DNA from: Mnemiopsis leidyi
Lineage: Eukaryota
Direction of reading: 5' to 3'
Assembly (NCBI GenBank): GCA_048537945.1
Contig: CM108484.1
Span: 9,123,785 to 9,187,784 of the forward strand
DNA: 64,000 nucleotides
Part shown: piece by piece, positions 1 to 64,000 of the stretch
Numbering within the stretch: position 1 is the stretch's first letter
How the letters are laid out: each line of letters opens with the position of its first letter
The notes under the pieces: generated by a model
The model's database searches: none
What the model saw: the letters and a program-made list of their open reading frames with translations, nothing else
What the model was told of the DNA's origin: nothing
Program-made: the position numbers and the translations under genes

Positions 1-1008
1 TGACGTTGCCGTTGATTTGAGATCATCGGTTCTTAAAGCTAAGCACGCGAGTTTGATAGTTCAGATCTTGAACAAATTTCAATCTGAGAAAGGTGTTGCT
101 ATTATCAGAAACGGGTTAAGAAAAGCTGGAATAACTGAAGCGATTGAATTGGTAGAATTTCCGGAACAGTATATCTGCATCACATGGCTCATTGAATTTG
201 GTATTAAATTGTTTATCTTGACAAAGTCTCTTATAAGACGTTAATGTAAGCACATAAATGAAATTTATAGTAAATTTAAAACGTATTAACATTCAATTTG
301 ACATTCAATTCATCATCGAATATTTTGGTTATTTGTCCCATCATATCACTAACTTTTCAAGAACAAAATGAATCGATGAAGCCACAATTATTGGAATAAG
401 CTAAAAATAATGCGACGGATTCTATTACGACGACCGAAATTCTGGCGGTCCGAAAATATGGCGAAATTTCGTAAAAACCGTCGCATTTCGTACGTTATAA
501 AAATGTCTTGTAAGGTAATTTATATGGTATGATCATGAACTATATCAACATCTCCAATTTCTGGTGATCGAAACGTTAAATAAACTGGAGCAGCCTGAAA
601 CAAGCAAACGCTGTCTATTGGTAATCGGTAGAGTATGTGGATCGTGGATTCCCAAGCCTATTTAAAGATGTACTCGCGTATTCGTTTACATTGCATTTGT
701 ATTAATTAAAATGTATTTCGGGATCCTAACGAAATGAGGTACGCGGGAAACTGTACTTTACTTTTTGTTAAGTAATATTTCAGTCCGTTGAATTAAAAAT
801 TGGAAGGGGTTGGGGTAACCATCACCCTGGATTGTATCCTGCAGTTAATTATGCAATCGTCAAAAATGCTGACCCCGACTGGCTGACCCGACGCATATTT
901 TCATGGTTAATGGTCAAAAATATGACACACCTTACTGGTATAACATTAGAAATATTTCATGTCTTACTCAATGTAGTTACTAGGGCTTACTAACGTTGGT
1001 ATTTTCAG

Positions 1009-1158
1009 CTGGTAGGACGCTGCAGATCTTTAACTTGGAAATGAAAAGTAAGGTTAAAGCCCACGTTTCGAACGAAGATGTCATCTTTTGGAAGTGGATA
1101 TCTGTCAATACTATTGCCCTGATCACAGAAAATACAGTTTATCACTGGCCAATGGAAG
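1009..1158 (+). CDS. CLTC: clathrin heavy chain exon (..[49 protein letters not shown])
   Basis: acceptor ttttcag / donor gtatag; matches human CLTC residues ~85-133. Confidence 0.88.
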
Positions 1159-1265
1159 GTATAGTGACCAATTGATAAAAAAACATTTCTCTATAATTTT
1201 AAGATTTGATTATTCTATTCCTGTTAAGAAATTGGATCGAAATGGCTATTCTATTGTCTAGTAAT

Positions 1266-2352
1266 TTGTGCTAGTGTGGAGATGAACACCCCCAGTATGT
1301 GCTGGTGTGGAGATGAACACCCCCAGTATGTGCTGGTGTGGAGATAAACACCCCCAGTATGTGCTGGTGTGGAGATGAACACCCCCAGTAAGTGCTGGTG
1401 TGGAGATAAACACCCCCAGTATGTGCTGGTGTGGAGATGAACACCCCCAGTATGTGCTGGTGTGGAGATGAACACCCCCAGTATGTGCTGGTGTGGAGAT
1501 GAACACCCCCAGTATGTGCTGGTGTGGAGATGAACACCCCCAGTATGTGCTGGTGTGGAGATGAACACCCCCAGTATGTGCTGGTGTGGAGATGAACACC
1601 CCCAGTATGTGCTGGTGTGGAGATGAACACCCCCAGTATGTGCTGGTCTGGAGATGAACACCCCCAGTATGTGCTGGTCTGGAGATGAACACCCCCAGTA
1701 TGTGCTGGTGTGGAGATGACACCCCCAGTATGTGCTGGTGTGGAGATGAACACCCCCAGTATGTGCTGGTGTGGAGATGAACACCCCCAGTATGTGCTGG
1801 TGTGGAGATGAACACCCCCAGTATGTGCTGGTGTGGAGATGAACACCCCCAGTATGTGCTGGTGTGGAGATGAACACCCCCAGTATGTGCTGGTGTGGAG
1901 ATGAACACCCCCAGTATGTGCTGGTGTGGAGATGAACACCCCCAGTATGTGCTGGTGTGGAGATGAACACCCCCAGTATGTGCTGGTGTGGAGATGAACA
2001 CCCCCAGTATGTGCTGGTGTGGAGATGAACACCCCCAGTATGTGCTGGTGTGGAGATGAACACCCCCAGTATGTGCTGGTGTGGAGATGAACACCCCCAG
2101 TATGTGCTGGTGTGGAGATGAACACCCCCAGTATGTGCTGGTGTGGAGATGAACACCCCCAGTATGTGCTGGTGTGGAGATGAACACCCCCAGTATGTGC
2201 TGGTGTGGAGATGAACACCCCCAGTATGTGCTGGTGTGGAGATGAACACCCCCAGTATGTGCTGGTGTGGAGATGAACACCCCCAGTATGTGCTGGTGTG
2301 GAGATGAACACCCCCAGTATGTGCTGGTGTGGAGATGAACACCCCCAGTATA
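1266..2352. repeat. Minisatellite, 31-bp unit (gtgctggtgtggagatgaacacccccagtat), ~35 copies, in clathrin intron
   Basis: direct reading; the three long minus-strand ORFs across it are repeat artefacts. Confidence 0.95.
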
Positions 2353-3061
2353 TGTATGCGATATGCCCCTCCCACCTACAATAGTTCAGTGGTGCATGTC
2401 CTCTTGGCAACTTCCTTCTTCAGATCATCAACGTGTAAATTACAGTCAATATGAAGAAGCTCTGAGTGACTGCATTATTTTTTCGTTTTAGTGTCGTTAT
2501 TGCTTCTATATAGCGCTTGTAACAATGACCTACAAAATCGTGCTACTTAAATGTAGAAATGGCGGCGACATTTAATCAGGGCGTCGCGTGTGATTCAAAG
2601 GTAGGTCAAGTCAGTGTATAGAATTTCACCTAACATAACCTCGATACCATTTAGTTTGCAAACCGCTTTAGCCTTGAATTTACACATCATGTGGAAGCAT
2701 CTACTTGACTGTCAAAACATGTGACACTAAGCTTTGTAACATTTGATACCAATAAATACACGAAAAATGTGGAAAAGCAGCCACATTTTCTGAGAATTTT
2801 CCTTATCTTTTCCGGCCGGTGGGAGCTTGTAATCTGATATTCGATAAGAATCAGTCCCAAGCAGTTCTCTGTCGTCCTCTCATCAAGGAAAACAACATGT
2901 AGAACAGAACAGCTTATTTAAAGGAGGATGTCCTTGAAATCACTACACTTGAAATCACTTAAGATACGCCTGTAAGATTTAGAATAAGTAATTGTAATAT
3001 CTCGGTAAGATCTGTCCTACAGAATAACGATATAACCTTGCTAACATGTAACTTGTTTCAG

Positions 3062-3276
3062 GAGATGCCCTGCCACAGAAAGTATTCGACCGACACAGCA
3101 CGCTCAAAGGATGTCAGATAATCAACTATCGCACTGACGAGGCGATGAAGTGGTTGTTGCTGGTCGGCATCTCCGCTCAGCAGCAGAGGGTGGTGGGAGC
3201 CATGCAGCTCTACTCAGTCGACAGAAACGTCTCTCAGCCGATAGAGGGACATGCTGCTGCTTTCGTACCTTTCACC
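3062..3276 (+). CDS. CLTC: clathrin heavy chain exon ([72 protein letters not shown])
   Basis: AG acceptor at 3060-3061, GTATGT donor at 3277; phase links to previous exon. Confidence 0.9.
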
Positions 3277-3482
3277 GTATGTTCTATCAGTAAATTTTCA
3301 TGTTAATTATCTTTCATGAAGTTTACAAATTCTTGTTTAAGGCAACATGTGTCACATCTAAATCGTTTGAACTATCATCTTGATAATACAACTAGTGTCA
3401 GAGTGAACTTATTTCATCATTTTATTGTGTTACAATATTGTATCACGTCCATGTCACGTGTTTCGTAATGATGTAACTTCAG

Positions 3483-3563
3483 ATGGAAGGAAACAAGAGC
3501 CCGAGCAACATATTCGCCTTCTCAGTCAGGAATCAAACCGGTGGCAAACTGCACATCATTGAG
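3483..3563 (+). CDS. CLTC: clathrin heavy chain exon ([27 protein letters not shown])
   Basis: cttcAG acceptor, GTCAGT donor; 27 codons. Confidence 0.9.
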
Positions 3564-3921
3564 GTCAGTTTACTTCCTACAGTATCGGTTTCATCAATTT
3601 AGGATATTTCTACTGTACACACAGTGACAGTGTGTACTGTTGTACACACGGTGCCATCTTTACTTGAGTTTAATGTGACCATCTGGTAAATACCGACACA
3701 AATATAGCACAACGCAAAGATCACAAGATTAATGAGATAAGTTTATCACTGAAAGTTATTCGTGATAGTCTATACACAGATTTTAACATCCAGAGTTAAA
3801 ACATGATGATGCGTGCTTCGCATTTGTCTCATCGAGAATCTTAATGCTCACGCTAAAACATGTGACTTGTGTCATGTACTTCTTGCATGAATCAGTAAGC
3901 TTTAATTTTTTTTTCAATCAG

Positions 3922-4020
3922 GTCGGTGCCCCAGCTGAAGGAAATAGCAACTTTGCCAAGAAAACAGTAGATGTTTTCTTCCCAGCTGAAGCTCCCAACG
4001 ATTTCCCAGTCGCGATGCAG
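3922..4020 (+). CDS. CLTC: clathrin heavy chain exon ([33 protein letters not shown])
   Basis: polyT tract + CAG acceptor, GTATGA donor. Confidence 0.9.
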
Positions 4021-4230
4021 GTATGATCTTGAAGAAACACGGCCCTCAATAATCGAATGCGCATATTATTCCAAGTTTGGTCATCATTCGAGTCATATCA
4101 GGAACTGATCGGTATGTAGCTGTGTTGGTTACAGAGACTACAACATACCTTGTAGACTTAGCATGTCATTTATCTAGACACACCTATTGCTCTATAAAAA
4201 ATTTCGCTAACAAGAATCCCTGGAATTCAG

Positions 4231-4404
4231 GCGAGCAAAGAACACGGTTTGTTGTACATGATAACAAAGTACGGGTACATCCACTTGTACGACATAGAAT
4301 CCGGCACCTGTATCTACATGAACCGTATCTCCGGGGACACCATCTTTGTGACAGCACCTCACGAAGCTAGTAATGGGATTGTGGGAGTTAACCGAAAGGG
4401 CCAG
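4231..4404 (+). CDS. CLTC: clathrin heavy chain exon ([58 protein letters not shown])
   Basis: CAG acceptor 4228-4230, GTATGT donor; exact acceptor could be a nearby alternative AG. Confidence 0.85.
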
Positions 4405-4884
4405 GTATGTACGTGGCAGGATGACATAATTTGTAGGCTAGCTTGGGTTGATAAACTTTTACATTTTATTAGCTGAGCCGCGCGGCGCAATAAAGCAAAT
4501 AGTGTCAGCAAGAGACGCGTCATACGCATACAAAGCACAATTTTCAAAGCAGCGTGTTATACGCCAACTGGCCACGTACAAACTTCTTGGATATTGTGGA
4601 AATCAGGTACCTGGATTTCCGTGAACGTTTTAATTTGGTTTGTCCTATGAAATTTTGTAACGAAGAGTGCTAAAAAGTAAAAATAATTCCAACCAACTGG
4701 ATTATTTTAAAATCTGCTCAGGACAAATATTTTGGTCGTCTGTAATAGAACAAGGCCTACGTGCCCCTACAAAGTTGGCTGTCCGCTGTAAACGTTCAAC
4801 GACTTGACTAATTTGTAGCAAATAACTAATTATCTGGTGTCCACCCTATGGAAAGTTCATATTACAACATTTATTCCTTCTTAG

Positions 4885-5082
4885 GTCCTATCGGTGAGTA
4901 TCGACGAGGATACCATAGTTTCGTACATAACCAACCAACTGAAGAACCCGGAACTTGCTCTGAAGATATCAGTACGCTGTAACCTGGCTGGAGCTGAAGA
5001 ATTGTTTGTTAGGAGGTTCAACATGTTGTTCGGACAAGGACAGTACTCTGAAGCAGCTAAAGTTGCTGCCAGCGCCCCCAAG
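4885..5082 (+). CDS. CLTC: clathrin heavy chain exon ([66 protein letters not shown])
   Basis: tccttcttAG acceptor, GTAACG donor. Confidence 0.9.
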
Positions 5083-5264
5083 GTAACGAATAACTCGGCA
5101 CTTATAGGGTTTCGCGGATATTTACAACTAATGACAGGGCCTTCGTTACAAGCCCAATATGGTACTGTGTATATTTTACAAATCTCTACACACAACTGTC
5201 ATCTAATGACATAGCACACACACAAATGTTGGCTGTATGGTAACTAAATCTTTCTATATTTCAG

Positions 5265-5465
5265 GGTATACTGCGTACTCCTCAAACAATACAACGATTC
5301 CAACAATGTCCAGCACAGCCCGGACAAGCCTCTCCTCTACTCCAATATTTCTCCATCCTCTTGGAAACTAGCCAACTCAACAAGGCCGAGTCTCTTGAAC
5401 TTGCTAGACCTGTACTTCAACAAGGACGCAATCAGCTACTTGAAAAGTGGCTTGTAGAAGGAAAG
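5265..5465 (+). CDS. CLTC: clathrin heavy chain exon ([67 protein letters not shown])
   Basis: tttcAG acceptor, GTGAGT donor. Confidence 0.9.
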
Positions 5466-5673
5466 GTGAGTGTTAAATTGGTTTATCTTTTCAGTGCACT
5501 GACCGTGGTACTGGGTGTCCTGCCGTGTAAATACCTTTCAGCACTCTTTAAACTCTCTAGGGATTTGCTGAATACTAAATTTTCGCGGCAATGTGCTAAT
5601 GTACCAAAATTGTTAATTCACTTAACTAAACAATTAGCTTAAAATTTGCTGCTCTAAGTAATGACGTCTTCAG

Positions 5674-5766
5674 TTGGAGTGTAGTGAAGAGCTTGGAGAC
5701 CTCATCAAGGCTCACGACTCTACTCTCGCTTTGTCGGTTTATCTCAGGGCCAACATTCCTCAAAAG
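5674..5766 (+). CDS. CLTC: clathrin heavy chain exon ([31 protein letters not shown])
   Basis: cttCAG acceptor, GTATGT donor. Confidence 0.9.
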
Positions 5767-6407
5767 GTATGTGGTAAAAGTAAGGTATGCTGATTACTTT
5801 CGTTTCAATTAGTAAGATTGGTTCGCTTTCTGCGAGCCTAATCTCCTGATGAGATATTTTGGAGCCTTTATAAAGAGTTTTGTGGATTTCTCCATGCTAT
5901 TTGTTAGTTTTAATAGGTCTGCCAAGTGTTCTGCAATTGAAAACTGGATGCCACGACTGAAAAGAATTCGAAAAGGATCATGATTTGGACTCATTGAGAC
6001 ATTGCAATTTATCAGTTTGAAAATGCAGTAACGATCTAAACTATGAAATGATTTATTGTATCTAACCGGAACTACGTTTATGTTAACACTAAAATTTTTC
6101 TAGAGCTTTTCAGTTAGTTTGAATTGTTGATAGAATATGGGTACATATTATGTTTAATCATAGTATGTTTATGAAGTTTGTTTTTTAGCTTATTTAAGCG
6201 GTGATAAGATTTCAAATCAAATTTTTGAGTGCCAAACTTTATGAGATATGTTTGTGTACTTTTACATATCAAAGATATTCAAGATACAGAAAATCATGGA
6301 TTTTGTTAAGCATCATTGACTTAAATTGCACGCTACTTCAAAGTAAAGCCTACTTTAAACAACAGTCTCGAGTGCACGTCCAGCATTTAAACATTCACAT
6401 TATACAG

Positions 6408-6590
6408 GTCATCATCTGCTTTGCCGAGACAAACCAGTTCCAGAAGATCGTTCTGTATGCCAAGAAGGTCAGCTACACCCCCGACTATATCTTCCTGCTG
6501 CGAAACGTGATGCGCGGGAACGTTGAGAACGGAGCATCCTTTGCTGGCATGCTTGTACAGGATGATCCCCCTCTCGCTGACATCGAAAGT
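6408..6590 (+). CDS. CLTC: clathrin heavy chain exon ([61 protein letters not shown])
   Basis: tatacAG acceptor, GTAAGT donor. Confidence 0.9.
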
Positions 6591-6718
6591 GTAAGTGGAA
6601 TATCTTTATCCTTCATTTTGTTTAATGTTGGGTTTCACGAAGATAATGGCGCCCCATTTTTACATGACGTCCCATTTTAAGGAATTTACGAACTACCTCT
6701 ATTCATACATTTTTTCAG

Positions 6719-6856
6719 ATCACAAATGTGTTCATGGAACAGAATTTAATTCCTCAATGTACATCATTCTTGCTCGATGCTCTCAAGCACAACAAGCCCG
6801 AGGAAGGACATCTCCAAACCAGACTACTGGAAATGAACCTGATGAGTGCTCCCCAG
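6719..6856 (+). CDS. CLTC: clathrin heavy chain exon ([46 protein letters not shown])
   Basis: ttttttCAG acceptor, GTTAGC donor. Confidence 0.9.
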
Positions 6857-6966
6857 GTTAGCTTGCGTCTTCTCAAGATGATCTTAATCAGTTCATTAAG
6901 GTATTTTAAACATTCTGAAAGTTAAAGTCTTATCCTAATCGTCTCCTGACTTTTATTTTCTCTCAG

Positions 6967-7523
6967 GTTGCCGATGCTATCTTGGGCAACCAAATGTTCA
7001 CCCACTACGACCGAGCGCACATTGCTCAGCTGTGCGAACAAGCGCAGCTCCTGCAGCGTGCTCTGGAGCACTACACCGACATTTTCGACATCAAGCGTGC
7101 CATCGTGCACACCCACCTCCTTAAACCCGAGTGGCTGGTCGAGTACTTCGGTTCTCTGAGTGTGGACGACAGTCTGGAGTGCCTGAAAGCTATGTTAACC
7201 GCTAATCTCCGTCAAAACTTGCAAATCTGCGTCCAAGTTGCCGGGAAATACCATGAGCAACTCGGCACTACCAAGCTTATCGAGCTGTTCGAAAGTTTCA
7301 AGAGTTTCGAGGGACTGTTTTACTTCTTGGGTAGCATCGTGAACTTCAGCCAGGAAGCGGAGGTACACTTTCGGTACATCCAGGCTGCCTGCAAGACCGG
7401 TCAGATAAAGGAGGTGGAGAGGATCTGCCGAGAGAGCAGCTGCTACGATCCCGAGAGGGTGAAAAACTTCCTGAAGGAGGCAAAACTAGCGGACCAGCTC
7501 CCTCTCATCATCGTTTGTGACAG
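6967..7523 (+). CDS. CLTC: clathrin heavy chain exon ([185 protein letters not shown]-)
   Basis: ttctctCAG acceptor, GTACAG donor; ends in phase 2. Confidence 0.9.
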
Positions 7524-7647
7524 GTACAGTCATGTGATATCTATTCAGTAGTCAATGACTCGACAGTTAAGAGATATTTCGGTTTGGCAATTTTTACTGA
7601 TTAATTTAACTCCAAAGTTCCCTGTGCTGAAAATACTTTTACTTCAG

Positions 7648-7726
7648 GTTTAACTTCGTCCACGATCTAGTTATGTATCTGTACAAGAACAATCTCCAGA
7701 AATACATTGAGATCTACGTTCAGAAG
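7648..7726 (+). CDS. CLTC: clathrin heavy chain exon ([27 protein letters not shown])
   Basis: acttCAG acceptor, GTTAAC donor; completes the split Arg codon. Confidence 0.88.
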
Positions 7727-7801
7727 GTTAACAGATTCAATAAGGGTCATTTTGAAATTGCTTTTATTTGAGCTTCATTATTTTGTCCCAGCTTCAATAA
7801 G

Positions 7802-7897
7802 CTTTATCCCATCTATTTAACTTTATCCCAACTATTTAACTTTATCCCATCTATTTAACTTTATCCCATCTATTTAACTTTATCCCAACTATTTAAC
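7802..7897. repeat. 19-bp tandem repeat (ctttatccca[tc]ctatttaa) x5 in clathrin intron
   Basis: direct reading. Confidence 0.9.
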
Positions 7898-7946
7898 TGA
7901 CTAACAATCTGTATTCTGAAATTTTGAAGTTGTATCTCCAATTTAG

Positions 7947-8324
7947 GTAAACCCGTCCCGTTTGCCTGCCGTGGTAGGAGGACTGCTGGATGTTGACTGT
8001 TCTGAGGACATAGTCAAGAATCTCATCCTGACAGTACGAGGACAATTCTCAACAGACGAGCTCGTTGAGGAGGTGGAGAAGAGAAACAGACTGAAACTTC
8101 TCATGCCCTGGTTGGAAGGTCGTGTACACGAGGGGGTTAACGAGCCGGCCACACACAACGCTCTGGCTAAAATCTACATCGACAGTAACAACAACCCTGA
8201 GCGGTTCCTGAGAGAGAACCAGTTCTACGACAGCGAGGTTATTGGCAAGTACTGTGAAAAGAGAGACCCTCATCTGGCTTGTGTTTCGTACGAGAGAGGC
8301 GGCTGCGACATGGAACTCATCAGG
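7947..8324 (+). CDS. CLTC: clathrin heavy chain exon ([126 protein letters not shown])
   Basis: atttAG acceptor, GTATGC donor; 126 codons. Confidence 0.9.
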
Positions 8325-8521
8325 GTATGCAAATATTTTCCTAAATTTACCTTTTTCTAAACGGAATTTAAATAGATAGCTGATACCCTCGTATTGAATG
8401 TTTCTAAAATCTTAATTATTAATGGAACAGTAAAGAACAGTAATTATACACACGCCAGATATTTTTCTCTAGATAATTGTCACAAATGAAAATGAAGATA
8501 CTTGATATTGCTGTGTTTCAG

Positions 8522-8644
8522 GTGTGTAACGCAAACTCGCTGTTCAAATACGCTGCTAGACACTTGGTGAGGAAAAGAGACCAGGCTTTGTGGGAACATG
8601 TCTTGAATCCTGAGAACACTTTCAGACGTCCTCTTATCGATCAG
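8522..8644 (+). CDS. CLTC: clathrin heavy chain exon (VCNANSLFKYAARHLVRKRDQALWEHVLNPENTFRRPLIDQ)
   Basis: tgtgtttCAG acceptor, GTGGGC donor. Confidence 0.9.
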
Positions 8645-8789
8645 GTGGGCTTAATTGTGATGATGTCACATCTCTTAAAATGCTGACCGGATTTATTTAG
8701 ACCATAAATAGGTCTATAAGATTTCAAACGGTATTTAGCTAGAAGCTTAACACTTATCGATAAAAGATTATGAAAGAAATGATGTTCAG

Positions 8790-9119
8790 GTTGTACAAAC
8801 TGCTCTCAGCGAGACTCAAGATGCTGACGATGTCTCTACCACTGTCCGTGCCTTTATGGCTGCCGACTTGCCCAACGAACTCATAGAACTTCTTGAGAAG
8901 ATTGTTCTGGAAAATTCCGTCTTCAGCGACCACAGAAACCTGCAGAACCTATTGATATTGACAGCCGTGAAGGCAGATCCAACCCGTGTCATGGAATACA
9001 TTACCAGACTGGATAACTATGATGCTCCTGACATCGCCAACATCGCCATCACCAACCAGTTGTTTGAAGAAGCTTTCGCTATCTTCAAGAAGTTCGACGT
9101 TAACACATCCGCTGTCCAA
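8790..9119 (+). CDS. CLTC: clathrin heavy chain exon ([110 protein letters not shown])
   Basis: gatgttCAG acceptor, GTACGC donor. Confidence 0.9.
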
Positions 9120-9268
9120 GTACGCACATTTAATAATAATTCGTTCTTTTATGATAAAAAAGAAACAACCGAATATTAACCTGTGATTCTGTCAAGTGCC
9201 AGCTGTTCCTAAATTTACTGCGCATGCTTGCAGCTGTATTTTACATCACAACTACATTCCATCCTCAG

Positions 9269-9461
9269 GTCCTGATTGAGCACGTCAAAAATCTGGACCG
9301 AGCATACGAGTTTGCAGAGAGGTGCAACGACCCAACTGTGTGGTCTGAACTGGCCCGTGCTCAACTAAACTCTGGAGCGGTTAAAGATGCTATCGACTCC
9401 TTCATCAAGGCTGATGATCCTTCAGCTTATTTGGATGTCATCGAAGCCGCTAGAGCAAATG
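9269..9461 (+). CDS. CLTC: clathrin heavy chain exon ([64 protein letters not shown]-)
   Basis: catcctCAG acceptor, GTTCGT donor; ends in phase 1. Confidence 0.9.
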
Positions 9462-9591
9462 GTTCGTCTTGTTTTTTTTTCTTCGTCAGATATTTTCGTA
9501 TTTGATTAAAAGTTATTGCAGCGTCTTCACTTATATCTGCTTAGTGTTCATGATACGCATTTATTCTCCGCCTTATCTCAATTTCGACCAG

Positions 9592-9914
9592 ATGGATACG
9601 AAGACATGGTACGGTACCTGCAAATGGCACGCAAGAAAGCACGTGAAGCCATCATCGAGACAGAGCTTGTCTTCGCGTACGCCAAAGTAAACCGTCTGGC
9701 AGATTTGGAGGAGTTCATATCGTCTCCAAATATCGCTCAGATCCAGCAAGTGGGAGACAGATGCTACGATGAGGGACTGTACGAGCCAGCCAGGATCTTG
9801 TATAACAACGTCAGCAACTACGCGCGTCTGGCTTCTACTCTCGTCCATCTCGGGGAGTACCAGGCTGCTGTTGATGGTGCGCGCAAAGCTAACAGCACTA
9901 AAACTTGGAAGGAG
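9592..9914 (+). CDS. CLTC: clathrin heavy chain exon ([108 protein letters not shown])
   Basis: tttcgacCAG acceptor, GTAGGG donor. Confidence 0.9.
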
Positions 9915-10040
9915 GTAGGGATGCAATATAATATTGTAGAATTAAATCCGAGTGCTTCAAATTGCTAAACATGTCTATTACCCTAACTCCAGTTGAAATT
10001 ACAATTTTACTGACTGTGTGTAACATTCCTGTCTACTCAG

Positions 10041-10316
10041 GTCTGTTTCGCCTGTGTTGAAGCCGGAGAGTTCAGGATGGCACAGATGTGTGGTCTCCAC
10101 ATCGTGGTCCACGCTGACGAACTAGAGGAGCTGATTAACTTCTACCAGAGCCGCGGCTTCTTCCAGGAACTGATCCAGCTGCTGGAGGCAGCTCTCGGAC
10201 TGGAGCGAGCTCATATGGGCATGTTCACAGAGCTAGCTATCTTGTACTCTAAGTACAACACACCCAAGATGAGGGAACATCTCGAGCTCTTCTGGTCACG
10301 TGTCAACATACCTAAG
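10041..10316 (+). CDS. CLTC: clathrin heavy chain exon ([92 protein letters not shown])
   Basis: gtctactCAG acceptor, GTAATC donor. Confidence 0.9.
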
Positions 10317-10489
10317 GTAATCTCCTTATTATCCAAGTTTTTTCCTCTTGTAATTTCTTGATTTTATGTTTTCATAATTGATTGAGATAGTTTTGTGAAC
10401 AGGCTTTACAAAAGATAATATGAATCGGGATTCTAACCGTTAGCCGGTCCTATAAAGAAATCACTGGTCTGATAATTTGAGTTTCGCAG

Positions 10490-10667
10490 GTGCTGCGAGC
10501 AGCGGAACAAGCCCACCTTTGGCCGGAGCTAGTTTTCCTGTACGACAAGTATGAGGAGTACGACAACGCTATACAGACCATGATGGGTCATCCAACTCAG
10601 TGCTGGAAGGAGGCCATGTTCAAAGACATCATCACCAAAGTTGCCAACATTGAGCTCTATTACAAAG
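10490..10667 (+). CDS. CLTC: clathrin heavy chain exon ([59 protein letters not shown]-)
   Basis: gtttcgCAG acceptor, GTTACA donor; ends in phase 1. Confidence 0.9.
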
Positions 10668-10771
10668 GTTACACCACATTTTTTCCTTAAACAAGATTTT
10701 ATCAATGTAAAGCAGCTTGCACTCTTATCTGGAAACCGGATAGCGAGGACTTACAGAGTGTCGCATTTCAG

Positions 10772-10875
10772 CGTTATCGCACTATCTGGAGTACAAGCCA
10801 ATGTTACTTAACGACCTCCTATTGGTCCTCACTCCCCGTCTGGACCACACACGTGCTGTCGGATACTTCCAGAAG
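10772..10875 (+). CDS. CLTC: clathrin heavy chain exon ([35 protein letters not shown])
   Basis: gcatttCAG acceptor, GTTAGT donor. Confidence 0.9.
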
Positions 10876-11285
10876 GTTAGTCACGTGACTTCCTGTGTAG
10901 TGCTTCTGGCCTGGAATTTTATCTTGATTCTTGTGAATAGGTTGAATGCCTTGGAAACGGAGGCGATTCTAACCGTCGCGTGAACAACATAGGACGTTTT
11001 ACAGGACCTATTGCGCACCGACAGGACCCATTCCGCGATTTAGGCACACTTTTTATATGCCGGCGCGCTATCGGTCCGAATTAAACGTCAGCTATGTTGT
11101 TCACAATAATGGTTAAATTGTTACACACGGAGCTCAAGTATGAACGTCCACTTTTGAAAATGTTGGACGACGGAAGATGATTTGGAGATTTGATTTGAAG
11201 GAAAGGTACAATAATTATTAAGCTGACATAATTATTGAGTCCTGACATTACACAAACTTTACCCATCTAACCGACACACAACCAG

Positions 11286-11789
11286 GTCGGTCAACTGTCT
11301 CTGGTCTTGCCGTACGTGAAGAGTGTCCAGTCCCACAACAACAAGGTTATAAACGAGTCTCTGAACAACAGCTACATCGAGAACGAAGATTACGACAGTC
11401 TGCGGGAGTCCATCGACAGTTTCAACAACTTCGACAACATCGCCCTGGCTCAGCGCCTGGAGAAACACGAGCTGATAGAGTTCCGCCGTATCGCCGCCTA
11501 TCTCTTCAAGATGAACAACAGGTGGAAGCAGGCGGTGGAGCTGTGCAAAAAAGACAAGCTGTACAAGGACGCCATGGAATACGCTGCCGAGTCCCGCAAC
11601 ACCGAGATCTCGGAGGATCTGATGGGCTGGTTCCTGGAGAACGAGAACTACGAGAGTTTCGCTGCCGGAACTTTCGTTATGTACGATATGTTGCGACCTG
11701 ATGTCATCTTGGAGCTCGGCTGGAGACACAACATCATGGACTTTGCCATGCCATACCTTATCCAGTGTGTACGAGAATACACTCTTAAG
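11286..11789 (+). CDS. CLTC: clathrin heavy chain exon ([168 protein letters not shown])
   Basis: cacaacCAG acceptor, GTATGT donor; 168 codons. Confidence 0.9.
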
Positions 11790-12598
11790 GTATGTGTCTA
11801 TTCGAGTAATTTAATTGTTTTCTTTTCGTTTAGCTGAGCTAGCTGAGATTTTGTACAACTAAATAAAATATTCAGAACTAGGTTAGGGTAAAGGTGTGCT
11901 AACTGAACTATAGAAATAGAAAGTTGGTTTAAAATAGAAAATTGGTAATTAGAACTTTTATTCTGTAACCGTCATATTGTTCTACCTTATGCAGAAGGAC
12001 ATTACTTTCACAAGTCACTCATGTTATAAGGCTTCCTATTTCTTGATTTCGGCACCATACTTGATCTTCGACTTTCGCAAACACGTCACAGTTTCGCCTA
12101 CACAATACACATGTCTTATCACTCTTAAACATTACCTATTGTTCAAGGTAGATGGCGTTGTACGTAGTGCGCGATCACAAGGCTCATACTTAGGGGCAAG
12201 TTGTTTTTATCATGTGACTGAGCGTGAACTCGACGATTTTTCGCCTTTTTTCTTATCTGATTTGAAAATTGTGCCATTCTTTCTCTTCTGAAGTTTGCCA
12301 CTGCTGTTTTATGGTAAGGTTGACATATTTGGGTCTAACTTAAATTGGAAAGGCTGACGGCCTATTGAGTTAGTTAATAAAAAAGAAAATATCTGTACAA
12401 TGCGGGAAACTTTTTGTTTGATTGGATAAATTTGAGCACAAAACTTTGTGATTAGCCTTATTTGGTCACGTTCTAACGTACAACGTCATACTCATGGCCC
12501 ACGGGAAGCAATTAGCAAAGATTTAACCTGAATAGATTCATTAAAACAATCCTCACTGATACCAGCTCCATCTTGTGAATAACTCGGTGTAATTTCAG

Positions 12599-12674
12599 GT
12601 CGATAAGTTGGAGGTGTCTGACGAGACGCGAACAAAGGAAGCAGAAACAAACAACCAGCAGCCTCTTGTTCTCG
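12599..12674 (+). CDS. CLTC: clathrin heavy chain exon (VDKLEVSDETRTKEAETNNQQPLVL-)
   Basis: aatttCAG acceptor, GTTAGT donor. Confidence 0.85.
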
Positions 12675-13702
12675 GTTAGTGGCTCTATCAAGTCTTCACA
12701 ACTCTACTACGCTTATACTGTCTGTAAGCTGTGCGCGTTCGCGTTATGTGGAGGGGATAGCTTTGGTATAGCTACTGTGTTATAGCTACCGTGGTATAGC
12801 TACCGTTGTTCTACTAAGAAAAGTTTTCATTTTAATTAAGATTCAATCAATTATCTGCTGTCGCTATAATTGATTGCTGATTTCTTGTGAACAAAATATT
12901 GCCGTTACGGTGGCTGTTTCTAATCAAATAGCTAATGGCTCTGTATCTGCCAGAGACCCAGCTTGCAATAGGATATTATTAACTAAGTTTTGGTAAGTGA
13001 CATTCAAGAAACTGTCCTTCTACGTGTCAGTGATGTTGTGATGTGCCCGGAATTTATTTTACCGGTTTTTAAGTTCAAGCTCGCGTTGAGGAGGCATTTT
13101 TCGTGACTTATTAAGTAGCTTTAAACGGTGTAAACTAGGTATGTAGAGAATATGAGTAGAATCCATGTGAAGTGGTCTGAACGAGCAGGAGCGGAGTTAA
13201 AGCTCGCACATTCTTCTGCACACCTGTGTGTAATGTCGTTGTGATGTGATCAGCACAATACAATTTACACTGCTCATCTTACACACATACACACTCTCTC
13301 TCTCTGTCGCTTAAATAAACATCCTCGTTTCAGCAGGCGCGGGTGTGTACTTCGGATATTTGCTCTAAGTAACATTAGTCATTGCTCCTGTAGAAGTGTA
13401 TTCAGTACTCAGAGTGTGTATTATGTGTGCAATATACGATAGAGGTCCGCTCAATCTGCGTGAATTGTGTTTCACAGATAACACTATACAGTGTTGAAAA
13501 TCTGCGGTCTGAAATCGAGAAAATATATGACAATGTGCCACTGTTTGCTTCGTTTTGAAGATCCATCATTATATTAATGATAAGACTTAAGAAATAAACT
13601 TGGAAGATTATGTGTGATGGTGCTGACATCACTATTTATTAGTCATTGATAAATTTAGGCATTCAAGGTGAGTACGATCTAACTTAACCGCTTCCCGCTC
13701 AG

Positions 13703-13821
13703 GCGAACAACTGATGATAACAAGTGGTCCTGGATACAGTCCCATGCCAGGTATGTATGGAATGCCACAACAACAGATGCCACAGCAGCTCTATAACGGC
13801 GGCTATGTGGGAACCATGTGA
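13703..13821 (+). CDS. CLTC: clathrin heavy chain terminal coding exon (GEQLMITSGPGYSPMPGMYGMPQQQMPQQLYNGGYVGTM*), stop TGA 13819-13821
   Basis: cccgctcAG acceptor; the Gly/Pro/Met/Gln-rich tail is typical of a clathrin HC C-terminus. Confidence 0.85.
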
Positions 13822-14133
13822 TCTGATTACGTCACCAGAGGGATCAGGTGGTTGCTACGGCAACGGGGCATCACATCACGACACATTCTACAGCGGAGGA
13901 GGAGCCTGGTGTCCGATGGGTCACGTGATCTTGAGGACAAGAGAACTTTATTGCATGTGTGAGCTGGACTCGCGGCGCTTACGTTTATATATACCCCTTT
14001 AGATACCGCATTTAACACATATTATACATTTCTTGTATATAGTACGATGTTTACTATAGTAACACTCTAAATGTATAGTATATGATTACATAAGATTCGT
14101 GTGAGTCGGCAAATTATGTGGACTGTATTATTA

Positions 14134-14565
14134 GGGGTCGTTCACATATGACGTCATCACCTAGGGGGGGAGGGGGGTTTCCAAATGATGATGATTGATG
14201 ACGAGGGGGGGAGGGGGGGTTTGGCCAATGATGATGTCATCAAAAATTTTTAGGATTAATAGGATTTTTTTGAAAATTTTTGATCACTTTTAAAAAGTAA
14301 AATTTCCTATTCAGAAATCTGGTGAAATACTGTGTTTTCACTGACATAGTATAAAAAATTCAAATATGACTGCAAATCAAAAGACCTAAAATCCAGTTTT
14401 TTGACATGAAGTAGGGGGGGGGGGGTTCCGACTGTGATGATGTCATTATGTTAATTTACCTCTGACATTTAGGGGGGGTTTTGTCATGATGATGAATGAT
14501 GACGGAAGGGGGGGAGGGGGGTAAAAATTACCGAAAATTTGCTGACGTCATATGTGAACGACCCC
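14134..14565. mobile_element. MITE-like non-autonomous DNA transposon, ~432 bp, with 23-bp terminal inverted repeats (ggggtcgttcacatatgacgtca ... tgacgtcatatgtgaacgacccc), flanked by TTA on both sides (Harbinger/PIF-type 3-bp TSD)
   Basis: perfect TIRs read directly; G-rich gggggggaggggg internal motifs; a second family copy lies at 42121-43150. Confidence 0.7.
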
Positions 14566-15579
14566 TTATCATTAATTTAGTTTTTGTGTCGTGGTATCAA
14601 AATAATTTAGTTTTTCATTTCAAATATACATGACGTTGATGTTGTATAAAGATATCCAAGTAGGTAATGTGGCGCGCGCACGTGCTACTATTCGCAATGT
14701 ATGTTATGTAGTAAGGTTACGTAACAATTTAACGTATTATGTGATCTGTGACTCGCGTTTAATGGTTAATTACAATTTTGATAGCATTTGGTTTTTAATG
14801 AGTAGCGGTCCCCGCTATCATGAAGGTTGAGGCGACTAAAAAGTCAAATTAACCCCGCTCTTTTTGATGCTTTTGTGAGTTATAGGTGATTTATGATTAA
14901 GCTGCTAGCTTTAGCTACCAACCTGCCGCAGGAAAGCCTTTATTTTAACGTTATTATGGTGTAGAAGTAAGTACATTCCTAGCTTGTATAGTAATTTATA
15001 CTGTACTCTTAAGTTTGATACGTGAGGAGTGGCCAATCCTGAAGTCACGGATCTAACTCTGAAGGTCCCCTCGCCGATATTGTGGGTTATAATTGTTGAA
15101 AGTGAGAACATTTTACGGTAGTGCCCCAATTCGAATTGACTTGATTTAGTGCCCGATGAATAATTGTGCGGTCAAAGATGAATTTTTGTTTTTGAAATCA
15201 ACCAACCTTTATCTTGTTAAATTAGTGTTAGAACATGCGTTGAATATTAGTGCAGCAATATCTTGAACAAGATGAATATTACTAATTAAAATTGTGTTGT
15301 GATTCTCTTACATCTATCATTGATGAAAATATTTTTATTTGTCATCCTTGCAGTTCAACCATAAGTTAAAGCTAAAAATCGTTTAGCTAAATATGTAAAT
15401 AGCATCATGATCATGATCAAATTCACATCTAAACCGGAACCGAAACTGAGCACTGAGATCTCCACTTAATAATGGTTAAATTTGATAAGTAAAAACACCA
15501 GGAAAAGTTTACAATTACTGTACGGATCATCATCATACCCTTGCAGTTGCACCTTGACGAAATAAAATCACAGTTTATG

Positions 15580-16260
15580 GTCTGACGTTCTAGAATCTAG
15601 CGACACGTAGGCGACCGTAAAGGTTGATAACTTGTCGCGGTGATACCCGACTCACGCAGCTAAAGTTTCGTTAGAACGTTAGACGGATATAATCTCGTCA
15701 AGTTGATTTGTCTGACTTTGTCCGACCCTCATTCGAAGCGAATAGAGAATAAAATGACGGGAGGGTGCGCGCTGCTGTACAACAAAGACTGAGGTCCCCT
15801 TAGTTGTACGGCAGCGCGCACCCTCCCGTGTCCCGACATTTTATTCTCGGACGAGGGTCGGACAAAGTATCAGTTTTAAAGCAGCGCGCACCCTCCCGTC
15901 ATTTTATTCGCTTCGAATGAGGGTCGCTTCGAATGAGGGTCGGACAAAGTCAGACAAAGTATCACTATCAGACAAGAGGTCTCATGCAATTAGCATTGTA
16001 CAAAGTCAAACATTAACATGTAACAAGTTGTGACCCTTTACATTTAAAAATTTGTCTGACTCTCACTTAGTCACGTCCGACCCCTAATTTCCTGAGGACC
16101 TCAGGCTAATTGTTGCGGAGGAAAACGTAAAGAGACTGAGAGCCGCGCAACGCCCGGTAAACCCCTAAAATTAATGTGTCGGGAGGATCCGCGTACCGTT
16201 AAACAATTCAAAACTTTGTCGCGGTGATACCCGACTCACGCAGCTAAAGTTGCCAGCAAA
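15580..16260. repeat. Dispersed repeat family copy, flanked by direct repeats ttgtcgcggtgatacccgactcacgcagctaaagtt (15628-15663 and 16214-16249) and containing an internal hairpin (gtccgaccctcattcgaag / gacgggagggtgcgcgctgc motifs in inverted orientation)
   Basis: related copies at 44530-45130 and 52440-52520 share the tcgttagaacg..tagacggata and gtccgaccctcattcgaag motifs. Confidence 0.6.
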
Positions 16261-16290
16261 GAGAGTGTGTGCGAGACTGAGGGAGAGAGA

Positions 16291-16307
16291 TCAGAGACTG
16301 AGAGAGG

Positions 16308-16378
<71 letters not shown>
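16291..16378. repeat. (GA)n microsatellite
   Basis: direct reading; ORF 16267-16485 is an artefact of it. Confidence 0.95.
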
Positions 16379-16382
<4 letters not shown>

Positions 16383-17372
16383 AGAGACAGAGAGAGAGAC
16401 ACTAGACAGACAGAGACAGAGGGAGAGAGAGGGAATGGATATGGGAAGGGAAATGGTTATGGGGGCTATTGAAACTGAAAGATAAAATTAAAGCGACAAA
16501 GAATAATTGACATGCATTTCAATATTCTGATTCAGAATAAAAATCGAACAAAGATTTACATTCAACTTTAAGGGGTCCAAAATTAATGACCAGCATTTCA
16601 GTCAGCAGTGCAGACACCGTCTCTTTTATCTGTTATCGAGTGACGGTATCTCTACTTTAGGGGTTTGGGAGGTACGATGGTACAGGGGTAGCAGTAAGAT
16701 GAAGAGTGCACTGGGTGGTGCATGTTAGCACCCGGTGCCACCATGATACATTGCCCCGGAGACAGACCTTGGCAGCTCTGATAAGTGACCGAGTTAACTG
16801 CGAGATGATCTGCCAGCTCAGTGTACCTGGAAATCGGATAAAGTAAAGAGATAGTAATTTTAGCACATAGCAAGTCTTGAGCTAGCTTTAAGCTTAGCAA
16901 CACGACTGCGTTTACGATTTTTAGATCCTGACTTAATTCTTAGAGTATATCAAGAGTTTATCGTGATTGGTATCATTATCAATATTAATATTTAATCATA
17001 TATCATGTATAAAGTGGCCTGGTACCAAAATTACTTTTAAGCGGTGAAATTGAACCAACAAACCAGTATTTAGAGGTGAAGTGATGAAGTACAGCAAGAG
17101 TAGCGTAGTCAAGTAGATTTATTGGAAGAGAGTTAGGGCTTGTTGTTGCCACCCAAATACTCATGTTCTTTTCTCTGTGGTCTTCTACTAGTTTGTCAAG
17201 AGTGCTGAAAAGGAATGCTTTTGGAATTTGGGTTATGGTAAAACCAAGCTTATTTTCTAACTAACAGTAACAGTATATTTTACTTTTAGGGCAAGTTCAT
17301 TAAAATGAATCAAAAAGGACATTGTCAAAGATGAAAACATCACCAGACATCGCACGCAAATATCCGCGTTAC

Positions 17373-17573
17373 TCACTTTCCATTACACGGGTGAGTGAGA
17401 ACGTCCTGGTTATCGATGATAAGATATTTGGGATGTTTACTGGGGATAGCAGTAAACTGCTCCAGTGCTCCGCAGATCACTTCAGCGTCCATGTCCTCGT
17501 AGTTGGGAAAGTGCAGGGCGGTGATGCGACCCTCGCTCTCGGAGTTCAAGACTTCTTCTATATTGTTGTAAAT
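17373..17573 (-). CDS. terminal exon of P-loop gene (IYNNIEEVLNSESEGRITALHFPNYEDMDAEVICGALEQFTAIPSKHPKYLIIDNQDVLTHPCNGK*)
   Basis: cttcccAG acceptor; TGA stop (plus-strand coords 17373-17375). Confidence 0.6.
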   Translation of the reverse strand: MYNNIEEVLNSESEGRITALHFPNYEDMDAEVICGALEQFTAIPSKHPKYLIIDNQDVLTHPCNGK

Positions 17574-18048
17574 CTGGGAAGTATCACATTACTTTCATAT
17601 ATAGTTCTCCTGAACTGTTTCACCGATCGATGGCATGATGTGTTGTATAGCTAAAGTAGTAATAGTAGTTATAGTTTGACAGGTTATTTTCCAAGAATCA
17701 GAAAACCTTACCATCCACGGGAGCTCAGTCTTGGTAAATTCATCTTCAAATCTCGGCTCTGCGTGTATCTTGTCCTTCTTTGAAGACTTCCTCTGTTCAA
17801 CTTTTTCTCCTTCCTTAGGAGACTGGTTCGTTACAGCCCCCTGAAAGTTGCAGAGCTGTTTTAGGGGCGAAAAGTTCGTAAAGAAAAAAATTGTGTGATC
17901 GTGCGAGATTAATTCGATTTGGCCCCTGTAAGATAGACACCACTATGAATATTACAACCAGTTACCAAGGACTGAAGCGAACCTTAAAATTATTGAAGTA
18001 GCCAGTGAAGGACTCGAAAAGTTGGCTGAAGAAGCCGCTTGTTTTTAC

Positions 18049-18311
18049 CTCTGATGGCTGATCACCATCATTCTTCTTTTCTTCTTCCCGCTCTTCCTTG
18101 ATCTCCCCATCCTCTAAAGGTTCCCCGTCTAACAGCTCCACATTCTCGATACTCTCAGTCGGAGAATAAGGCTTCTCTACTTTCTCCAGAGGGGAGTCAG
18201 GTTTCTCCAGCACCTCGCAGGGCGAGTGTCTGGGTTCATCTATCTTCTCAAAGTCAGCCGCGTCTTTGTCCTCAGTTGGAGTTTCACTCTCTAGTTCCTC
18301 TTCAGAGAACT
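18049..18311 (-). CDS. acidic low-complexity exon (EFSEEELESETPTEDKDAADFEKIDEPRHSPCEVLEKPDSPLEKVEKPYSPTESIENVELLDGEPLEDGEIKEEREEEKKNDGDQPSE)
   Basis: tcattctcccAG acceptor, GTAAAA donor; in phase with neighbours. Confidence 0.6.
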
Positions 18312-18743
18312 CTGGGAGAATGATAACTTAAGTTGAGATGAGTCAAATGGTACATTAATTAAAAAGTGAACGATAAGACCTTTGAGTAAAACGGCTTATT
18401 AGACACAAATTGGTCAGCTAATATCAACTGTGTTTGAATATAAGTCTAATGGAACAATTCTAATTCCTTACCAGCATCATCATTTCCATTGACGATAAAA
18501 GTACGGGAGGCCGTTTGTTTTCCGGTGTTTTCGTCAAGAGCGGGGCAGGCTCTGAGAACTTTACCACTTGTGAACTCCAACAGTTTGTTTGTAGTGCAAC
18601 AACTCGAGCTTATTATCAGCACTAGGTGGAATTAAAATATAAGCTCTTAAAATATAAGCATAATCAATCTTTGATAGAGTATCACTAAAGAAGAATGGTG
18701 ATAAAGTAGATGAAAGATGCTTAAATATCACTAAGATATAGAC

Positions 18744-18896
18744 CTGTGGAAGGGGTAGTTTCGTTGTGAGCTCTGCCTAGGAGAGTAGCCAAAGTTGTTG
18801 TTTTTCCTGATCCAGGTAGTCCAACAACTGGAACAACAGATCTTTTGTCCGTGTTGAGATAAACCACCGTGTTGTTGTTTTCTTCTCTTTCAGCCA
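18744..18896 (-). CDS. P-loop exon (VAEREENNNTVVYLNTDKRSVVPVVGLPGSGKTTTLATLLGRAHNETTPST-)
   Basis: Walker A GxxxxGKT; acceptor gatttcttcacAG, donor GTCTAT. Confidence 0.65.
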
Positions 18897-21800
18897 CTGT
18901 GAAGAAATCATTAGCGTTAATCCACATTGCAATGGTTTAGATAATATTGCATTCTACTTCAGAAGAACACCTTCTGAAAACTCAACAGCTCTTTTAAAGG
19001 AAGGAGCCATTCCTGCAAATAAAACTCCCATCTCCAACATAAAACTTACCGGAATTAGTTCTCGATCTAGACTGTTCTCCTCGTTCGTTGTACGACACAT
19101 GACGGTCCCCCTCCTCAGATCTGGCTCGCGATTTCTTCTCAACGGCGGTGTTAATACCTACAGCAAGGTAGGAGTGACGATTCTTATTGGAACTGTCTAG
19201 AACTGTAGACGATATTCCGGTTCTCGGTTCCTCCTGAAATGTTCAGTTAGTTTAGTTTAGTTAGCAGATATTTCAGAAAAAGTTAAAAACTGAGATGTGA
19301 GCATAGATGCTATGATATTTGATTAAGTGGAACTCGGGTTATCTATCAATGGTAATATCATGTTTTCCAACACAACAACAGCTAACCAACACAACAACAG
19401 GTGATAAAGACAACTACCTGAGGTACAGATTTGGATCTCCTACGATTCCCCGGACTAAGTACGTTACGGAAGTACTGGTTCAACTTCTGGTACGTCATGT
19501 GGTAGGAGGTCCAATCTCTACAGTTGGGGTGGAACGAGGAGAACTCTTTGGAGATGCTCTTCACTCCTGATTGCTGGAGGTGTTTAACTTTCTTCACGAG
19601 ATCTATCACGTCTGAGTCTGTTACTATCTGAAACGGGATAATAAGACACTGTGATTAATATTGCCTACTTTTTAGATTTCACAGACCACAGTACTACTAA
19701 CGCATCAAGGACATGATTTCTGCCATATCAACTGTGTTGAATAAAAATAGTCGTGTCATAAGTTGGAAAGAGAGGTGTTGTGTTCTGTAACTTGAAGATC
19801 CCCTGATCTCTCCACGTCAAGGTTGTACTAAACCTACCTTTCTATCGTCATTTTGTCCGACAAGTTTCACACCGGGAATTGTTGTTATGGAATATTCTAG
19901 AACTTCCTCCATTTTCATGTGTCTGATTATGTCGTGCGGAGCGGCAAAGTCCTTCTTAATGATCCTGAACAGCAGCTCTATTTATACCGTTCAAATTGTT
20001 TATGTAAGAAGATAGATCACAGAAATAAATAACAAAGTTAGATTTTATGTTCAATAATCGTTCTGAAACCTCTAAATACACTTGCTTGCAAACCTGTAAA
20101 GATCGTTAAACTTAATGTTATGTCCGTTGGAGCTGTACGTTTGCTTTTGAACGAACTCCTTTACTCCTGGCCAGTTGCTGTATTTTCCCGCGATGGCCCC
20201 GTTCATGGCCTTGTGAACTTTGCCCTTGAGAATTTTCTGGAAACAGTCGTAAGGCAAGTTCATAGCCTCCCAGGATTCGTCCTCGTACCAGGATTTGTGG
20301 TTTTCCTTTATCACTCTCTCTACAGCTCCGGATCCTGAAATTTTTGCACTGTTTGACGAGGAGTCCGGACAGAAAGCACCTTGGAAGAACATGCTCATTC
20401 TGTGTCAGTATTCATATTACCTTCAACATCGCTCTCTCCATCTCAACAGCAATCTAGGTTTTCGAGTCAAAAACTTCCTCCCAGTAGAAGCTGTCCGCAG
20501 ACAGGTCAGGCTGCTTGGTTTAACTAATTAAACACACAAAACGGTACATGTTGTGTTCTCAAACACACAAAAAAGCTAAGACAATAAACGTACAAAAAGA
20601 AGGACTAACCCTTCATGAAGAAGTGGAGAGTAACACAACTGTCCATGAGGTAGCGGATACTGTGAGCAGTTCGGTACATTTTGTCTGGACCTTCTTCGTC
20701 ATACTCCAACAAAGGGATCTGCAAGTAGAAAGATGCATCACTGTGTCAGTTATAAACTTAAAAGCGATGATAATTGAAAAGTTTGTCCATGACTTCACCA
20801 AGATGCGACTCTAGCTGATGGTCCGATTAGTCGCCAGAAAAGGAAATTTACCTTGTCAGCAATAGCTCTAAGTTCTCTGATAACCTCCTCCTTCTCGGTG
20901 AAAACAGAAAACTCCCGTTTTATCTTGTTGTAAAGGTCGTTCTCATTGCGACAGTATTGGTTAGTTGAGGCCACGTAGGAAAGCAGCCAGCTGCTGCACT
21001 CCTCAAACCCTCCCATCAGGGCGGCCAGGTCAGGCTTTTCTGGAACCGTCTGTGTTTCTGGTAATAAGTTCCCGTTATTTTGTGTTGAAAATGAGGAACG
21101 TTACTCATAGGGAAGTGATTGTTTTGACACGAGAAAGCGTTTCTATATATTAACTGGTCGAATACTATTTCGCGTTTTACAATGGCTTAGAGATGTCAAA
21201 ACAAATAAGCAACATCCCCTCTCTCATTCACGGAAGTTAATCACAGTGTTCTGGGACATGTTATATACAAATATACTATGTACATTGATCAAGATGCAGG
21301 CTGAATCACCTGAATACTTAAACTCAAGATTGCCTCCCAACGAGCTGTCCTTATTATTTACCGTTCAAAGCTATGGACACTTAAAAATTTAAGACAATAG
21401 CTAGGTCCGGGACAGATAATTGTGAAAATCAGAAAAATATAAAGCTTCTTAGAGCTTAACTTACTTTAAGATGATTCTTACCAGAAGCCGTGCTGATATT
21501 GCTGGTGTTGATAACATCAGTGTCATTACATTTCAGTTCTGATGCCGACACTTGCTCAACTCTTAACTGTCCTTCCCTGACGATTTTCGTTAAATAAATA
21601 CAATGTTTTAGGATTGGAACAAAGAAAGATTTCGGATCATACTCGACTCGATACGGTGCTGGTCTATGAATTTTCTTAATTAACTGTGAGTGAAGTCATG
21701 TTCGTTCAAATGTCTGCTCAGAAATCATTGATGTAGCTTGGTTGATCCTCCGGCCCACCCACAACATCACACACTCGGCCCCACTTAGTACACACTCCTC

Positions 21801-21987
21801 CCCACTTGAACCACGGTTAAAGACAAAGGTTCAATTTTAGGCAAAAATGCTGTAATGAGCAATGAGCAGACTGTTTAGCCGATAATTTAAATGGAAGGTG
21901 AACTTAAAAAGTGAGATTTAAACCGTGGAAACTTTCCGTTTTTTAACATAATGATAAAGGCCAGGTACGATCAAACTAAAACACTAC

Positions 21988-22076
21988 CTGATCACAAGCT
22001 TTGCTTGTACAGAATTTTCAGATCCTTTTGATTCGTTAAGATCGGTCGAAACAGGACTGATTACTTCAGCAGACAT
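21988..22076 (-). CDS. first coding exon of P-loop gene (MSAEVISPVSTDLNESKGSENSVQAKLVI-)
   Basis: ATG on minus strand at 22074-22076; donor atcag|gtagtg. Confidence 0.5.
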
Positions 22077-22570
22077 AGTTGATATTTGATATCGCACAGG
22101 AAGACCAAAACCAAAGGAAGTTCAAGAAAAGTGGTCACGTCCCGCCATTTTCCATCTGTCCATCTCATTAAAACAACCAATAGGATGAGCGATTGTTGCC
22201 GCTCGACCAATCAAATTGCGAAAGAGTTATTATCATTAACGCCTCTTCCACAGTTACCGGTGAATGGATGAGGCACAGCTATGTTCATATTTGCTGCAAG
22301 ATAAGCGTTGTTAAAAGTTTGTGAAATACAATATTAATCAGTCGCTACACTCGCTTATTCCAATTGTTCACGACTAGCCGTTATATGTCTTACATTTACA
22401 CACATTACACGACATTATTTAAAACAACAGATGACTAAATGTGCTCATTTACAAAAACTTTTAGGTTACAGGTAAGCAGAGCTGTAACCTGACATGACTA
22501 GAATTTTACTTAAAATTGGCGGAGTTGCAATTAATGTCCGGCCCAAGAACGGTTATTACAGTGCTCTGAT

Positions 22571-25080
22571 AGGGGGGGTTCCAATGGTGAACTTTTGGGA
22601 ACTTTTGGGAATAAAAATCATTGCGAATTTGAAAATTTTTTTTGAAAAATTCCCAAAAGTTCCCAAAAGTTCACAATTTTTCAGACCATTTTTTTCCGTT
22701 TAACAATGATAATTTCGACTTAATGGACATAGAATATCAATTATTATCAATCAATCTACAATTGGACGGTATAACTGGTAGCATATTGAAAGTTTGGGCA
22801 TAATAAGCATGCCTGAAAAACTATGAGTATCGCTTCACCAGTAAACTTAAAAAATCAAAACCATCTGAATTACAGACACAGTCATATAATTTTCCAAAAA
22901 CCAATAAATTAGTTGCTCCCTTTGACCGGGGAGAGTCTCTTGGCTGTTCCCTATTAAAATAAAGTGATATTTCGATTTAGCCCGGGGTAGCAATTAACGT
23001 TAACTCCGTCAACTTTCTCTTTTTTATCATATCATTCTTTTTTAGCGCAATCGGGAATATAGTTCAATAGATTGATCAACTTACGACAGTCATAAGACTA
23101 ATTAAGAGATTTTGGCTTTTCAGACTATCAGCATCGAGATCACCATGAAATTCTGCACTAAAATGATGGTCCACTTTTCCTTTTAGCTCAAAGTTGAAAA
23201 TTCTCATTTTTGGGCAATTGAGGCCTATTAGGGCCAATTAAGGGGTGTTTTAAAAGTTTTCGCACTTTAAAACTATCACCATCGGAATTGCTGTAAAATT
23301 TTGCACAAGAATGATGGTCTAACTTTTTTTCTAGCCCAAAGTAAAAATTTCGTCTTTTTAAAATGTACTAACTTTAGGACGTCATAAATATATGATAACG
23401 TCATAAGACAAAGTTTTTACCCCACTCAAGTCAATAACTAGTCAACTGCCTTTAAAATCCGGGTTAATTCGTTGTTTTATCGTAAAAAATGTAGAAGTGA
23501 CAACGATTTGAAAATGGAAAAATATCAAAAACGACGCAAAAATCCGTCTTTTTGGGAGGTGTCTATTTCATGACGTCATAAAGTTATCAAAACAACACTG
23601 GAGAAAAATTTTACGCCGCGTTATTTGTTAACTAGTATACTGAGTTCAAAATGTGGTGTGTTTCGTCGCTCTATCTTTTAAATTGTTGTCGGAAAATTAA
23701 TTTGAAAATGGAAAATCAACGCCAAAATCGAAAAAATTACCAACTAAGGACAGTCATAAGACGGTTTTAAAGGGCTAAATATAAAATCGGGCTTCGTAAA
23801 CCACGTGTCTTTTCTGGCTGGAGGCACACATTGCGTTTTGCGACTGATATGAAGTGTGGTATACGACCCCCCCTCCCCCCTCCCCCCCACGACGCTTTTT
23901 TGCAAACGGATTGGAGCCCAAAAGGAAAGAGATAGAGACTTGAAAATTTCAGACAAGGTAGATTTCATCACGTTTTGTGGCTTAGGCTATGTTAAAATTC
24001 GCTCTGACCCCTCTTAAGGCCTTAAAGGCCCTAAAAAGGCCCAAAAAAGTCTCCAAATTGGGGGACGAATTGGGGCCCAAACGGAAAGAGATAGAGTCAT
24101 GAAAATTTCAGGTATTGTACATTTTAGCGGGTTCTATGGCTTAGGCTATGTGAAAAGTTGATCTGAAGGCCTTTAAGGGCCTTTAAAGGTCTTTAAGGCC
24201 TTAAAAATGAAAATTTTCAACTTTGAGCTAGAAGAAAAGTTAGACCAGTATTTTGATGTAAAATTTGGCGGGGAATCCGAATTTGATAGTTTCGGAGCCG
24301 ATAAATCATCATGTGACCCCTTAAGTATCCCCTTATAGGGCCCTTTAGGCCCCAAAATTGAAATTTTCAACTTTGACCTAGGAAAAAAGTCAGACCAGTA
24401 TTATGACGTAAAATTTGACGAGGAATCCGAATTTGATAGTTTCAAATCCAAAAAATTATCACGTGACCCCTTATAAGGTTCAAAAATGGAAATTTTTGAC
24501 TTTGAAATAGGAGAAAAGTTAGACAATTATTTTGACGTAAAATTTGACGAGGAATCCGAATTTGATAGTTTCGAATCCAAAAAATGATCACGTGACCCCT
24601 TAAGTGACCCCTTATAAGGTTCAAAAATGGAAATTTTCGACTTTGAAATAGGAGAAAAGTAAGACAAGTATTTTGACGTAAAATTTGACGAGGAATCCGT
24701 ATTTTATAGTTTCGAAGTCGAAAAATGGAAATTTTCAACTTGAAATTACAAGGAATCTGTAAACCACGTGTCTTTTCTGGCTGGAGGCCCGCTTTGCGTT
24801 TTGCGACTGATATTATTATAGTAGTGTTGGAATCATTGATTATATCTATTGTATCCATCAAATTAGGAAAAAAATTATTGAAAATCAACTCAATACCAAG
24901 CTTATTATGTTTAGAATTGGTAGAACCGTTAAAATCATATTATCCAGGCCGATGAGTAGGTAAGTTTCAAAATTTGTCTTAGGAATTGTGAACTTTTGGG
25001 AATAAAAACCATTGTGAATTTGAAAAATTTTTTTGAAAAATTCCCAAAAGTTCCAAAAAGTTCACCATTGGAACCCCCCC
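22571..25080. mobile_element. Foldback-type element (~2.5 kb): ~115-bp ends are inverted copies (gggggggttccaatggtgaacttttgggaa... / ...ttcccaaaagttc..accattggaaccccccc), each end itself a hairpin; interior holds ~120-bp tandem repeats (24150-24730) and duplicated segments (23760-23840 vs 24760-24830)
   Basis: inverted termini read directly; ORF 24442-24888 is a repeat artefact. Confidence 0.6.
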
Positions 25081-25544
25081 TCCGATATTAGAAACATTAC
25101 ATGTTCGTCACATTATTCGTTTGAAGTGTCACTGTCAGAAGTCTTGGTGATCAAATATGGGCCCGAATTGTCAAATTTTTATTATTATTTAGCCAAGTTT
25201 AGAGTACTACTTAAAACACGCTCGGCGGGAGAAAGCTTAAAGACTGTGTTACCGCAAACTCGGACTTTCATGAATATCTCAATATCAGGATGGTAACAAT
25301 TTTGGCATTTCTTGGTAACTACATTATTGAGAATATGTCAAATATTAGTCAAAATTTCGGCAATTTTTACCCTCACCCTCCCGTCATCCAGCGCAATGAT
25401 GGCCTAACCCTCCTGTTTACGTAATCAAGGTCTTACTCCCCCCTTCTGAAACTTAAAAATGTCCAGAATTTGACGATAAAGGTACGATATACGTGGACTG
25501 GGGTATAACATTTTTGCAGTTTGCAGTGAAAAGAGCTGGATAAT

Positions 25545-26725
25545 GTTTTAATTTATGCCAGATTTGGGTAGGCGGACTATATAGCTAAAGGACTATATAG
25601 CTAACGGACTTTTCAGCTAAATTTAGCTGAATGGTCCTTTAGCTATAAGGTCCGATTCGCGGACTATTTAGCTAAATCTGATCTCCTCTACTCTACTGTA
25701 TAAGAGTAAATAAATATGGAGTATGGAGACATGTGATCTGGGGCTTGCTGTTCTATTCACATCGTGTTTAAACCTCGATTCAGCCTTTTAGCTAAATAGT
25801 CCTTCAGCCTTGTATTGCAGTTACCGTATAGCTTGAAGAACTGTAAGGGCTTATTAGATCGTTTTGCTTGCAATCCGATCCTCTCCGCTTCATCAACAAT
25901 CTGAACAATCTGAACAATCTGAAGTTGCAGCACGGAAAAAAATGTCTTGATTCTGACGATTTTATCTGACGTTGTAACACGGAATCAAAATGCCTTTACA
26001 GTTTACTCGCGTGATACGATCAGACGGTACAGCATTCTCAACGCAGTCATCAACTAATACCGGTATACCCTTACCAAGAACAGACAGTACAAGGAGAACA
26101 ACTACTTCAAATGCGTCGACAGACTACATGTAAGGCCCGGATCACCCTCACTGCTCTCTTCTTCTCTGCCAACACAGTGTGTACACACTCCCACCCCTTG
26201 CAAGAAGTAACTATCTCAGTGTTGGAGGTGTAGAACTCGATCAAGAAGCGGTCTGCGGAAACCATTGTTGCAGAATTTCTAGGAGCTTTAGATTTTGAAG
26301 GGGTGGCGAACCTCAAATGCACGATCTCCTGACTCTCGAATATGGGTAGACAAGCATGACAGAAAGCTAACAAGACACCTTCACCCCTCACTTCTTCACG
26401 AGACATTGCCATCCCCCCTACCTACAATGACGAGAGAACCTGCTGCTATGGTACTCTTGTTATACCGGAGAGAGAAATACGTTGTTCGCTTTATTTTATA
26501 TGAATCTGCGAATTGAATATGATAGAAGTCCAGATGAAATGTTTAGCTAAATGGTCAAGTAGCTAAATAGTCCGAAAAGAGGACGATTTAGCTAAAAATA
26601 AAACAAGTAACATTTTAGCTAAATGGTCCGATCCGAAGACTATTCAGCTTAAATATAATTTAGCTGAAAAGACCCGTTTAGCTAAATAGTCCTTTAGCTA
26701 TAAAGTCCTGGAATCCAGATTTGCC
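25545..26725. repeat. Repeat cluster with tagctaaa(t/g) sub-repeats at both ends (25560-25700 and 26520-26720, partly inverted) flanking ~800 bp
   Basis: direct reading; possible small TIR element; internal ORF 26107-26412 (-) has no recognisable homology. Confidence 0.4.
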
Positions 26726-27481
26726 AACTTAGTTCAGGAAAAGTGGCCAGATGGGGGAATTTTTGAAAGAAACTATGGAATTTTCGGGGAAAACAGGGGA
26801 GATTTAAGATAAAATTTGATTACGTAAGCATGAAAGAACCATCTCTGTTATCGTTTGAAAATTCTCCCCTAGCTGATTACGTTATGTGTGAACGACTCCT
26901 AATCAGGCATACCTGTGATGTAATTTTGTTACCCTGCGTTGCTCTCTCTACGGTCCCTCCGGAAGAGCAGCAAAGACTGATGCCCCAGGAAACATTTTTG
27001 GTGAACCCAAGATCACGAAAATCTTCATATTAAAACGACAATTAAAGGTCTCCAGCCATAATTTAGCTTACACTGAACGAATGGGAGGTGATCTAGGATA
27101 AGCGTGAGACTCACATAATATGTAAAATGCACATTGTTTTGTTTGGCCGCGTATGCAGTATAAAATATTCTCTAAGTTACTAACACTAACAGATGCCAAA
27201 ATTGTTCCTTAACTAATATTCCCAAGACCTGAGTTACTGCAGTGTGCAGTGCCATAGCTAGCTTGCCGGACGTTGCAGTGGAACGCCTGATTCATTCAGA
27301 ACGTCGAGTTTAGCTGATAAAGAAGTCTGGGAAGGTGAATGCCCTTCATGTAGCTACAGTTGGAAAGTATTGGTTAAATAACTGTGACTTACGTCATTGA
27401 GTATTCCCCACTTCAGAGAAAGCTGCTAGATATGGAGTATTTCATATACTATATAGTGTTGTAGTATAAAATAGTATATCA

Positions 27482-27715
27482 GTTTTAGTCAGTTCAACGT
27501 GGTCTGTGTTATTCTCTTCTTGGCTCGAGTGATAGACATAGGATCACTCGAGTCAAGAAGAGAATAACAAAAACCACGTTAAACTCAGTTTCTTATGCGA
27601 CTCATAAACTTCTTAACTGATTAATCGGATAATTGTTTATTAAACAATTATCCGATTAATCAGTTAAGAAGTTTTAGTCAGCGTGTGCGCCATGCATATG
27701 CATGCATGCATGGAT
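27482..27715. repeat. Cluster of perfect palindromes (27508-27568; 27607-27673; catgcatatgcatgcatgcatg 27690-27712) bracketed by direct repeat gttttagtcag (27483-27493 / 27672-27682)
   Basis: direct reading. Confidence 0.85.
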
Positions 27716-27716
27716 C

Positions 27717-29404
27717 GTACGTACGACACGGCTCCATTTCCGCAGATTCTAATCCCCTCGGATTTTGCAAATCCCATCTCGTGTCCGAGGGGCTAACGAG
27801 GGTATCCGAGAGGGATACTATGTCTCGTGTGAAATAGTGATCTGAAGACATGGTGAGATCTCTAGGACACTGCTAGATACTCTGTCTTGTGTGAAATAGT
27901 GATCTGAAGACATGGTGAGATCTCTAGGACACTGCTAGATACTCTGTCTCGTTCGAAATATTGATCTGAAGACATGGTTAGATCTCTAAGAAACTGCTAG
28001 ATACTCTGTCTCGTGTTAAATAGTGATCTGAAGAAATGGTGAGATCTCTAGGACAATACTAGATGTTTTGTGTCGTGTAAAATAGTGATCTGAAGACATG
28101 ATGTGATCTCTAGGACACTGCTAGATACTATGTCTTGTGTGAAATAGTGATCAGAAGACATGGTGAGATCTCTGAGACACTGCTAGATACTCTGTCTCGT
28201 GTGAAATAGTGATCTGAAGACATGGTGAGATCTCTAGGACACTGCTAGATACTCTGTCTCGTGTAAAATAGTGATCTGAAGACATGGTGAGATCTCTAGG
28301 ACACTGCTAGATACTCTGTCTCGTGTTAAATAGTGATCTGAAGACATGGTGAGATCTCTAGGACGCTGCTAGATACTCTGCCTCGTGTGAAATAGTGATC
28401 TGAAGACATGGTGAGATCTCTAGGACACTGCTAGATACTCTGTCTCGTGTGAAATAGTGATCTGAAGACATGGTGAGATCTCTAGGACGCTGCTAGATAC
28501 TCTGCCTCGTGTGAAATAGTGATCTGAAGACATGGTGAGATCTCTAGGACACTGCTAGATATTCTGTCTCGTGTGAAATAGTGATCTGAAGACATGGTGA
28601 GATCTTTAGGACACTGCTAGATACTCTGTCTCGTGTTAGATAGTGATCTGAAGACATGGTGAGATCTCTAGGACACTGCTAGATACTCTGTCTTGTGTGA
28701 AATAGTGATCTGAAGACATGGTGAGATCTCTAGGACACTGCTAGATACTCTGTCTCGTGTAAAAATAGGGATCTGAAGACATGGTGAGATCTCTAGGACT
28801 CTGCTAAATGCTCTGTGTCGTGTAAAATAGTGATCTGAAGACAATCTAGTTTTCGCCTTTTCAATTATTCTCCTTACTCCTAAGGACCTCCTTACTCCTA
28901 AGGACCTTTTCCACTCCCAAAATCGATTCCAGTCTGAGCAAAACTTGTTAGAAAAACAGGAGTTTATGTATCAACTATCATCAAAAGTAAAGTTGCTATC
29001 TTCATTCATATGACGCAACGTAACTCCTTCAAGCAAAGTTATTTGGCTAGTACCGAGTTTGACACTTATTCATGGAAACCGCCGCGCAAATCTCCCCTCA
29101 GACACATCAAATCCGAGCGCCTCTCGTTTCCCCTCGGATCCGATCGGATTGAAAATTTCCGAGGGGTCCGAGAGCAAATCCGAGAGGCGCTAGGATTTTC
29201 AAATTCCCAGCGCTTCTTGTAAATCTAAAAAACGAGCGTAATCCGAGGGGGATAACTAGGGTATCCTTGCGTGATACGAGGGATTTACGAGAGGCGCTCG
29301 GAACGTCGTAATCCGAGAGCTCTCGTTTCGCGCTCGGAAAATCCGAGCGAAATCCTATCGGATTAGAATCGTAAAAAAGGACGGTGTATGGAGCCGTTAC
29401 GACG
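27717..29404. mobile_element. TIR element: termini cgtacgacacggctccatttccgcagattctaatcc ... ggattagaatcg..ggagccgttacgacg are inverted copies; ends rich in aatccgag sub-repeats; interior carries a ~60-bp satellite x17 (27790-28850)
   Basis: TIRs and tandem array read directly. Confidence 0.6.
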
Positions 29405-29815
29405 AGCACATGTGCGTGCGCGCTTATATACCCATACTCAGGTCAATTGTCTTCGGCGGCCAATTATGGCGACAATAAATCTGTGCCCCACATCATGTGT
29501 GGAACCTTTGTCCTCTTTTGGTGATAGGCGATTGCAGTCAAAGCCGATTGTCTCAATAGCGTCAATCGTCACTTATGCTTAAGATTACCTACAACTGGAC
29601 TAAGTTTACTCAAAAATTTCTCCCCGAGAAGCTTGATGTTTGTTTATGACAGTTGTTGCGATAATCTGGAGCAAAAATTCAGCGTCAAATACAGAAATTA
29701 TCTTAATGGCTGTATAAATATATATATATATCTTAGAGTGAGATTAAAGAGTGAGATAAGAGGTCCACAAACTATAAAAGAATGGAGCACAGAAAAGACG
29801 ACAAAACAAAACTCC

Positions 29816-29887
29816 TTCCCACGCCGGGAATCGAACCCGGGTCTTGTGGGTGAAAGCCACAGATGCTAGCCCCTACACCACGTGGGA
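29816..29887 (-). tRNA. tRNA-Glu (anticodon TTC)
   Basis: reverse complement TCCCACGTGGTGTAGGGGCTAGCATCTGTGGCTTTCACCCACAAGACCCGGGTTCGATTCCCGGCGTGGGAA folds as a cloverleaf (7-bp acceptor, anticodon loop CTTTCAC, T-arm CCGGG-TTCGATT-CCCGG) and closely resembles canonical eukaryotic tRNA-Glu-TTC. Confidence 0.85.
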
Positions 29888-30434
29888 GATATTGAGTTAA
29901 AATTTAAAGATATATTATTCTTTACCGTGCTTACTGTATGGATCGTGTGTTGTAAAATTTAGATCACGAACTTTCATAGGATAGATCTTGCAAGTTAGAA
30001 ATTTGTAAACATCAAAGTTGAACGCTTGATAGCCAAGACAAATTGAGTAGATTATAAGTGACACCATAATATGAAGATCTTAAATCGCTAGAACGGCCTA
30101 TGGGCCGGAAACATGCATATCACGGACACCACTATTTTTTCAAATAATTTAATCTTCTCACCCAATACACTGGCTTTTACTTCAAAATTCTCGGATTCAA
30201 GTACTTTTTGCTATAGTATTCTCATTTTTCATGGCATAGCACTCGCCACCCCTAAAAAGTACTAACAGAAAACTTCTAATAGCACTTCATTTAAGTGTTT
30301 TTGTTATATTTCTAATAGAAATATAACTAAAACAAATATAGATGGAATATATTCAAGAGGGCGGTACTGACTTGCATTAATATAGCTTATATTTATCAGA
30401 TGACAAAAACCATGAGGGCAAACAAAAGTCAAGC

Positions 30435-30507
30435 AGCCTGATACGGGACTCGAACCCGTGACCCTCAGATTAAAAGTCTGATGCTCTACCGACTGAGCTA
30501 ACCAGGC
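30435..30507 (-). tRNA. tRNA-Lys (anticodon TTT)
   Basis: reverse complement GCCTGGTTAGCTCAGTCGGTAGAGCATCAGACTTTTAATCTGAGGGTCACGGGTTCGAGTCCCGTATCAGGCT matches canonical tRNA-Lys-TTT (anticodon loop CTTTTAA). Confidence 0.85.
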
Positions 30508-33490
30508 TTCTGTGCATTATCGTATTTGTCAATACTTAAACTTCAAGAACTCTAAGTTTTACTGTAAAATTCACACTGATGACGGCCCATGACTAGGAAT
30601 ATTTGATATGCTTCGAAAATATATGGTTTTAAAAAAATACACTTATTTTTGGATATTTGGATATTTCTACATCGCTCTAAAGCGTAAGCCCATTACTCGG
30701 TCCTTATTAAATTGAGGCCTACTCATGTTATTGGAATCGGACACAATTTGATACCCAAAAAACTTCAGACTAATGTCAAAAGGGCTGGTAGCGATTGACG
30801 GCTACCAGTACGGGTTGACCGCTGACGTCAGGTGGTTAAAATCACGTGTTGTTGGCGGCTCCATAAAACTCTACGTAAAGACTTGTTAATCGTTGTGTCC
30901 ATGTGAAAATGCAGAGACTAGGTAAATTCTACAGTGTTCTCGAATGTTCTTATACATCGGTAAGGGCAGCTTGTTGCGTCAATACACTGATTACACAGCA
31001 GAGTAGAGGCGAGTGGTGGTGGTCGGTTGTAGAATTTACTACTAAGCAATGAGACAAAGTATAGACTTACTTTACTACTAAGAAGTGAGACAGAGTATAG
31101 ACTTACTTAAATGTTGAAAATATGTAGTAAACCATACTTGGGATTTATAAACGACCGAGGAAAATATGGTTAGGGAAAATTATTGTGAAATTGCTCAGAA
31201 CAACCCAGATTTTTCTGGTCACTTTTTTATATTACCGGTTTCCAACCTTTCTATTTCAAAATTGAAACATTTTTGTTAGAGGATTTGTTTTCTTATTAGA
31301 GATACCTATCGAATATTTTATTTTTATCACTATAACTAGAAAAACAAGTAGAATTGTCGATCATTGCTGTTAAGAAAGAGAAATAATGACTCGTGGTTGC
31401 ATCAATTGAACTGGTTTTTACTACGAGTCATATCTTATTGTATAAAAAATGAAAAATTGACATATGTCGATCAACTTTGACCATAAGGATGTTGGGCTGG
31501 AATCATAAAATTCCCGAGTTAGGTATATCAGCAAACGCTTTTGTTAAATGTGACATTTGAGTACTTCATCGAGTTGAAATAACTTTTTAATTAAAATTTT
31601 TCTCTGTAACGGTTTAAATTAAACGCCTATGGTCAATTACTCACAGGTTTTATGATTGGTACGGGCTTTTTACTGTCCCGTATAAAAAGCTAGCATACAT
31701 ATCATACCATAATTGGATATCAATATTCAAGTACAACTACTTATAATACCTACCAGCCTTGCTGTGTTGAATACTCCCTCCTTGATATAAAATCCGCAGC
31801 GGGCAGTGTTTGAATGTTGCACGAAATTTTTCATATAATTAAATTTACCACACAAAAAACCTCAGCTCTTTTTAATATTGAATCGTGTTATCTAATTATC
31901 AGGGCCTAGTGTTATAACGCCTTAGCTTATTAACTGATTCTAGTACAATGCTCAGAGTCATGCAAAATAATTGATTTTTTCATGATAAGACAAATTAAGA
32001 GATAAAAAATTGCTGGAGATCGTACATTAGTTCGCAGAAAAGAGCAAATGCCGTCACTTCACAACCCTATTTCGAGCATTAGAGTAAACAAGAATTTCGC
32101 CCGTTATTCCCGACAGACGGGCGATATATTTCCACCCATGCATTATTTGAGAATGATGAAGAATAATACTACACTTTAAGTTTACATACTCGCCACTCAC
32201 TTGAAGAGATTTTAGCCATGCATTGATAACGCGCACCGTGTAAATAAAATTGACATGGCACGACGCACGTGCATTATAAAATTAAAATTGTGCGCGCTAA
32301 AACTCTTGCGCTTGGTTGTTAGCTCGATTTGCTATTGCTTCGTTTTGTCGACGATTTGATCTGTGTCGCAATATGTTGTAAGTATGCGAGTAAATTTTTG
32401 CCAAATGTCTGAATTGAACTTTAAATGGTGTAAAGCAAGCACTGTGCAGCCAGTAATCCATCTGACATTCATTCATTATCAATTCTCTAAAAGTTAAAAC
32501 CTTAAATATCCGGTTGCATTTGGTTACAACTGATAACCTCATAAAGCTTCAACTACTACAATGGGAAAATTCGCAAAAATCACTCCTATTCCTTAGTTTT
32601 ATAAGTCGGATTTCATCATTTACAAAGAGTAATTGAAGTAAACAAACAACTATATCGCAGATCGCTTATATCACAATGCACATTTGATTTTGCATCGCCC
32701 AAATCGATCAACTATCGTGATTTTCAGTAACTTTTTGTGTTTGAGAAAATATTTTACCCGACTATGTTTTCTAATTTTGTTGTCAGTTCCACCATACAGA
32801 CAAACAATTTGCCACGTCCCAGTTCGCAAGACCAATCAGCAATCAAATCCCCTTATGATCTCATTCACTACAGTGATGCGCGGCGCATTGAATTAAAAAC
32901 AATCTAACCCTGCGCAATCGCTGTTTTGATAAAGGAGCGGGACACGACGACCACGACGACGGACCACCATCCTGCTAACCCCACTATACCACCAAAATCT
33001 CTCGATTCCTAACCACCTTATGCCTTGTTAAGGCCGCTTCGCGGCCGGCTGGGTGGAAAAAATCTTGAATAAGTTCAGTTTCACACAATCATGGTAATAA
33101 TTTAGGCCCTGCAAACAAAATGTTCCATTTGAACATACAGGGGATTATTGTAAGATAATAATAAAATGAAACATTTAAAATCATAAGAAATTATTGGAGA
33201 AAATTTTCCACTTCTTTACGGAATGAAATTACAGGGTGTGATGCTATACCATTGTATCGGGTATCAATAGTCAATACCCAGTCATAAGATAATTCAGTGG
33301 TGAAGTGTTTTAGAGAGTAGCTTTAGGAACTAAAAAAATTGACTCAACCGATAATTTGCCCTGTACCAAAATAATTGAAGAACATCAAGAAAATTTCTTG
33401 GGAAATTGAGAAGGAATGGGTTATGGGATGCTAATTGCACTTTACTGTATGTTAGACCGCAGAGCAAAAATTTTATCCACGTGACAATAA

Positions 33491-35024
33491 TTGTGGCATC
33501 AAAATTCAGAAAAGCACTTTCTAAAAACTATTTTTTCTATAGCCTCATTTTGTTTGCTACTTGAGCTCTCGATGACGGATTCTGCAAAAGCACTTAGGAT
33601 TTTCCTAAAGTTATTACTAATCAGTACGACCCAAGGTAAGGAATCATTTGAAAGTGAATATAGATTTTACTATGGTAAAATTAATTGTGATTGGTTCTTG
33701 TCTTTAAATTGTTAATAATTATAATCAGACTGAGAATTAGGAACTATACAAAACTTGGTGAATATCATCTGTATAGTGTACTGTGTAACTGACCCGAGTA
33801 TTAAGTACACGACATGTGTTGAGTTAGCGATATGAGTTGTCAAGTTGAAAAAATCCATTATTATTCTTATTGTAACTACGTGTTGATTTTTACAAGTCAA
33901 ATAAAGGGTCGAACTACGAATCAAGGAAAATATAAAATCTTTTTTCAACAAAATTCACTATCTGTAAATTTTAAAGCCTCCATGATAAATCAATAGAATC
34001 CAAATTTATATCTACTTATTAACAGATGATTTTTATGAACTTAATTAGCAAGTGATTTTAACCAATCAACAGGAGCGACAGATTTAGGTCCCTGTGGAGT
34101 GCAGATACACCCGGTTTCTCTGGAGCTATCTGGTACGGATGGAGAGAGCAGCACTACAACTGCTTTAATTGACGGAGATACTCGAACAAAAACTGGAATT
34201 ATCGCCGATAAGACAGGACATGCCTGGTTTAGGTTAACGTTGAAACAGGTGGGACATCAGATGTATATACTATATAACCCAGTGTCTATTTAGACAACAC
34301 TTAGATTTATTTAATACATCACAAAGAAAATTGTTAACAACTTTAAGGCAATGTTGCAATGAAATTATTATTTACAATTCAGGATTATTGTATTGACCGT
34401 GTGGTTATCTACTGGAAAAGCCCTGACTACTCAGAACATCAATGTGAAAAAGACACGAGGAACTGTGGTTGTAGTGAAGGTAGCTGCTGGGGCGAGAGTC
34501 TCCAAGTCTATTCTGATGGATTGCATAGCAATACAACTTCATTAGTTACACAAGGTACTTAAAGTATAGAGTAGTCATACACTTATACAGTTTCTCTGTA
34601 CCTCTACTGGGTTTGTAAGTACAAAACTGTTTTGTTAGTTTAATAAACTACAACAACATGATTAAGACAAGTAGTACAGAGACCTAGTACAAAAAATGCT
34701 TAAATTCTCTTGTGTCACTAAAGTGTTGCCCTCTAGAACATATTTCAAAATGCGTGGTATAGGCGATGCAACACTTAGTTAGAATTGCTTATGAAGCATT
34801 CGAATTCAGTATAAGTTCGATTTGACTATGCTGATAATGTAATGTGTGGTGTGTGCCGCACGATTATATGCAACAACAACTTCACAGCTTTTAAAACCTC
34901 AGGAAGACAATGCAAGATAGGCGACACGGTCTTCTTCGATGACCAACGTGGTTTTAAACATGATGTCTATGAGATAATCATAACCGGATGTGCTCTGGGT
35001 GGTGTGTATTACAGCTTTACTTAA
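33491..35024 (+). other. 4-exon gene encoding a ~205-aa protein with one divergent F-type-lectin-like domain; exons 33491-33635 (Met + hydrophobic leader), 34073-34248, 34383-34554, 34903-35024 (stop)
   Basis: GT-AG junctions with consistent phases; domain exon 1 ..ESSTTTALIDGDTRTKTGIIADKTGHAWFRLTLKQ parallels the QSS../DGN/..HT../WWRVDL layout of FTL domains; the domain is split into three exons exactly like the FTL domains at 59-63 kb. Confidence 0.45.
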
Positions 35025-37093
35025 ATTTCAAAATAAAACTGATAACAAATTGTAAGGGTTATCAACACGTGGTGATAAGTCTTAACGCAGTAAGTAGGGT
35101 CAGGTGTGACTCAAAGAAGAGGACTTGGCTGATATTGAAGGTGAAAACTCCAGATTTAGCATAGGTATTAAAAAGGTATGGTGCAAAAAAGGTAGTACTA
35201 GTAGTTAAAAACAGTATTTATAATATATATCTATAACAGTATATATATCTATAAAATAAGTATAATATTTTGGCCGTTTAATTTTGGACATAGCCCTTCA
35301 ATCGAATTCTACACCTTAACCAAGATATCAGCTTTTCGAAGAGATCAGAGATGGCGAAAAACTCGTTCACTCCTAAAATCCTAAATTGGCCCTGATAAAT
35401 GTCCTTTCTAACTTCAACACAAGCCCTGCTCATGCTTTTGTGAAATGGTATTGGTATAGTTTTGTCCAAGTCTGAAGTTATAACTCGAATGCGAGAAACA
35501 TTTGTCCTGTTACAGTGAGAGCCAGTGCTTCATGCTTCATGCAGCATGTTAACGGAGTCACGCAAACAACTGATTGGGTACAAGTTACACAGCAGTATCG
35601 TAAAATCTGAATCAGAAAATACAAATTAACCGGGCACTCCGCTAACTTAGTATGATTATTCGAATATGAAAACCATGTGTGTAAGTCCTAACACTACCCG
35701 TCTAGTGATTGAGTACTTTGTATAAGCTTTACGGCTAGTATAGCGAAATGCACTAACAACAATTTGAGCATGACATTGTAAAACATGCGCAAGGAAGTAA
35801 CGATTACAAATTAAGAAGAAATTTTAATTTAATGACAGCTCTCAATCGCAATCCAATAATTTTATAACTAATTATAAATGATACTGTATATACTATATTC
35901 TCCTAAAATCGCTACGGAGGAAATTTCAAATACACAACTTCTTAAAATCGAGTAAATGGCCAGTATACTTTCTTTCTAAGCTAGCTAGTGTGCCTCAATT
36001 CCATTCGTCTGTGTTTGTTTGTTTCTTTTTGTACCATTACTTTAAGCTTGGAGACAGGGTGCAGTAATGCCCCAGAGGGTTTGTAACATTATGCATGCTT
36101 ACCTGATCCTCTCTAAAATGATTATGTTCCCATTCAACTCAGTCACATTATCACTTGGAAATGAATGTGGACCCTTTGGTGCACGAAAGCAATAGCAATG
36201 AATAGGCAATGACGATTGGATATTAAGTTAGGATCAGTTAGGATCAGTTGGTCCGCTTTCCCGGCTAAACTTTTTGTATGGCCAGTATATCATATCAGTT
36301 TTTCTAGCGATGATAATTTTGCATCTCTCAACTATGAAAGGTACGTCTCAGTAAATTTTTTCTTCCATCACCTTCTGCTGACATGATATGCGATGAATTT
36401 AAGCCATCATGCATCAGGTTATGATATGAAGTAAGTATGAAGCTGATTTCTAAAATCAAAAAATTTGACGCCTCTGTAATTGTTTTAAAATCATTATTGC
36501 TCAAAATGGTACTTTTCACAGTTTCTCAAGGGGATGTCCTGACTCCTGCCTGCTTTAAAACAGGTATGCTACGTAACACTATACTCTCATATGATCTAGT
36601 GAACTCAAATCCCTAAATAAGAGAACTCATCTTTATCTGACTGGTCGGTTAAAGTTAGAAGAAAATGAATGACAATCGCACAAGAAAACTAATAAAGCAA
36701 AAACAAATAGTTTAAAGGCTCAAAATCAACGGTCTGGGAGTCTTAAACGGACTGGTCTTTACTCAGTAATGGCAGAGAAAAAGGAAGGTGAAATATCTAA
36801 AATAGTAATTTTGGCTCTGGCATAATAAGGCATTCGACTCTGTCTTGGAATGGTATATTTGTACACTCCTACTTAGATATCTAATGTTTAATAGTGACCG
36901 TTACTCCCAGTAATTATGCGAGTTCTGGACAGTTAATCAATTATGATTTAAATCAAATATGATTAAATTACATAACTGCATCAGTTAATGTTGTCCTTCG
37001 AATGGTAACAAACAGTTTCAAATCTATTAAATCAATCGAAAAGTGAAGAAAAAAGGTCTGAAATTATACATTATTACAATTTATAAATAAACA

Positions 37094-38467
37094 TCAATCA
37101 AAATAATCTTCGATGTCGATATTAGGATCTAAAATGCTCTCTCCAAGCTGTGAAATATCAGTCTGATTAAGTATCAAATTTTCCATGACCTCCTCTAAAT
37201 CAGTTTCCCCGATAAGAAGAGCACCCTGAATTCTGTCGTTAGAAACAACAAGTTTCACGAACTCTAATCCAGGCGAAATTCTAAAATAGCACCGACAACC
37301 CTCCCATTCCTGATACCTACCCAACATGATGACCTTGTACCCAAACAGCTTCGTGGAATGTGTGAATATTTCAAAAGACATGTCTGGCTCAATGACTTCG
37401 TCATCAGAGGCAGACATACTGCACGCAGTGTAGAAACCCTGCTGCAGTGCTTGTGTCCAGAGACGCATCTGTTTCCAGTTCTCACACTCTTTCCATGGAA
37501 TACTGCAAATATCTCCTGCTGCATAAACATTTGGTGCACTGGTTCGCATTCTCTTGTCTACAATGATTCCCTGATCAGTTTCTGAGAGATTAAGTTGATC
37601 CTTGAATAAATCTGAGTTAGGAATAACGCCCGTGGCACTAACTAATACATCTGAATGAAGTGCCTGTCCATTTGTGAGTTCGATTTTTAAATTATAATCG
37701 CTGTCATCTGAGCACGTCGAAACATTTTCAATTTGACAACCATACTCAATTTCTAATTTTTTGTTAGACGATGTGCCATCTAAAGAAAATCCATTGTACC
37801 AATCAGGCCCCAAAGCAGACCCTAGAACTGGACCATTTTTCTGCTTGATCACTGTGGAGTAGATCTGACGTTTGGACACTGCCACACGTTCAGGATTGCA
37901 ATTGCTGTCATTTTCCCCCTTCATGGAATCTAACAAAAACTTGCTGGCGACACTGTCCACAAATACTGAAGTTATAGTTTCATCCTTGATAACCCAACTA
38001 ATTTGACAATGCTTGGCTGCAAACACAAATTCAGAAGCTATCCCACCATTACCAACAACGGTAACGTGTTTACAAGTTTTAAGTCTGTTCTGAAGATCCT
38101 GAACACTTTCAGTGTCTCTTATGCCAACTACATGGGGTATGTTCGGGAAAATAACATTAGGGCGAGCTCCTGTAGCAATACAAAGCTTATCGTATTGAAA
38201 TGTTTTACCATCAGCCAAGGTGACAGTTTGAAGTTGGAAGTCACATTTTGTCACAAGCCCGCAAATGAAATGATAACACTGATGATGGGGTGATGAATCA
38301 ATAACTTCAAAACTATCTATCACTTCGCCTTTCTTCTCCAAGTTTGTTACTTTTTTCACTGTTTCTGTAGCTGAAATGAGGGTTACATGTGCGGTCTGGT
38401 CAAAAATGTGAAGGTTCTCAGCAACTGTAGTCCCAGCAACACCTCCTCCTAGAACTAGGTAACGCAT
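37094..38467 (-). CDS. PYROXD1: Pyridine nucleotide-disulphide oxidoreductase domain-containing protein 1 (PYROXD1) ortholog, intronless, 457 aa
   Basis: full-length ORF; N-terminal FAD-binding GxGxxG (VLGGGVAGTTVAE), GIRDTESVQDLQ, SALGPDWYNG, YAAGDICS, MRLWTQA, LLIGETDLEEVMENLILNQ, C-terminal LDPNIDIEDYFD* all match human PYROXD1. Confidence 0.9.
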   Translation of the reverse strand: MRYLVLGGGVAGTTVAENLHIFDQTAHVTLISATETVKKVTNLEKKGEVIDSFEVIDSSPHHQCYHFICGLVTKCDFQLQTVTLADGKTFQYDKLCIATGARPNVIFPNIPHVVGIRDTESVQDLQNRLKTCKHVTVVGNGGIASEFVFAAKHCQISWVIKDETITSVFVDSVASKFLLDSMKGENDSNCNPERVAVSKRQIYSTVIKQKNGPVLGSALGPDWYNGFSLDGTSSNKKLEIEYGCQIENVSTCSDDSDYNLKIELTNGQALHSDVLVSATGVIPNSDLFKDQLNLSETDQGIIVDKRMRTSAPNVYAAGDICSIPWKECENWKQMRLWTQALQQGFYTACSMSASDDEVIEPDMSFEIFTHSTKLFGYKVIMLGRYQEWEGCRCYFRISPGLEFVKLVVSNDRIQGALLIGETDLEEVMENLILNQTDISQLGESILDPNIDIEDYFD

Positions 38468-40482
38468 TGTGTCCCTGTAAGCCCTCCCTAGAATCGTTCC
38501 ATTGTTAGGTAATTAGTATAATCAATTAGTTTATTACAATTTCAAACATTAAACCCTTTAGTCCTAATTTTGGGGTGAGATGATTGTTGTAATTACATGG
38601 TTATAAATTAAAGATTACGTAAAATAATGAGCAAATTTAACATTTTTTGCGATAATGCAATTTTTTCACTCGGATTTGCCTTGTGAAATACCTAATTGCT
38701 GATAATTGCAGTCGACTTAGCCTCGAGCAATTATTGCATTGATAAATTTTGAACAATATCAGTTTATGCACATAGGACTGTAAAGATGTTGCAAATTATC
38801 AGATCATCCATGAAAAATTTTAGTAAAAATCATAAACTCGTCAATTTCGTAAGCTCTACAGATACTCAGGATAATCTTAAAATTTTGACAAGATTTCAAT
38901 AAAACAACAAGATAAGGAGTAAGATAATAGTGTACATTATGTTCATGGCGTGCAGTAATTGTATAATACACCTAATTGTATAATGCAATACAAAAATAAA
39001 GTCTATGCTTATCTCAGACAAACATCAAATAAAATACAGGGGGAGCAAAAGTATGTTTCTCTACGTTTGGGCTTATAGCTCAGGATGTGATCACGATACT
39101 TTAAAAAATATTTGCGGGAAATTCTTAGTTTGACTTGTCATTTGCTGGGGATGTCTTTGCATGTATGTTCATGTTTCACAGTTTTCGCCAGTTCTAGTGC
39201 TTTGATCACGCGGCTCTTAAGTTTCTTTTGTTTCTCTAGTTAAGAGACACCTTCTCTGAAAAATAAAAGCTCTAGCCTGTCTGGATGTTGACATTTAATA
39301 CTTACCTAAAACTTAATCGTTCACCATTGACAGGATGAGTCGCCCCATTAACGAATCATATGGCCCTGTCAAGCAAACTTGATAGCTTAGTAGGGGAGCT
39401 CGGAGGGTAATGCCAGCACGATCTCACATCATGAGAGCTCTTTTTTCAGGGAAGGGGTATCTTAATAAGCAAAACAAAGGCAACTTGAAGACCACGTGAT
39501 CCAAGCACAAGAACGGACCAAAAACTGCGAAAATGACTGTTCATTCTAAAAATAAACATGGTTTTGGCTTTATTCAAATTCCCGGCAAATGACGTATCGT
39601 ACTAACTGGAATCTTGTGATAACAGCCTGGTCGATGGGGCCAAAAGTAGGGAAGGAGATTTTTGGCCCCCTGTATAACTCTATCATATATCATAAAATCG
39701 TAACAAATAACAGACCAAACTCAAAATTATGGGAGTCCAGAAATTTACTACTATGAATAATTTACTACTTCAGATACTGTGACAATGTATCTAGGTGCTG
39801 ACAATAATTACTAGTCGCCGCTAATCGCTATGTAAACGAAAAAGAAGAAATCAGGAAGAAGACATAAATTGTACTTTGCCTTCCATTATTAGCTGTAAGA
39901 CTGGTATCTAAAAAAGTATAGCTCACATATATACGTTTAATCTAACGTAAGCAATAGAGAAGAGTATTTTTGTGGAGGGTTCACAAATTGTTTATATTAC
40001 GATTTACGTGACAGCATTAATTGATATTGATCGGCCATAGAAAACTTTTCAAGGGTCAATCAATGACTTAAAACGAAAAACTTGTGACCCTTCCTCAATA
40101 ATACATTTCTCGATTAAAGTAGCAATTACATAAAATATCAGCATATCAGAAAAACTATCACTTGAAGTTAGTACAAGTTGTGCAAGTGGTAAAAATAAAT
40201 AAGTTTAGCTGTTAAAAGGGTCAGGTAATAAGTAAAACATCAAATCTGTTGATAGGATGAAATAAATATTTGAGGGTCACTCATATCATATCTTTATTAA
40301 ATATTTGATATTAGACACTATCTAATAACGATAAACAATCTATACACAAGGATACGAGAATATAACTTACAAAAAGCAAACTGAAAATACTTCAAAGCCT
40401 GAACTGAATGTGTTTAATAATAATTGTTTACTTCTTCAAGTTGCAGTCCTAGCACGTAAGATCCACCCTAAAGATGAAAACT

Positions 40483-41640
40483 TTAACATGGTTTGAAAGA
40501 GTTAGTCTTCAAGTTGATAACAAAAATGACAACAGCTCCAAGGCAGGAACCTAGTTGGGTACAGATTCCACAGAAGAGTAGAGCATTCTCGCCATATCCT
40601 TGTAACACACTCGCCACATTAACTTTGATGTAGGAGATGCATCCTGTCCATAAAACATTGAGGAGAATGATTAGGACGGATCCCATAGTTGTACCAACAA
40701 GCCAAGGACTTGGAGACAATGAGGCGGTATAGATGATGATTGAAGCAATGATCACACATACACTGCACAGGAAGCCAAGAATGGATGGCCTTCTGCATGC
40801 AACAAAAAAGGCAAGAAAACAACACAGTGGATTTGCAAGAAGTGCCAATTCGGTAGCTAAATGATACACTGTTGGGCCATAAGGAAGACAAGCATAAGAC
40901 AGGATGGCAGGGATAACACCATTGCCTAGGGCAGCAATAATAGCAATGACTAAGTACAGCTGAACAAATAACCATTTTGTTGCAGCAAGCTCTGTACGAT
41001 TTTCACCACAGAAAACTTCATAGACCTTTATGTTGGTTAACTTAATTTCATTTGTTTCAGCAGTAGATGAGGCATTTTCTTCGGGGGAAGGTGATTCCTC
41101 TTGCTCTACACTCTGCACCGGAGGACTGCTTGATCGGATATTAGCATACCTAGCATTCAGACTTACATCCAAGTTATTCACCAAGTAAAATGCAACTCCT
41201 GATGTAGCCATGAGCAAGGACATCACACCAAAGTACACATTTACACCAAATCTTGGCCCTTCAGTTGTAGAATTACTGGATGCATTGTAACAGGTATCAC
41301 CTCCCGTGCCTTGAGCTAAAGCTAAGAGACTAGGCATGACTCCACTCAGTCCTTCCCCGATGTAGAAAGGTATCATGTAGCCAGATGGGTATTTTGCCAT
41401 AAAGGGGAGAAAAACAACAGAAGAAGTGCAATCCAATATGGCAAAGATAAATGATAAAAATAGAAGTGGAAGGCTTGATTTTTTTGAATTCATTTCTACC
41501 TCTTTATCCCAAAATTGGGATAACAAAATTGCAGCCACAAAACCAAGTAAAAGGATGATGTAGGCTGTGTATCTTAGACTTGCCATGTCTTTTTTGTATT
41601 GTCGCATGATAGTAAATATGATTGGTCCAATGTTTGCTGC
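40483..41640 (-). CDS. SLC52A: Riboflavin transporter (SLC52/RFVT family) exon 2 (AANIGPIIFTIMRQYKK...NLKTNSFKPC*)
   Basis: FLPFMAKYP..FYIGEGLSGVMPSLLALAQG and CLPYGPTVYHLATELALLANPLCCFLA match human SLC52A ([55 protein letters not shown]); acceptor ccctcAG at 41641-41646. Confidence 0.85.
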   Translation of the reverse strand, partial: AANIGPIIFTIMRQYKKDMASLRYTAYIILLLGFVAAILLSQFWDKEVEMNSKKSSLPLLFLSFIFAILDCTSSVVFLPFMAKYPSGYMIPFYIGEGLSGVMPSLLALAQGTGGDTCYNASSNSTTEGPRFGVNVYFGVMSLLMATSGVAFYLVNNLDVSLNARYANIRSSSPPVQSVEQEESPSPEENASSTAETNEIKLTNIKVYEVFCGENRTELAATKWLFVQLYLVIAIIAALGNGVIPAILSYACLPYGPTVYHLATELALLANPLCCFLAFFVACRRPSILGFLCSVCVIIASIIIYTASLSPSPWLVGTTMGSVLIILLNVLWTGCISYIKVNVASVLQGYGENALLFCGICTQLGSCLGAVVIFVINLKTNSFKPC

Positions 41641-41876
41641 CTGAGGGTGATTAAACTTTAAAAAAAGAAATTACATATATACCGGCTTTAGAAAATTTCC
41701 CAGGACATGTCAGAAATCAACATCTTAAATAAGTGTTCATTGTATCACTTGCAAGGCTGTAAATGTGATAACTGCATTAACTGATAACTGCATTAACTGA
41801 TAAAAAATATTAATAGATATTCATAATTTTGACAAGACTAACAAACTCACAACAATTAAGATTCCATTGGACTTAC

Positions 41877-42035
41877 TTGGATTATAAGAACAAGATAAGT
41901 TGGTAAGTTCCACCCTTCAGGTAATTGAGAAGTCAACAGAGGAAGCTCTGCCCAGACTCCATTAATTGCAACCCAGCTTCCCATACCAAATAAGGTGATG
42001 AGCAGGGAAACAAAGAGATTAACTTGCATTGCCAT
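41877..42035 (-). CDS. SLC52A: Riboflavin transporter exon 1 ([53 protein letters not shown])
   Basis: matches human RFVT N-terminus [43 protein letters not shown]; donor caa|GTAAGT; 53 codons in phase with exon 2. Confidence 0.8.
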
Positions 42036-42120
42036 GTGTCAAACCTAGTGATGTAGCACTTTACAGTTTAAACAGAACTTCCCGAATAAGGAAATCATAA
42101 CTTCAAATCAAGTACTATAA

Positions 42121-43150
42121 GGGGTTGTTCACAATTGATGGATCACCTAGAGGGAGGGGATTTCCAAATGATGACTATTGATGATAAAGGCAGTAAGGCC
42201 TAGGATGATGTCATCAAATATCAACAATTTCCAGAGATTTTTTAGGATTTTAAAAGAATTTCTATGGTGTAAACTTGAAACAATAATACAGTTCATTTCT
42301 TCCAACAAGCCACACGCAGTGGTCTGCGTCTAGATCGTTACAAGCTTTGTCCATGCTTTCTTCTTGATGCTTTCTCTGACTTTGAGTCCAGTTGGAGGTT
42401 TCCATATTAATAAAGGATTAAAGGCACATCATACAGTCTACAGGTTTTGAGATTCCTGGCTTAGGTACGAAGGTCAACTATCAAGGTTGACAGCAGCCAG
42501 GTGTTGATTTTGGGGACTGTTAGAAGGAAAGGGCTACATTGATCTTTGGGTTTGTTTCTACTTGGGCGACCTCTGTTTCTCAAGCATCATAGGAAGAGGG
42601 CGGGGAACCAATTAGAGGAAGTTAAGGAGCTATCTTATGACTTAGAGGGATTGCTGTTGCTATTGTAGTACATAACATAGTCTTGGAAATATAAACTTTA
42701 GTGTAATCGCAAGAAGTAACGAATGCATTTGTTGGTAGTTAATCAAAGTGGTGATATTTCAGCAATCACAGTTGCCATTCTCAAACCTAAATTGTTGATA
42801 AAAACGGATAGTTAAATATTCTAGTAAATTACAAAGTTAATACTATAAATCAGAATTTCCTATTTTCTTCTTCCTTTACTTCTTGCGATTACACTAAAGT
42901 TTATACTTCTTCTCAGTCTTGGAAATATGTAATGTGTTTTCACTACATTTTTGATCAAAATACATGTCTATTAAAAACATAAAATAAAAATATCTTGACA
43001 AGAAATTGGGGGGTCCCAGCTGTGATAACGTCACTACATGGTAATTTACCTCTGAAATTTTGGAGGGTTTTGTCATGATGAACAATGATGAGAGAGGGGG
43101 AGGGGGTCAATAATTCCGAAAATATGATGACGTCATATGTGAAGGACCCC
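42121..43150. mobile_element. Second copy of the Harbinger/PIF-like MITE family (TIRs ggggttgttcacaattgatgg... / ...tgacgtcatatgtgaaggacccc, flanked by TAA/TAA) with a ~760-bp internal insertion that itself carries a nested TIR pair (42680-42720 vs 42885-42945)
   Basis: TIR and TSD read directly; lies 85 bp upstream of the riboflavin-transporter ATG. Confidence 0.65.
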
Positions 43151-43698
43151 TAATTAGCTGACTATGTCTGTTTTTGATCTGATTGAGCCACCAGAGTCTG
43201 CCCATGTATCTATCAGAAAGTTCACAAGAAACTGCAAGAGATGGATTGGTTACCATCAACTTGCAGACAGTGTAAACATAAAATGGCCAATGACCACCAA
43301 CTTAATGACCACCGGCTCAAAAAGTCAATCTTAGTCTGGACTTGGTCTACCTAACCCTGAACTAAACTTGACCCTAACCCTTAGTTATCTAGTTGGTTAT
43401 ATCCCATAGGATTCTAACCCCTGACCAGGGACTTAGGACTAGTAGCAGTAGTAAGTGACAAAACTCACTAGGCTCTCCATTATATTGTCATAGCTTTCCC
43501 CCAGTAAGTTGTGCATGTGGTCCAATGGTTGGTCAACCACCGGGGCCCAACTGTGCCTAATAATATAGCTGTTTAGGTAGTAGAAGTACACGTAGTAGTA
43601 GTAGTAGTAGTTAACGTCCAAATAACTGTAAGTTGAACTGAAATACCTCAAAACTAACATCTAAGATTCAAGCCAAATACTATCAGAAGCTTGATGAG

Positions 43699-44530
43699 TT
43701 GACAAAAAACAACACTAGTCCTGTTAGTTCCAGTCCCAACAAAGACTTGGCTAAACTCATCAATACCATTGAGGATGCTGCAAAACAGTCTGTGGCAACT
43801 CAGGACAGAAAAGTACACTTACGACACAACAGTGATGATGATGAAGTGGGAAGGATATTCTTGGACACGTATCAATTTCGGCAGCTACTTAACAACAACC
43901 AACCAATCGATCGAACGAGCCTTCATTCATCGATCAACAGACTGACAAAAACATCCAGAGGATGCTTAAACATGTGCGTGAAGCTGCAGCAAATCAGATA
44001 TGTCAAGACATATTACAGGTGACCATTGGAGTACATGAAAAGCATCGTATAGCTACTGATGCCCGAAAAGCTGAAGTGATCAAAAATTATCTTGAAAAGC
44101 AGCTCACTAGAAATGAGACTCCTCTTAGACCGTTTGTAGAGCCTACAAGACCAATAGAATGCCTTTTCACTGATGTGGAGATCTCTGCTGCTGCATGGAG
44201 CTTGAAAGACAGAAGAGCCACTGGCCCTGCCGGGATACCCAATGAACTTTTTAATTTATGAGATATTTGCTCCCATCATCAAAAACTGCTTAATGAGACA
44301 CACTTCGATCCTACATTGATCCCATCTGACAAACAAATGTTACACCCCTCCAAAAGCCAAACAAGCCAGTAGGACCACCCAAAAACCGCCGCCCACTATA
44401 TCCAATGCTGTCAGAAAGATCCTGTCGATGGTAACACTAAAGAGGATTGATAAAAAAGTGGAGGCATTAACTGGCCCACGGCAATGTGCGTACACCAGAG
44501 GTGACTGGAAAAGCGTATCATGTTGATTTC
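43699..44530 (+). pseudogene. Degraded non-LTR retrotransposon ORF2 fragment (start of reverse-transcriptase domain), frameshifted
   Basis: WSLKDRRATGPAGIPNELF (the GPDGIP motif that begins LINE RT domains), then in other frames LIPSDKQMLHPSK and PISLLS-like segments; no continuous ORF. Confidence 0.5.
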
Positions 44531-45130
44531 TGATGTATAAGCAGCCGCGCGCCGCGTAAGCACCTGGTACGGTTATGGGTTAGGTTGTCGAGGTTTTACC
44601 CGACTCGCGCGCGGCTCTGGGCTCGCAGCTTGCTGCTCTCCTGGCGTTTCGTTAGAACGCGAACGTTAGACGGATATCATCTCGGCAACGGTTAGGTGAA
44701 GTTTGTCTGACTTCGTCCGACCCTCATTCGACAGGAGGGTGCGCGCTGCCGTACAAGGTGAAGTTGACCGCGTTTGGCGTTGCTATGCTGAGCTGCTATA
44801 GGCATAGCTATTTTAGCTATTTGTGATTTAGATCTTTATCATATATCAATTATAAAATGTCTGACTTTTCCGACCCTCATTCGAAGCAAATTATATAAAA
44901 TGCCGGGTGTGGGGTTGTCTGACTTTGTCCGACCCTCATTCGAAGAATCGAAGCGAATAAAATGACGGGAGAATAAAATGACGGGAGGGTGCGCGCTGCT
45001 GTACAAGGTGTGGGGTGGTTTCGCGCTGCTGTCAGCTGAGCTGTACAAGCAATTTTGTATTAGTTTTGCTTGGGGACCTCAGTCTTTGTGCGCCTTGTAG
45101 GTTGATATAACCTACTGTCGCGGCCTTCAC
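44530..45130. repeat. Second copy of the dispersed hairpin-containing repeat family (tcgttagaacgcgaacgttagacggata.., gtccgaccctcattcga.., gacgggagggtgcgcgctgc..)
   Basis: shares several >20-bp motifs with 15580-16260 and 52440-52520. Confidence 0.6.
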
Positions 45131-45998
45131 GCGCTCTCACGCATTTCTGGCCTGGCGACAGAGAAGAAATTCTAAACGCGCATCGCCCGTTAAGTTTTTG
45201 TGAGAAACTTCATTCTGATTAGCAACACAATGACATGAATTTATTTTTTTGTTAAATGTTAAACTTAAACAAACTTCCAACTCTCAAAGTCAAAAGTATT
45301 TATCAATATCAACATAATGTACATGTTTAGTAACAATATTACTAACAAATATGCATAACTTGATAATCAAATTCAAATTATGCATTAAAGGATAAAAATA
45401 TCAAAATTAATTAAGTTGGTTAATTTCAATATTTATTAATTTATTATCCTTTAATGCATAATTTTTCCTTTGTCTAAATGCTGTTAGACTCATCTTGCAT
45501 CCAAATCTACATATACCAAAATGTAAAATACCTTCACAGATCAAGTTTCAATAACAGTTTATGCAACAGAATTCAATCGTTTTCCAGTTCTATAGTTTTT
45601 GTTTGCTCTAAATATTTTACAGAAAAGGTCGGCGAGGATAATTCAAATTTTAGATCGAAATATTGAGCATCTGTGACAATATTAACAGTAAGAGCAACAT
45701 GCAAAAAAATAGCGTTCTTATGTGAGTTTATCTCAAGTTAATATTGAAATAGCCCCTTTGTACATATAATACAGTTACATGAACACATGCATCAACTTAA
45801 AAATATAAATTGTCTCTATATCGAATGGCGATTGCTCTGCGACCAATAAATATCGGATATTTCAAATAAAATATTGATTCGAATCCGATATTTTTCATAC
45901 ATTCGTAAACAAATCAAACTTGAAGTTATAAATTAAAATACATCCTGAACTTGCACTAAATTTTCTCACTCACTCTATAACCGCACTGGTCAAACCTT

Positions 45999-46636
45999 TC
46001 AATCCATCACCCCTTTCAACTCATCTAGTTGATACTTCATAAGTTTTTGTTCCAGTTCTGCTATAGTTCTGTCTCTCTCCCTGACTTTCCCCCTTTCCTT
46101 CTCCAACTCCTCCTCCAACTGTCTGATCCTCTCCTCAGGGGTGACCCTCTCCGCTGCTAGTACTGGCGTAGGTGTAGGTAAGCTCTCTCCTCCCGAATCT
46201 CCACTGGACCCAGGGATAGGTTCTAGAGAGTTGACGTCAATTCGAGTGGACTTAGCTAGGGCTTCTCTCAGTCTCACCTCACTGAACGAGAACTCGGCTC
46301 TATACTCTGGAGGAGGGGAGGTTGGGGGAGTTTTTGAAGAGGTTCCAGGTGGTTGGAGTTTGCCTGAAGTGACTTCAGGGGGGTCCGCACTGGATGTGTG
46401 TGTTGGAACTGGAGCTCTTTCAGAGACTGACTGAGGGTGACTGTCTGCTGATGCGACACCGGAACTGGAACAACTGGCTGCAGATACCGACTTTGAGGAA
46501 TGAAGGTGGTGGCTGCCTGAGGAGTGGCCGCTGTCTGACGTCACTAGTTCCTGACTGTTTGCAGAGGACACCCCACTCGAGGACTGATGGTCGTAACTCC
46601 GCAGACTCATCTCGTTCCGGAACATTTTACCGCCGC
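45999..46636 (-). CDS. NEK9: terminal exon: Ser-rich low-complexity region then coiled coil (..ERIRQLEEELEKERGKVRERDRTIAELEQKLMKYQLDELKGVMD*)
   Basis: tctttCAG acceptor; 211 codons + stop; a C-terminal coiled coil fits NEK9 domain order. Confidence 0.65.
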
Positions 46637-47293
46637 CTGAAAGACACGAAACTGTGTATTGTGTAAAGAAGATAGAATGTGCATTGTGCGGTATATTTGG
46701 TATCCGAGAGATAATGTACTGTGGTGCCTTCGTAATCAAGGAAGTGATAATAATGATATGTACATCAGAACAATCTTACTTATTGCCTGAGTGCCACAGT
46801 TAAATGACCGTTTTCTCCCAACGAATGGAAATACGCAATCTGTCAACCTGGCCACATTATGATAACTGATAAAAGATCTGCCAACATAGCATAGGAGCTA
46901 GGACAGGATAAACAGACTCTGAGCAGACGCGGATTTTAAAACTTCGAGAGAACTTTTCATCGAATTTTTGCTATTATTGAAGTGTTACCCGTTCCAACTA
47001 TCAAATTTCTGTATTCCGTTGAAAGACCGTTTTTCGACCACGGAGAATATCCTGCTTATTATCTTTTTTACCGCTTTGATTGCAGTATTAGTGTACTCTT
47101 ATAAAGGGACACTTGTAAACATTTCAGACCGTTTCCAGTTGAAACATATTTCAGAAAGACTTTAAATCGACAATCGTTTACTATTATTATTGTGTAAGAT
47201 GTAAATTGTAACTTGTACAATATGTAGCTTGCACTCGACTAGAAAATAAACTTAAACTTTAGTTGTTCGAAATTCACTGAATATGTGACTTAC

Positions 47294-47429
47294 CGAAATT
47301 GGGAGTAGGCGGTGGTTTGTCGCACATTTCCATCTCATTGTGCAGCCACGTGGGTGTTTTGGCAGAGTCTAATGAGTCCTGGCGAGAAACCTGGGTTTCA
47401 GCTGCTCCAATCAACTGTGCTGATATGAC
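47294..47429 (-). CDS. NEK9: exon (VISAQLIGAAETQVSRQDSLDSAKTPTWLHNEMEMCDKPPPTPNF-)
   Basis: ctttaCAG acceptor, g|GTAAGT donor. Confidence 0.6.
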
Positions 47430-47620
47430 CTGTAAAGTTAACCATTTTGAAGAAAAATCTAGCATGCTTGTGTTCTCATCTCTCATGTATTTAACAAGAG
47501 TTTGATCAAAAATTGTTCTTAGGGTTATAATTGCAGCCCAACTTAGAGTTCGACTAGAAAGTAGAACGTAGAAATACAGAAAAGATTTCAATAAAGAAGA
47601 ACAAAGAACAGTCTCTATAC

Positions 47621-47723
47621 CTGTTCAGCTACAAGTAGAGTATACCAGCCTCTACTGGACAGTGCCGGTATGTAGTGCAGGGAGCTAAATATAGGGGTCG
47701 GCGTACAGACGCTGTTCCTTGAA
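47621..47723 (-). CDS. NEK9: exon (SSRNSVCTPTPIFSSLHYIPALSSRGWYTLLVAEQ)
   Basis: gattttCAG acceptor, GTATAG donor; the only phase-compatible open segment between flanking exons. Confidence 0.55.
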
Positions 47724-47819
47724 CTGAAAATCAGCTAGTTTAGAATTAACCTGATGTGAAATATATATGGCATTTTACACCACGTACTGGCTTAGAAAGC
47801 CTGGTAGAACTGAAAATAC

Positions 47820-47952
47820 CTGTTTCCTAGTTCGTTGTTGGTTCCGTCTCCCAGACGACCGTGGTTTCTATAGCCCCAGGAATAAACCTCGTTGTCTACC
47901 GTTGTAGCTACTGTAAACCTGTCCCCTGCTGACACAAGCGCTATTTTCTTTC
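47820..47952 (-). CDS. NEK9: RCC1-repeat exon (GKKIALVSAGDRFTVATTVDNEVYSWGYRNHGRLGDGTNNELGN-)
   Basis: cttctcacccAG acceptor, ag|GTATTT donor. Confidence 0.7.
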
Positions 47953-48087
47953 CTGGGTGAGAAGTTCTGTATTTTGAGGACCAAAGTTCAATATTTTGTG
48001 TCCTTGGCAGAACCGTTCATGATAAATAGGACAGGTGCGATCAGACGTAAACAAGGAAATAACAACATGGTTGTTGTTGAAACTCAC

Positions 48088-48232
48088 CGGCAAGTTTAGC
48101 CTTGACTATGGTAGGCTGGCTGTAAACTTTGTAGTGGCCTATACCCCGCTGTCCACACTTGTTTGAACCAAGAGTCCAGATTCTGTCGTAGGCGTCGATA
48201 ACAGCGGTGTGGTCAACACCACATGCTACTTC
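48088..48232 (-). CDS. NEK9: RCC1-repeat exon (EVACGVDHTAVIDAYDRIWTLGSNKCGQRGIGHYKVYSQPTIVKAKLA-)
   Basis: tttCAG acceptor shared with each unit of the adjacent 36-bp tandem repeat; donor g|GTGAGT. Confidence 0.7.
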
Positions 48233-48235
48233 CTG

Positions 48236-48490
48236 AAATACAGAAGGATCAACACCACATGCTACTTCCTGAAATACAGAAGGATCAACACCACATGCTA
48301 CTTCCTGAAATATAGGAGGATCAACACCACATGCTACTTCCTGAAATATAGGAGGATCAACACCACATAATACTTCCTGAAATATAGGAGGATCAACACC
48401 ACCTGCTACATCCTGAAATACAGGAGGATCAACACCACATGCTACTTCCTGAAATATAGGAGGATCAACACCACATGCTACTTCCTGATA
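48236..48490. repeat. 36-bp minisatellite x7, each unit duplicating the 3' splice site and first 22 nt of the adjacent NEK RCC1 exon (minus-strand unit caggaagtagcatgtggtgttgatccttctgtatttcag)
   Basis: direct reading; units are open in the exon frame on the minus strand (EVACGVDPSVFQ)n. Confidence 0.9.
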
Positions 48491-49874
48491 TTATACAGGA
48501 GGATTAAGAGCATGTTAGTGTTAGATGTTATTGAACATTTCATTTTTTCATTATCAAGTATGCATCTACAGCTTGCCTCGTCCAAGCTAGTGTCATCTAG
48601 CTGCATTAGATGTTATGAACAACTTGACGATTATACCATAATCATCATTGCCATACTAACGATTTCGGAGAAGCATTTCGTTTTTCTTGTTAAGCACGCC
48701 CAACTTTTAGATTCGGTTAAATCAGAATGTCGACGACGAAAGGAAACATAATTTAATGCTTCAGTCAAAAAAGGCTATATACTTATAGGCAAAAAAGTAC
48801 TTCAGAAACTTTAAATAATGTTTTTAAGATTGTGTTTGATATATAACAAGGATATGCTAGAAAAGGTTAAATACCCGTCCGAAGAGGACAATAGGCTATA
48901 ATAATGAAGAGTTTCCGACATCATGGCAAGAAAAAGTTGGGAGGAAAGTTGTTATTCTCAAAGCAATGTAAATTTGCCGAACTTGTTTCTAAAATTTAAG
49001 CAGTTGAAAGATCTTAACAGTCTGGATGAAAATTGAAATCACTACATTTCTTGTAGAGTCACCTCAGGTCACCACCACCTAGTACCAGCTAAACTTCCTT
49101 TGATACAGTTTACTCCTGGCTCAAGGAAAAAGTCTTGAAGAACTAACTTGGCCCCATTAGTGTTAATAAATGACAGTTTTGTTATCGAAGGGCACGTAAA
49201 GAGTAAAAAAATTACAGATACCTAGCTAAAGAATACATCCTAAGAAGATATTCCGTCTTAGGAAACCTTGGAACAAAGCTAGTGAAAAAAGCCAAAAGCC
49301 AACACTTAATAACAAGTACAGAATATAATCGTGTAACTTCGATCGCGGAGACTCTCCTGAAGAGCTAGTTTCTATGGACCATGACATAAAGTTAAAGTTG
49401 ACAGACCGTTCAACTAACAACTGTGATGTACCTCGACTCTGTGTTTTCATTCTGCGAAATACAGCTGCTAATTGCTAGAGGTATCACTAGAGCACATCGT
49501 TTTTCAAAAGAGGTGAAGGTCAATCTTCAGTTGGAAACATTCACGGTACCTATTTCACTAATGGGAGCGCTGTAAGGATCGGTCCGGTCGTATATTACTT
49601 TAACAGACGATAAATATTTTGGTCAGTGCTTACGTGGAAAGCACAAAACCTTTTATACTGCATATGTACTGAGAAAAAGAAAATTGAAACATACAGATTG
49701 TTATTAGCTTTAAATGTCATAGATTCAGAAACCAACAGAAAAGTTGACTGTCTTTTGAAATTTATTTAAAAAAACTGTTTTTATATGGGATCATTACTTG
49801 ATGTAGAATGTAGATATAGAATGGCCATGTTTAGAAGGCAAATTTAAGAAATTCTAATTTACGATAATACCAAC

Positions 49875-50014
49875 CCTAACTGCGACTGACGAGAGTCCAT
49901 AGACTGGTTTCAAAGTAAAAGTTTCGCCACACTTTGCTACTTTAGCCCCCTTCCTCCCGATTTTGTTAATACCCAACTTGTTATCTTGATTGTCTCCACA
50001 AGCCATCAATTTCC
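49875..50014 (-). CDS. NEK9: RCC1-repeat exon (GKLMACGDNQDNKLGINKIGRKGAKVAKCGETFTLKPVYGLSSVAVR)
   Basis: tttCAG acceptor, agg|GTTGGT donor; restores the phase between flanking exons. Confidence 0.65.
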
Positions 50015-50823
50015 CTGAAATTCAAATTAAAAATCAAAGATATTAAGGCTTGAGTATAATAATAACGTATCAGGATCTAATAACGTATCAGGATCAATAA
50101 ACGATTTTCCAATTTCAAAAAAATAGACTACCATATCAGGAATATTGGTTTTTGTCAATATCTCTTCCCTGAAGATTTTTAAAAATCGGTTGCTCCGGTG
50201 CTTCACGACACGTACATTTATGTTGCCATTGTACTCATTCTTTAATGATAGTCTAAATCTGAATAAAGCTGAATAATACTGAAAAATAGCCTTTCCTAGA
50301 TCAAAATACAAAAATTTAACCCGATATATCTAGTTGGTATAGTTATTCTCAGATACCAGGAAATTTGGTTAGCAGTATTTTCGCCAAAATTTTCTCTTTG
50401 ATCATTTTGGAGCATAGGTTGCTTGGTAACGGGTATGAAATGAGTTTGTTGAATTGTTGCCCATGTTTTGTTGAGCCGGTTTAGTATCTGATTCAGAAAT
50501 ACACTTTGGTGCGTATAAATGAAAATGTATTTTTCGCTAATATCTCTTTTTCTGATCATGAAAAGATAATTGTGCAGTGATTTGAAGCTTATTTTAAGTC
50601 ACTAAGACCTTTTTGGACCAAATTAAAATATCGAATTCCAATTTTCTCGATTCCGATTACCGAAAAATCAACTGTTAAATTGGAGTTGGATTGCCCCCAC
50701 CAATGGTAATACTTCAGCCAGATGTGTTAGAAAATGAAATGCTATGATGAACAGACTGGTTTACAAGGTTTTCTTCTTTAATTTCAGATAATTGAAAAAA
50801 GTGTAAGTTTAAACGATTCCTAC

Positions 50824-50969
50824 CCCCGGTTGTGATGACAAACGAGCAGTGTCTTCCGCAAGCAACCTTAGCAAACTTGGTACCTCGGATCTCCAACTTC
50901 TGAGGAATGTAAAGTATGTCTTCACAGTCGTTGCCAAGGCACCCGTATTCTCCATTGCCCCATCCGTAT
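50824..50969 (-). CDS. NEK9: RCC1-repeat exon (LYGWGNGEYGCLGNDCEDILYIPQKLEIRGTKFAKVACGRHCSFVITTG-)
   Basis: tgtgCAG acceptor, GTAGGA donor. Confidence 0.75.
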
Positions 50970-51319
50970 CTGCACAGTGACAAGTTCAATTGTTACGACT
51001 GAGGTTTCCTAAATTTCCAGAAGGCATTGATTACAGCATTGGCCTTCTTATGTTGTAGGTTACGTAGTGTCTCGTTTCATAGGTGAAAGACCGTACATAC
51101 AAGGTTGACAAGTAGAATTTGGATCTTATTAAAGATCAATACTTAAATACACTAATAAGTTTCTCTATCATGGATAACTTTTAAACCAGATAACGAATCT
51201 AATGTTAAGTGCCAATTGAGTAACAATTAAGTCACAATCAAGTAACAATCAAGTAACAATTAAGTAACAATTAAGTAATTACAGTTAAGAAACAGTTAAG
51301 TAACAGTTAAGTAACATAC

Positions 51320-51495
51320 AAGTCGCCGTCCAGAGTAGTAGCCATGACGTGTGCATCTCCACAAGACACACTGGATATTGCGACGCCGTTGAAGAATGGC
51401 ACTGGAGTTGGGACTAGATAGTTATCCACCTCCTCCCCAAGTCCAAGACACCCGTCGTAGTTGCTACCGAACGCTACCTGCAGTTGTTGGATAAA
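51320..51495 (-). CDS. NEK9: RCC1-repeat exon (FIQQLQVAFGSNYDGCLGLGEEVDNYLVPTPVPFFNGVAISSVSCGDAHVMATTLDGD-)
   Basis: ctcccgCAG acceptor, GTATGT donor; ends in phase 2. Confidence 0.75.
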
Positions 51496-51586
51496 CTGCG
51501 GGAGGAACTAAGTATATCAAGTAGAATATTGGTTTCAGGAAATATTACTGTCAAGTGTAACTGTTAGTCGGGAAGTAAGTACGAAC

Positions 51587-51753
51587 CAGCTGATGCTGCT
51601 CGTCATACTCGTCCTCTACGACTGCCAGAGTGAAGTCCTCCCCGGCCACCACGTCCACCACCCCACTCCCCACCAGATGTTCTACTCGTTTAGGTGACCT
51701 GTAGCTGGCTTTGTCACCGTGCCCTAGCTGTCCGTACATTTCACCGGGCTGTC
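51587..51753 (-). CDS. NEK9: RCC1-repeat exon (GQPGEMYGQLGHGDKASYRSPKRVEHLVGSGVVDVVAGEDFTLAVVEDEYDEQHQL)
   Basis: GQLGHGD RCC1 signature; ccctcAG acceptor, GTTCGT donor. Confidence 0.75.
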
Positions 51754-51940
51754 CTGAGGGTGAAATCTTGTTGTTATTATATACAAGGGAATTTAGGATT
51801 CAAAGTCATATTCTGGTCACATTTACATGATTTAGTTGACACTAAACAAATCAGTTTTAATTTCAAACGAAAGTGCTCCATTCTTCTGGAGACATTTATA
51901 ACATTCTCCAATAAATGCTATCCAAGCAGGATGTGGGTAC

Positions 51941-52082
51941 CTGATGACCAGACATAGAGCTCCTTCTCTACAGTCACTACACAGAAATGTTTTGGTGCTA
52001 CACACACTCTTACAGCTCCCAGGTCCTTCTTGAACGTAGCCAGGGTCTGAGGTGAGGTTTTGCCTCCTCCCCAAATGTACAC
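51941..52082 (-). CDS. NEK9: RCC1-repeat exon (VYIWGGGKTSPQTLATFKKDLGAVRVCVAPKHFCVVTVEKELYVWSS-)
   Basis: RCC1 consensus (vy.wG ... v.cG..h..alt..g.vy.wG); tttCAG acceptor, GTACCC donor. Confidence 0.75.
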
Positions 52083-52439
52083 CTGAAAGTTGCAGTGAGA
52101 TTTGATCCAGCTCGAGTTGTGATTAATTTGATGAACCACGAGACCATGTTTCCTTTTCGCCGCAGATCTAATGTTATTGGTTATGTGTTATGGTTGATTA
52201 CCCACAGCAACTTAACTCAGTGGCTCGAACGTAGACTGAAGTCTTCTTCACGCTACACTGTATAGAGAACGTTTTTTGGGGAGGAATCACGAATTTCCTT
52301 TGCCATTCGACAGCTGTCAACTATTGAACAATGAGAAGCCAGGTTTGATCAATTAATATCGCACATACAAGTTACGAAAACAAATTTGCGACATCTCCGT
52401 AGGAATGTCGCGCTCTATTGAGAGTGGTTTATATTGTCG

Positions 52440-52520
52440 CGGTTTTACACTCGCTCAAAGGTGAACCTTTCGTTAGAACGGAACACGGATACAGGATACT
52501 ATCTCGACAAGGTTAATACA
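52440..52520. repeat. Third (partial) copy of the dispersed repeat family (gtcgcggtttt..tcgttagaacgg..ggatac..tctcgacaag)
   Basis: motif sharing with 15628-15700 and 44580-44700. Confidence 0.5.
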
Positions 52521-53253
52521 AGGGCGAGTCTTTGGAGTTTGGGCCCCAAGCTCTTTTGGAACCATTTAACAGTTGACTCTTCGCTTATTCTAATTTCTAA
52601 CCTCCCAATAACTCATTACTCATTATGTCGAGCGATGCTAACTAATATCAGCATGATAGTGATGTTGTCTGTAATTGATGCTAGCTGCTAGCGAATAAGG
52701 CTAGGTAGTGACCAAAACAACTAACGCAAGTAACCAGACATGATCGATGCTTGAATTACTTATTTTAAACAATAACGAAGAGAGCTTCAGTTTAGAATTA
52801 GCTTATAAACAATACGCGCGCGTGGTTTATACATATATACGCGCCAAAATGTTGCACTAAATGCGTTTATTGAAGAATTGAATAATAAAATTTAAATTCG
52901 GCGCTAGCGCGTTCCATACTTGGCGACGATCTATGAACTCTATCGATTGAAGAGTGTTTTTTCGGAAAAGCGACAACCTTCTGTCATGATAATACTTGAT
53001 ACGTATACCGTAATAATGAATCATAACAATAAACAAGAGTTTTTGCCATGAGGTTGAATAACACATCAGAAATTCACACATGGAATAATCAGTGATATTG
53101 AAAAAGAAGGATATTGAAGTGTAAACAATATCGATACGCTGATGAAACAGTATATCGATTTGACACAATCATGACAACAATTCGAAAGGACTGTGCCAGG
53201 AGGCAAGCCACCAGCTGCCGGCGACTAAGCTAACAGTTAACAAGCCTACTTAC

Positions 53254-53415
53254 TTCAGAGCTGAGGTTGGTGAGAACTGGCTGTCTTCCGGGTGACAGCT
53301 GCGAAAGACCTCGGACGTAATTTTGGGGACCTAACCGCTCTTCTAGAATCTTCTCGCACCCCTTCATGTAGGGGGTGTCTAGTATATCTTGCACGGTGGG
53401 CCGATTATCTGGATC
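53254..53415 (-). CDS. NEK9: NEK kinase-end exon (DPDNRPTVQDILDTPYMKGCEKILEERLGPQNYVRGLSQLSPGRQPVLTNLSSE)
   Basis: matches NEK NPRDRPSVNSILEKGFI; donor gaa|GTAAGT. Confidence 0.75.
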
Positions 53416-53589
53416 CTGAGTTAGAGAAAGTGTGTTAGATTGATGATGAAATTTGTTCTGATGTGGTTACAATGTACATTCTTACAGGTCTATTGATATA
53501 TGCGTGAGACTGCAGCTGATTGTTTTCAGCACTCTTTTGTTTTCAATCACAAGTCTAGCTAGCTATGTATCGCCTTTTAGTGAACATCA

Positions 53590-53850
53590 AATGTGCCAAC
53601 TTGTGTCGGTTTGTGTGCCAGTACGTTAGCATGTGTGTCAGTGTGTGTGTCAGAATATATGTCAGTATGTCAGTATGTGTGTCAGTATAAGTTTGTCAGA
53701 ATATATGTCAGTCTGTCAGTATCTGTGTCAGAATATATGTCAGTATGTCAGTATGTGTGTCAGTATAAGTTTGTCAGAATATATGTCAGTATGTCAGTAT
53801 TTGTGTCAGTATGTGTGTCAGAACATATGTCAGTGTGTCCTGGTATGTCA
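53590..53850. repeat. Tandem repeat (gtcagtatgtgtgtcagaatatatgtcag.. ~57-bp period) in NEK intron
   Basis: direct reading; the ORFs at 53593-53913 are repeat artefacts. Confidence 0.9.
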
Positions 53851-54127
53851 GTTTACAGTTATGGCCAGCTAGCTAGGCTAGTGTACCCGGAAACATACCG
53901 ATCATTAGATTAGCCCGAACTGTAATTACAGTTCTGGGCTACATCTGAACTTGTAAGAAGTTACTATGACAGTTACTATAGCACATATTATTCAGAAATA
54001 TGTACTGTGTACATCACTCAACTTGTAGGAGCGGTGGTTTCTCAGAAATGCATCCTGATTGATATCATGCACAAAAAAATTTAGAGGTCGCTAACAAATT
54101 ACTTAGAACAATATATAGACGTATTAC

Positions 54128-54193
54128 CTTTTGTAACATGCTTGTCAGTATGTTTCTCAAATCTTGGCTCCATGACTCGCTGACCGGCTTGAA
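54128..54193 (-). CDS. NEK9: NEK kinase exon, subdomain X-XI (FKPVSESWSQDLRNILTSMLQK)
   Basis: matches NEK PP.S..YS.DLR.LVSQLFKR; tttCAG acceptor, GTAATA donor. Confidence 0.8.
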
Positions 54194-55610
54194 CTGAAAT
54201 GTTAAGTTGAAAATATTTATGGTCGAACATTCAGCAGTGCTGCCTACTTTAATCAACTACCAGGAAATAGAAACATTTCTCCACGAGACTCGAGTTCGTG
54301 AAATTGACGAACAACATATCCCGGACCTCAGTACTATGTTTGGTATGTTGGCGGTCGCCAAATGTAAGTCTTACATGTCAGACATTTCGAAACCTAAAAC
54401 CAGCTAGACTCATTAAACCTTCGACATGGGCATTAAAAATTCGCCTTAAAATTTGGGAACAATTTTCAAAGGCAGTCAATGTCTGTTGTATTTTCTCTGC
54501 AGTGTGCGTGTCTACTGTCTAAAGCCGTTTATTATTTATACCACTTTTCACCTTCTAGATGCACTAAACGGTTGGACCTATCATTTAGACAGATCATCAA
54601 CTTCCCCAAGTGTTGTCCGTGATTCCCGTACACAGTTCGGACTGATTGATCGGGCGGCAAATAGATTTCCTGGAGGCTTTACCAGCCTTTCTTGTACCGC
54701 ACCAACGAGATAAAACATTGCACACCATCAACTAGAAGATCCTTAATCCATGCAATTATATACAAGGATAAGATATTATGCGTTTACGTGGTCAGAAATG
54801 ACAATATAATTAACAAGGTCATTGCAAAATTACAATTCAAAATTTATTGGCAGCAATTAGACGTGATTAAAATTGCTGCTAACGAGCCGAGACATACAAA
54901 TACTCGATTGTTTGATCCTTCGTACTCCCGCGGTCGATTTGTTACTTCTTCAGAGTGTGCTATGAAGTAAAATCGCGATGAAATAGTTGTGATTAGACGG
55001 TGATATCCAACGGCGGGTTGGATAGGTATTTTCCATCCAATAGAAGAGCTGCAGTGTTGATATTGTACTGTGCGATCGACCAATCAGAGCCGAGAGTTCA
55101 ATTTGTCCTGCTTCACCAAGATCAAGATAGCTAATAAATCATTCTACATGTTCACTTTGTGTTTTTCATTTCGGAACTTTCCGAGAAGGCGTTTAGATCA
55201 GAAGCGTGAAAAGCCAGGATATTGGTTAGACGGTACTTATGGAGTTAACCCGGGTAATTTTTCCCTGGTAATTTTTCCCAAACTCTTTTTGGTCTGATTC
55301 ATCTAAGACGTGGATGGCATAATTGATAATTTCGAAGTTTTCGTAAACACTTAGGCCGACAAGTTTCCATTATATATAAAAAGTTGACGGCATTTATTAA
55401 CATTAAGTTGCATAGCTCTTCTGATATATTAAGCGTTACAGAAGTAGCCAATTTGCTTTTTTGTCCGAGTTTTGTATATATAATTTTTTCTTGTGCATAA
55501 ATCTAAGGAATCCACCTTCCCAAACATATCATGATCATAATTTATTCATTTAAATTTTTCTATTCAAAACGACTACCATCCCTCAGCCTCTCATTCTCAG
55601 ATAGAAAAAT

Positions 55611-56585
55611 ATGGTAAATCCAGCCCTGCCAGACCCGACACTCATCTTGGCAGGTATTCTTACCCAAATAACATTCGAGAAGATAGTGGTGCGGACAAAA
55701 CTTGAGAGGCAGCTATCCCTCGACAAGAAATATTTTGAGATATCCTGGAGATTAGCAATCTTCAGTAAATATCCCGGTCTAGGCTGGCTACAGATAATTT
55801 TGTTGTCCAGTGTTGTTACCATCTTTTCCGTTCTGAGGACACCAAGAAAACATAGACTGGCTAGGGGAATCTTAACTTTATTTTTAACTTTCATTTTCAA
55901 TGTCAGTGTGGGAAGTGTTGGATTTACAGAGATCTATAACGTGGACGAACATCTAGAATATCGGATAACTCTGGAGTACTTCCAATACGCGACAACACCG
56001 ATATTCGCTTCTGCAGCGGTGGTAGTTGTGGGGAACTACCTGAAGATTCCCCGAGGAAGAACCACAGTTCGATTCGACCTGCGTACAGATAGGACAGAAG
56101 AAACGTCCCTCAGATCCCTCCTGAAGACTTACTCGCCGGGATCAGCGGTTCTTCTGACGGGGGTCTTTGCTCAACTTACTTTCGAGAAGTTATTCAGCAT
56201 TCTTATCACCTCCTACCCTACAGCGCCTGATTTCTGTGCACTGCGCGGCATCGGCAGCTGGATCCAACTTCTTTCCCTCTCTACTTTCCTTGTTTTCATC
56301 GTTCTGTGTGTGCGATCTGGCCCAAACAGGTTGTCTCAGGGGACAGTTACCTTTTTCTTCTCATTTATCTTAAACTTTAGTCTCGGTCACATCGGAGAGA
56401 TGGGAACATATTGTGGTAGTCAGTACAGCTCCAGAGTAAGGGACGTTTACAGGTATGGGACAATTCCTCTGGTCGGACTAACCGCTCTTGTTTGTTTTGC
56501 TGGTTTTTTGGTGACATTCGAGAAAGGCCGGAGTTCGGGAAACCCTCAGTGCCAACTTTCCAGAAGGGACACTGTTGCTGCATAA
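55611..56585 (+). CDS. Intronless ORF, 324 aa, predicted 8-TM membrane protein built from two homologous 4-TM halves; nested in a NEK intron on the opposite strand; no recognisable family
   Basis: long stop-free ORF in otherwise AT-rich intronic DNA; eight hydrophobic segments; halves align (LILAGILTQITFEKIV.. / AVLLTGVFAQLTFEKLF..; GILTLFLTFIFNVSVGSVGFTEIY / GTVTFFFSFILNFSLGHIGEMGTY). Confidence 0.4.
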   Translation: MVNPALPDPTLILAGILTQITFEKIVVRTKLERQLSLDKKYFEISWRLAIFSKYPGLGWLQIILLSSVVTIFSVLRTPRKHRLARGILTLFLTFIFNVSVGSVGFTEIYNVDEHLEYRITLEYFQYATTPIFASAAVVVVGNYLKIPRGRTTVRFDLRTDRTEETSLRSLLKTYSPGSAVLLTGVFAQLTFEKLFSILITSYPTAPDFCALRGIGSWIQLLSLSTFLVFIVLCVRSGPNRLSQGTVTFFFSFILNFSLGHIGEMGTYCGSQYSSRVRDVYRYGTIPLVGLTALVCFAGFLVTFEKGRSSGNPQCQLSRRDTVAA

Positions 56586-58197
56586 GAAATTACCTCGTGT
56601 TACTGAGACGTTTCGACCCTCACTAAATCTTCAACAAATTACGTTATGGGCACTCTAGCGTGGTTATTTTAGTGTCTTAGCTTTTTGTCAAAGCCTCATT
56701 GAGCAGACCTGCTAGAGCCAAGTACACTAAGTGTAGCTCTATATATAGTATAGTATAGTAGTACCTGCTCAGTCACCAGTGACTGTTATTTCTGGACATT
56801 GTTGTAAATTTTTTTACAAAATTTAAAGCAAAAACATAAAGCAAACCTATCGGGACAAAATCTCTGATGACCTGAAGCTGATCGACCCTTACACATATCA
56901 ATTACTCTCTATATAAAAAGATGGTTGGAAGCTTTGACAATATAACTTTTATCATATTTCTTTTATATTCCTAAGACAGTAACTGCTAGTCAGTGAGGAT
57001 TAATAATTTGTATTTTTTAGTGCGTGAAATTTACTTTATCTGGTTTGTGATTCTAAAGAGAGGAGAGTTTGACAAATCAATATGTTTCAGATAAAAATTT
57101 CGAACTTAAATAATCAGATCAAATAAGGTCCTGAAAACCCATAACCAAACTGATTCCAACAAAATATTTCCAGATTAAGCTGTCTAAACTCTAGAACATT
57201 ATTAAATCGAGAGGATAGCAGAAAACTTACCTATTTTTACGCAATGCCGTCATGAACTTGAGCTATTTTAAAAAGATAAGGTCCGCATTTGGAAAATCAC
57301 GCGTTATCTCAGTCCCGACAAGTCAACGACCTAATACTCAGTACCAGGTTACGAACTTTTGCTTTGTTTGGGACGATTTTCCGGGAGTAAAATTTGTTTA
57401 TCGAGGTGGGAGAACCTATCACAGATACTTTACTTGTGTAGACAAAGGAAAATGAGCGTATTCTGGAACAATTAGGTATGCGGTTTATATTAGGAGATAT
57501 AGGTTGGCTTACATGAGGTTTATGGTAGAAAAAGTTTGAGATATCTCAAACTTACACCTAAATAACTATAGAGCATAGCGTGTTTACTTCCCCTAAACTG
57601 AAGATTTAGGTTCTCATGAACGGACTTACCAACAATATCAAAAAGACTGGCACCTACCTTACTTTAAGTAAAACTGCTTATCGAAAACGAATTGAGATCT
57701 TCAAGTTAAAATTAAGTTTACCTTTTACTCTGTATACAAAATGACGTAGTAAAAGCTGAAAGTTAAAACTCGCCTAGTAAAGCTACTTCACGACAAAGTA
57801 CAAGTGGAAGTACAAAACACCTCTCTTGAACGACAAAGTACAAGTGGAAGTACAAAACACCTCTCTTGTACTTGGTGGGGTTCCCAGGACAAGACAAGGT
57901 GTTACTTCTTTTAACCAACCACACACAACACTGAACACAACACTACTACACGATATCTTAACGCGACACTACACTACTACACGACATCGTAACATGGCGT
58001 GTTCTGATGTTAGACAGAACATTACCGACATGACATTAGAACTGAAATTAATATTGAAGTATAGAAAATTGTATTTGTGCACTGTGTATCTTCCACAATG
58101 TACTTTGCACACCTTATTTAGTTAAATTGTACAATATACTTTAAAATACATTTTCAATTTCACAATATTCAGTGTATGATGTATAAAAGTATCTCAC

Positions 58198-58327
58198 CTC
58201 TTTAGTAACGATACTGTAAACAAGACGAAGCTGGTTTGTGGCGTCGAAAGTCTTGCGTAGCTCCAACATCTCATATAGAACACAGCCACACGACCAAACA
58301 TCACTCTTGTAACCGTACGGTAAACCC
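58198..58327 (-). CDS. NEK9: NEK kinase exon, subdomain IX (GLPYGYKSDVWSCGCVLYEMLELRKTFDATNQLRLVYSIVTKE)
   Basis: matches NEK Y..KSDIWSLGCVLYEL...F.A; acceptor ttttgCAG, donor GTGAGA. Confidence 0.8.
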
Positions 58328-58334
58328 CTGCAAA

Positions 58335-58510
58335 AGCAATGAGATCACTTGGTTACTTGGTTACTTGGTTACTTGGTTACTTGGTTACTCGTTTACTTGG
58401 TTACTTGATAACTCGTTTACTTTGTTACTTGTTTACTTGGTTACTCGGTTACTCGGTTACTCGGTCACTCGGTTACTTGGTTACTCGGTTACTTGGTTAC
58501 TCGGTTACTT
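58335..58510. repeat. Short-period tandem repeat (ggttact[ct]g)n immediately 5' (minus sense) of the NEK kinase exon
   Basis: direct reading; ORF 58236-58553 is an artefact. Confidence 0.9.
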
Positions 58511-59107
58511 GGATCTAACCGATAATCTCGAAAACCGTGTATTGATTTTCTAGGTTCTATTTAGAAATAAATGTCCGGACCGGTTTAAATGATAAAATGG
58601 CTAATCTTCACTGCGATTTTAGTTAAATTTGATCCTTATGATATTGCCCTACTTCCACTATTAAAGAGAGTCTACAAAAGAAACAGTTTAAAATGAGAAT
58701 ATTGAAAGCACTGGCCGGAAATCTACGTCATGTATTTGAATATACGTGTATGTGCCTCTGAACTTCTTCCACAAAGCAATTTCTCACACGTCAATCCCAT
58801 TGTTGTCCAGGGTCCTTCCATTGTCGACATTTATGAGATAATACAGAGGTAGTACATCAAAAAAGGAGCAAAACAATGTGAAAGTGTGGGACCTAGAAAC
58901 GCGCTAGTATCATAACAAGACGTTTTCGACTGAGTATCTGTCTCGACAATGGAACTCCTTTCCGCAAGACGGACATTGGTCCTCATTGTCTAATTCCATT
59001 GTCCTTTGTACAAAGATACCAGCTAGCTCCATCATTCCGCTCATTTTTACTTGTGCGCACCAGATCGCCAAACGTTAGTTGACGTTAGTTGGATTTGATT
59101 TCGTAAG

Positions 59108-59259
59108 ATGGAGAAGTTGGTTTTGTTAACACTACTGGGTGTTGCTGCTGGAGAGCTGGTAAACATCGCCCCCAATGGCACTATCAGCGCTACTTCAATT
59201 GGGTGGGGTGGTGCCCCCAGCAGGGCCATAGATGGAAACACTAATGGTTATTGGGGCGG
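59108..59259 (+). CDS. FTL gene exon 1: signal peptide + domain-1 part a (MEKLVLLTLLGVAAGELVNIAPNGTISATSIGWGGAPSRAIDGNTNGYWG-)
   Basis: ATG 59108; donor gg|GTGAGT. Confidence 0.85.
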
Positions 59260-59386
59260 GTGAGTTTAAATATATTGAGAATTAAATGCTGTCGTCAGAA
59301 AATCAAAACTTTGATCTGACTGAAAAATGTAACTTTAGCTGGCATCTCTACTAAAATCCCAGACTGTAAACATTTCACGTTCTCAG

Positions 59387-59531
59387 TGGATCCTGCTACC
59401 ACTCAGCCTCGTGGCAAGGAAGCAAACTGACCCTGGCTCTGCCTGGAGAAGAGTTTGGAGCAACCTGGCCGGTTTACAACGTCAGTGTTTTCAACAGACT
59501 CGACACGTGTTGTGATCAGCGGATACAGGGC
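59387..59531 (+). CDS. FTL domain 1 part b (GSCYHSASWQGSKLTLALPGEEFGATWPVYNVSVFNRLDTCCDQRIQG)
   Basis: tctCAG acceptor, GTGAGT donor. Confidence 0.85.
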
Positions 59532-59714
59532 GTGAGTATTGAGTATAAATAGTCTCATTTGTGCGGTATACGTGGATATGTAAAATGTATCACTCGAGAT
59601 ATTATTTTGCATGTGCATATTTGAAGAAAAATTAACCGGGGAAACCGATTCCCAAACAAGAATGTCTCCCCCAACTCCTCTGCCAGCAGTAAAACTATTT
59701 TCCCCGACATTCAG

Positions 59715-59868
59715 GTAGAGGTGTGGCTAGATGAACACATGTGTGGTGCTCTCACGTTTGTGGAAGGACAGAAGGAGTACATGGTTAACTGTGAGGGTAA
59801 GACCGGTAGTATCGTCACCGTACACCATCCCTCTCAGTACCTACAGATTTGTGAGCTTCAAGTGTTTG
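59715..59868 (+). CDS. FTL domain 1 part c (VEVWLDEHMCGALTFVEGQKEYMVNCEGKTGSIVTVHHPSQYLQICELQVF-)
   Basis: cattCAG acceptor, g|GTGAGT donor. Confidence 0.85.
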
Positions 59869-60134
59869 GTGAGTTTCTCCTCTGTAATTTTTAATACAAT
59901 TATATATATATTCAGAATTGGATAAAACATATAAGGATAACCTTGAAAAAATATTCAGTTTAGTTTGCAGTAAAAAACCTCTATACCTAATTGTCGCGGT
60001 GAACCGGCTCATGATGCTTGCAGCTCCACTGCAGTAGCCACTAAAAATTGCATGGCAGAATGCCTGCAATAGTTGCTGCTTTACATGGCCAGCAGTATAG
60101 TCATATTAACGATGTCTAACTTTACTCACTCCAG

Positions 60135-60270
60135 TTGACTCATCCTACACACCCGACATACCGACCTATGTCAATGTAGCCAAGGAGGGCTCTGCCAGCG
60201 CCACCAGTGTAGGTTGGGGCGGAGTAGCAAGCAGGGTCATGGACGGAAATACCAACGGATACTGGAACGG
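60135..60270 (+). CDS. FTL domain 2 part a (VDSSYTPDIPTYVNVAKEGSASATSVGWGGVASRVMDGNTNGYWN-)
   Basis: cactcCAG acceptor, gg|GTAAGT donor. Confidence 0.85.
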
Positions 60271-60449
60271 GTAAGTAGAGTCGAGTATTTTCTTAAGAAA
60301 TCAGAGTCTAACTCAAGTTATCAAGGATAGCATGAATTAGTTCACATGTTCACATGTTGAATGATCTACTGCATCCTTGTTTCATTGTTTGGTAAATGAA
60401 TTTTTACGACAAAGTCTTAAATCTCGAACTAAATAACTTTCCTTAACAG

Positions 60450-60594
60450 ACAGTCGTGCTATCACTCCGGTAACGCGAACAACAACAGAGTGACAGTGTC
60501 CCTCCCGCACTCAGAGATAGGTATCACCTACCCTGTGTCCATGGTCAGGGTCTACAACAGGATGGACTCTTGCTGCGATCAGAGGATTGAAAAT
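60450..60594 (+). CDS. FTL domain 2 part b (GQSCYHSGNANNNRVTVSLPHSEIGITYPVSMVRVYNRMDSCCDQRIEN)
   Basis: ccttaaCAG acceptor, GTAGGG donor. Confidence 0.85.
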
Positions 60595-60743
60595 GTAGGG
60601 CACTAGGACAGTAGGGCACCGTGTTTAAAGTTTGCTTGAAATAAATCCGTCAGCTAGTTATCCCCGTTGCAATATCTGTTGGAGGTAAGGTAATCTTGAC
60701 GTGTTAAAAACCCTAGACATTGAAATCATAACATCAATTGCAG

Positions 60744-60897
60744 GCACAGGTGTTTGTTGGTGATCACATGTGCGGACAGATCAAGTTCGTAGAAGGTAAA
60801 AAAGCGTACTCGTTTGACTGTGGTCGGAAGAACGCTAGCGAGGTTTCAGTCAGACTTAGTTCAGGCTGGCTCCAAGTCTGCGAAATTGAAGTTCTTG
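60744..60897 (+). CDS. FTL domain 2 part c (AQVFVGDHMCGQIKFVEGKKAYSFDCGRKNASEVSVRLSSGWLQVCEIEVL-)
   Basis: aattgCAG acceptor, g|GTAAGA donor. Confidence 0.85.
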
Positions 60898-61118
60898 GTA
60901 AGATTCTGAGATAATGCTTCTCAAACGGTTTGCTCACTAAATGACAAGCTGATTTGTTAATTGGTGATTACGAAAAAAGGGTTCCAATACACATCGATTT
61001 TTTTGTTTACCAATTCTACTCCTTAACAATCGCCTCTTTGTAGTTATTGACTACTAGCTTTATGACAGTTGCATGCTTGCAAATGAAAATTTCACAAATA
61101 TAGTGGTTCATTAATCAG

Positions 61119-61257
61119 TTTTGGAGGAAGACATACCAACGGACATTCCCAATTTCATTAACGTTGCGATAAATGGTACAGCTTCTGCTTCATCTGTTAG
61201 TTGGGGAGGTGTAGCAGCTAGAGTTAATGATGGGGACACAAACGGATTTTGGGGAGG
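61119..61257 (+). CDS. FTL domain 3 part a (VLEEDIPTDIPNFINVAINGTASASSVSWGGVAARVNDGDTNGFWG-)
   Basis: ttaatCAG acceptor, gg|GTAAGT donor. Confidence 0.85.
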
Positions 61258-61267
61258 GTAAGTTGAA

Positions 61268-61400
61268 CGCTGAGCGTGTGTAACAGTGTAACAGTGTAAC
61301 AGTGTAACAGCGTAACATTGTAACATTGTAACAGCGTAACAGCGTAACAGTGTAACAGTGTAACAGCGTAACAGTGTAACAGTGTAACAGTGTAAGTTTG
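61268..61400. repeat. (gtaacag)n heptamer microsatellite starting 10 bp after the domain-3a splice donor
   Basis: direct reading; ORFs 61111-61481 (-) are artefacts. Confidence 0.9.
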
Positions 61401-61553
61401 TCGTGTTTGTTTGTACCACGTAACAGAGCTAAATATATCCCAGACAGGCCATATCACATATGTAACCACCTTAATCGTCAACCTGAAATCCTGGTAATTA
61501 ATTACTTTTCAATTTAAAATTGCTCCACCTAGTCCACATTCCCACCATTCCAG

Positions 61554-61701
61554 ACGATCCTGCTACCACTCAGTAGACCGTGCCGGACAACACCAAGTGG
61601 CAGTTTCACTTCCTGCCGGAGAGTTCGGTATCAAGTACCCGGTATCTTTTGTCAATGTCTACAATAGACTCGACTCGTGTTGTGATCAACGTCTTAACGG
61701 T
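61554..61701 (+). CDS. FTL domain 3 part b (GRSCYHSVDRAGQHQVAVSLPAGEFGIKYPVSFVNVYNRLDSCCDQRLNG)
   Basis: ccattcCAG acceptor, GTAAGT donor. Confidence 0.85.
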
Positions 61702-61939
61702 GTAAGTAGAATTCTTTGTCGTTTATTTATTGATTGTTCCCAGGGTAACAATATGTTAACTCCGGTTAATTGACAATGAAAGACATATGGTGAGCACATA
61801 GTTTACTTGAATGCCAAAGATATCAACTCTTCGACTGTGAATAGTACAAGCAGAGTAAAACTAGAAAGCCGAACTCAATACTGATCTCGGGGCTCAGTGA
61901 GGATAAACCTGACGATACTAAATATCCTAATCCACTCAG

Positions 61940-62096
61940 GCGATGGTTTACGCTGATGAGCACCAGTGTGGACAGGTCCAGTTCAAAGAGGGACAGCAAG
62001 CCTACACGTTTGACTGTGGTGAAAAGGAAGCTAGCGAGGTTTCTGTTAGATTGAGTAACGGACAGTCTCTCCAAGTGTGTGAGCTCGAGGTTTTAG
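61940..62096 (+). CDS. FTL domain 3 part c (AMVYADEHQCGQVQFKEGQQAYTFDCGEKEASEVSVRLSNGQSLQVCELEVL-)
   Basis: ccactCAG acceptor, g|GTACGA donor. Confidence 0.85.
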
Positions 62097-62261
62097 GTAC
62101 GACTTATCGATCGTCATGATTATCACACAATATTTCGGTTTCTATAGGCGATCTATATATGAGGTCACGTATATATATATATATATATATATATATTCAC
62201 GATGCGCAAGAAGTGTCAGAAGTAATTCATTTAAAAATATATTCACAGTACTAACAATAAC

Positions 62262-62430
62262 AGTAACCAACAGTACTCTCTCTTCACCAATCACAGTAAA
62301 AATGATAACACTCTCTCTTCACCAATCACAGTAAAAATGATAACACTCTCTCTTCACCAATCACAGTAGAAATGATAACACTCTCTCTTCACCAATCACA
62401 GTAGAAATGATAACACTCTCTCTTCCCCTC
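62262..62430. repeat. 38-bp tandem repeat x4 (ctctcttcaccaatcacagtaaaaatgataacact) ending in the acceptor of FTL domain-4a exon; each unit is a degenerate copy of that 3' splice-site region
   Basis: unit ...ataacactctctcttcaccaatcacag vs real acceptor ataacactctctcttcccctcag. Confidence 0.85.
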
Positions 62431-62432
62431 AG

Positions 62433-62571
62433 TCCTGGAGGAGAACATGCCCACTAACATCCCCGTCTTTACTAACGTGGCTCTCAACCGACCTGCTGCC
62501 CAGAGTTCTGTAGGCTGGGGTGGTCAAGCCTCTCGAGCAGTGGACGGTAACATCAACAAGATGTGGGGCGG
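62433..62571 (+). CDS. FTL domain 4 part a (VLEENMPTNIPVFTNVALNRPAAQSSVGWGGQASRAVDGNINKMWG-)
   Basis: tcttcccctCAG acceptor, gg|GTGAGT donor; contains the canonical AQSS ... AVDGN. Confidence 0.85.
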
Positions 62572-62721
62572 GTGAGTAGAGGGTAACGATATCTTAGGAA
62601 TCGTAACACATGAGTAGATAACATAAGTTCGAACGCAGTTTCTGACATTAACACTGACATTAAACTATTTGTTTACGAGATCTTGTAGGAAATGTTGGTT
62701 AAACTAACGACCCCTCTACAG

Positions 62722-62854
62722 CGGGTCGTGTACACACACTTCTCAACTTACTGGTAACTGGTGGAAGGTAGAACTAGACAAGGAGGAGTACATCCAGAAC
62801 GTGGTAATACACAACCGTATCGACTGTTGTTCTAACAGACTCAACGGAGCTAAG
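62722..62854 (+). CDS. FTL domain 4 part b (GGSCTHTSQLTGNWWKVELDKEEYIQNVVIHNRIDCCSNRLNGAK)
   Basis: ctctaCAG acceptor, GTAATC donor; canonical SC.HT..WW.V.L..NR.DCC..R. Confidence 0.85.
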
Positions 62855-63300
62855 GTAATCTTGTCAACTTCCTGTTATAGTGGCTGTAAAATTTTGTTCG
62901 GAAATGTTTTTACCGCAGTAGTGGCGTGTGCCTTAAGCGCATCAGCTCGGCTTTCTTATATGCCAAGCTGGTAGGTGGTAAGATCTTCTTCTGAATTTTC
63001 GGCACGCGGAAACACACGTCTGGTCGCGGGGGTTTTTCGTAACTTGAAGTTTTCAGTGGCCATGGCTTGTTATTTCGTTCATCAACGACATACGCTATTT
63101 AGTGCACAAAAATGAAAGAGCTATAATGCGGTTAAAACATCCATTTGCTAATGGAAATTTGTAATTTGAAACTAGTTTTTGGAAAAGTGATACTTACATC
63201 TTTATAGATTGCATAACGCCACAACATTATTATCATGGCGATTATTCATTCGCCAAACAAGATTATGTGAACCAATAATGTAATAATGGGACCGTTTAGC

Positions 63301-64000
63301 AGACAAAATCCCTGATCGTGCAGGTGAAGAACGAGTTAAGAATTCTTGTTCCCGCAGGTTTGGGTGAAGTACGTGTAAATAATTCTTCTTCCCGCAGGTT
63401 TGGGTGAAGTACGTGTAAATAATTCTTGTTCCCGCAGGTTTGGGTGAAGTACGATTAAAGAATTCTTGTTCCCGCAGGTTTGGGTGAAGTACGAATAAAT
63501 AATTCTTGTTCCCGAAAGTTTGGTTGAAGTACGAATAAATAATTCTTGTTCCCGCAGGTTTGGGTGAAGTACGATTAAAGAATTCTTGTTCCCGCAGGTT
63601 TGGGTGAAGTACGAATAAATAATTCTTGTTCCCGCAGGTTTGGGTGAAGTACGAATAAATAATTCTTGTTCCCGCAGGTTTGGGTGAAGTACGATTAAAG
63701 AATTCTTGTTCCCGCAGGTTTGGGTGAAGTACGAATAAATAATTCTTGTTCCCGCAGGTTTGGGTGAAGTACGAATAAATAATTCTTGCTCCCGCAGGTT
63801 TGGGTGAAGTACGAGTAAATAATTCTTGTTCCCGCAGGTTTGGGTGAAGTACGAGTAAATAATTCTTGTTCCAGCAGGTTTGGGTGAAGAACGAGTTAAG
63901 AATTCTTGTTTCCGCAGGTTTGGGTGAAGTACGAGAAAATAATTCTTGTTCCAGCAGGTTTGGGTGAAGTACGAGTAAATAATTCTTGTTCCCGCAGTTT
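63301..64000. repeat. 40-bp minisatellite x~17 (gtttgggtgaagtacg[at][ag]taaataattcttgttcccgcag); each unit is a 3' splice site plus an exon start resembling the first 16 nt of an FTL part-c exon
   Basis: compare cag|gtttgggtgaagtac with real part-c exon starts cag|gtagaggtgtggcta, cag|gcacaggtgtttgtt, cag|gcgatggtttacgct; units hit an in-frame TAA after 6 codons. Confidence 0.85.

What the first reader, a model, noticed from the sequence alone, without database searches (positions are those of the whole stretch)
48088..48490. In-frame, stop-free 36-bp minisatellite that reiterates the acceptor and first 12 codons of a NEK RCC1 exon
On the minus strand the exon at 48088-48232 begins tttcag|GAAGTAGCATGTGGTGTTGA. 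Seven upstream units repeat the acceptor plus these codons, and all read openly in the exon frame as (EVACGVDPSVFQ)n until a TAA near 48487. Use of an upstream unit's acceptor would insert 12-aa repeats without changing phase. It is a ready-made alternative-acceptor ladder and potentially a length-polymorphic coding repeat.
Basis: seen in the sequence. Interest (0 to 1): 0.6.

Follow-up and report, generated by a model that had tools for sequence, protein, structure and literature searches.

The report
Splice-acceptor minisatellite in ctenophore Nek9 gene
In a comb-jelly Nek9-like kinase gene, a 36-base piece spanning the end of an intron and the start of an exon has been copied seven extra times in tandem, giving eight similar in-frame places to end the intron; it is a young, lineage-specific by-product of a repeat-rich genome, and its effect on the protein is untested.

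Summary
On the minus strand, seven 36-bp units (48484-48233) precede exon F (48232-48088) of a Nek9-like gene. TRF gives period 36, 7.7 copies, 95% match. Each unit is 20 nt of exon start plus 16 nt of intron end (branch-like TTGAT, pyrimidine tract, CAG). Units read EVACGVDPPIFQ in the exon frame with no stop. An eighth acceptor lies before unit 1, just after an in-frame TAA.

The host is a ctenophore gene: the closest protein is Bolinopsis microptera Nek9-like, 87% identical. Two relatives, a Tara Oceans contig and the B. microptera locus, have a 143-155 nt intron here and no repeat, so the array is derived and lineage-specific.

The real exons differ from the Tara relative almost only at third codon positions (47 of 52 differences). 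All six unit differences change the amino acid (Fisher p = 3e-4), so the units are not constrained coding sequence.

All eight acceptors look competent by the gene's own standards, but which are used cannot be decided without RNA data. Being stop-free and keeping every AG is expected for so young an array.

The closest known cases are donor-side splice-site minisatellites (F7, IFI6, CBS). This is a new member of a known kind, of modest interest.

The parts
48233..48484 (-). Seven tandem 36-bp units (U1-U7). Each is GAAGTAGCATGTGGTGTTGA (a copy of the exon start) plus TCCTCCTATATTTCAG (a copy of the intron end: pyrimidine tract and CAG acceptor).
   Evidence: Unit differences are A3T and T10G (U3), G7T and C8T (U4), A28G (U2, U6, U7) and C25T (U6, U7).
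48485..48507 (-). Native 3' end of the intron, which acts as a partial 'unit 0': CTCTTAATCCTCCTGTATAATATCAG. It holds the distal acceptor A0 (AG at 48486-48485) and the in-frame TAA at 48493-48491. It is 3 nt longer and richer in purines than the copy inside the units.
   Evidence: Self-similarity of the array reaches 48507. Pyrimidines at -5..-16 are 7/12 here against 10/12 in the units.
48512..48530 (-). Cluster of branch-point-like CTAAC motifs (ATCTAACACTAACAT). The candidate branch A residues lie 37 and 31 nt upstream of the exon start that A0 would give.
   Evidence: (6-nt micro-repeat). Their function as branch points is inferred, not shown.
48088..48232 (-). Exon F of the Nek9-like gene (145 nt, phase 0 to phase 1), encoding EVACGVDHTAVIDAYDRIWTLGSNKCGQRGIGHYKVYSQPTIVKAKLA(G), part of an RCC1 blade. 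The proximal acceptor A7 is tttcag|GAAGTA and the donor is G|GTGAGT (GT at 48087-48086).
   Evidence: The Tara orthologue has the same 145-nt exon with 1 amino-acid difference and 24 synonymous codon changes.
48233..49874 (-). Intron E/F. It is 1642 nt if the proximal acceptor is used and 1390 nt if A0 is used. The minisatellite occupies its last 252 nt.
   Evidence: No other copy of the intron sequence is found in the window, and it has no similarity to the relatives' 143-155 nt introns.
49875..50014 (-). Exon E (140 nt, ends in phase 0), encoding ..GKLMACGDNQDNKLGINKIGRKGAKVAKCGETFTLKPVYGLSSVAVR, with donor AGG|gttggt.
   Evidence: It is 94% identical at the protein level in both relatives.
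47820..47952 (-). Exon G (133 nt, phase 1 to phase 2), encoding (G)KKIALVSAGDRFTVATTVDNEVYSWGYRNHGRLGDGTNNELGN, with acceptor cacccag|GAAAG. The AG 14 nt upstream (exon start 47966) would give an in-frame TAG.
   Evidence: the joined F+G+H+I coding sequence is open to its stop; the Pfam score rises to 200.2 bits. Homology to B. microptera gtgcag|TAAGAAGATA.
50824..52082 (-). RCC1 exons A-D: A 52082-51941, B 51753-51587, C 51477-51320, D 50969-50824. Splice phases are consistent across all four.
   Evidence: They are 87% identical to B. microptera Nek9-like.
45999..47553 (-). Exon H (47553-47294; its 5' part is uncertain) and the last exon I (46636-45999). Exon I is a Ser/Pro-rich tail with a coiled-coil-like ending ..ERIRQLEEELEKERGKVRERDRTIAELEQKLMKYQLDELKGVMD*.
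   Evidence: Exon I is 64% identical to L002 29384-30052.
53233..58327 (-). C-terminal kinase-domain exons of the same gene: 58327-58198 (GLPYGYKSDVWSCGCVLYEML...), a piece within 54256-54068, and a piece within 53466-53233.
   Evidence: Pkinase E 2.3e-07 and 1.8e-04 for the fragments. These pieces are nearly identical to residues about 180-310 of P0152.

Best explanation
This is a young, lineage-specific minisatellite. It arose by tandem duplication, through replication slippage or unequal exchange, of a 36-bp segment that straddles the 3' splice junction of one intron in a ctenophore Nek9-like gene.

The duplicated segment runs from just after the native branch-like motif CTCTTAA|TCC to just after exon nucleotide 20, GTGTTGA|CC. 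Each unit junction therefore recreates a branch-like TTGATCC at the native distance from the AG. Every unit is a near-complete 3' splice module: branch-like motif, pyrimidine tract, CAG|G, and the purine-rich start of the exon.

The period is 36 (3 x 12) and the unit has no stop in the exon frame. Any of the eight acceptors would therefore give an in-frame mRNA, with 0 to 7 extra EVACGVDPPIFQ-like blocks inside the first strand of an RCC1 blade. That would evade nonsense-mediated decay and weaken selection against the array.

The ancestral protein comes from the proximal acceptor (exon start 48232). I infer that splicing is spread over more than one acceptor. The distal A0 is favoured by its consensus CTAAC branch sites. 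The proximal A7 is favoured by its position next to the body of the exon and a strong donor. I see this as non-adaptive noise, not a regulated device.

Shown here: the structure, the reading frame, the host gene, absence of the repeat in two relatives, lack of coding constraint on the units, and sequence competence of the acceptors. Inferred: the slippage origin, the branch-point roles, and actual acceptor usage.
For: - Repeat structure and statistics.
- Frame and splice phases.
- Host gene: Pfam WD40_RLD 200 bits; PDB RCC1-family hits (UVR8 6e-47, HERC1/2, RPGR, RCC1); 87% identity to B. microptera Nek9-like and 47% to a human NEK9 fragment.
- Derived state: the Tara contig L001 has exons E and F separated by a 143-nt intron with no repeat. 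B. microptera L002 has an intron of about 155 nt and no tandem repeat in 26-31 kb.
- No coding constraint: unit differences fall at codon positions [4,1,1] and all are non-synonymous. Exons E and F against the Tara relative give [2,3,47], 46 synonymous to 4 non-synonymous codons; Fisher p = 3e-4.
- Acceptor competence: A1-A7 have TTGAT at -17, 10/12 pyrimidines and AG-free zones of 24-30 nt. The gene's real acceptors have AG-free zones of 11-57 nt and yTnAy motifs at -13 to -29. A0 has CTAAC at -31 and -37 but only 7/12 pyrimidines.
- Flank-to-unit alignment CTCTTAATCCTCCTGTAT(AAT)ATCAG against GTGTTGATCCTCCTaTAT---TTCAG.
- Repeat-rich setting: about 15 tandem arrays cover about 7% of the window, and two more abut splice sites of this gene.
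- Precedent: in the donor-side minisatellites, IFI6 and CBS use the authentic site plus two neighbours, while F7 uses only one (PMC1557585). In human segmental-duplication genes, 66% of tandem-repeat changes at exon-intron borders also show the repeat-retaining transcript (PMC2812944).
Against: - No transcript evidence of any kind was available for this species. Acceptor usage rests on sequence features and analogy.
- In the best-studied analogue, F7, identical reiterated sites stay completely silent. A single-acceptor outcome is therefore quite possible.
- Exon F is under strong purifying selection, which argues that abundant insertion isoforms would be costly.
- The microhomology at the proposed breakpoints is imperfect (TTAA against TTGA).
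- A unit-length of 3n with an open frame has roughly a 1 in 4 chance under pure neutrality. It is only weak evidence that upstream acceptors are used.
Confidence: 0.42

Rival explanations
1. Silent intronic minisatellite. Only the proximal acceptor (exon start 48232) is used and the seven upstream copies are pseudo-sites that never reach mRNA. This would mirror human F7 intron 7, where identical reiterated donors stay unused. The array would be neutral intronic junk.
For: - F7: 5-9 identical 37-bp-spaced donors, of which only the exon-proximal one is used although the others are functional (PMC1557585).
- The units show no protein-level constraint.
- Exon F is highly conserved, with 1 amino-acid change against 24 synonymous changes versus the Tara relative, so insertions should be disfavoured.
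- The proximal acceptor has the better pyrimidine tract (10/12 against 7/12 for A0), sits next to the body of the exon, and has a strong GTGAGT donor 145 nt away.
Against: - A1-A6 are identical to A7 in every scored feature, so nothing in the sequence singles out A7.
- The only consensus branch sites (CTAAC) lie upstream of A0, and scanning from the branch point would pick the first AG.
- IFI6 and CBS do use neighbouring pseudo-sites.
- Most introns of this gene are short (109-809 nt). That fits intron-definition pairing, which would favour the first competent acceptor.
Confidence: 0.32
2. Coding minisatellite. The distal acceptor A0 (or A1) is the one normally used, so the whole array is exonic (an exon of 397 nt). 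The protein would carry an 84-residue (EVACGVDPPIFQ)7 insertion in the loop and first strand of an RCC1 blade, probably varying in length between individuals.
For: - A0 is the first AG after the only consensus branch motifs, and it follows a 79-nt AG-free zone.
- 3' splice sites are widely held to be found by scanning from the branch point (PMC1557585 discussion; PMC1636351).
- The array is 3n and open in frame.
- The residues before the last EVACG (..IFQ) resemble the native ..AVR in hydrophobic pattern, so the blade strand could still form. This is an inference from the UVR8 alignment.
- B. microptera appears to do without exons F and G altogether, so this part of the propeller is evolutionarily dispensable in a relative.
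Against: - All six unit differences are non-synonymous, including Cys to Gly and Ala to Leu, so there is no purifying selection.
- Both relatives lack any insertion at this point.
- No predicted protein in a library representing about 15 billion proteins (1.84 billion cluster representatives searched) carries such a repeat.
- A0 has the weakest pyrimidine tract of the eight acceptors.
- With the insertion, Pfam splits the RCC1-like domain into two stretches.
Confidence: 0.2
3. Assembly artefact. The copy number, or the whole array, was produced by mis-assembly of a short duplication.
For: Tandem repeats are a known source of assembly error. No independent read data could be examined.
Against: - The units carry distinct, ordered variants (U2, U3, U4 and U6/U7 differ), with no indels and a clean phase into the exon.
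- The window holds many other well-formed minisatellites.
Confidence: 0.03

Closest known systems
Human F7 intron 7 37-bp VNTR (Borensztajn et al. 2006, PMC1557585)
   Same: A minisatellite with one terminal unit spanning an exon-intron boundary, so that a splice site is reiterated identically (5-9 copies in F7) at a spacing of about 36-37 bp. The extra sites are sequence-competent. It serves as a natural test bed for splice-site choice.
   Different: F7 reiterates the donor (5' splice site), not the acceptor. Its period of 37 is not a multiple of 3, so most pseudo-sites would shift the frame. Experiments show that only the authentic site is used. Here the acceptor, pyrimidine tract and a branch-like motif are reiterated, all sites are in frame, and usage is unknown.
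Human IFI6 (6-16) 12-nt minisatellite and the CBS intron 13 VNTR (Turri 1995 and Yang 2000, as cited in PMC1557585)
   Same: Reiterated splice sites at an exon border. In-frame use of neighbouring copies gives isoforms that differ by whole repeat units (a 12-nt unit in IFI6; that this adds 4 amino acids is from my own memory of Turri 1995).
   Different: Both are donor-side and vertebrate, with transcripts characterised. Only the authentic site and the two nearest copies are used. I did not read the primary papers; the statements come from the summary in PMC1557585.
Internal tandem repeats at exon-intron boundaries of human segmental-duplication genes (De Grassi & Ciccarelli 2009, PMC2812944)
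   Same: Variable tandem repeats lying on exon-intron borders that alter splicing. [quoted passage not shown] They are recent and lineage-specific.
   Different: Those cases were defined by comparing paralogues with transcript support and mostly involve longer units and new introns. This case is a single-copy, conserved kinase gene in a ctenophore, with no transcript data.
NAGNAG and other short-distance tandem acceptors
   Same: Several in-frame acceptors in tandem give insertion and deletion isoforms without a frameshift.
   Different: NAGNAG sites are 3 nt apart and share one branch point and one pyrimidine tract. Here the sites are 36 nt apart and each has its own tract and branch-like motif.

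Membership tests
Minisatellite / VNTR | Head-to-tail tandem array with a unit of about 10-100 bp, several copies and high identity | tested here: met
   Period 36, 7.7 copies, 95% matches, no indels. Seven in-register units.
Minisatellite / VNTR | Copy number varies between individuals | not testable with these tools
   Only one haplotype is available. Scans of JGI metagenome contigs for the unit junction and for exon F found nothing.
Splice-site-reiterating minisatellite (F7 / IFI6 / CBS type) | A terminal unit of the array spans a real exon-intron junction | tested here: met
   The last 16 nt of the intron plus the first 20 nt of exon F make up the unit. The exon boundary is conserved in the Tara orthologue (cacag|GAGGTTGC).
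Splice-site-reiterating minisatellite (F7 / IFI6 / CBS type) | Every unit carries a consensus-quality copy of the splice site | tested here: met
   All 7 units keep TTTCAG|G, 10/12 pyrimidines and TTGAT at -17. These values fall within the range of the gene's own acceptors.
Splice-site-reiterating minisatellite (F7 / IFI6 / CBS type) | The reiterated site is a donor, as in all three described human cases | tested here: not met
   Here the acceptor is reiterated, so this is a mirror-image case rather than the same type.
Splice-site-reiterating minisatellite (F7 / IFI6 / CBS type) | Usage or silence of the extra sites shown in transcripts | not testable with these tools
   No transcript-derived protein of this species turned up in the protein collections.
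Coding (protein) tandem repeat | In frame and free of stops across the array | tested here: met
   This is expected by chance for a young array: only 3 of 108 single substitutions make a stop.
Coding (protein) tandem repeat | Purifying selection on the units (an excess of synonymous change) | tested here: not met
   0 synonymous of 6 differences. Codon-position pattern [4,1,1] against [2,3,47] in the flanking exons, p = 3e-4.
Coding (protein) tandem repeat | Presence of the repeat in orthologous or other known proteins | tested here: not met
   Absent from the Tara and B. microptera loci. The only matches to the repeat part in 1.84 billion representative proteins are unrelated proteins with a 12-aa period.
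NEK9-type kinase (host gene) | N-terminal protein kinase domain of the NEK type | tested here: met
   Kinase-domain fragments at 58327-58198, 54256- and 53466- (Pkinase) are nearly identical to P0152, which NCBI names 'serine/threonine-protein kinase Nek9-like'. The N-terminal part of the kinase domain was not mapped in the window.
NEK9-type kinase (host gene) | RCC1-like beta-propeller domain after the kinase | tested here: met
   WD40_RLD 200.2 bits (cut-off 150) and four RCC1 repeat stretches. PDB hits to UVR8, HERC2 and RCC1. 47% identity to a human NEK9 fragment.
NEK9-type kinase (host gene) | C-terminal coiled coil | tested here: inconclusive
   The last exon ends with a heptad-like, charged ..ERIRQLEEELEKERGKVRERDRTIAELEQKL.. 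segment. No coiled-coil predictor was run.

The most novel reading that the evidence does not exclude
The array works as a natural in-frame acceptor ladder. Several of the eight acceptors are used in vivo, giving a graded series of Nek9 isoforms with 0-7 twelve-residue inserts in an RCC1 blade. Allele length would set the range of the series. This would be the acceptor-side counterpart of the F7 and IFI6 donor minisatellites. It would also be a ready-made natural experiment on 3' splice-site choice, branch-point scanning against exon definition, in an early-branching animal.
Probability: 0.4. Interest if true: 0.5.

Novelty: new member of a known kind. Interest (0 to 1): 0.35.

Why it matters
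If several acceptors are used, this locus would be a rare natural substrate with eight nearly identical 3' splice modules 36 nt apart, all of them in frame. Isoform ratios would then report directly how the spliceosome of a ctenophore picks among equal sites, without interference from nonsense-mediated decay. It would also show how a junction-spanning duplication can add length-variable peptide to a conserved beta-propeller. If only one acceptor is used, it is simply one more intronic minisatellite in a repeat-rich genome. Either way it is a hazard for gene prediction at this exon.

Tried and rejected
I ran it instead with the read-through translation 48484-48089. The list was swamped by multi-repeat RCC1 proteins matching only the exon part. 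It gave no orthologues. Its one use was to show that no library protein carries the repeat; the two hits to the repeat part (P0004, P0122) are unrelated proteins with a 12-aa period.

2. The first homology search, with exons E-G, returned only a 109-aa metagenome ORF. That ORF turned out to be useful, because its 601-nt contig holds both exons E and F.

4. My first model of exon G used the AG at 47968-47967 (exon start 47966). That gives an in-frame TAG, so the queries carry 8 wrong residues (ELLTQERK). I corrected the exon start to 47952. No conclusion changes.

5. Literature searches for duplicated or minisatellite-borne acceptors found no described acceptor-side case. The catalogue of aberrant 3' splice sites has no entry on duplications.

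6. MAFFT could not align the relatives' intron ends with the unit. The resemblance of B. microptera gtCTAATCtttaTTTACG to the unit is by eye only, and I do not rely on it.

7. A dispersed-repeat or transposon origin is rejected. The unit and the rest of the intron have no other copy in the window.

8. Recursive splicing is rejected, because no GT follows the reiterated AG.

9. Structure prediction of the insertion isoform was not possible, because spliced sequences are not accepted by that tool.

Full report
**Observation.** On the minus strand the sequence reads ...ctcttaatcctcctgtataatatcag, then seven units of 36 bp, then the exon. Tandem Repeats Finder gives 48213-48488, period 36, 7.7 copies, 95% matches, no indels, score 489. 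The consensus unit GAAGTAGCATGTGGTGTTGATCCTCCTATATTTCAG matches seven times with at most 3 mismatches, against 0.00 expected in shuffles, and nowhere else in the 64 kb.

The units lie at 48484-48233. The next 36 nt (48232-48197) share only the first 20 nt, GAAGTAGCATGTGGTGTTGA, and then continue as CCACACCGCTGTTATC. A unit is therefore 20 nt of exon start plus 16 nt of intron end, not '12 codons of the exon'.

In the exon frame the array reads EVACGVDPPIFQ, EVACGVDPPVFQ, DVAGGVDPPIFQ, EVLCGVDPPIFQ, EVACGVDPPIFQ, EVACGVDPSVFQ, EVACGVDPSVFQ, and then EVACGVDHTAVI... The nearest upstream in-frame stop is TAA at 48493-48491. Between that TAA and unit 1 lies one more acceptor (tatcag|G). There are thus eight in-frame acceptors, giving exons of 145 to 397 nt.

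**The host gene.** I built the gene model by hand from open frames, GT-AG sites and splice phases.
- Kinase exons include 58327-58198.
- RCC1 exons are A 52082-51941, B 51753-51587, C 51477-51320, D 50969-50824, E 50014-49875, F 48232-48088 and G 47952-47820.
- Exon H is 47553-47294 (its 5' part is uncertain) and the last exon I is 46636-45999.

Phases agree throughout, and the joined F+G+H+I sequence is open to its stop. Exon E ends in phase 0 (..SSVAVR|gttggt), so exon F starts on a full codon and every 36-nt step keeps the frame.

The joined A-G protein scores 200.2 bits on Pfam WD40_RLD (cut-off 150), with four RCC1 repeat stretches. It matches solved RCC1-type propellers: UVR8 6e-47, HERC1/2, RPGR and RCC1. 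The best database relative is 'serine/threonine-protein kinase Nek9-like [Bolinopsis microptera]' at 87% identity. A human NEK9 fragment is 47% identical. B. microptera is a lobate ctenophore. The window therefore comes from a related ctenophore, and 'NEK RCC1 exon' is correct.

By alignment to UVR8's IKQIACG..H motif, the junction R|EVACG falls inside the first strand of a blade (the placement is my inference).

**Relatives lack the repeat.** The only hit of the first protein search was an ORF on a 601-nt Tara Oceans contig, L001. That contig carries exon E (59-198), a 143-nt intron, and a complete 145-nt exon F (342-486). Its acceptor is cacag|GAGGTTGCATGCGG and its donor is CAG|GTTAGT. It has no 36-bp repeat.

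The B. microptera locus L002 (GCA_026151205.1, CM047404.1) has exons D and E intact and an intron of about 155 nt. It has no tandem repeat anywhere in 26-31 kb.

Exon E is 79-84% identical at the nucleotide level among the three, and almost all differences are at third positions. These are three distinct species. The short, repeat-free intron is the shared and most likely ancestral state. The 1642-nt intron of the window has no similarity to either relative's intron and no second copy in the window. The array, and the tenfold growth of the intron, are specific to the window's lineage.

**Do the units behave as coding sequence?** Exons E and F differ from the Tara relative at 52 nucleotides, 47 of them at third positions. 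That is 46 synonymous against 4 non-synonymous codon changes.

The seven units differ from their consensus at six sites: A3T, T10G, G7T, C8T, C25T and A28G. All six change the amino acid (E to D, C to G, A to L, P to S, I to V), and only one is at a third position. Fisher's exact test on third against other positions gives p = 3e-4. The units are therefore not under the constraint that governs the exon they copy. They are either intronic or unconstrained peptide.

Staying open in frame is no argument for coding. Only 3 of 108 single substitutions in a unit create a stop and 6 of 108 destroy the AG. With six changes the array stays stop-free 84% of the time and keeps every AG 71% of the time (computed). 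The 40-bp array at 63323-63997 is open in all three minus-strand frames.

A period of 3n with an open frame has a chance of about 1 in 4. It would be guaranteed only if upstream acceptors were used and selected for frame. That gives a likelihood ratio of about 4, which is weak support for some usage (inference).

**Are the acceptors competent?** For A1-A7 the 24 nt before the AG read ggtgttgatcctcctatatttcag. They have 10/12 pyrimidines at -5..-16, a yUnAy match (TTGAT) at -17, and an AG-free zone of 24-30 nt.

The gene's own acceptors have AG-free zones of 11-57 nt. Their only yUnAy motifs often sit at -13 to -29; examples are TTGAT at -20 in intron D/E and CTCAT at -13 before the kinase exon. 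By the gene's own standards every unit is a plausible 3' splice site.

A0 differs from the rest. It has two consensus CTAAC motifs at -31 and -37, a TTAAT at -20 and a 79-nt AG-free zone, but only 7/12 pyrimidines.

Aligning the flank with a unit gives CTCTTAATCCTCCTGTAT(AAT)ATCAG against GTGTTGATCCTCCTaTAT---TTCAG. The join between exon-derived GTTGA and intron-derived TCC recreates the native TTAATCC motif. That same imperfect microhomology (TTrA / CC) lies at both ends of the duplicated segment, which fits an origin by slippage (inference).

**Which acceptor is used?** This cannot be settled here. The considerations pull in different directions.
- Scanning from the branch point to the first AG, the accepted model for 3' sites (PMC1557585 discussion; PMC1636351), favours A0 if the CTAAC sites are used. 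It favours each A_k if that unit's own TTGAT is used.
- Exon definition, the conserved protein and the F7 precedent favour the proximal site.
- IFI6 and CBS show that neighbouring reiterated sites can be used.
- Tandem repeats at exon-intron borders in human genes often show both transcript forms (PMC2812944).

My estimates are 0.42 for more than one acceptor used, 0.32 for proximal only, 0.20 for distal only (the array fully exonic), and 0.03 for an artefact.

No transcript-derived protein of this species exists in the collections searched. The unit junction is absent from JGI metagenome contigs.

**Comparison with known cases.** The closest described systems are minisatellites that reiterate a donor. 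These are F7 intron 7 (37 bp; only the authentic site is used), IFI6 6-16 (12 nt; the authentic site plus two) and CBS intron 13, as summarised in PMC1557585. The broader class is internal tandem repeats at exon-intron boundaries (PMC2812944). This locus shares the architecture but sits on the acceptor side, is entirely in frame, and is in a ctenophore. My searches found no described acceptor-side minisatellite. That is absence from an open-access library, not proof that none exists. I rate it a new member of a known kind.

**Context.** About 15 tandem arrays cover about 4.65 kb, or 7%, of the window. With some twenty splice junctions in the window, one junction falling inside an array is not surprising. 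Two other arrays touch splice sites of the same gene.

**Verdict.** It is a lineage-specific, non-conserved and probably non-adaptive by-product of minisatellite activity. Interest 0.35.

Noticed in passing
L002 28121-28575 (B. microptera CM047404.1), compared with window 48232-47820: In Bolinopsis microptera the homologues of exons F and G are decayed. The acceptor AG has become CG, there are at least 8 single-base indels and in-frame stops, and the donor is lost. Exons D and E next to them are intact. The NCBI model (560 aa) splices exon E straight to '..VISALNDRRI*' (L002 29006-29038), and the C-terminal exon is annotated as a separate 219-aa gene. The last RCC1 blades of this Nek9-like gene therefore seem to have been lost in one lobate lineage while staying under strong constraint in another.
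   Followed up: partly
window 58347-58512 (minus strand), next to the exon starting at 58327: An 8-bp array (GTAACCAA / GTAACCGA, 20.8 copies) ends about 20 nt upstream of the acceptor of a kinase-domain exon (..gtaaccaagtgatctcattgcttttgcag|GGGTTT). Every unit contains a branch-like TAAC and an AG.
   Followed up: partly
window 51205-51316 (minus strand), just past the donor of RCC1 exon C at 51320: An 11-bp array (TTGTTACTTAA, 9.9 copies) begins a few bases inside the intron that follows the exon C donor (GACTT|gtatgttacttaactgttacttaac..). Each unit has a weak GTTACT donor-like motif. This is a third tandem array abutting a splice site in the same gene.
   Followed up: no
window 47952-47968 (minus strand): Exon G has two AGs 14 nt apart (aaaatacag AACTTCTCACCCAG|GAAAG). 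Only the downstream one keeps the frame; the upstream one gives ELLTQERK followed by a stop. The first AG seems to be bypassed here, which is relevant to how this spliceosome chooses among nearby AGs.
   Followed up: partly
window 48403-48412 (unit U3): The T10G change in U3 creates GTAGCAG|GTGGTG. That is an extra AG 10 nt into the unit (out of frame) next to a donor-like GTGGTG.
   Followed up: no
window 47429 (minus strand): The acceptor ttacag|GTCATATCAGCA inside my exon H is the one B. microptera's model uses directly after exon E. In the window, joining E to this site would also be in frame and open (VISAQLIGAAETQ..). An isoform skipping F, G and the first part of H is therefore possible, and the 5' part of exon H is uncertain.
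   Followed up: no
window 63323-63997, 1267-2351 and 27814-28843: Three large minisatellites: 40 bp x 16.9, 31 bp x 35 and 62 bp x 16.6. The 40-bp array is open in all three minus-strand frames for 660-795 nt and runs off the end of the window.
   Followed up: no
window 40483-41607 (minus strand): A single-exon 374-aa ORF, a strong match to the SLC52 riboflavin transporter family (Pfam PF06237, 334 bits). It lies downstream of the Nek9-like gene on the same strand.
   Followed up: partly
window 29816-29887 and 30433-30508 (minus strand): Two tRNA genes, tRNA-Glu(TTC) and tRNA-Lys(TTT), about 550 bp apart.
   Followed up: partly
window 55611-56585 (plus strand): A 324-aa ORF antisense to the Nek9-like gene, inside one of its kinase-region introns. 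It is hydrophobic, looks internally duplicated, and has no Pfam match.
   Followed up: partly

What the first reader, a model, noticed from the sequence alone, without database searches (positions are those of the whole stretch)
55611..56585. Intronless 324-aa ORF for a novel internally duplicated 8-TM protein nested in a NEK intron
A 975-bp stop-free ORF on the strand opposite to NEK is unexpected in AT-rich intronic DNA. It is predicted to encode eight hydrophobic helices arranged as two homologous 4-TM halves (MARVEL-like topology). The repeated (L/V)TFEK(I/L/G) motif follows TM1, TM5 and TM8. No known family was recognised by eye.
Basis: partly seen in the sequence, partly recalled or inferred. 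Interest (0 to 1): 0.55.

Follow-up and report, generated by a model that had tools for sequence, protein, structure and literature searches.

The report
Conserved ctenophore orphan 8-TM membrane gene
The ORF is a real, strongly conserved comb-jelly (Mnemiopsis leidyi) gene inside an intron of a NEK kinase gene; it encodes an eight-helix membrane protein, built from a duplicated four-helix unit, from an uncharacterised family whose only identifiable members are ctenophore, and whose function is unknown.

Summary
Window 55611-56585 (+) is an uninterrupted 324-codon ORF in Mnemiopsis leidyi DNA. It lies antisense inside the intron that splits the kinase domain of a NEK9-like gene.

It is a real gene:
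- Full-length uninterrupted orthologs (86%, 61%, 61% identity) sit on three other contigs. The same nesting is seen in the two contigs long enough to show it.
- dN/dS is 0.05-0.16.
- Mismatches by codon position are 29/26/121.
- There are no indels in the ORF, against 58 gap runs in the surrounding intron.
- Codon usage is coding-like.

The 4+4 internal duplication is real (E=2e-13; family profiles E=1e-31). A confident AlphaFold2 model (pLDDT 83.5) has eight long helices.

The protein belongs to an undescribed family of 37 clusters. The only named relative is a Mnemiopsis hypothetical protein. Paralogs are intronless, often in tandem arrays, and many carry PPxY-rich C-tails.

The inferred topology is N-in/C-in, with one outer-loop disulfide per unit. 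The function, probably a non-enzymatic membrane organiser, is inferred only.

Intron nesting is routine in ctenophores. Expression could not be tested. Interest is moderate to low.

The parts
55611..56585 (+). Complete uninterrupted CDS (324 aa plus TAA) of the 8-TM protein
   Evidence: Orthologs at 86/61/61% identity. dN/dS 0.05-0.16. No indels against L001. Mismatch phase 29/26/121. Codon log-likelihood +0.136 bits/codon against -0.31 +/- 0.10 for intronic pieces.
55611..56090 (+). First 4-TM unit (aa 1-160): TM1 9-27, TM2 57-75, TM3 79-100, TM4 117-144. The family's loop cysteines at positions 52 and 110 are replaced here by S and N.
56091..56582 (+). Second 4-TM unit plus short tail (aa 161-324): TM5 178-201, TM6 214-234, TM7 240-258, TM8 274-303. 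Loop cysteines C209 and C268 are retained. Loop 5-6 (SYPTAPDFCALRG) is 92% invariant among orthologs.
55587..55600 (+). Pyrimidine tract plus CAG ('cctctcattctcag') 10 nt upstream of the ATG. Candidate 3' splice or trans-splice acceptor (inferred).
   Evidence: A Y-tract plus TCAGAT is kept 6-15 nt upstream of the ATG in all four orthologs, while the neighbouring sequence is not conserved. [quoted passage not shown]
55448..55483 (+). CCAAT (55448-55452) and TATATATAA (55475-55483) motifs about 130-160 nt upstream of the ATG. Candidate core promoter (read by eye, inferred).
   Evidence: Sequence. Partly kept in L001 (GCCGATTTGC ... ATATTAATTAA). Not tested.
54300..55450 (.). Three conserved non-coding blocks upstream of the ORF (about 54300-54550, 54750-55050, 55250-55450), 76-92% identical to L001. 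Candidate regulatory or 5'UTR sequence.
   Evidence: 50-bp identity profile, no codon periodicity in mismatches (83/89/83), and indels present. The 3' flank is only 39-59% identical.
58144..58344 (-). Host NEK9-like gene: kinase exon (subdomains IX-X, GLPYGYKSDVWSCGCVLYEM...) bounding the hosting intron on its 5' side. Splice sites not mapped.
   Evidence: 100% aa identity in L001 at 12581-12450 (-).
54123..54199 (-). Host NEK9-like gene: small kinase exon (FKPVSESWSQDLRNILTSMLQK) bounding the hosting intron on its 3' side
   Evidence: 100% aa identity in L001 and in L003, on the opposite strand upstream of the family gene.
46002..53466 (-). Rest of the host gene downstream: end of the kinase domain (53233-53466), RCC1-repeat exons (about 47795-52187), and a Ser/Pro-rich plus coiled-coil C-terminal exon (46002-46775)
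   Evidence: RCC1 E=2e-36

Best explanation
This is a real, selectively maintained, single-copy protein-coding gene of the ctenophore Mnemiopsis leidyi. Its CDS is uninterrupted. It lies antisense inside the intron that splits the kinase domain of a NEK9-like gene, and it has kept that position in at least three ctenophore species.

It encodes an all-helical integral membrane protein of eight transmembrane helices, formed by an ancient tandem duplication of a four-helix unit. The unit signature is P-x4-L-[AL]-G in TM1/5, C-x3-G-x2-W...S entering TM2/6, F-x2-S-F-x-L-N in TM3/7, and G...C in loops 3-4 and 7-8.

Inferred topology: N-terminus, central linker and C-terminus face the cytosol. Four loops face outward or into the lumen. 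Each unit is ancestrally stapled by one disulfide between its two outer loops. The first-unit pair has been lost in the Mnemiopsis lineage.

Most likely function (inferred, not shown): a non-enzymatic tetraspan-type membrane organiser or partner-binding protein that acts through its conserved outer face and helix core. In many paralogs, turnover would be controlled through cytosolic PPxY tails that recruit Nedd4-type ubiquitin ligases. This member lacks such a tail.

It belongs to an uncharacterised multigene family whose only identifiable members are ctenophore and which has no detectable relationship to any described protein family.
For: Source organism:
- The neighbouring PYROXD1 ORF is 100% identical to M. 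leidyi ACHWQZ_G011758.

The gene is real:
- Four full-length uninterrupted orthologs exist.
- dN/dS is 0.095 against L001 at dS 0.83, and 0.05-0.16 for the other pairs.
- There are no gap runs in the ORF, against 58 mostly non-triplet gap runs elsewhere in the intron. Conservation stops at the stop codon.
- Mismatch phase is 29/26/121.
- Codon usage matches neighbouring genes.
- A 1-aa variant is already an active UniParc protein.

Nesting is conserved:
- NEK exons are collinear in L001, and the small kinase exon sits beside the gene in L003.

Architecture:
- Hydropathy shows a 4+4 pattern.
- The AlphaFold2 model has pLDDT 83.5, pTM 0.83 and eight long helices.
- The duplication is supported at E=2e-13 and, between family profiles, E=1e-31.

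Topology:
- K+R density is highest in the short 2-3 and 6-7 loops and the linker.
- Cysteines at positions 52/110 and 209/268 are present in 28-31 of 32 members. Positions 52 and 110 are both lost in the two closest orthologs, as expected for a disulfide pair.
- PPxY motifs, which cytosolic WW domains bind, occur in 10 of 32 C-tails.

Outer face is constrained:
- Predicted outer loops are 51% invariant and TM helices 53%, against 23% for cytosolic segments (p=5e-4).

Family:
- 37 clusters at E<=1e-3. The only named one is a M. leidyi hypothetical protein.
- At least four diverged members occur in one genome at equal coverage.
- Paralogs form tandem arrays.

No known family:
-.
Against: - No expression data could be consulted, so transcription and translation are inferred from selection alone.
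- The current NCBI M. leidyi annotation apparently does not include this gene. Only a UniParc entry matched.
- Topology rests on weak statistics. In this protein, loop 1-2 is itself rich in K/R (7 of 35).
- No dedicated TM or topology predictor was available.
- The disulfide inference is indirect.
- The functional class is argued by analogy only. Nothing excludes a channel, transporter or receptor role. Conserved polar residues inside helices (Q19/Q188, N97/N255, E23-K24, E192-K193) would also suit one of those roles.
- The 'identifiable members are ctenophore' limit rests on single-sequence phmmer plus one weak word-indexed profile search. Most relatives are unnamed metagenome contigs.
- The AlphaFold database could not be searched.
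Confidence: 0.5

Rival explanations
1. The protein is a pore-forming or transport subunit. Each 4-TM unit would behave like a subunit of a large-pore or tetraspan channel (innexin, pannexin or CALHM style, with disulfides between the outer loops). The tandem protein would then be a covalently linked dimer that oligomerises into a channel, or the eight helices would form a small solute pathway lined by the conserved Q, N, E and K residues.
For: - One conserved Cys sits in each outer loop of each unit.
- Polar or charged residues inside helices are invariant in orthologs: Q19, E23, K24, Q188, E192, K193, and N97/N255.
- TM helices 1, 4 and 5 are the most conserved parts.
Against: - Foldseek TM-scores are <=0.30.
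- No Pfam channel or transporter family is hit by any of the 32 members.
- The E-K pair is not conserved in paralogs.
- No oligomer modelling was possible.
Confidence: 0.2
2. The family is a lineage-specific surface receptor or recognition family (chemosensory or self/non-self). This gene would be its conserved single-copy member, for example a co-receptor or chaperone-like subunit.
For: - Paralogs are intronless, highly diverged (20-30% identity) and arranged in tandem arrays. There are at least four members in one genome. This is the genomic signature typical of expanding receptor families (general knowledge).
- The outer loops are under strong constraint in the ortholog group.
- PPxY tails would allow ligand-dependent down-regulation.
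Against: - The outer loops are short (12-29 aa) and carry no recognisable ligand-binding domain.
- No similarity to any receptor family was found.
- No expression data tie it to sensory cells.
- This is purely an argument from genomic pattern.
Confidence: 0.12
3. The ORF is not a functional host gene. It would be a chance open frame, a decaying retrocopy, or a transposon- or virus-derived ORF that landed in the NEK intron.
For: - It is intronless, inside an intron, and has no known domain.
- Many nested genes in Hormiphora are flanked by transposable elements (PMC8527503).
- It appears to be absent from the newest NCBI annotation.
Against: - It keeps the same position and orientation between the same NEK exons in species whose proteins are only 61% identical.
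- dN/dS is about 0.1 with saturated dS.
- It has no indels and shows third-position bias.
- There is only one copy in the window.
- It has no viral structural match and no transposase or RT domain.
- Shuffled sequence never reaches 324 codons.
Confidence: 0.02

Closest known systems
MARVEL-domain proteins, especially MYADM (two MARVEL domains, eight TM helices)
   Same: Tandem arrangement of two four-helix units. The predicted topology has both termini and the inter-unit linker in the cytosol. There is no enzymatic domain. A membrane-organiser role is plausible.
Innexin / pannexin / CALHM large-pore channel subunits
   Same: Four TM helices per unit, cytosolic termini, and conserved cysteines in both outer loops that could link them.
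LAPTM4/5 and other PY-motif membrane adaptors of Nedd4-family ligases
   Same: Multi-pass proteins with Pro-rich cytosolic C-tails carrying PPxY motifs. This is seen in 10 of 32 paralogs.
   Different: The window protein and its orthologs have no PPxY tail. There is no sequence match to the LAPTM (Mtp) family. The helix number differs.
Nested intronic genes of ctenophores (Hormiphora californensis annotation, PMC8527503)
   Same: A short gene lying wholly within one intron of a host gene, here antisense. This fits the 2,357 nested genes in 1,654 hosts reported for that species, and a possible trans-splice acceptor fits the reported leader usage.
   Different: Nothing unusual. The nesting is evolutionarily stable across species, which that paper did not assess for this locus.

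Membership tests
MARVEL domain (Pfam PF01284), including double-MARVEL MYADM | Significant match to the MARVEL profile | tested here: not met
   No hit at E<=10 for the whole protein or either half, and none at E<=1 in the 32 family members. The MAL control scores E=2e-22. hhalign of the family profile against MAL gives 0.4% probability.
MARVEL domain (Pfam PF01284), including double-MARVEL MYADM | Four-helix M-shaped unit with cytosolic N- and C-termini | tested here: inconclusive
   The helix count per unit is met. Orientation is inferred only from K+R density, Cys loops and PPxY tails. No experimental or dedicated topology predictor was available.
MARVEL domain (Pfam PF01284), including double-MARVEL MYADM | Structural similarity to solved MARVEL proteins | tested here: not met
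Claudin / PMP22 / EMP superfamily | Profile match, and a first outer loop with the W-GLW-C-C motif forming a beta-sheet | tested here: not met
   No Pfam hit. The model is all-helical with no strands. There is a single Cys per loop.
Innexin / pannexin / CALHM large-pore channels | Profile or fold match, and two or more conserved Cys in each outer loop | tested here: not met
MS4A / CD20 | Match to PF04103 | tested here: not met
   One of 32 members matches at E=0.49, which is noise.
Nested intronic gene (as defined in PMC8527503) | [quoted passage not shown] | tested here: met
   The CDS lies between kinase exons at about 58144-58344 and 54123-54199, which join into a continuous Pkinase match. 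The same arrangement is seen in L001 and L003. Transcript ends are unknown.
Undescribed ctenophore tandem 4+4-TM family (defined here) | Two homologous 4-TM units with the signature L-[AL]-G (TM1/5), C-x3-G-x2-W...S (TM2/6), F-x2-S-F-x-L-N (TM3/7), and G...C in loops 3-4 and 7-8 | tested here: met
   phmmer finds 37 clusters. See also alignment A2 and the column statistics and the half-against-half comparison at E=1e-31. This member lacks Cys52, Cys110 and Cys186.
Undescribed ctenophore tandem 4+4-TM family (defined here) | Restricted to Ctenophora | tested here: inconclusive
   The only named members are from M. leidyi. L001 is syntenic with Mnemiopsis. The other relatives are unnamed marine metagenome contigs. 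No profile search of named proteomes was possible.

The most novel reading that the evidence does not exclude
The gene is the slow-evolving, single-copy founding member of a ctenophore-only family with a previously unseen tandem-tetraspan fold. The family would perform a membrane function that other animals cover with unrelated tetraspan proteins, such as a cell-cell contact or junction component or a new type of channel. Its conserved outer loops would be the interaction surface, and the PPxY-tailed paralogs would be its regulated, diversified relatives.
Probability: 0.12. Interest if true: 0.6.

Novelty: new variant of a known kind. Interest (0 to 1): 0.33.

Why it matters
Ctenophores are one of the two candidate sister groups of all other animals, and a large share of their genes have no recognisable relatives. 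This locus gives a clean example of such a gene that is clearly functional. It is under strong purifying selection and its position is fixed across species. It also defines a multigene family with a simple repeated signature, a confident structural model and a testable topology. The family is a candidate for lineage-specific membrane biology: trafficking, cell contact or conductance. It should be added to annotations that currently miss it. The nesting itself and the lack of annotation are ordinary for this phylum. Without expression or functional data, the finding is a useful annotation and family definition rather than a surprise.

Tried and rejected
- Chance ORF: rejected by shuffles, selection, indel pattern and codon usage.
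- Transposon or viral ORF: no viral fold match, no TE domain, one copy in the window, and stable synteny.
- MARVEL homology: tested with a positive control and not met.
- Pfam on all 32 members: only scattered noise, for example ETR1_N in one member and CD20 at E=0.49.
- PDB sequence profile search: no hits at E<=10.
- Foldseek-PDB: nothing at E<=1e-3.
- Foldseek against afdb50: the library was unavailable.
- Profile search with the word-indexed protein database: only six hits, one of them new, so it did not extend the family.
- Source names for 20 distant relatives: only one carried a name.
- Exact look-up of the window protein: not in the collection, so no contig or transcript evidence was obtained.
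- Conserved upstream region: tested as a possible extra coding exon and rejected, because mismatches show no periodicity and indels are present.
- Conserved 844-bp block at 58710-59544: also non-coding.
- Rfam: only two tRNAs, far from the locus.
- Literature searches for a described ctenophore tetraspan or orphan TM family: nothing relevant found.

Full report
**1. Observation**

An in-frame TAG sits three codons upstream of the ATG. In 200 block shuffles of the window the longest stop-free run was 234 codons.

Hydropathy shows eight peaks in a 4+4 pattern. Five are strong and three are weaker, for TM1, TM4 and TM7. The two halves align at 25% identity over 148 residues, E=2e-13.

**2. Source and setting**

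The neighbouring intronless ORF at 37094-38467 (-) is a PYROXD1 homolog. It is 100% identical to Mnemiopsis leidyi protein ACHWQZ_G011758, so the window is ctenophore DNA.

On the minus strand, three stop-free pieces flank the ORF: about 58144-58344 (GLPYGYKSDVWSCGCVLYEM...), 54123-54199 (FKPVSESWSQDLRNILTSMLQK) and 53233-53466 (...DPDNRPTVQDILDTPYM). Joined together they give a single continuous match to Pkinase positions 173-263 of 263 (E=1e-15). The pieces further downstream score RCC1 at E=2e-36, and the last exon (46002-46775) is a Ser/Pro-rich, coiled-coil-like tail.

The host is therefore a NEK8/9-type gene, with NEK9-like architecture. The ORF lies antisense in the roughly 4-kb intron (about 54200-58180) that splits its kinase domain.

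**3. Is it a gene?**

A search of 5.8 billion proteins returned four full-length matches:
- a 1-aa variant that is an active UniParc entry, UPI0004EAAE0C;
- three uninterrupted ORFs at 86%, 61% and 61% identity on independent metagenome contigs L001, L002 and L003.

Selection and substitution pattern:
- Nei-Gojobori dN/dS is 0.095 against L001 (dS 0.83, dN 0.079) and 0.05-0.16 for all other pairs, with dS saturated.
- In a global alignment of the whole intron with L001, the ORF has no gap run. The rest of the intron has 58, mostly not multiples of three.
- Identity is 0.74-0.89 in the ORF and falls to 0.39-0.59 right after the stop codon.
- Mismatches fall 29/26/121 by codon position.
- A codon-usage log-likelihood trained on other coding ORFs of the window gives +0.136 bits per codon in the ORF frame. 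All other frames are negative, and random intronic pieces give -0.31 +/- 0.10, maximum -0.009.

The third, expression, could not be tested.

**4. Synteny**

L001 is collinear with the window across the NEK exons, and its 590-kb contig also carries the 89% PYROXD1 ortholog. Both kinase exons (100% aa identity) flank the gene on the opposite strand. In L003, the 61% species, the small kinase exon (100% aa identity) lies 1.3 kb upstream of the gene on the opposite strand. L002 is too short to tell.

The nesting is therefore old and stable. It is also unremarkable for the phylum. The Hormiphora californensis annotation reports 2,357 nested intronic genes in 1,654 hosts, about 12% of exonic bases, and frequent trans-spliced leaders (PMC8527503).

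**5. Gene boundaries**

All four orthologs keep a pyrimidine tract followed by TCAGAT 6-15 nt upstream of the ATG, in otherwise unconserved sequence. This looks like a 3' splice or trans-splice acceptor, so 'intronless' is demonstrated only for the CDS.

CCAAT and TATA-like motifs lie at 55448-55483 (read by eye).

Three upstream blocks (54300-54550, 54750-55050, 55250-55450) are 76-92% identical to L001. They show no codon periodicity (83/89/83) and contain indels, so they are conserved non-coding sequence, possibly regulatory.

**6. The protein**

AlphaFold2 run on a 32-sequence family alignment gives pLDDT 83.5 and pTM 0.83. The fold is all-helical, with eight long helices at 9-27, 57-75, 79-100, 117-144, 178-201, 214-234, 240-258 and 274-308, plus short loop helices.

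At the family level, the N-half and C-half profiles match with 99.9% probability (E=1e-31, 129 columns). The duplication therefore predates the family's radiation.

The repeated signature is L-[AL]-G in TM1/5, C-x3-G-x2-W...S entering TM2/6, F-x2-S-F-x-L-N in TM3/7, and G...C in loops 3-4 and 7-8.

The third copy is absent in the 61% orthologs, and the motif is not conserved in paralogs, where only the preceding Q is widely kept.

**7. Topology (inferred)**

- K+R density is highest in the short 2-3 and 6-7 loops, the central linker and the C-terminus.
- Cysteines at positions 52 and 110 (loops 1-2 and 3-4) occur in 29-30 of 32 members. Both are replaced in the Mnemiopsis protein and its 86% ortholog, the pattern expected of a disulfide pair. 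The equivalent C209 and C268 are retained.
- Ten of 32 members carry PPxY motifs in Pro-rich C-tails. Cytosolic WW domains of Nedd4-type ligases bind such motifs (established knowledge).

Together these point to N-in/C-in, with four outward or luminal loops. Among the four orthologs, the predicted outer loops are 51% invariant and the TM helices 53%, against 23% for the cytosolic segments (Fisher p=5e-4). Loop 5-6 is 92% invariant, and the C-tail has no invariant positions.

**8. The family**

An exhaustive phmmer scan of 1.84 billion representatives found 37 clusters at E<=1e-3, nine of them at E<=1e-10. After the orthologs, identity drops to <=30%.

Of the 20 clusters checked, only one carried a name: KAL5247709.1, a hypothetical protein of M. 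leidyi. Its N-terminal extension looks like a fused gene model, which is my reading.

Paralogs P0015, P0025 and P0033 lie in the same assembly as ortholog P0002 at matching coverage (144.7x, 143.6x, 138.5x against 137.2x). One ctenophore genome therefore holds at least four diverged members. Paralogs are uninterrupted ORFs and occur in tandem arrays: three copies in L010 and two in L007. The window holds a single copy.

**9. Comparison with known families**

Nothing matches:
- Pfam gives no hit for the protein, its halves, or consistently for the 32 members.
- The family profile finds no PDB sequence at E<=10.
- Foldseek against the PDB and the viral library gives no E<=1e-3, with TM-scores <=0.30.
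- MARVEL was tested directly. MAL scores PF01284 at E=2e-22, the target does not score it at all, and hhalign gives 0.4% probability.

The resemblance to MYADM-type double-MARVEL proteins is therefore one of architecture and probable topology, not membership. The AlphaFold database library was unavailable.

**10. Interpretation and scores**

| Claim | My estimate |
|---|---|
| Real, constrained gene | about 0.97 |
| Tandem 4+4 helical membrane architecture | about 0.85 |
| N-in/C-in topology with disulfides between the outer loops | about 0.6 |
| Non-enzymatic tetraspan-type organiser or partner-binding protein | about 0.35 |

The functional class is an argument by analogy. The channel/transporter rival (0.2) and the receptor-family rival (0.12) remain open. 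The spurious or TE-derived ORF reading is effectively excluded (0.02).

The gene is an uncharacterised family member in a phylum rich in orphan genes and nested genes. A specialist would find it useful but not surprising, so interest is 0.33. In novelty terms it is a new variant of a known kind: a tandem tetraspan-like membrane protein unrelated in sequence to the known ones.

Noticed in passing
window 58710-59544: An 853-bp block in the next NEK intron is 81% identical to L001. It shows no codon periodicity (42/58/59), has non-triplet gaps, and has no shared long ORF. It is a long conserved non-coding element of unknown role (enhancer or non-coding RNA?).
   Followed up: partly
window 54300-55450: Three conserved non-coding blocks upstream of the 8-TM gene are 76-92% identical to L001, while the 3' flank is only 39-59% identical. 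They are not detectable in the 61% species.
   Followed up: partly
window 48213-48488: A 36-bp tandem repeat (7.7 copies, 95% matches) reads in frame, on the minus strand, as repeated '...PPIFQEVACGVD...' directly joined to an RCC1-repeat exon of the NEK gene (ACGVDHTAVIDAYDRIWTLGSNKCGQRG). It may be a minisatellite copied from, or extending, the exon's 5' edge. In L001 only 48077-48236 aligns.
   Followed up: no
window 37094-38467 (-) and 40483-41607 (-), plus 41859-42038 (-): There are two more long single-exon ORFs. One is PYROXD1, 100% identical to M. leidyi ACHWQZ_G011758. The other is an SLC52 riboflavin transporter (Pfam E=2.5e-99, starting at profile position 67). Its N-terminus appears to lie in a separate upstream exon at about 41859-42038.
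   Followed up: partly
window 6982-11837 (+): Several exons read by eye as clathrin heavy chain repeats. This was not tested with a family scan.
   Followed up: no
window 29816-29887 and 30435-30507 (-): Two tRNA genes (Rfam RF00005, 59 and 74 bits) lie in the gene-poor middle of the window.
   Followed up: no
window 1267-2351, 27814-28843, 63323-63997: Three large minisatellites: 31 bp x 35, 62 bp x 16.6 and 40 bp x 16.9 copies. The first and third produce long spurious ORFs (the first in all three minus-strand frames), which is a caution for ORF-based scans of this genome.
   Followed up: partly
P0028 (KAL5247709.1, M. leidyi), residues 1-240: The only NCBI-named family member has a 240-residue N-terminal extension unrelated to the family. 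It is possibly a fused gene model with an upstream, retroelement-like ORF.
   Followed up: no
L010 3770-9956; L007 6712-11017: Tandem arrays of two or three intronless family paralogs on the same strand, about 1-2 kb apart, in ctenophore-like metagenome contigs.
   Followed up: partly

What the first reader, a model, noticed from the sequence alone, without database searches (positions are those of the whole stretch)
59108..64000. Secreted multi-domain F-type lectin (fucolectin-like) gene, each domain split into three phase-identical exons
A signal peptide is followed by at least four tandem FTL domains (59108-62854 and beyond). All carry the SS..GWGG..ASRA.DGN / SC.H(S/T) / N.(L/M/I)D.CC..R / C.(L/I).V.G signature. 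Every domain has the same three-exon structure with the same phases (2-0-1), consistent with repeated whole-domain (3-exon cassette) duplication. FTL arrays are innate-immune pattern-recognition lectins in invertebrates. This gene is apparently antisense-nested inside an intron of the NEK-like kinase gene.
Basis: partly seen in the sequence, partly recalled or inferred. Interest (0 to 1): 0.7.

Follow-up and report, generated by a model that had tools for sequence, protein, structure and literature searches.

The report
Comb-jelly four-domain fucose-lectin gene
This is a real, expressed gene of the comb jelly Mnemiopsis leidyi for a secreted protein made of four fucose-lectin domains, built from repeated three-exon units and sitting backwards inside an intron of a Nek9-like kinase gene; it is a sound but fairly ordinary new member of a well-known lectin family.

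Summary
Window 59108-62854 (+) holds exons 1-11 of a 13-exon gene. All boundaries are AG|GT, the reading frame is open for 534 codons, and intron phases run 2-0-1 in each repeat. A 1,983-nt intronless transcript-type contig matches every junction and supplies the missing end. The full protein has 600 aa: a signal peptide, four F-type lectin domains and an acidic tail. Exons 12-13 lie beyond position 64000. The organism is the ctenophore Mnemiopsis leidyi. Domain 4 is a canonical F-type lectin (FBP32 E=7e-33). Domains 1-3 are a divergent subtype with a loop insertion and one extra residue in the fucose motif, but they fold as F-type lectins (AF2 pLDDT 92; top 11 PDB matches are all F-lectins). 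The gene is under strong purifying selection (dN/dS 0.08). Bolinopsis has five cassettes, not four, which supports whole-cassette duplication. Antisense nesting in a Nek9-like kinase intron is shown in two other ctenophore assemblies; the window shows only one flank. Immune function is inferred, not shown. Side finding: the window ends in at least 16 tandem copies of exon 12's 3' splice site. Verdict: new member of a known kind; modest interest.

The parts
59044..59107 (+). 5' UTR (minimum extent) of the lectin gene
   Evidence: Transcript-type contig L001 bases 2-217 align to window 59044-59259.
59108..59259 (+). Exon 1: start codon, signal peptide (about residues 1-15), first third of FTL domain 1; followed by a phase-2 intron
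59387..59531 (+). Exon 2: D1 middle (SCYHS...NRLDTCCDQRIQG); followed by a phase-0 intron
59715..59868 (+). Exon 3: D1 end (...ICELQVF); followed by a phase-1 intron (cassette boundary)
60135..60270 (+). Exon 4: D2 first third
60450..60594 (+). Exon 5: D2 middle
60744..60897 (+). Exon 6: D2 end
61119..61257 (+). Exon 7: D3 first third
61554..61701 (+). Exon 8: D3 middle
61940..62096 (+). Exon 9: D3 end
62433..62571 (+). Exon 10: D4 (canonical FTL) first third
62722..62854 (+). Exon 11: D4 middle (SCTHT...NWWKVEL...NRIDCCSNRLNGAK); last lectin exon in the window
62855..64000 (+). Intron 11 (incomplete; runs off the window). Exons 12 and 13 lie beyond 64000
   Evidence: Transcript bases 1668-1868 and protein residues 535-600 have no match in the window. 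The orthologue has exon 12 about 600 bp after exon 11.
63323..63997 (+). 40-bp minisatellite, at least 16.9 copies. Each unit is the last ~29 nt of intron 11 (polypyrimidine tract + CAG) plus the first ~11 nt of exon 12, i.e. a tandem array of decoy 3' splice sites
   Evidence: TRF. Unit-by-unit listing and comparison with the transcript's exon 12 start and the orthologue's single-copy junction. Absent from L002/L003.
62275..62425 (+). 35-bp x 4.3 array ending at the acceptor of exon 10; the unit begins like the real polypyrimidine tract
58198..58327 (-). Host gene: Nek9-like kinase exon (about residues 180-223, subdomains IX-X, 'GLPYGYKSDVWSCGCVLYEM...'); lower boundary of the intron that holds the lectin gene
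47795..54205 (-). Host gene: further Nek9-like exons (end of the kinase domain at 54128-54205 and 53251-53433; RCC1 repeats at 52136-49872 and on to ~47800)
   Evidence: tblastn with Bolinopsis Nek9-like P0036; ORF translations.

Best explanation
Window 59044-64000 (+) is the 5' eleven-thirteenths of a Mnemiopsis leidyi gene. It encodes a 600-aa secreted, acidic protein with four F-type lectin domains (FTLDs). SHOWN: the exon model, its expression as a spliced RNA, the domain family and fold, strong purifying selection on all four domains, construction from 1-1 phase-symmetric three-exon cassettes whose number varies between genera (4 versus 5), and conserved residence on the antisense strand of the intron that splits kinase subdomains VIII and IX of a Nek9-like gene. 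INFERRED: after signal-peptide cleavage the protein is secreted. Each domain is held by three disulfides and a Ca2+ site (h-h-D-G-x). Each domain presents a His/Arg/Arg pocket that binds terminal L-fucose or a similar sugar. Four pockets on one chain would give high-avidity cross-linking (agglutination or opsonisation) of fucosylated surfaces such as microbes or prey. D4 has the canonical pocket and most likely binds fucose. D1-D3 keep the triad but have a 6-residue loop insertion and one extra residue before the vicinal Cys-Cys, so they may have a shifted fine specificity. The array grew by unequal recombination between cassettes; the phase-1 boundaries allow this without breaking the frame.
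For: Exon model and phases. Intronless transcript-type contig identical at all junctions. Identical 600-aa proteins from independent sources, and the M. leidyi NCBI model KAL5256618.1. Pfam PF22633 at 2.6e-30 overall; by domain, D4 63.8 and D2 33.3 bits, above the 27.8-bit gathering cutoff. PDB: FBP32 at 7e-33 for D4 and 1.9e-7 for D3. D3 AF2 model pLDDT 92.5; Foldseek top 11 are all F-lectins (1K12, 3LE0, 3CQO, 2J1R; TM 0.75-0.80), well ahead of CBM32 modules. His, RxD, basic residue, DG and six Cys are invariant or nearly so across 21 domains. Profile search returns 1,509 hits, mostly named fucolectin. dN/dS is 0.06-0.13 per domain at dS 0.76. Exon lengths are identical in the orthologue. 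Bolinopsis has five cassettes, with D3 and D4 93% identical. Nesting is seen in L002, L003 and the annotated L004.
Against: No binding, localisation or expression-pattern data were available, and no signal-peptide predictor was available. D1 and D3 alone fall below Pfam's gathering score (24.1 and 21.2 bits), and their motif spacing departs from the canonical fucose motif. Some FTLDs with deviant motifs are thought to have lost or changed sugar binding (PMC5712786). The strong purifying selection is unlike the diversifying selection seen in some recognition lectins. The upstream host exons, and therefore the nesting itself, are not visible in the window.
Confidence: 0.85

Rival explanations
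1. The protein is a gamete-recognition or cell-adhesion lectin, like oyster sperm bindin with its 1-5 tandem FTLDs, and not an immune pattern-recognition molecule.
For: The architecture of tandem FTLDs behind a signal peptide is the same as in bindin. The FTL review lists fertilisation among FTL roles (PMC5712786). Cassette number varies between genera.
Against: dN/dS of about 0.08 contrasts with the positive selection and extreme polymorphism reported for bindin (PMC5712786). There is no extra N-terminal non-lectin region: the first FTLD starts directly after the signal peptide. No tissue data exist either way.
Confidence: 0.15
2. Only D4 is a working fucose lectin. D1-D3 are structural or spacer modules, or bind a non-fucose ligand such as another sugar, lipid or protein, as other discoidin/CBM32-type domains do.
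For: D1-D3 have H-x31-R-x-D-x-CC-x-x-R in place of the canonical spacing. They lack the WW.V(D/E)L segment and score weakly against Pfam. The review notes that deviant motifs may mean changed or lost specificity.
Against: The His/Arg/Arg triad, the Ca2+ motif and all cysteines are retained under strong constraint (ω 0.06-0.13). The D3 model matches F-lectins better than CBM32 modules.
Confidence: 0.3
3. The locus is a decaying or non-functional exon array (a pseudogene), or a gene-prediction artefact.
For: One Logan contig carries a frameshift that splits the ORF (P0027/P0029). The NCBI models for both M. leidyi and Bolinopsis are partly wrong.
Against: Several intact 600-codon transcript-type contigs exist. 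All splice sites are canonical. There is strong purifying selection, and exon lengths are identical in an orthologue at dS 0.76. The frameshift lies in an A6/A7 homopolymer, and the model errors trace to repeats and a T4/T5 homopolymer.
Confidence: 0.02
4. The lectin gene is a recent horizontal acquisition or contaminant from bacteria, which also carry FTLDs.
For: Bacterial discoidin/FTLD proteins appear among the more distant hits (P0007-P0009). Lateral transfer has been proposed for FTLDs (PMC5712786).
Against: The gene has twelve spliceosomal introns. Its position inside an animal kinase gene is conserved in three ctenophore assemblies. Bacterial hits reach only 25-35% identity. A second, unlinked ctenophore FTL gene has near-identical intron positions.
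Confidence: 0.01

Closest known systems
Tandem-domain fish F-type lectins (striped bass MsaFBP32, PDB 3CQO; eel agglutinin AAA, PDB 1K12)
   Same: Secreted proteins made only of FTLDs. D4 aligns end to end with FBP32 (E=7e-33) with the same His...RxDCCxxR spacing, the same Ca2+ motif and the same cysteines. The D3 model superposes at TM 0.76-0.80.
   Different: There are four domains, not one or two. D1-D3 carry a 6-residue loop insertion and an extra residue before the Cys-Cys. Each ctenophore domain has three exons (introns at 'WGG|xSC', phase 2, and 'xNG|AxV', phase 0). Fish domains have two exons, with a phase-2 intron just before the Cys of 'NNPR|C' (PMC5712786). The tail is acidic.
Oyster (Crassostrea gigas) sperm bindin
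   Same: Signal peptide followed by a variable number (1-5) of tandem FTLD repeats encoded by repeated exon units. Repeat number changes by recombination (PMC5712786).
   Different: Bindin is hypervariable and positively selected; this gene has ω of about 0.08. Here the first FTLD starts directly after the signal peptide. No evidence for alternative splicing of cassettes was found here.
Xenopus multi-FTLD proteins and pentraxin-fusion proteins (2-5 tandem FTLDs)
   Same: Arrays of up to five FTLDs in one polypeptide (PMC5712786).
   Different: There is no pentraxin or other partner domain, and the lineage is different.
Other ctenophore FTL genes (Bolinopsis LOC134823733 = P0010; 'fucolectin-6-like' = P0134)
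   Same: Same domain family. P0010 has introns in the same phases within one to two codons of those in the window gene.
   Different: They lie on other chromosomes, have other architectures (one or two canonical FTLDs, with an extra N-terminal region in P0010), and were not shown to be nested in Nek9.
Nested (intronic, opposite-strand) protein-coding genes, e.g. Drosophila 2mit in timeless2
   Same: The whole gene lies within a host intron on the opposite strand, and the arrangement is conserved between species (PMC3786989, PMC3814207).
   Different: The host is a Nek9-like kinase, and the host intron splits the catalytic domain. A second conserved nested ORF sits in the neighbouring intron.
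Human F7 IVS7 37-bp VNTR, which spans the exon 7/intron 7 boundary
   Same: A minisatellite whose unit contains a splice site, giving tandem decoy sites (PMC1557585). It resembles the 40-bp array at 63323-63997 and the donor array inferred after exon 12.
   Different: In the window the repeated site is a 3' splice site. Exon 12 appears to be bracketed by arrays on both sides.

Membership tests
F-type lectin domain (FTLD / fucolectin, FTP) | F-type jellyroll beta-barrel fold | tested here: met
   D3 AF2 model has pLDDT 92.5 and pTM 0.86. The Foldseek top 11 PDB hits are all F-lectins (1K12, 3LE0, 3CQO, 2J1R, 2J22), with TM 0.75-0.80 and E<=1e-10; CBM32 modules follow at E>=3e-8. D4 aligns over its full length to FBP32 at 7e-33.
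F-type lectin domain (FTLD / fucolectin, FTP) | Fucose-binding motif His...Arg-x-Asp-x4-Arg/Lys with the canonical spacing (written HX24RXDX4(R/K) in PMC5712786; 26 intervening residues when counted on FBP32/AAA), in domain 4 | tested here: met
   D4 reads SCTH-x26-R-I-D-C-C-S-N-R and aligns without gaps to FBP32 across the motif.
F-type lectin domain (FTLD / fucolectin, FTP) | The same motif with canonical spacing, in domains 1-3 | tested here: not met
   The His, Arg, Asp and basic residues are all present and conserved. The spacing is H-x31-R and R-x-D-x5-R, with one extra residue before the Cys-Cys. These domains are members by fold and profile, but a divergent subtype.
F-type lectin domain (FTLD / fucolectin, FTP) | Cation-binding motif h-h-D-G-x | tested here: met
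   The four domains have AIDGN, VMDGN, VNDGD and AVDGN. Asp is invariant and Gly nearly invariant in the 21-domain alignment.
F-type lectin domain (FTLD / fucolectin, FTP) | Conserved cysteines, including the vicinal Cys-Cys at the binding site | tested here: met
   Six Cys per domain, 24 in total. The columns are invariant or at least 90% conserved.
F-type lectin domain (FTLD / fucolectin, FTP) | Ca2+-associated binding of L-fucose or fucosylated glycans | not testable with these tools
   This needs recombinant protein plus a glycan array or fucose-affinity assay.
Secreted protein | Cleavable N-terminal signal peptide and no membrane anchor | tested here: inconclusive
   The N-terminus MEKLVLLTLLGVAAG|E has a hydrophobic core (Kyte-Doolittle up to 2.9) and a small-residue -3/-1 pattern. 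Equivalent N-termini occur in the orthologues, and there is no later hydrophobic segment. No dedicated predictor was available.
Nested antisense gene in a host intron | Host-gene exons of one transcript flank the whole inner gene, on the opposite strand | tested here: met
   The continuous Bolinopsis Nek9-like protein maps with residues 1-180 downstream and 180-304 upstream of the lectin gene in L002, L003 and L004. NCBI annotates the 945-aa kinase gene as spanning the lectin gene. In the window only the residue-180-and-onward side is present.
Oyster-bindin-type FTL | Hypervariability or positive selection on the FTLD repeats | tested here: not met
   ω is 0.06-0.13 for every domain against the L002 orthologue.
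Coagulation-factor 5/8 C (discoidin) domain, strict sense | Best match to PF00754, rather than to the FTL-type profile or structures | tested here: not met
   PF00754 scores 51.7 bits against 105.3 for PF22633. Structural neighbours are F-lectins first. The protein belongs to the same superfamily but to the FTL branch.

The most novel reading that the evidence does not exclude
Two linked readings are not excluded. (1) D1-D3 define a ctenophore-specific FTLD subclass whose remodelled pocket (a 6-residue 'G-x-F/L-G-x-x-YP' loop insertion replacing the WW.VDL segment, plus an extra residue before the vicinal disulfide) recognises a ligand other than terminal fucose. One polypeptide would then read two glycan codes, in one of the earliest-branching animal lineages. 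(2) M. leidyi exon 12 is bracketed by young minisatellites made of its own splice sites: at least 16 decoy acceptors upstream and about 8 decoy donors downstream. Similar junction-derived arrays occur at a Nek9 exon and at other lectin exons. This could reflect a genome-wide process of splice-junction amplification in lobate ctenophores that tunes or diversifies splicing, for example by producing truncated ...VWVKYE* isoforms.
Probability: 0.15. Interest if true: 0.55.

Novelty: new member of a known kind. Interest (0 to 1): 0.35.

Why it matters
F-type lectins are a well-studied family of fucose-recognition proteins with a patchy distribution. The main review traces them from viruses to vertebrates and names Hydra and Nematostella, but it does not mention ctenophores (PMC5712786). 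The 2025 M. leidyi genome paper on immune genes surveyed C-type lectins and did not survey F-type lectins (PMC11797021). This locus gives a transcript-verified, correctly delimited multi-FTLD gene from a lineage at or near the base of animals. It corrects two faulty public gene models. It is a clean case of domain-array growth by phase-symmetric exon-cassette duplication (4 versus 5 cassettes). It also documents a nested gene arrangement conserved across lobate ctenophores. These points are useful for annotation and for comparative studies of lectin and innate-immunity evolution, but none overturns current understanding.

Tried and rejected
- My first hand-set exon boundaries were off by one and gave stops. 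I re-derived them from AG/GT sites.
- Exact-sequence look-ups of P0001 and of the NCBI model P0023 found no contig, so I could not read M. leidyi DNA beyond 64000. Exons 12-13 and the downstream Nek9 exons were instead inferred from the transcript-type contig (L001), the P0023 sequence and the orthologous loci (L002/L003/L004).
- A regex for kinase subdomain IX failed. The exon was found by reading the three-frame translation.
- I considered DUF7402 as the identity of D1/D3. I rejected it because the scores are below the cutoff and the fold search puts F-lectins first.
- I looked for further FTL exons or exon 12 elsewhere in the window and found none.
- I searched the literature for F-type lectin or fucolectin in ctenophores and found only incidental co-mentions.
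- I searched the supplements of the M. leidyi genome paper for this gene and for the Pfam accessions and found nothing.
- I tested whether the ctenophore intron positions are ancestral to animal FTL genes. They are not shared with a fish fucolectin.
- The pseudogene, contaminant and HGT readings were rejected (see rival explanations).

Full report
**1. Observation**

Reading 58500-64000 and listing ORFs showed the reported motifs on the plus strand. Delimiting exons by AG/GT gave eleven exons:

- 59108-59259, 59387-59531, 59715-59868
- 60135-60270, 60450-60594, 60744-60897
- 61119-61257, 61554-61701, 61940-62096
- 62433-62571, 62722-62854

The spliced frame is uninterrupted for 534 codons. Intron phases are 2, 0, 1 repeated, so each three-exon cassette is bounded by phase-1 introns. 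The cassettes are 435-451 nt long; the three internal ones (435, 444 and 432 nt) are multiples of three.

**2. Independent confirmation and the missing end**

A homology search returned a 600-aa protein identical to the model over its full length. Its 90% cluster contains KAL5256618.1 of *Mnemiopsis leidyi* and 600-aa products from ~1.96-1.98 kb Logan contigs.

One such contig, L001 (1,983 nt, SRR26183978), has a single 600-codon ORF. It aligns to the window as exactly the eleven predicted blocks, and its 5' UTR starts at 59044 or further upstream. An intronless contig of this kind must derive from spliced RNA, so the junctions are confirmed.

The protein continues '...NGAK|VWVSKNDEWQECG...LCEVEVL|VPEEAPTEVIDEE*'. 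That is one more exon completing domain 4 and a 13-residue acidic tail exon. Nothing in the window matches residues 535-587. The gene therefore has 13 exons, with exons 12 and 13 beyond position 64000.

**3. Domain identity**

- The whole model hits Pfam PF22633 (F5_F8_type_C_2) at 2.6e-30.
- It also hits the solved F-type lectins FBP32, lectinolysin, the S. pneumoniae fucose-binding modules and eel agglutinin.

Per-domain results:

| Domain | PF22633 score (cutoff 27.8 bits) | FBP32 E-value |
|---|---|---|
| D1 | 24.1 | not searched |
| D2 | 33.3 | not searched |
| D3 | 21.2 | 1.9e-7 |
| D4 | 63.8 | 7e-33, aligned end to end |

A 21-domain alignment shows the following to be invariant or nearly so:

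- the His, the R-x-D, and the distal basic residue;
- the Ca2+-site D-G;
- six cysteines.

D4 has the canonical spacing. D1-D3 have a 6-residue loop insertion and one extra residue before the vicinal Cys-Cys.

An AlphaFold2 model of D3 is confident (pLDDT 92.5). Its eleven best PDB matches are all F-lectins (TM 0.75-0.80), clearly ahead of CBM32 modules. A profile built from the alignment retrieves 1,509 proteins at E<=1e-12. They are mostly named fucolectin and include 'fucolectin-6-like [Bolinopsis microptera]'.

So all four domains are FTLDs. D1-D3 are a divergent subtype.

**4. Is it a working gene?**

Orthologous genomic loci L002 and L003 come from an unidentified ctenophore assembly (ENA ERZ25070731), probably a lobate given its similarity to Mnemiopsis and Bolinopsis. 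They have the same 13 exons with identical lengths for exons 1-12.

dN/dS between *M. leidyi* and L002 is 0.079 overall and 0.06-0.13 per domain, at dS 0.76. That indicates strong purifying selection on every domain.

**5. Cassette duplication**

In *Bolinopsis microptera* (L004) the orthologue has 16 exons. These form five cassettes plus the tail exon and encode 744 aa.

Domains pair by position across species:

- Ml_D1 with Bm_D1: 76%
- Ml_D2 with Bm_D2: 79%
- Ml_D3 with Bm_D3 and Bm_D4: 72% and 69%
- Ml_D4 with Bm_D5: 76%

Bm_D3 and Bm_D4 are 93% identical to each other, which indicates a recent extra cassette. Within *M. leidyi*, D2-D3 are 61% identical, D1-D2 are 48%, and D4 against the others is 35-41%. 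The four-domain core therefore predates the split of the two genera.

Intron positions elsewhere:

- A fish fucolectin gene has two exons per domain, with its intron in a different place. This agrees with PMC5712786.
- A second, unlinked Bolinopsis FTL gene has introns of the same phases within one or two codons of those in the window gene.

The three-exon cassette is therefore a ctenophore-family trait.

**6. Nesting**

The window's minus strand carries Nek9-like exons:

- 58198-58327: kinase subdomains IX-X
- 54128-54205 and 53251-53433: end of the kinase domain
- ~52.1 kb down to ~47.8 kb: RCC1 repeats

Kinase residues 1-180 are not in the window.

In L002, L003 and L004 those exons lie downstream of the lectin gene. 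The DFG...SPE exon is only ~250 bp past the lectin's last coding exon. The whole lectin gene sits antisense in the intron at kinase residue ~180. NCBI's Bolinopsis annotation independently shows the 945-aa Pkinase+RCC1 gene spanning the lectin gene.

Nesting is therefore conserved across at least three ctenophore assemblies. For the window it is inferred by synteny.

**7. Mechanism**

Shown: the gene structure, its expression, the fold, conservation of the binding and Ca2+ residues, and purifying selection.

Inferred from the family: secretion, Ca2+-stabilised domains, and a His/Arg/Arg pocket binding terminal fucose. Tetravalency would give avidity for cross-linking fucosylated surfaces.

Unresolved:

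- whether the biological role is immune recognition, prey or food handling, or gamete recognition;
- whether D1-D3 share D4's specificity.

**8. Literature**

- The FTL review lists cnidarians but not ctenophores.
- The *M. leidyi* chromosome-level genome paper surveyed C-type lectin domains but not F-type lectins, and its supplements do not mention this gene.
- Automated annotation already labels some Bolinopsis proteins fucolectin-like.

This is therefore a new, well-characterised member of a known family, not a new kind of system.

**9. Side observations**

*Splice-site arrays.*

- The last 675 bases of the window are a 40-bp minisatellite of at least 16.9 copies. Each unit is the final ~29 nt of intron 11 plus the first ~11 nt of exon 12, i.e. 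tandem decoy 3' splice sites. Each decoy is followed in frame by VWVKY(E/D)-stop. The orthologue has a single copy.
- The NCBI *M. leidyi* model's spurious tail, 'VEVLGKCSGR' x8, indicates a matching array of exon 12's donor beyond the window.
- A 36-bp x 7.7 array at 48213-48488 (minus strand) repeats the 3' splice site and first 21 nt of a Nek9 exon.
- A 35-bp array abuts the acceptor of lectin exon 10.
- L002 has a 30-bp x3 repeat at the exon 3 donor.
- The human F7 IVS7 VNTR is a known precedent (PMC1557585).
- The transcript-type contigs use the innermost authentic sites.

*Second nested gene.* A conserved, intronless 324-codon ORF encoding a hydrophobic protein with no Pfam match lies at 55611-56585 (+), in the adjacent Nek9 intron.

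**10. Verdict**

Novelty: new member of a known kind. Interest is modest, at 0.35.

Noticed in passing
window 63323-63997 (runs off the window end): A 40-bp minisatellite of at least 16.9 copies. Its unit is the lectin's intron 11 acceptor (polypyrimidine tract + CAG) plus the first ~11 nt of exon 12, giving at least 16 decoy 3' splice sites, each followed in frame by VWVKY(E/D)*. The L002/L003 orthologues have a single copy.
   Followed up: yes
beyond the window; inferred from P0023 (KAL5256618.1) residues ~588-660: The NCBI M. leidyi model ends in 'VEVLGKCSGR' x8. This is read-through of the exon 12 donor into a 30-bp array made of the exon 12 tail plus the 5' splice site. Exon 12 therefore appears bracketed by arrays of its own splice sites, and the public model's C-terminus is wrong (transcripts give ...EVEVL|VPEEAPTEVIDEE*).
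   Followed up: partly
window 48213-48488 (minus strand): A 36-bp x 7.7 array whose unit is 'cctcctatatttcag|GAAGTAGCATGTGGTGTTGA', i.e. the 3' splice site plus the first 21 nt of a Nek9 RCC1 exon. The last copy is the real junction. The frame stays open through the array (QEVACGVDPPIF repeated).
   Followed up: partly
window 62275-62425: A 35-bp x 4.3 array ends at the acceptor of lectin exon 10. The unit 'actctctcttcaccaatcacag...' begins like the real tract 'actctctcttcccctcag|'.
   Followed up: partly
L002 and L003 9178-9267: A 30-bp x 3 repeat 'TATG|GTAAGTTTCTTAAG...' starts at the donor of lectin exon 3 in the orthologue. This is another splice-junction-derived tandem repeat.
   Followed up: no
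window 55611-56585 (+): A second conserved nested gene: an intronless 324-codon ORF with no Pfam hit, several hydrophobic segments and two homologous ~160-aa halves. It lies in the Nek9 intron next to the one holding the lectin. It is 86% identical in L002 (5047-6021) and L003 (4479-5453), and 59% identical in Bolinopsis (L004 4445-5290).
   Followed up: partly
L004 10504-10508 (Bolinopsis microptera CM047404.1): The assembly has T5 where the transcript-type protein P0002 implies T4, at the acceptor of lectin cassette 3. RefSeq XP_063694881.1 (503 aa) consequently starts with out-of-frame sequence and misses two cassettes. The corrected gene has 5 cassettes and encodes 744 aa.
   Followed up: yes
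window 60744-60897 (exon 6); Logan proteins P0027 and P0029: One transcript contig splits the ORF in two (268 + 304 aa). The break is consistent with an A7-versus-A6 difference in the run 'GGTAAAAAAGCG'. It is either a sequencing error or a frameshift allele.
   Followed up: no
window 62570-62572 / 62722 (codon 499): Gly in the window, P0026 and P0023, but Ser in P0001 and P0029. Residue 14 is Ala or Val, and residue 560 is Met or Val, in different sources. These look like ordinary coding polymorphisms.
   Followed up: no
L002 17198-18400 versus L003: A 62-bp x 19 minisatellite lies in the Nek9 intron of L002 and is absent from L003. The two contigs otherwise match, with a ~4.2 kb length difference between the kinase exons. 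They are probably haplotigs.
   Followed up: no
window 58347-58512 and 61278-61395: There are two 8-bp microsatellites. (ACTTGGTT)n x 20.8 starts 20 bp from the Nek9 exon at 58198-58327. (GTGTAACA)n x 14.8 starts 20 nt after the donor of lectin exon 7.
   Followed up: no
window ~3000-12000 (+), 37097-38512 (-), 40486-41670 (-), 1267-2351: The other genes are a clathrin heavy chain (multi-exon), an uninterrupted 472-codon Pyr_redox_2 oxidoreductase ORF, and an uninterrupted 395-codon SLC52 riboflavin-transporter ORF. There is also a 31-bp x 35 minisatellite that is open in three minus-strand frames.
   Followed up: partly

What the first reader, a model, noticed from the sequence alone, without database searches (positions are those of the whole stretch)
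63301..64000. Minisatellite made of ~17 tandem copies of a 3' splice site plus FTL exon start (decoy acceptors)
Each 40-bp unit ends in a pyrimidine tract + cccgcAG followed by gtttgggtgaagtac, which resembles the real acceptor plus the first codons (V-x-V-W/F/Y..DEH) of the part-c exons of FTL domains 1-3. The expected part-c exon of domain 4 has not appeared by the window end. The array looks like an expansion of that exon-intron junction. Each copy would terminate translation after 6 codons, so it offers many cryptic acceptors with a premature stop.
Basis: seen in the sequence. Interest (0 to 1): 0.6.

Follow-up and report, generated by a model that had tools for sequence, protein, structure and literature searches.

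The report
Splice-junction minisatellite in ctenophore lectin intron
In a comb-jelly (Mnemiopsis leidyi) lectin-like gene, the end of one intron plus the first bases of the next exon has been copied at least 17 times in tandem; this is a "mirage" minisatellite, a kind already described in amphioxus, and the finished mRNA skips all the extra splice acceptors.

Summary
A 40-bp unit is repeated 16.9 times (93% alike) from 63323 to the window end. It lies in the intron after exon "D4b" of a four-domain secreted F5/8-type-C / F-type-lectin-like gene of Mnemiopsis leidyi.

Three RNA-seq transcript assemblies and a 600-aa database protein show the missing exon D4c. It starts GTTTGGGTGAGCAAGAACGACGAG (VWVSKNDEW). 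The unit reads ...ttcttgttcccgcag|GTTTGGGTGAAGTACGAGTAA, so the first 10 bases match in register, and the edge copies match 17 of 20.

The orthologous intron has one junction copy in Bolinopsis microptera and two diverged copies in a closer relative.

Of the 15 canonical acceptors, 13 would give VWVKY[V/D/E]-stop. All three transcript contigs join D4b to the real exon, and none contains repeat sequence. Use of the decoys is therefore unshown.

This matches the "mirage" minisatellites of amphioxus and mirrors the human F7 intron-7 VNTR. A second clear case lies at 48213-48488 on the minus strand. A random 40-bp duplication in this compact gene spans a junction about 21% of the time, so no special mechanism is needed. 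It is a new member of a known kind, of modest interest.

The parts
62722..62854 (+). Exon D4b of the lectin-like gene. It ends ...CTC AAC GGA GCT AAG (LNGAK), phase 0, followed by the donor gtaatc.
   Evidence: An 11-exon model with clean GT-AG sites gives a 534-aa ORF. Three transcript contigs match it at 100%.
62855..63317 (+). Unique 5' part of the D4b-D4c intron. It is orthologous to L002 11958-12460, and its 3' half (63131-63305) is unusually conserved.
   Evidence: Alignment A1. Windowed identity is 0.47-0.56 in the 5' half and 0.73-0.86 in the 3' half, with stops in all six frames.
63318..63357 (+). Unit 0, the edge copy: GTGCAG GTGAAGAACGAGTTAAG AATTCTTGTTCCCGCAG. It is the least homogenised copy. 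Its GTGAAGAACGAGT stretch is the closest to the real exon sequence GTGAGCAAGAACGACGAGT, and it ends in the first decoy acceptor (AG at 63356-63357).
   Evidence: It shares 31-36 of 40 positions with other units, whereas internal units mostly share 35-40 with each other.
63358..63997 (+). Units 1-16, consensus GTTTGGGTGAAGTACGAGTAAATAATTCTTGTTCCCGCAG. Each is about 19 nt derived from the exon D4c start followed by about 21 nt of intron 3' end (pyrimidine tract plus cAG). In exon phase it reads VWVKY[V/D/E]-TAA.
   Evidence: Derivation from the exon start is shown.
63438..63797 (+). Higher-order block: three repeats of a 120-bp triplet of unit variants (GATTAAAG, GAATAAAT, GAATAAAT). Units 3, 6 and 9 are identical, and units 7, 8 and 10 are identical.
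   Evidence: Identity matrix; lag-3 identity is 0.952 against 0.936-0.938 at lags 1, 2, 4 and 5.
63998..64000 (+). First three bases (TTT) of unit 17. The array is cut by the window end, so its true length and the genuine acceptor lie beyond 64000.
   Evidence: The mRNA beyond D4b has no match in the window.

Best explanation
This is a junction-spanning ('mirage'-type) minisatellite. The host is a Mnemiopsis leidyi gene for a secreted protein with four F5/8-type-C / F-type-lectin-like domains.

Origin (shown in part, inferred in part): a segment covering the last ~21 nt of the D4b-D4c intron and the first ~19-25 nt of exon D4c was duplicated in tandem. This happened after the split from Bolinopsis, and probably before the split from the closer relative whose contigs are L002/L003.

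Expansion (inferred): in the M. leidyi lineage the duplicate grew by replication slippage or unequal exchange to at least 17 copies. The array shows a 120-bp higher-order period and a poorly homogenised edge copy, which fits this. The extra copies lie upstream of the real exon and so are intronic.

Consequence at sequence level (shown): each copy carries a complete-looking 3' splice site, followed by exon-like GTTTGGGTGAAG and then an in-frame TAA.

Splicing (shown for steady-state mRNA): the mRNA joins the D4b donor only to the authentic acceptor that is followed by the real exon.

Why the authentic acceptor wins (inferred, not tested): only that acceptor is followed by a full 158-nt exon with its enhancers and a downstream donor, so exon definition would favour it. 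Any decoy-spliced RNA would carry a premature stop and be removed by nonsense-mediated decay.

Overall, the array is most likely a tolerated by-product of a high minisatellite birth rate in a compact gene, not a selected device.
For: - Array: period 40, 16.9 copies, 93%; 15 matches against 0 expected; per-unit table.
- Gene and organism: 11 exons, 534-aa ORF; P0001, 600 aa, 100% identical; the cluster contains KAL5256618.1 of Mnemiopsis leidyi; four PF22633 stretches.
- Real exon: searches give AK|VWVSKNDEW..., with DNA GTTTGGGTGAGCAAGAACGACGAG.
- Match of unit to exon: one search gives 10/10 identity in register (11 of 5000 shuffles reach the score) and 17/20 for the edge copy (1 of 5000).
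- Orthologous intron. L002 has two 57-nt copies about 72% alike, and copy B is the real acceptor. The M. leidyi unit aligns to copy B, and B plus exon aligns to unit plus mRNA.
- Outgroup. Bolinopsis has a 338-nt intron with a single junction and no tandem repeat of the junction.
- Relatedness. L002 exons are 79-96% identical in protein to M. leidyi, against mostly 62-78% (39-78% across all segments) to Bolinopsis.
- Turnover signature: (higher-order repeat, divergent edge unit).
- Normal splicing. Three independent runs (SRR26183978, SRR26183973, SRR26183976) all read GCTAAG|GTTTGGGTGAGCAAG and contain no repeat k-mers.
- Chance expectation. In this gene 21% of random 40-bp segments span a junction, or 31% of the non-exonic ones.
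- Same architecture elsewhere: 48213-48488 on the minus strand; L002 9178-9267 at a donor; the tail of P0023.
- Precedent: PMC3087553 section 16 and PMC1557585.
Against: - The genomic sequence between 64000 and the real exon was not obtainable. That the last unit is contiguous with the exon is therefore inferred from the mRNA and from the orthologue, not read.
- Assembled transcripts show only abundant, stable isoforms, so low-level or NMD-degraded use of decoys cannot be excluded.
- The pyrimidine tract and AG are almost invariant among units while positions 17-19 vary. Selection on the acceptors would produce that pattern, but so would recent homogenisation with few mutations.
- It is not proven that the two-copy state in L002 and the M. 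leidyi array descend from one duplication.
Confidence: 0.8

Rival explanations
1. Functional decoy acceptors. The array is kept because its many cryptic 3' splice sites divert some pre-mRNAs into stop-containing, NMD-targeted products or into intron retention. Copy number would then tune lectin output.
For: Fifteen intact cag|G acceptors have pyrimidine content within the range of real acceptors. Thirteen lead to a stop after 6 codons. The acceptor part of the unit varies least. The intron is at least 1146 nt, against 127-336 nt for the other ten introns.
Against: No transcript contig (0 of 3) uses a decoy or contains repeat sequence, and no protein in the cluster carries the decoy tail. The array is absent in Bolinopsis. 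The closer relative has only two copies, and the upstream one has decayed, so there is no sign of conservation. Uniformity of the units is explained by recent expansion (93% identity, higher-order repeat). Junction-spanning duplications are expected by chance in 21-31% of placements.
Confidence: 0.1
2. Recursive (ratchet) splicing. Each cag|GT unit would be a zero-length exon, so the long intron is removed stepwise and the decoys are harmless intermediates.
For: Every unit places an acceptor AG directly before GT. Splicing D4b to any unit regenerates AAG|GTTTGG.
Against: The regenerated donor GTTTGG has T at positions +3 and +4. None of the 11 donors of this gene resembles it; they are GTGAGT, GTAAGT, GTAGGG, GTAAGA, GTACGA and GTAATC. 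The real exon starts with the same GTTTGG and is not re-spliced.
Confidence: 0.02
3. Unrelated satellite or transposon fragment that resembles a splice junction only by chance.
For: The window is rich in minisatellites (35 TRF rows). The resemblance to the domain 1-3 junctions is indeed at chance level.
Against: The unit occurs nowhere else in the 64 kb. It matches the true exon start 10/10 in register, and the edge copy matches 17/20. The flanking intron and the unit itself align to the orthologous intron end and exon start.
Confidence: 0.03
4. Assembly artefact: the copy number or even the array comes from mis-assembly of a short duplication.
For: The array reaches the window end, and no second M. 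leidyi genomic copy could be read.
Against: The units carry ordered variants and a 120-bp higher-order pattern. An independent annotated assembly also places an intron between D4b and D4c and shows a second array at the D4c donor (P0023). A relative has two copies at the same place.
Confidence: 0.03

Closest known systems
'Mirage' minisatellites of amphioxus (Adh3: Canestro et al. 2002, NAR 30:2871, cited in PMC3087553 but not readable here; globin genes BflGb6/BflGb9: PMC3087553 section 16)
   Same: Both are tandem minisatellite-like duplications that span an intron/exon boundary. BflGb6 in particular duplicates the 3' end of an intron plus the 5' part of the next exon. In both, many copies keep AG/GT signals, normal splicing is not disturbed, the array interior evolves in concert and the edge copies escape homogenisation (here).
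   Different: The phylum differs (ctenophore, not cephalochordate). The unit is shorter than in the globin cases (40 bp against 150-160 bp) but within the Adh3 range of 10-72 bp. There are more copies here (at least 17, against 3-6 in BflGb6). Length polymorphism and somatic instability, shown in amphioxus, were not tested here.
Human F7 intron 7 37-bp VNTR (PMC1557585)
   Same: It is a minisatellite whose first element spans an exon/intron boundary. That gives a row of identical, potentially functional pseudo splice sites that normally stay silent while one authentic site is chosen.
   Different: F7 duplicates the 5' splice site, and the most upstream site, next to the exon, is used. Here the 3' splice site is duplicated, and the most downstream site, next to the exon, is used. 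The true mirror of F7 is the 30-nt array at the D4c donor, inferred from the tail of P0023 (GKCSGRVEVL repeated).
Intron gain or change by tandem duplication across AG|GT proto-splice sites (Rogers model; examples PMC2891723, PMC4974935, listed but not read)
   Same: A tandem duplication that includes splice signals puts extra signal copies into the transcript, and the spliceosome removes the duplicated segment.
   Different: No new intron or exon is created here. An existing intron is simply lengthened.
Regulatory decoy 3' splice sites and decoy exons (for example the caspase-2 In100 element and decoy exons in retained introns; recalled from memory, not checked here)
   Same: These are intronic sequences with 3' splice-site features that are not joined into the main mRNA.
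   Different: Those elements are conserved, single, and shown experimentally to bind splicing factors and change splicing. None of that is shown here, and conservation was tested and not found.

Membership tests
Mirage (junction-spanning) minisatellite | Head-to-tail array of a minisatellite-sized unit | tested here: met
   Period 40, 16.9 copies, 93% matches; 15 matches against 0 expected.
Mirage (junction-spanning) minisatellite | The unit contains both intron-end and exon-start sequence of one real junction | tested here: met
   After the cAG, the unit equals the first 10 nt of exon D4c as read from mRNA, and the edge copy matches 17/20. The intron part aligns to the orthologous intron end.
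Mirage (junction-spanning) minisatellite | The array is contiguous with the genuine junction, so the terminal copy is the real splice site | tested here: inconclusive
   The window ends inside the array and M. leidyi DNA beyond it could not be fetched. In the related species, copy B is the real acceptor.
Mirage (junction-spanning) minisatellite | Regular splicing of the host mRNA is maintained | tested here: met
   Three transcript contigs from three runs join GCTAAG|GTTTGGGTGAGCAAG and hold no repeat sequence. Proteins P0001, P0023 and P0026, P0028, P0029 (the last three encoded by those contigs) all read AK|VWVSKNDEW.
Mirage (junction-spanning) minisatellite | Concerted evolution inside the array, with edge copies left out | tested here: met
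   Internal units mostly share 35-40 of 40 positions, and some are identical. Unit 0 shares 31-36 of 40. A 120-bp higher-order repeat is present.
Mirage (junction-spanning) minisatellite | Length instability among haplotypes or individuals | not testable with these tools
   Only one M. leidyi genomic copy was available. Between species the count is 1 (Bolinopsis), 2 (L002/L003) and at least 17.
Recursive splice site (ratchet point) | Acceptor AG directly followed by a consensus-like donor (GTRAGT) | tested here: not met
   The sequence after the AG is GTTTGG, unlike any of the gene's 11 donors.
Regulatory decoy splice site | Conservation of the decoy across related species | tested here: not met
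   It is absent in Bolinopsis. The relative has two copies about 72% alike, and the upstream one has a decayed tract.
Regulatory decoy splice site | Demonstrated engagement by the spliceosome, or an effect on isoform ratios | not testable with these tools
   Raw RNA-seq reads could not be mapped. Only assembled contigs were available.
RNA structure that masks splice sites | Folding more stable than shuffled controls | tested here: not met
   For the whole array z = +2.69, and all 20 shuffles fold at least as well. For a 120-nt block z = +0.84.
F-type lectin (fucolectin) domain, host gene label 'FTL' | Fucose-binding motif H-x26-R-x-D-x4-R/K (motif recalled from memory) | tested here: met
   Counting by eye on the / protein, domain 4 has H-x26-R-I-D-CCSN-R. 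Domains 1-3 have H-x31-R-L-D-x5-R and so deviate. Pfam names all four PF22633/PF00754.

The most novel reading that the evidence does not exclude
Junction-spanning minisatellites may be a common, functionally exploited feature of ctenophore genes rather than rare accidents. Two clear and two to three probable cases turned up in one 64-kb window and its orthologues. Some units are open in frame: 36 nt reading EVACGVDPPIFQ at 48213-48488, and 30 nt reading GKCSGRVEVL at the D4c donor. Others carry stops, like this 40-nt unit. Array length could then act as a heritable, fast-mutating dial. It would either lower expression through unproductive splicing and NMD, or add peptide repeats through alternative use of the duplicated sites. 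The arrays would also offer a natural system for asking how a spliceosome picks one of 17 or more identical acceptors.
Probability: 0.1. Interest if true: 0.65.

Novelty: new member of a known kind. Interest (0 to 1): 0.35.

Why it matters
The array shows that boundary-duplicating "mirage" minisatellites also occur in a ctenophore. In the papers I could read they are described for amphioxus, and as a single human case (F7). Several occur within a few kilobases here.

It is a natural test case for 3' splice-site choice. At least 15 near-identical, competent-looking acceptors lie between the donor and the one acceptor that is used.

There is a practical side for annotation. In GenBank model KAL5256618.1, the sister array at the D4c donor appears to have misled gene prediction. 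The model reads through the donor into the repeat and lacks the true C-terminus VPEEAPTEVIDEE.

The finding does not reveal a new mechanism.

Tried and rejected
1. Fetching M. leidyi DNA beyond 64000 failed.
- Exact look-ups of P0001, P0023 and the 324-aa window ORF 55611-56582 found no gene on record.
- The single metagenome scan with the D4c peptide returned only two distant (51-53%) short contigs.
- A protein search with the two RCC1 exons of the host gene found nothing.

3. RNA structure that hides the decoys is rejected. The array folds less stably than shuffles.

4. A known RNA family in the intron is rejected. The only Rfam matches are two far below gathering score, both on simple repeats.

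5. Recursive splicing is rejected because the regenerated donor GTTTGG is poor.

6. A dispersed repeat or transposon is rejected. The unit is found only in this array, and the unique intron part has no direct repeats and only two weak inverted pairs.

7. The 1888-nt contig L008 looked like an aberrant isoform. It differs by a single-base indel in exon D2c, not by use of the array.

8. The large arrays at 1267-2351 (clathrin intron) and 7802-7898 were checked for junction origin. They lie about 105 and 50 nt from the nearest splice site and show no exon-derived part. Not every minisatellite here is a mirage.

Full report
**1. What is in the sequence**

Tandem Repeats Finder reports an array at 63323-63997: period 40, 16.9 copies, 93% matches, no indels. 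The consensus unit matches 15 times with 3 or fewer mismatches. All matches lie in this array, and 0 are expected from shuffles.

Read in splice register, the array has three parts:
- an edge copy, unit 0, at 63318-63357;
- sixteen full units at 63358-63997, consensus GTTTGGGTGAAGTACGAGTAAATAATTCTTGTTCCCGCAG;
- three bases of a seventeenth unit at the window end.

Fifteen units end in ...ttcttgttcccgcag followed by GTTTGG. Unit 4 has lost the AG, and the last AG is followed by TTT.

**2. The host gene**

Domain-4-like peptides located four related domains on the plus strand. From these I built an 11-exon model, 59108-62854, with canonical GT-AG sites and consistent phases. It gives a 534-aa open reading frame with a signal-peptide-like start, and it ends ...RLNGAK|gtaatc in phase 0.

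A database search found P0001, 600 aa and 100% identical over the whole query. Its cluster contains KAL5256618.1 of Mnemiopsis leidyi, so the organism is this ctenophore.

Three Logan RNA-seq contigs match every exon at 95-100% (most at 98-100%). They come from runs SRR26183978, SRR26183973 and SRR26183976.

Pfam finds four PF22633/PF00754 (F5/8 type C) stretches. Only domain 4 carries the classical F-type-lectin motif H-x26-R-x-D-x4-R. The motif is recalled from memory and the count was made by eye on the protein sequence.

The gene sits on the opposite strand inside a kinase-plus-RCC1 gene. This is annotated in Bolinopsis, and RCC1 exons are present on the minus strand of the window.

**3. 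The missing exon and its relation to the unit**

The proteins and mRNAs continue AK|VWVSKNDEWQECG...LCEVEVL|VPEEAPTEVIDEE. The exon DNA is GTTTGGGTGAGCAAGAACGACGAGTGGCAG....

- The ten bases after each unit's AG equal the first ten bases of the exon, in register. Only 11 of 5000 shuffles reach that score.
- The edge-type copies (GTTTGGGTGAAGAACGAGT...) match 17 of 20 with one 3-nt gap. Only 1 of 5000 shuffles reaches that score.
The other junctions of the gene score 8-15. That comparison is therefore at chance level.

**4. Comparative evidence**

L002 and L003 are two contigs from ENA assembly ERZ25070731. They carry the orthologous gene of a closer relative: 79-96% protein identity per exon to M. 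leidyi, against mostly 62-78% to Bolinopsis.

Their D4b-D4c intron is about 605 nt and aligns with the window intron along its length. At its 3' end it has two 57-nt copies, about 72% alike, of intron end plus exon start. Copy A has a decayed acceptor, and copy B is the real acceptor. The 40-nt M. leidyi unit aligns to copy B.

In Bolinopsis microptera (L007) the intron is 338 nt. It has a single junction and no tandem repeat of that junction.

The exon start VWV....EW is conserved in all three species, so the exon is ancestral and the repeat is derived from it. The series of 1, 2 and at least 17 copies supports a junction duplication followed by expansion in the M. leidyi lineage. A single shared origin for the two-copy and 17-copy states is an inference.

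**5. Array dynamics**

Units 3, 6 and 9 are identical, and so are units 7, 8 and 10. This gives a 120-bp higher-order period. Unit 0 is the most divergent. That is the usual signature of unequal exchange, and it is the pattern reported for amphioxus mirages.

**6. Would the copies work as acceptors?**

At sequence level they look competent. Pyrimidine content is 0.56-0.72, against 0.44-0.83 for the ten real acceptors of the gene.

Spliced to D4b, 13 of the 15 give VWVKY[V/D/E]-stop.

All three transcript contigs use only the authentic acceptor, and none contains any repeat k-mer. The six cluster proteins read for the region (P0001, P0023, P0026-P0029) agree: none carries the decoy tail. Five of them (P0001, P0023, P0026, P0028, P0029) span the junction, and three of those are encoded by the same contigs.

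The array RNA has no unusual structure (z = +2.69 for the whole array, +0.84 for a 120-nt block). No Rfam family matches. The regenerated donor GTTTGG resembles none of the gene's donors, which argues against recursive splicing.

I infer that the last acceptor wins because only it is followed by a real exon and a downstream donor, and that any decoy products are lost to NMD. This is not tested.

**7. Is a special mechanism needed?**

Introns in this gene are 127-336 nt and exons 133-157 nt. A random 40-bp segment therefore spans a junction in 21% of placements, or 31% of those that are not wholly exonic.

The window has about 15 arrays with units of 8 bp or more. Two are clearly junction-spanning and one is possibly so, which is in line with that expectation.

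**8. The same architecture elsewhere**

- 48213-48488, minus strand: 7.7 copies of tccttctgtatttcag|GAAGTAGCATGTGGTGTTGA lie directly upstream of an RCC1-repeat exon that begins GAAGTAGCATGTGGTGTTGACCAC. The 36-nt unit is open in the exon frame.
- 62275-62425: a 35-bp unit repeated 4.3 times abuts the D4a acceptor and shares its pyrimidine tract.
- GenBank model P0023 ends ...CEVEVL(GKCSGRVEVL) repeated about 7-8 times. This implies a 30-nt array spanning the D4c donor, into which the gene model reads.
- L002 9178-9267: three copies of TATG|GTAAGT... span the D1c donor.

**9. Comparison with what is known**

Ebner et al. [quoted passage not shown] They are called "mirages" and were first reported at Adh3 by Canestro et al. 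2002. BflGb6 duplicates an intron 3' end plus an exon 5' part. According to that paper these arrays do not disturb normal splicing and show concerted evolution.

The human F7 intron-7 VNTR is the 5' splice-site counterpart (PMC1557585).

Full-text searches for such arrays in ctenophores found nothing relevant.

**10. Verdict**

The origin hypothesis is supported. The decoy function is unshown and unlikely to be selected. The feature is a new member of a known kind.

Noticed in passing
window 48213-48488 (minus strand); exon continues to about 48090: A second clear junction-spanning minisatellite, in a different gene. It has 7.7 copies of 36 bp, tccttctgtatttcag|GAAGTAGCATGTGGTGTTGA, directly upstream of an RCC1-repeat exon that starts with the same 20 nt (EVACGVDHTAV...). 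The unit is a multiple of 3 and open in the exon frame (EVACGVDPPIFQ), so use of an upstream copy would add 12 residues in frame rather than a stop.
   Followed up: partly
beyond the window; protein P0023 (KAL5256618.1) residues about 587-660: The GenBank model ends ...LTLCEVEVL followed by GKCSGRVEVL about 7-8 times, instead of VPEEAPTEVIDEE. It appears to read through the D4c donor into a 30-nt minisatellite made of the last four codons plus a GTAAG donor. Exon D4c would then be flanked by junction-derived arrays on both sides, and the deposited model would be mis-annotated. No DNA was available to confirm this.
   Followed up: partly
window 62275-62425: A 35-bp unit repeated 4.3 times at 99% identity (ACTCTCTCTTCACCAATCACAGTAAAAATGATAAC) runs into the pyrimidine tract of the real D4a acceptor (actctctcttcccctcag|TCCTGG at 62414-62432). 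The unit has its own ...cacag, followed by a stretch only weakly like the exon start (about 8 of 14). It is possibly an older junction duplication. The orthologous site in L002 is single copy.
   Followed up: partly
L002 9178-9267 (related ctenophore): A 30-bp unit repeated three times, TATG|GTAAGTTTCTTAAGTTTTAATATTTG, spans the donor of exon D1c and gives three tandem donor sites. M. leidyi has a single donor at the orthologous site (59868|59869).
   Followed up: partly
window 63131-63305: The 3' half of the D4b-D4c intron is 73-86% identical to the related species. That is close to exon level, while the 5' half is about 50% identical. All six frames contain stops, and no Rfam family matches. 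Its function is unknown; it could be a regulatory element or an unannotated RNA.
   Followed up: partly
window about 48000-64000 and L007: The lectin-like gene lies on the opposite strand inside a large kinase-plus-RCC1 (NEK-like) gene. In Bolinopsis this is annotated as a 945-aa protein with Pkinase and RCC1 domains. The window has RCC1 exons on the minus strand at 50714-50989 and about 48090-48212, and L002 has kinase-like ORFs downstream.
   Followed up: partly
window 61278-61395: (GTGTAACA) repeated 14.8 times starts 20 nt downstream of the D3a donor. It gives a weak, sub-threshold Rfam microRNA hit that is a low-complexity artefact.
   Followed up: no
window 1267-2351 and 27814-28843: Two large minisatellites: 31 bp repeated 35 times at 98% identity, and 62 bp repeated 16.6 times. 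The first lies in an intron of what looks like a clathrin heavy-chain gene (identified by eye from the flanking translation), about 105 nt after the donor, and shows no exon-derived part. The gene context of the second was not established.
   Followed up: partly
window 59108-62854, protein domains 1-4: Only domain 4 keeps the classical F-type-lectin motif H-x26-RxD-x4-R. Domains 1-3 have H-x31-RLD-x5-R and lack the WW.V.L signature. 'FTL' is therefore strictly apt for domain 4 only. Pfam calls all four F5/8 type C (PF22633).
   Followed up: partly
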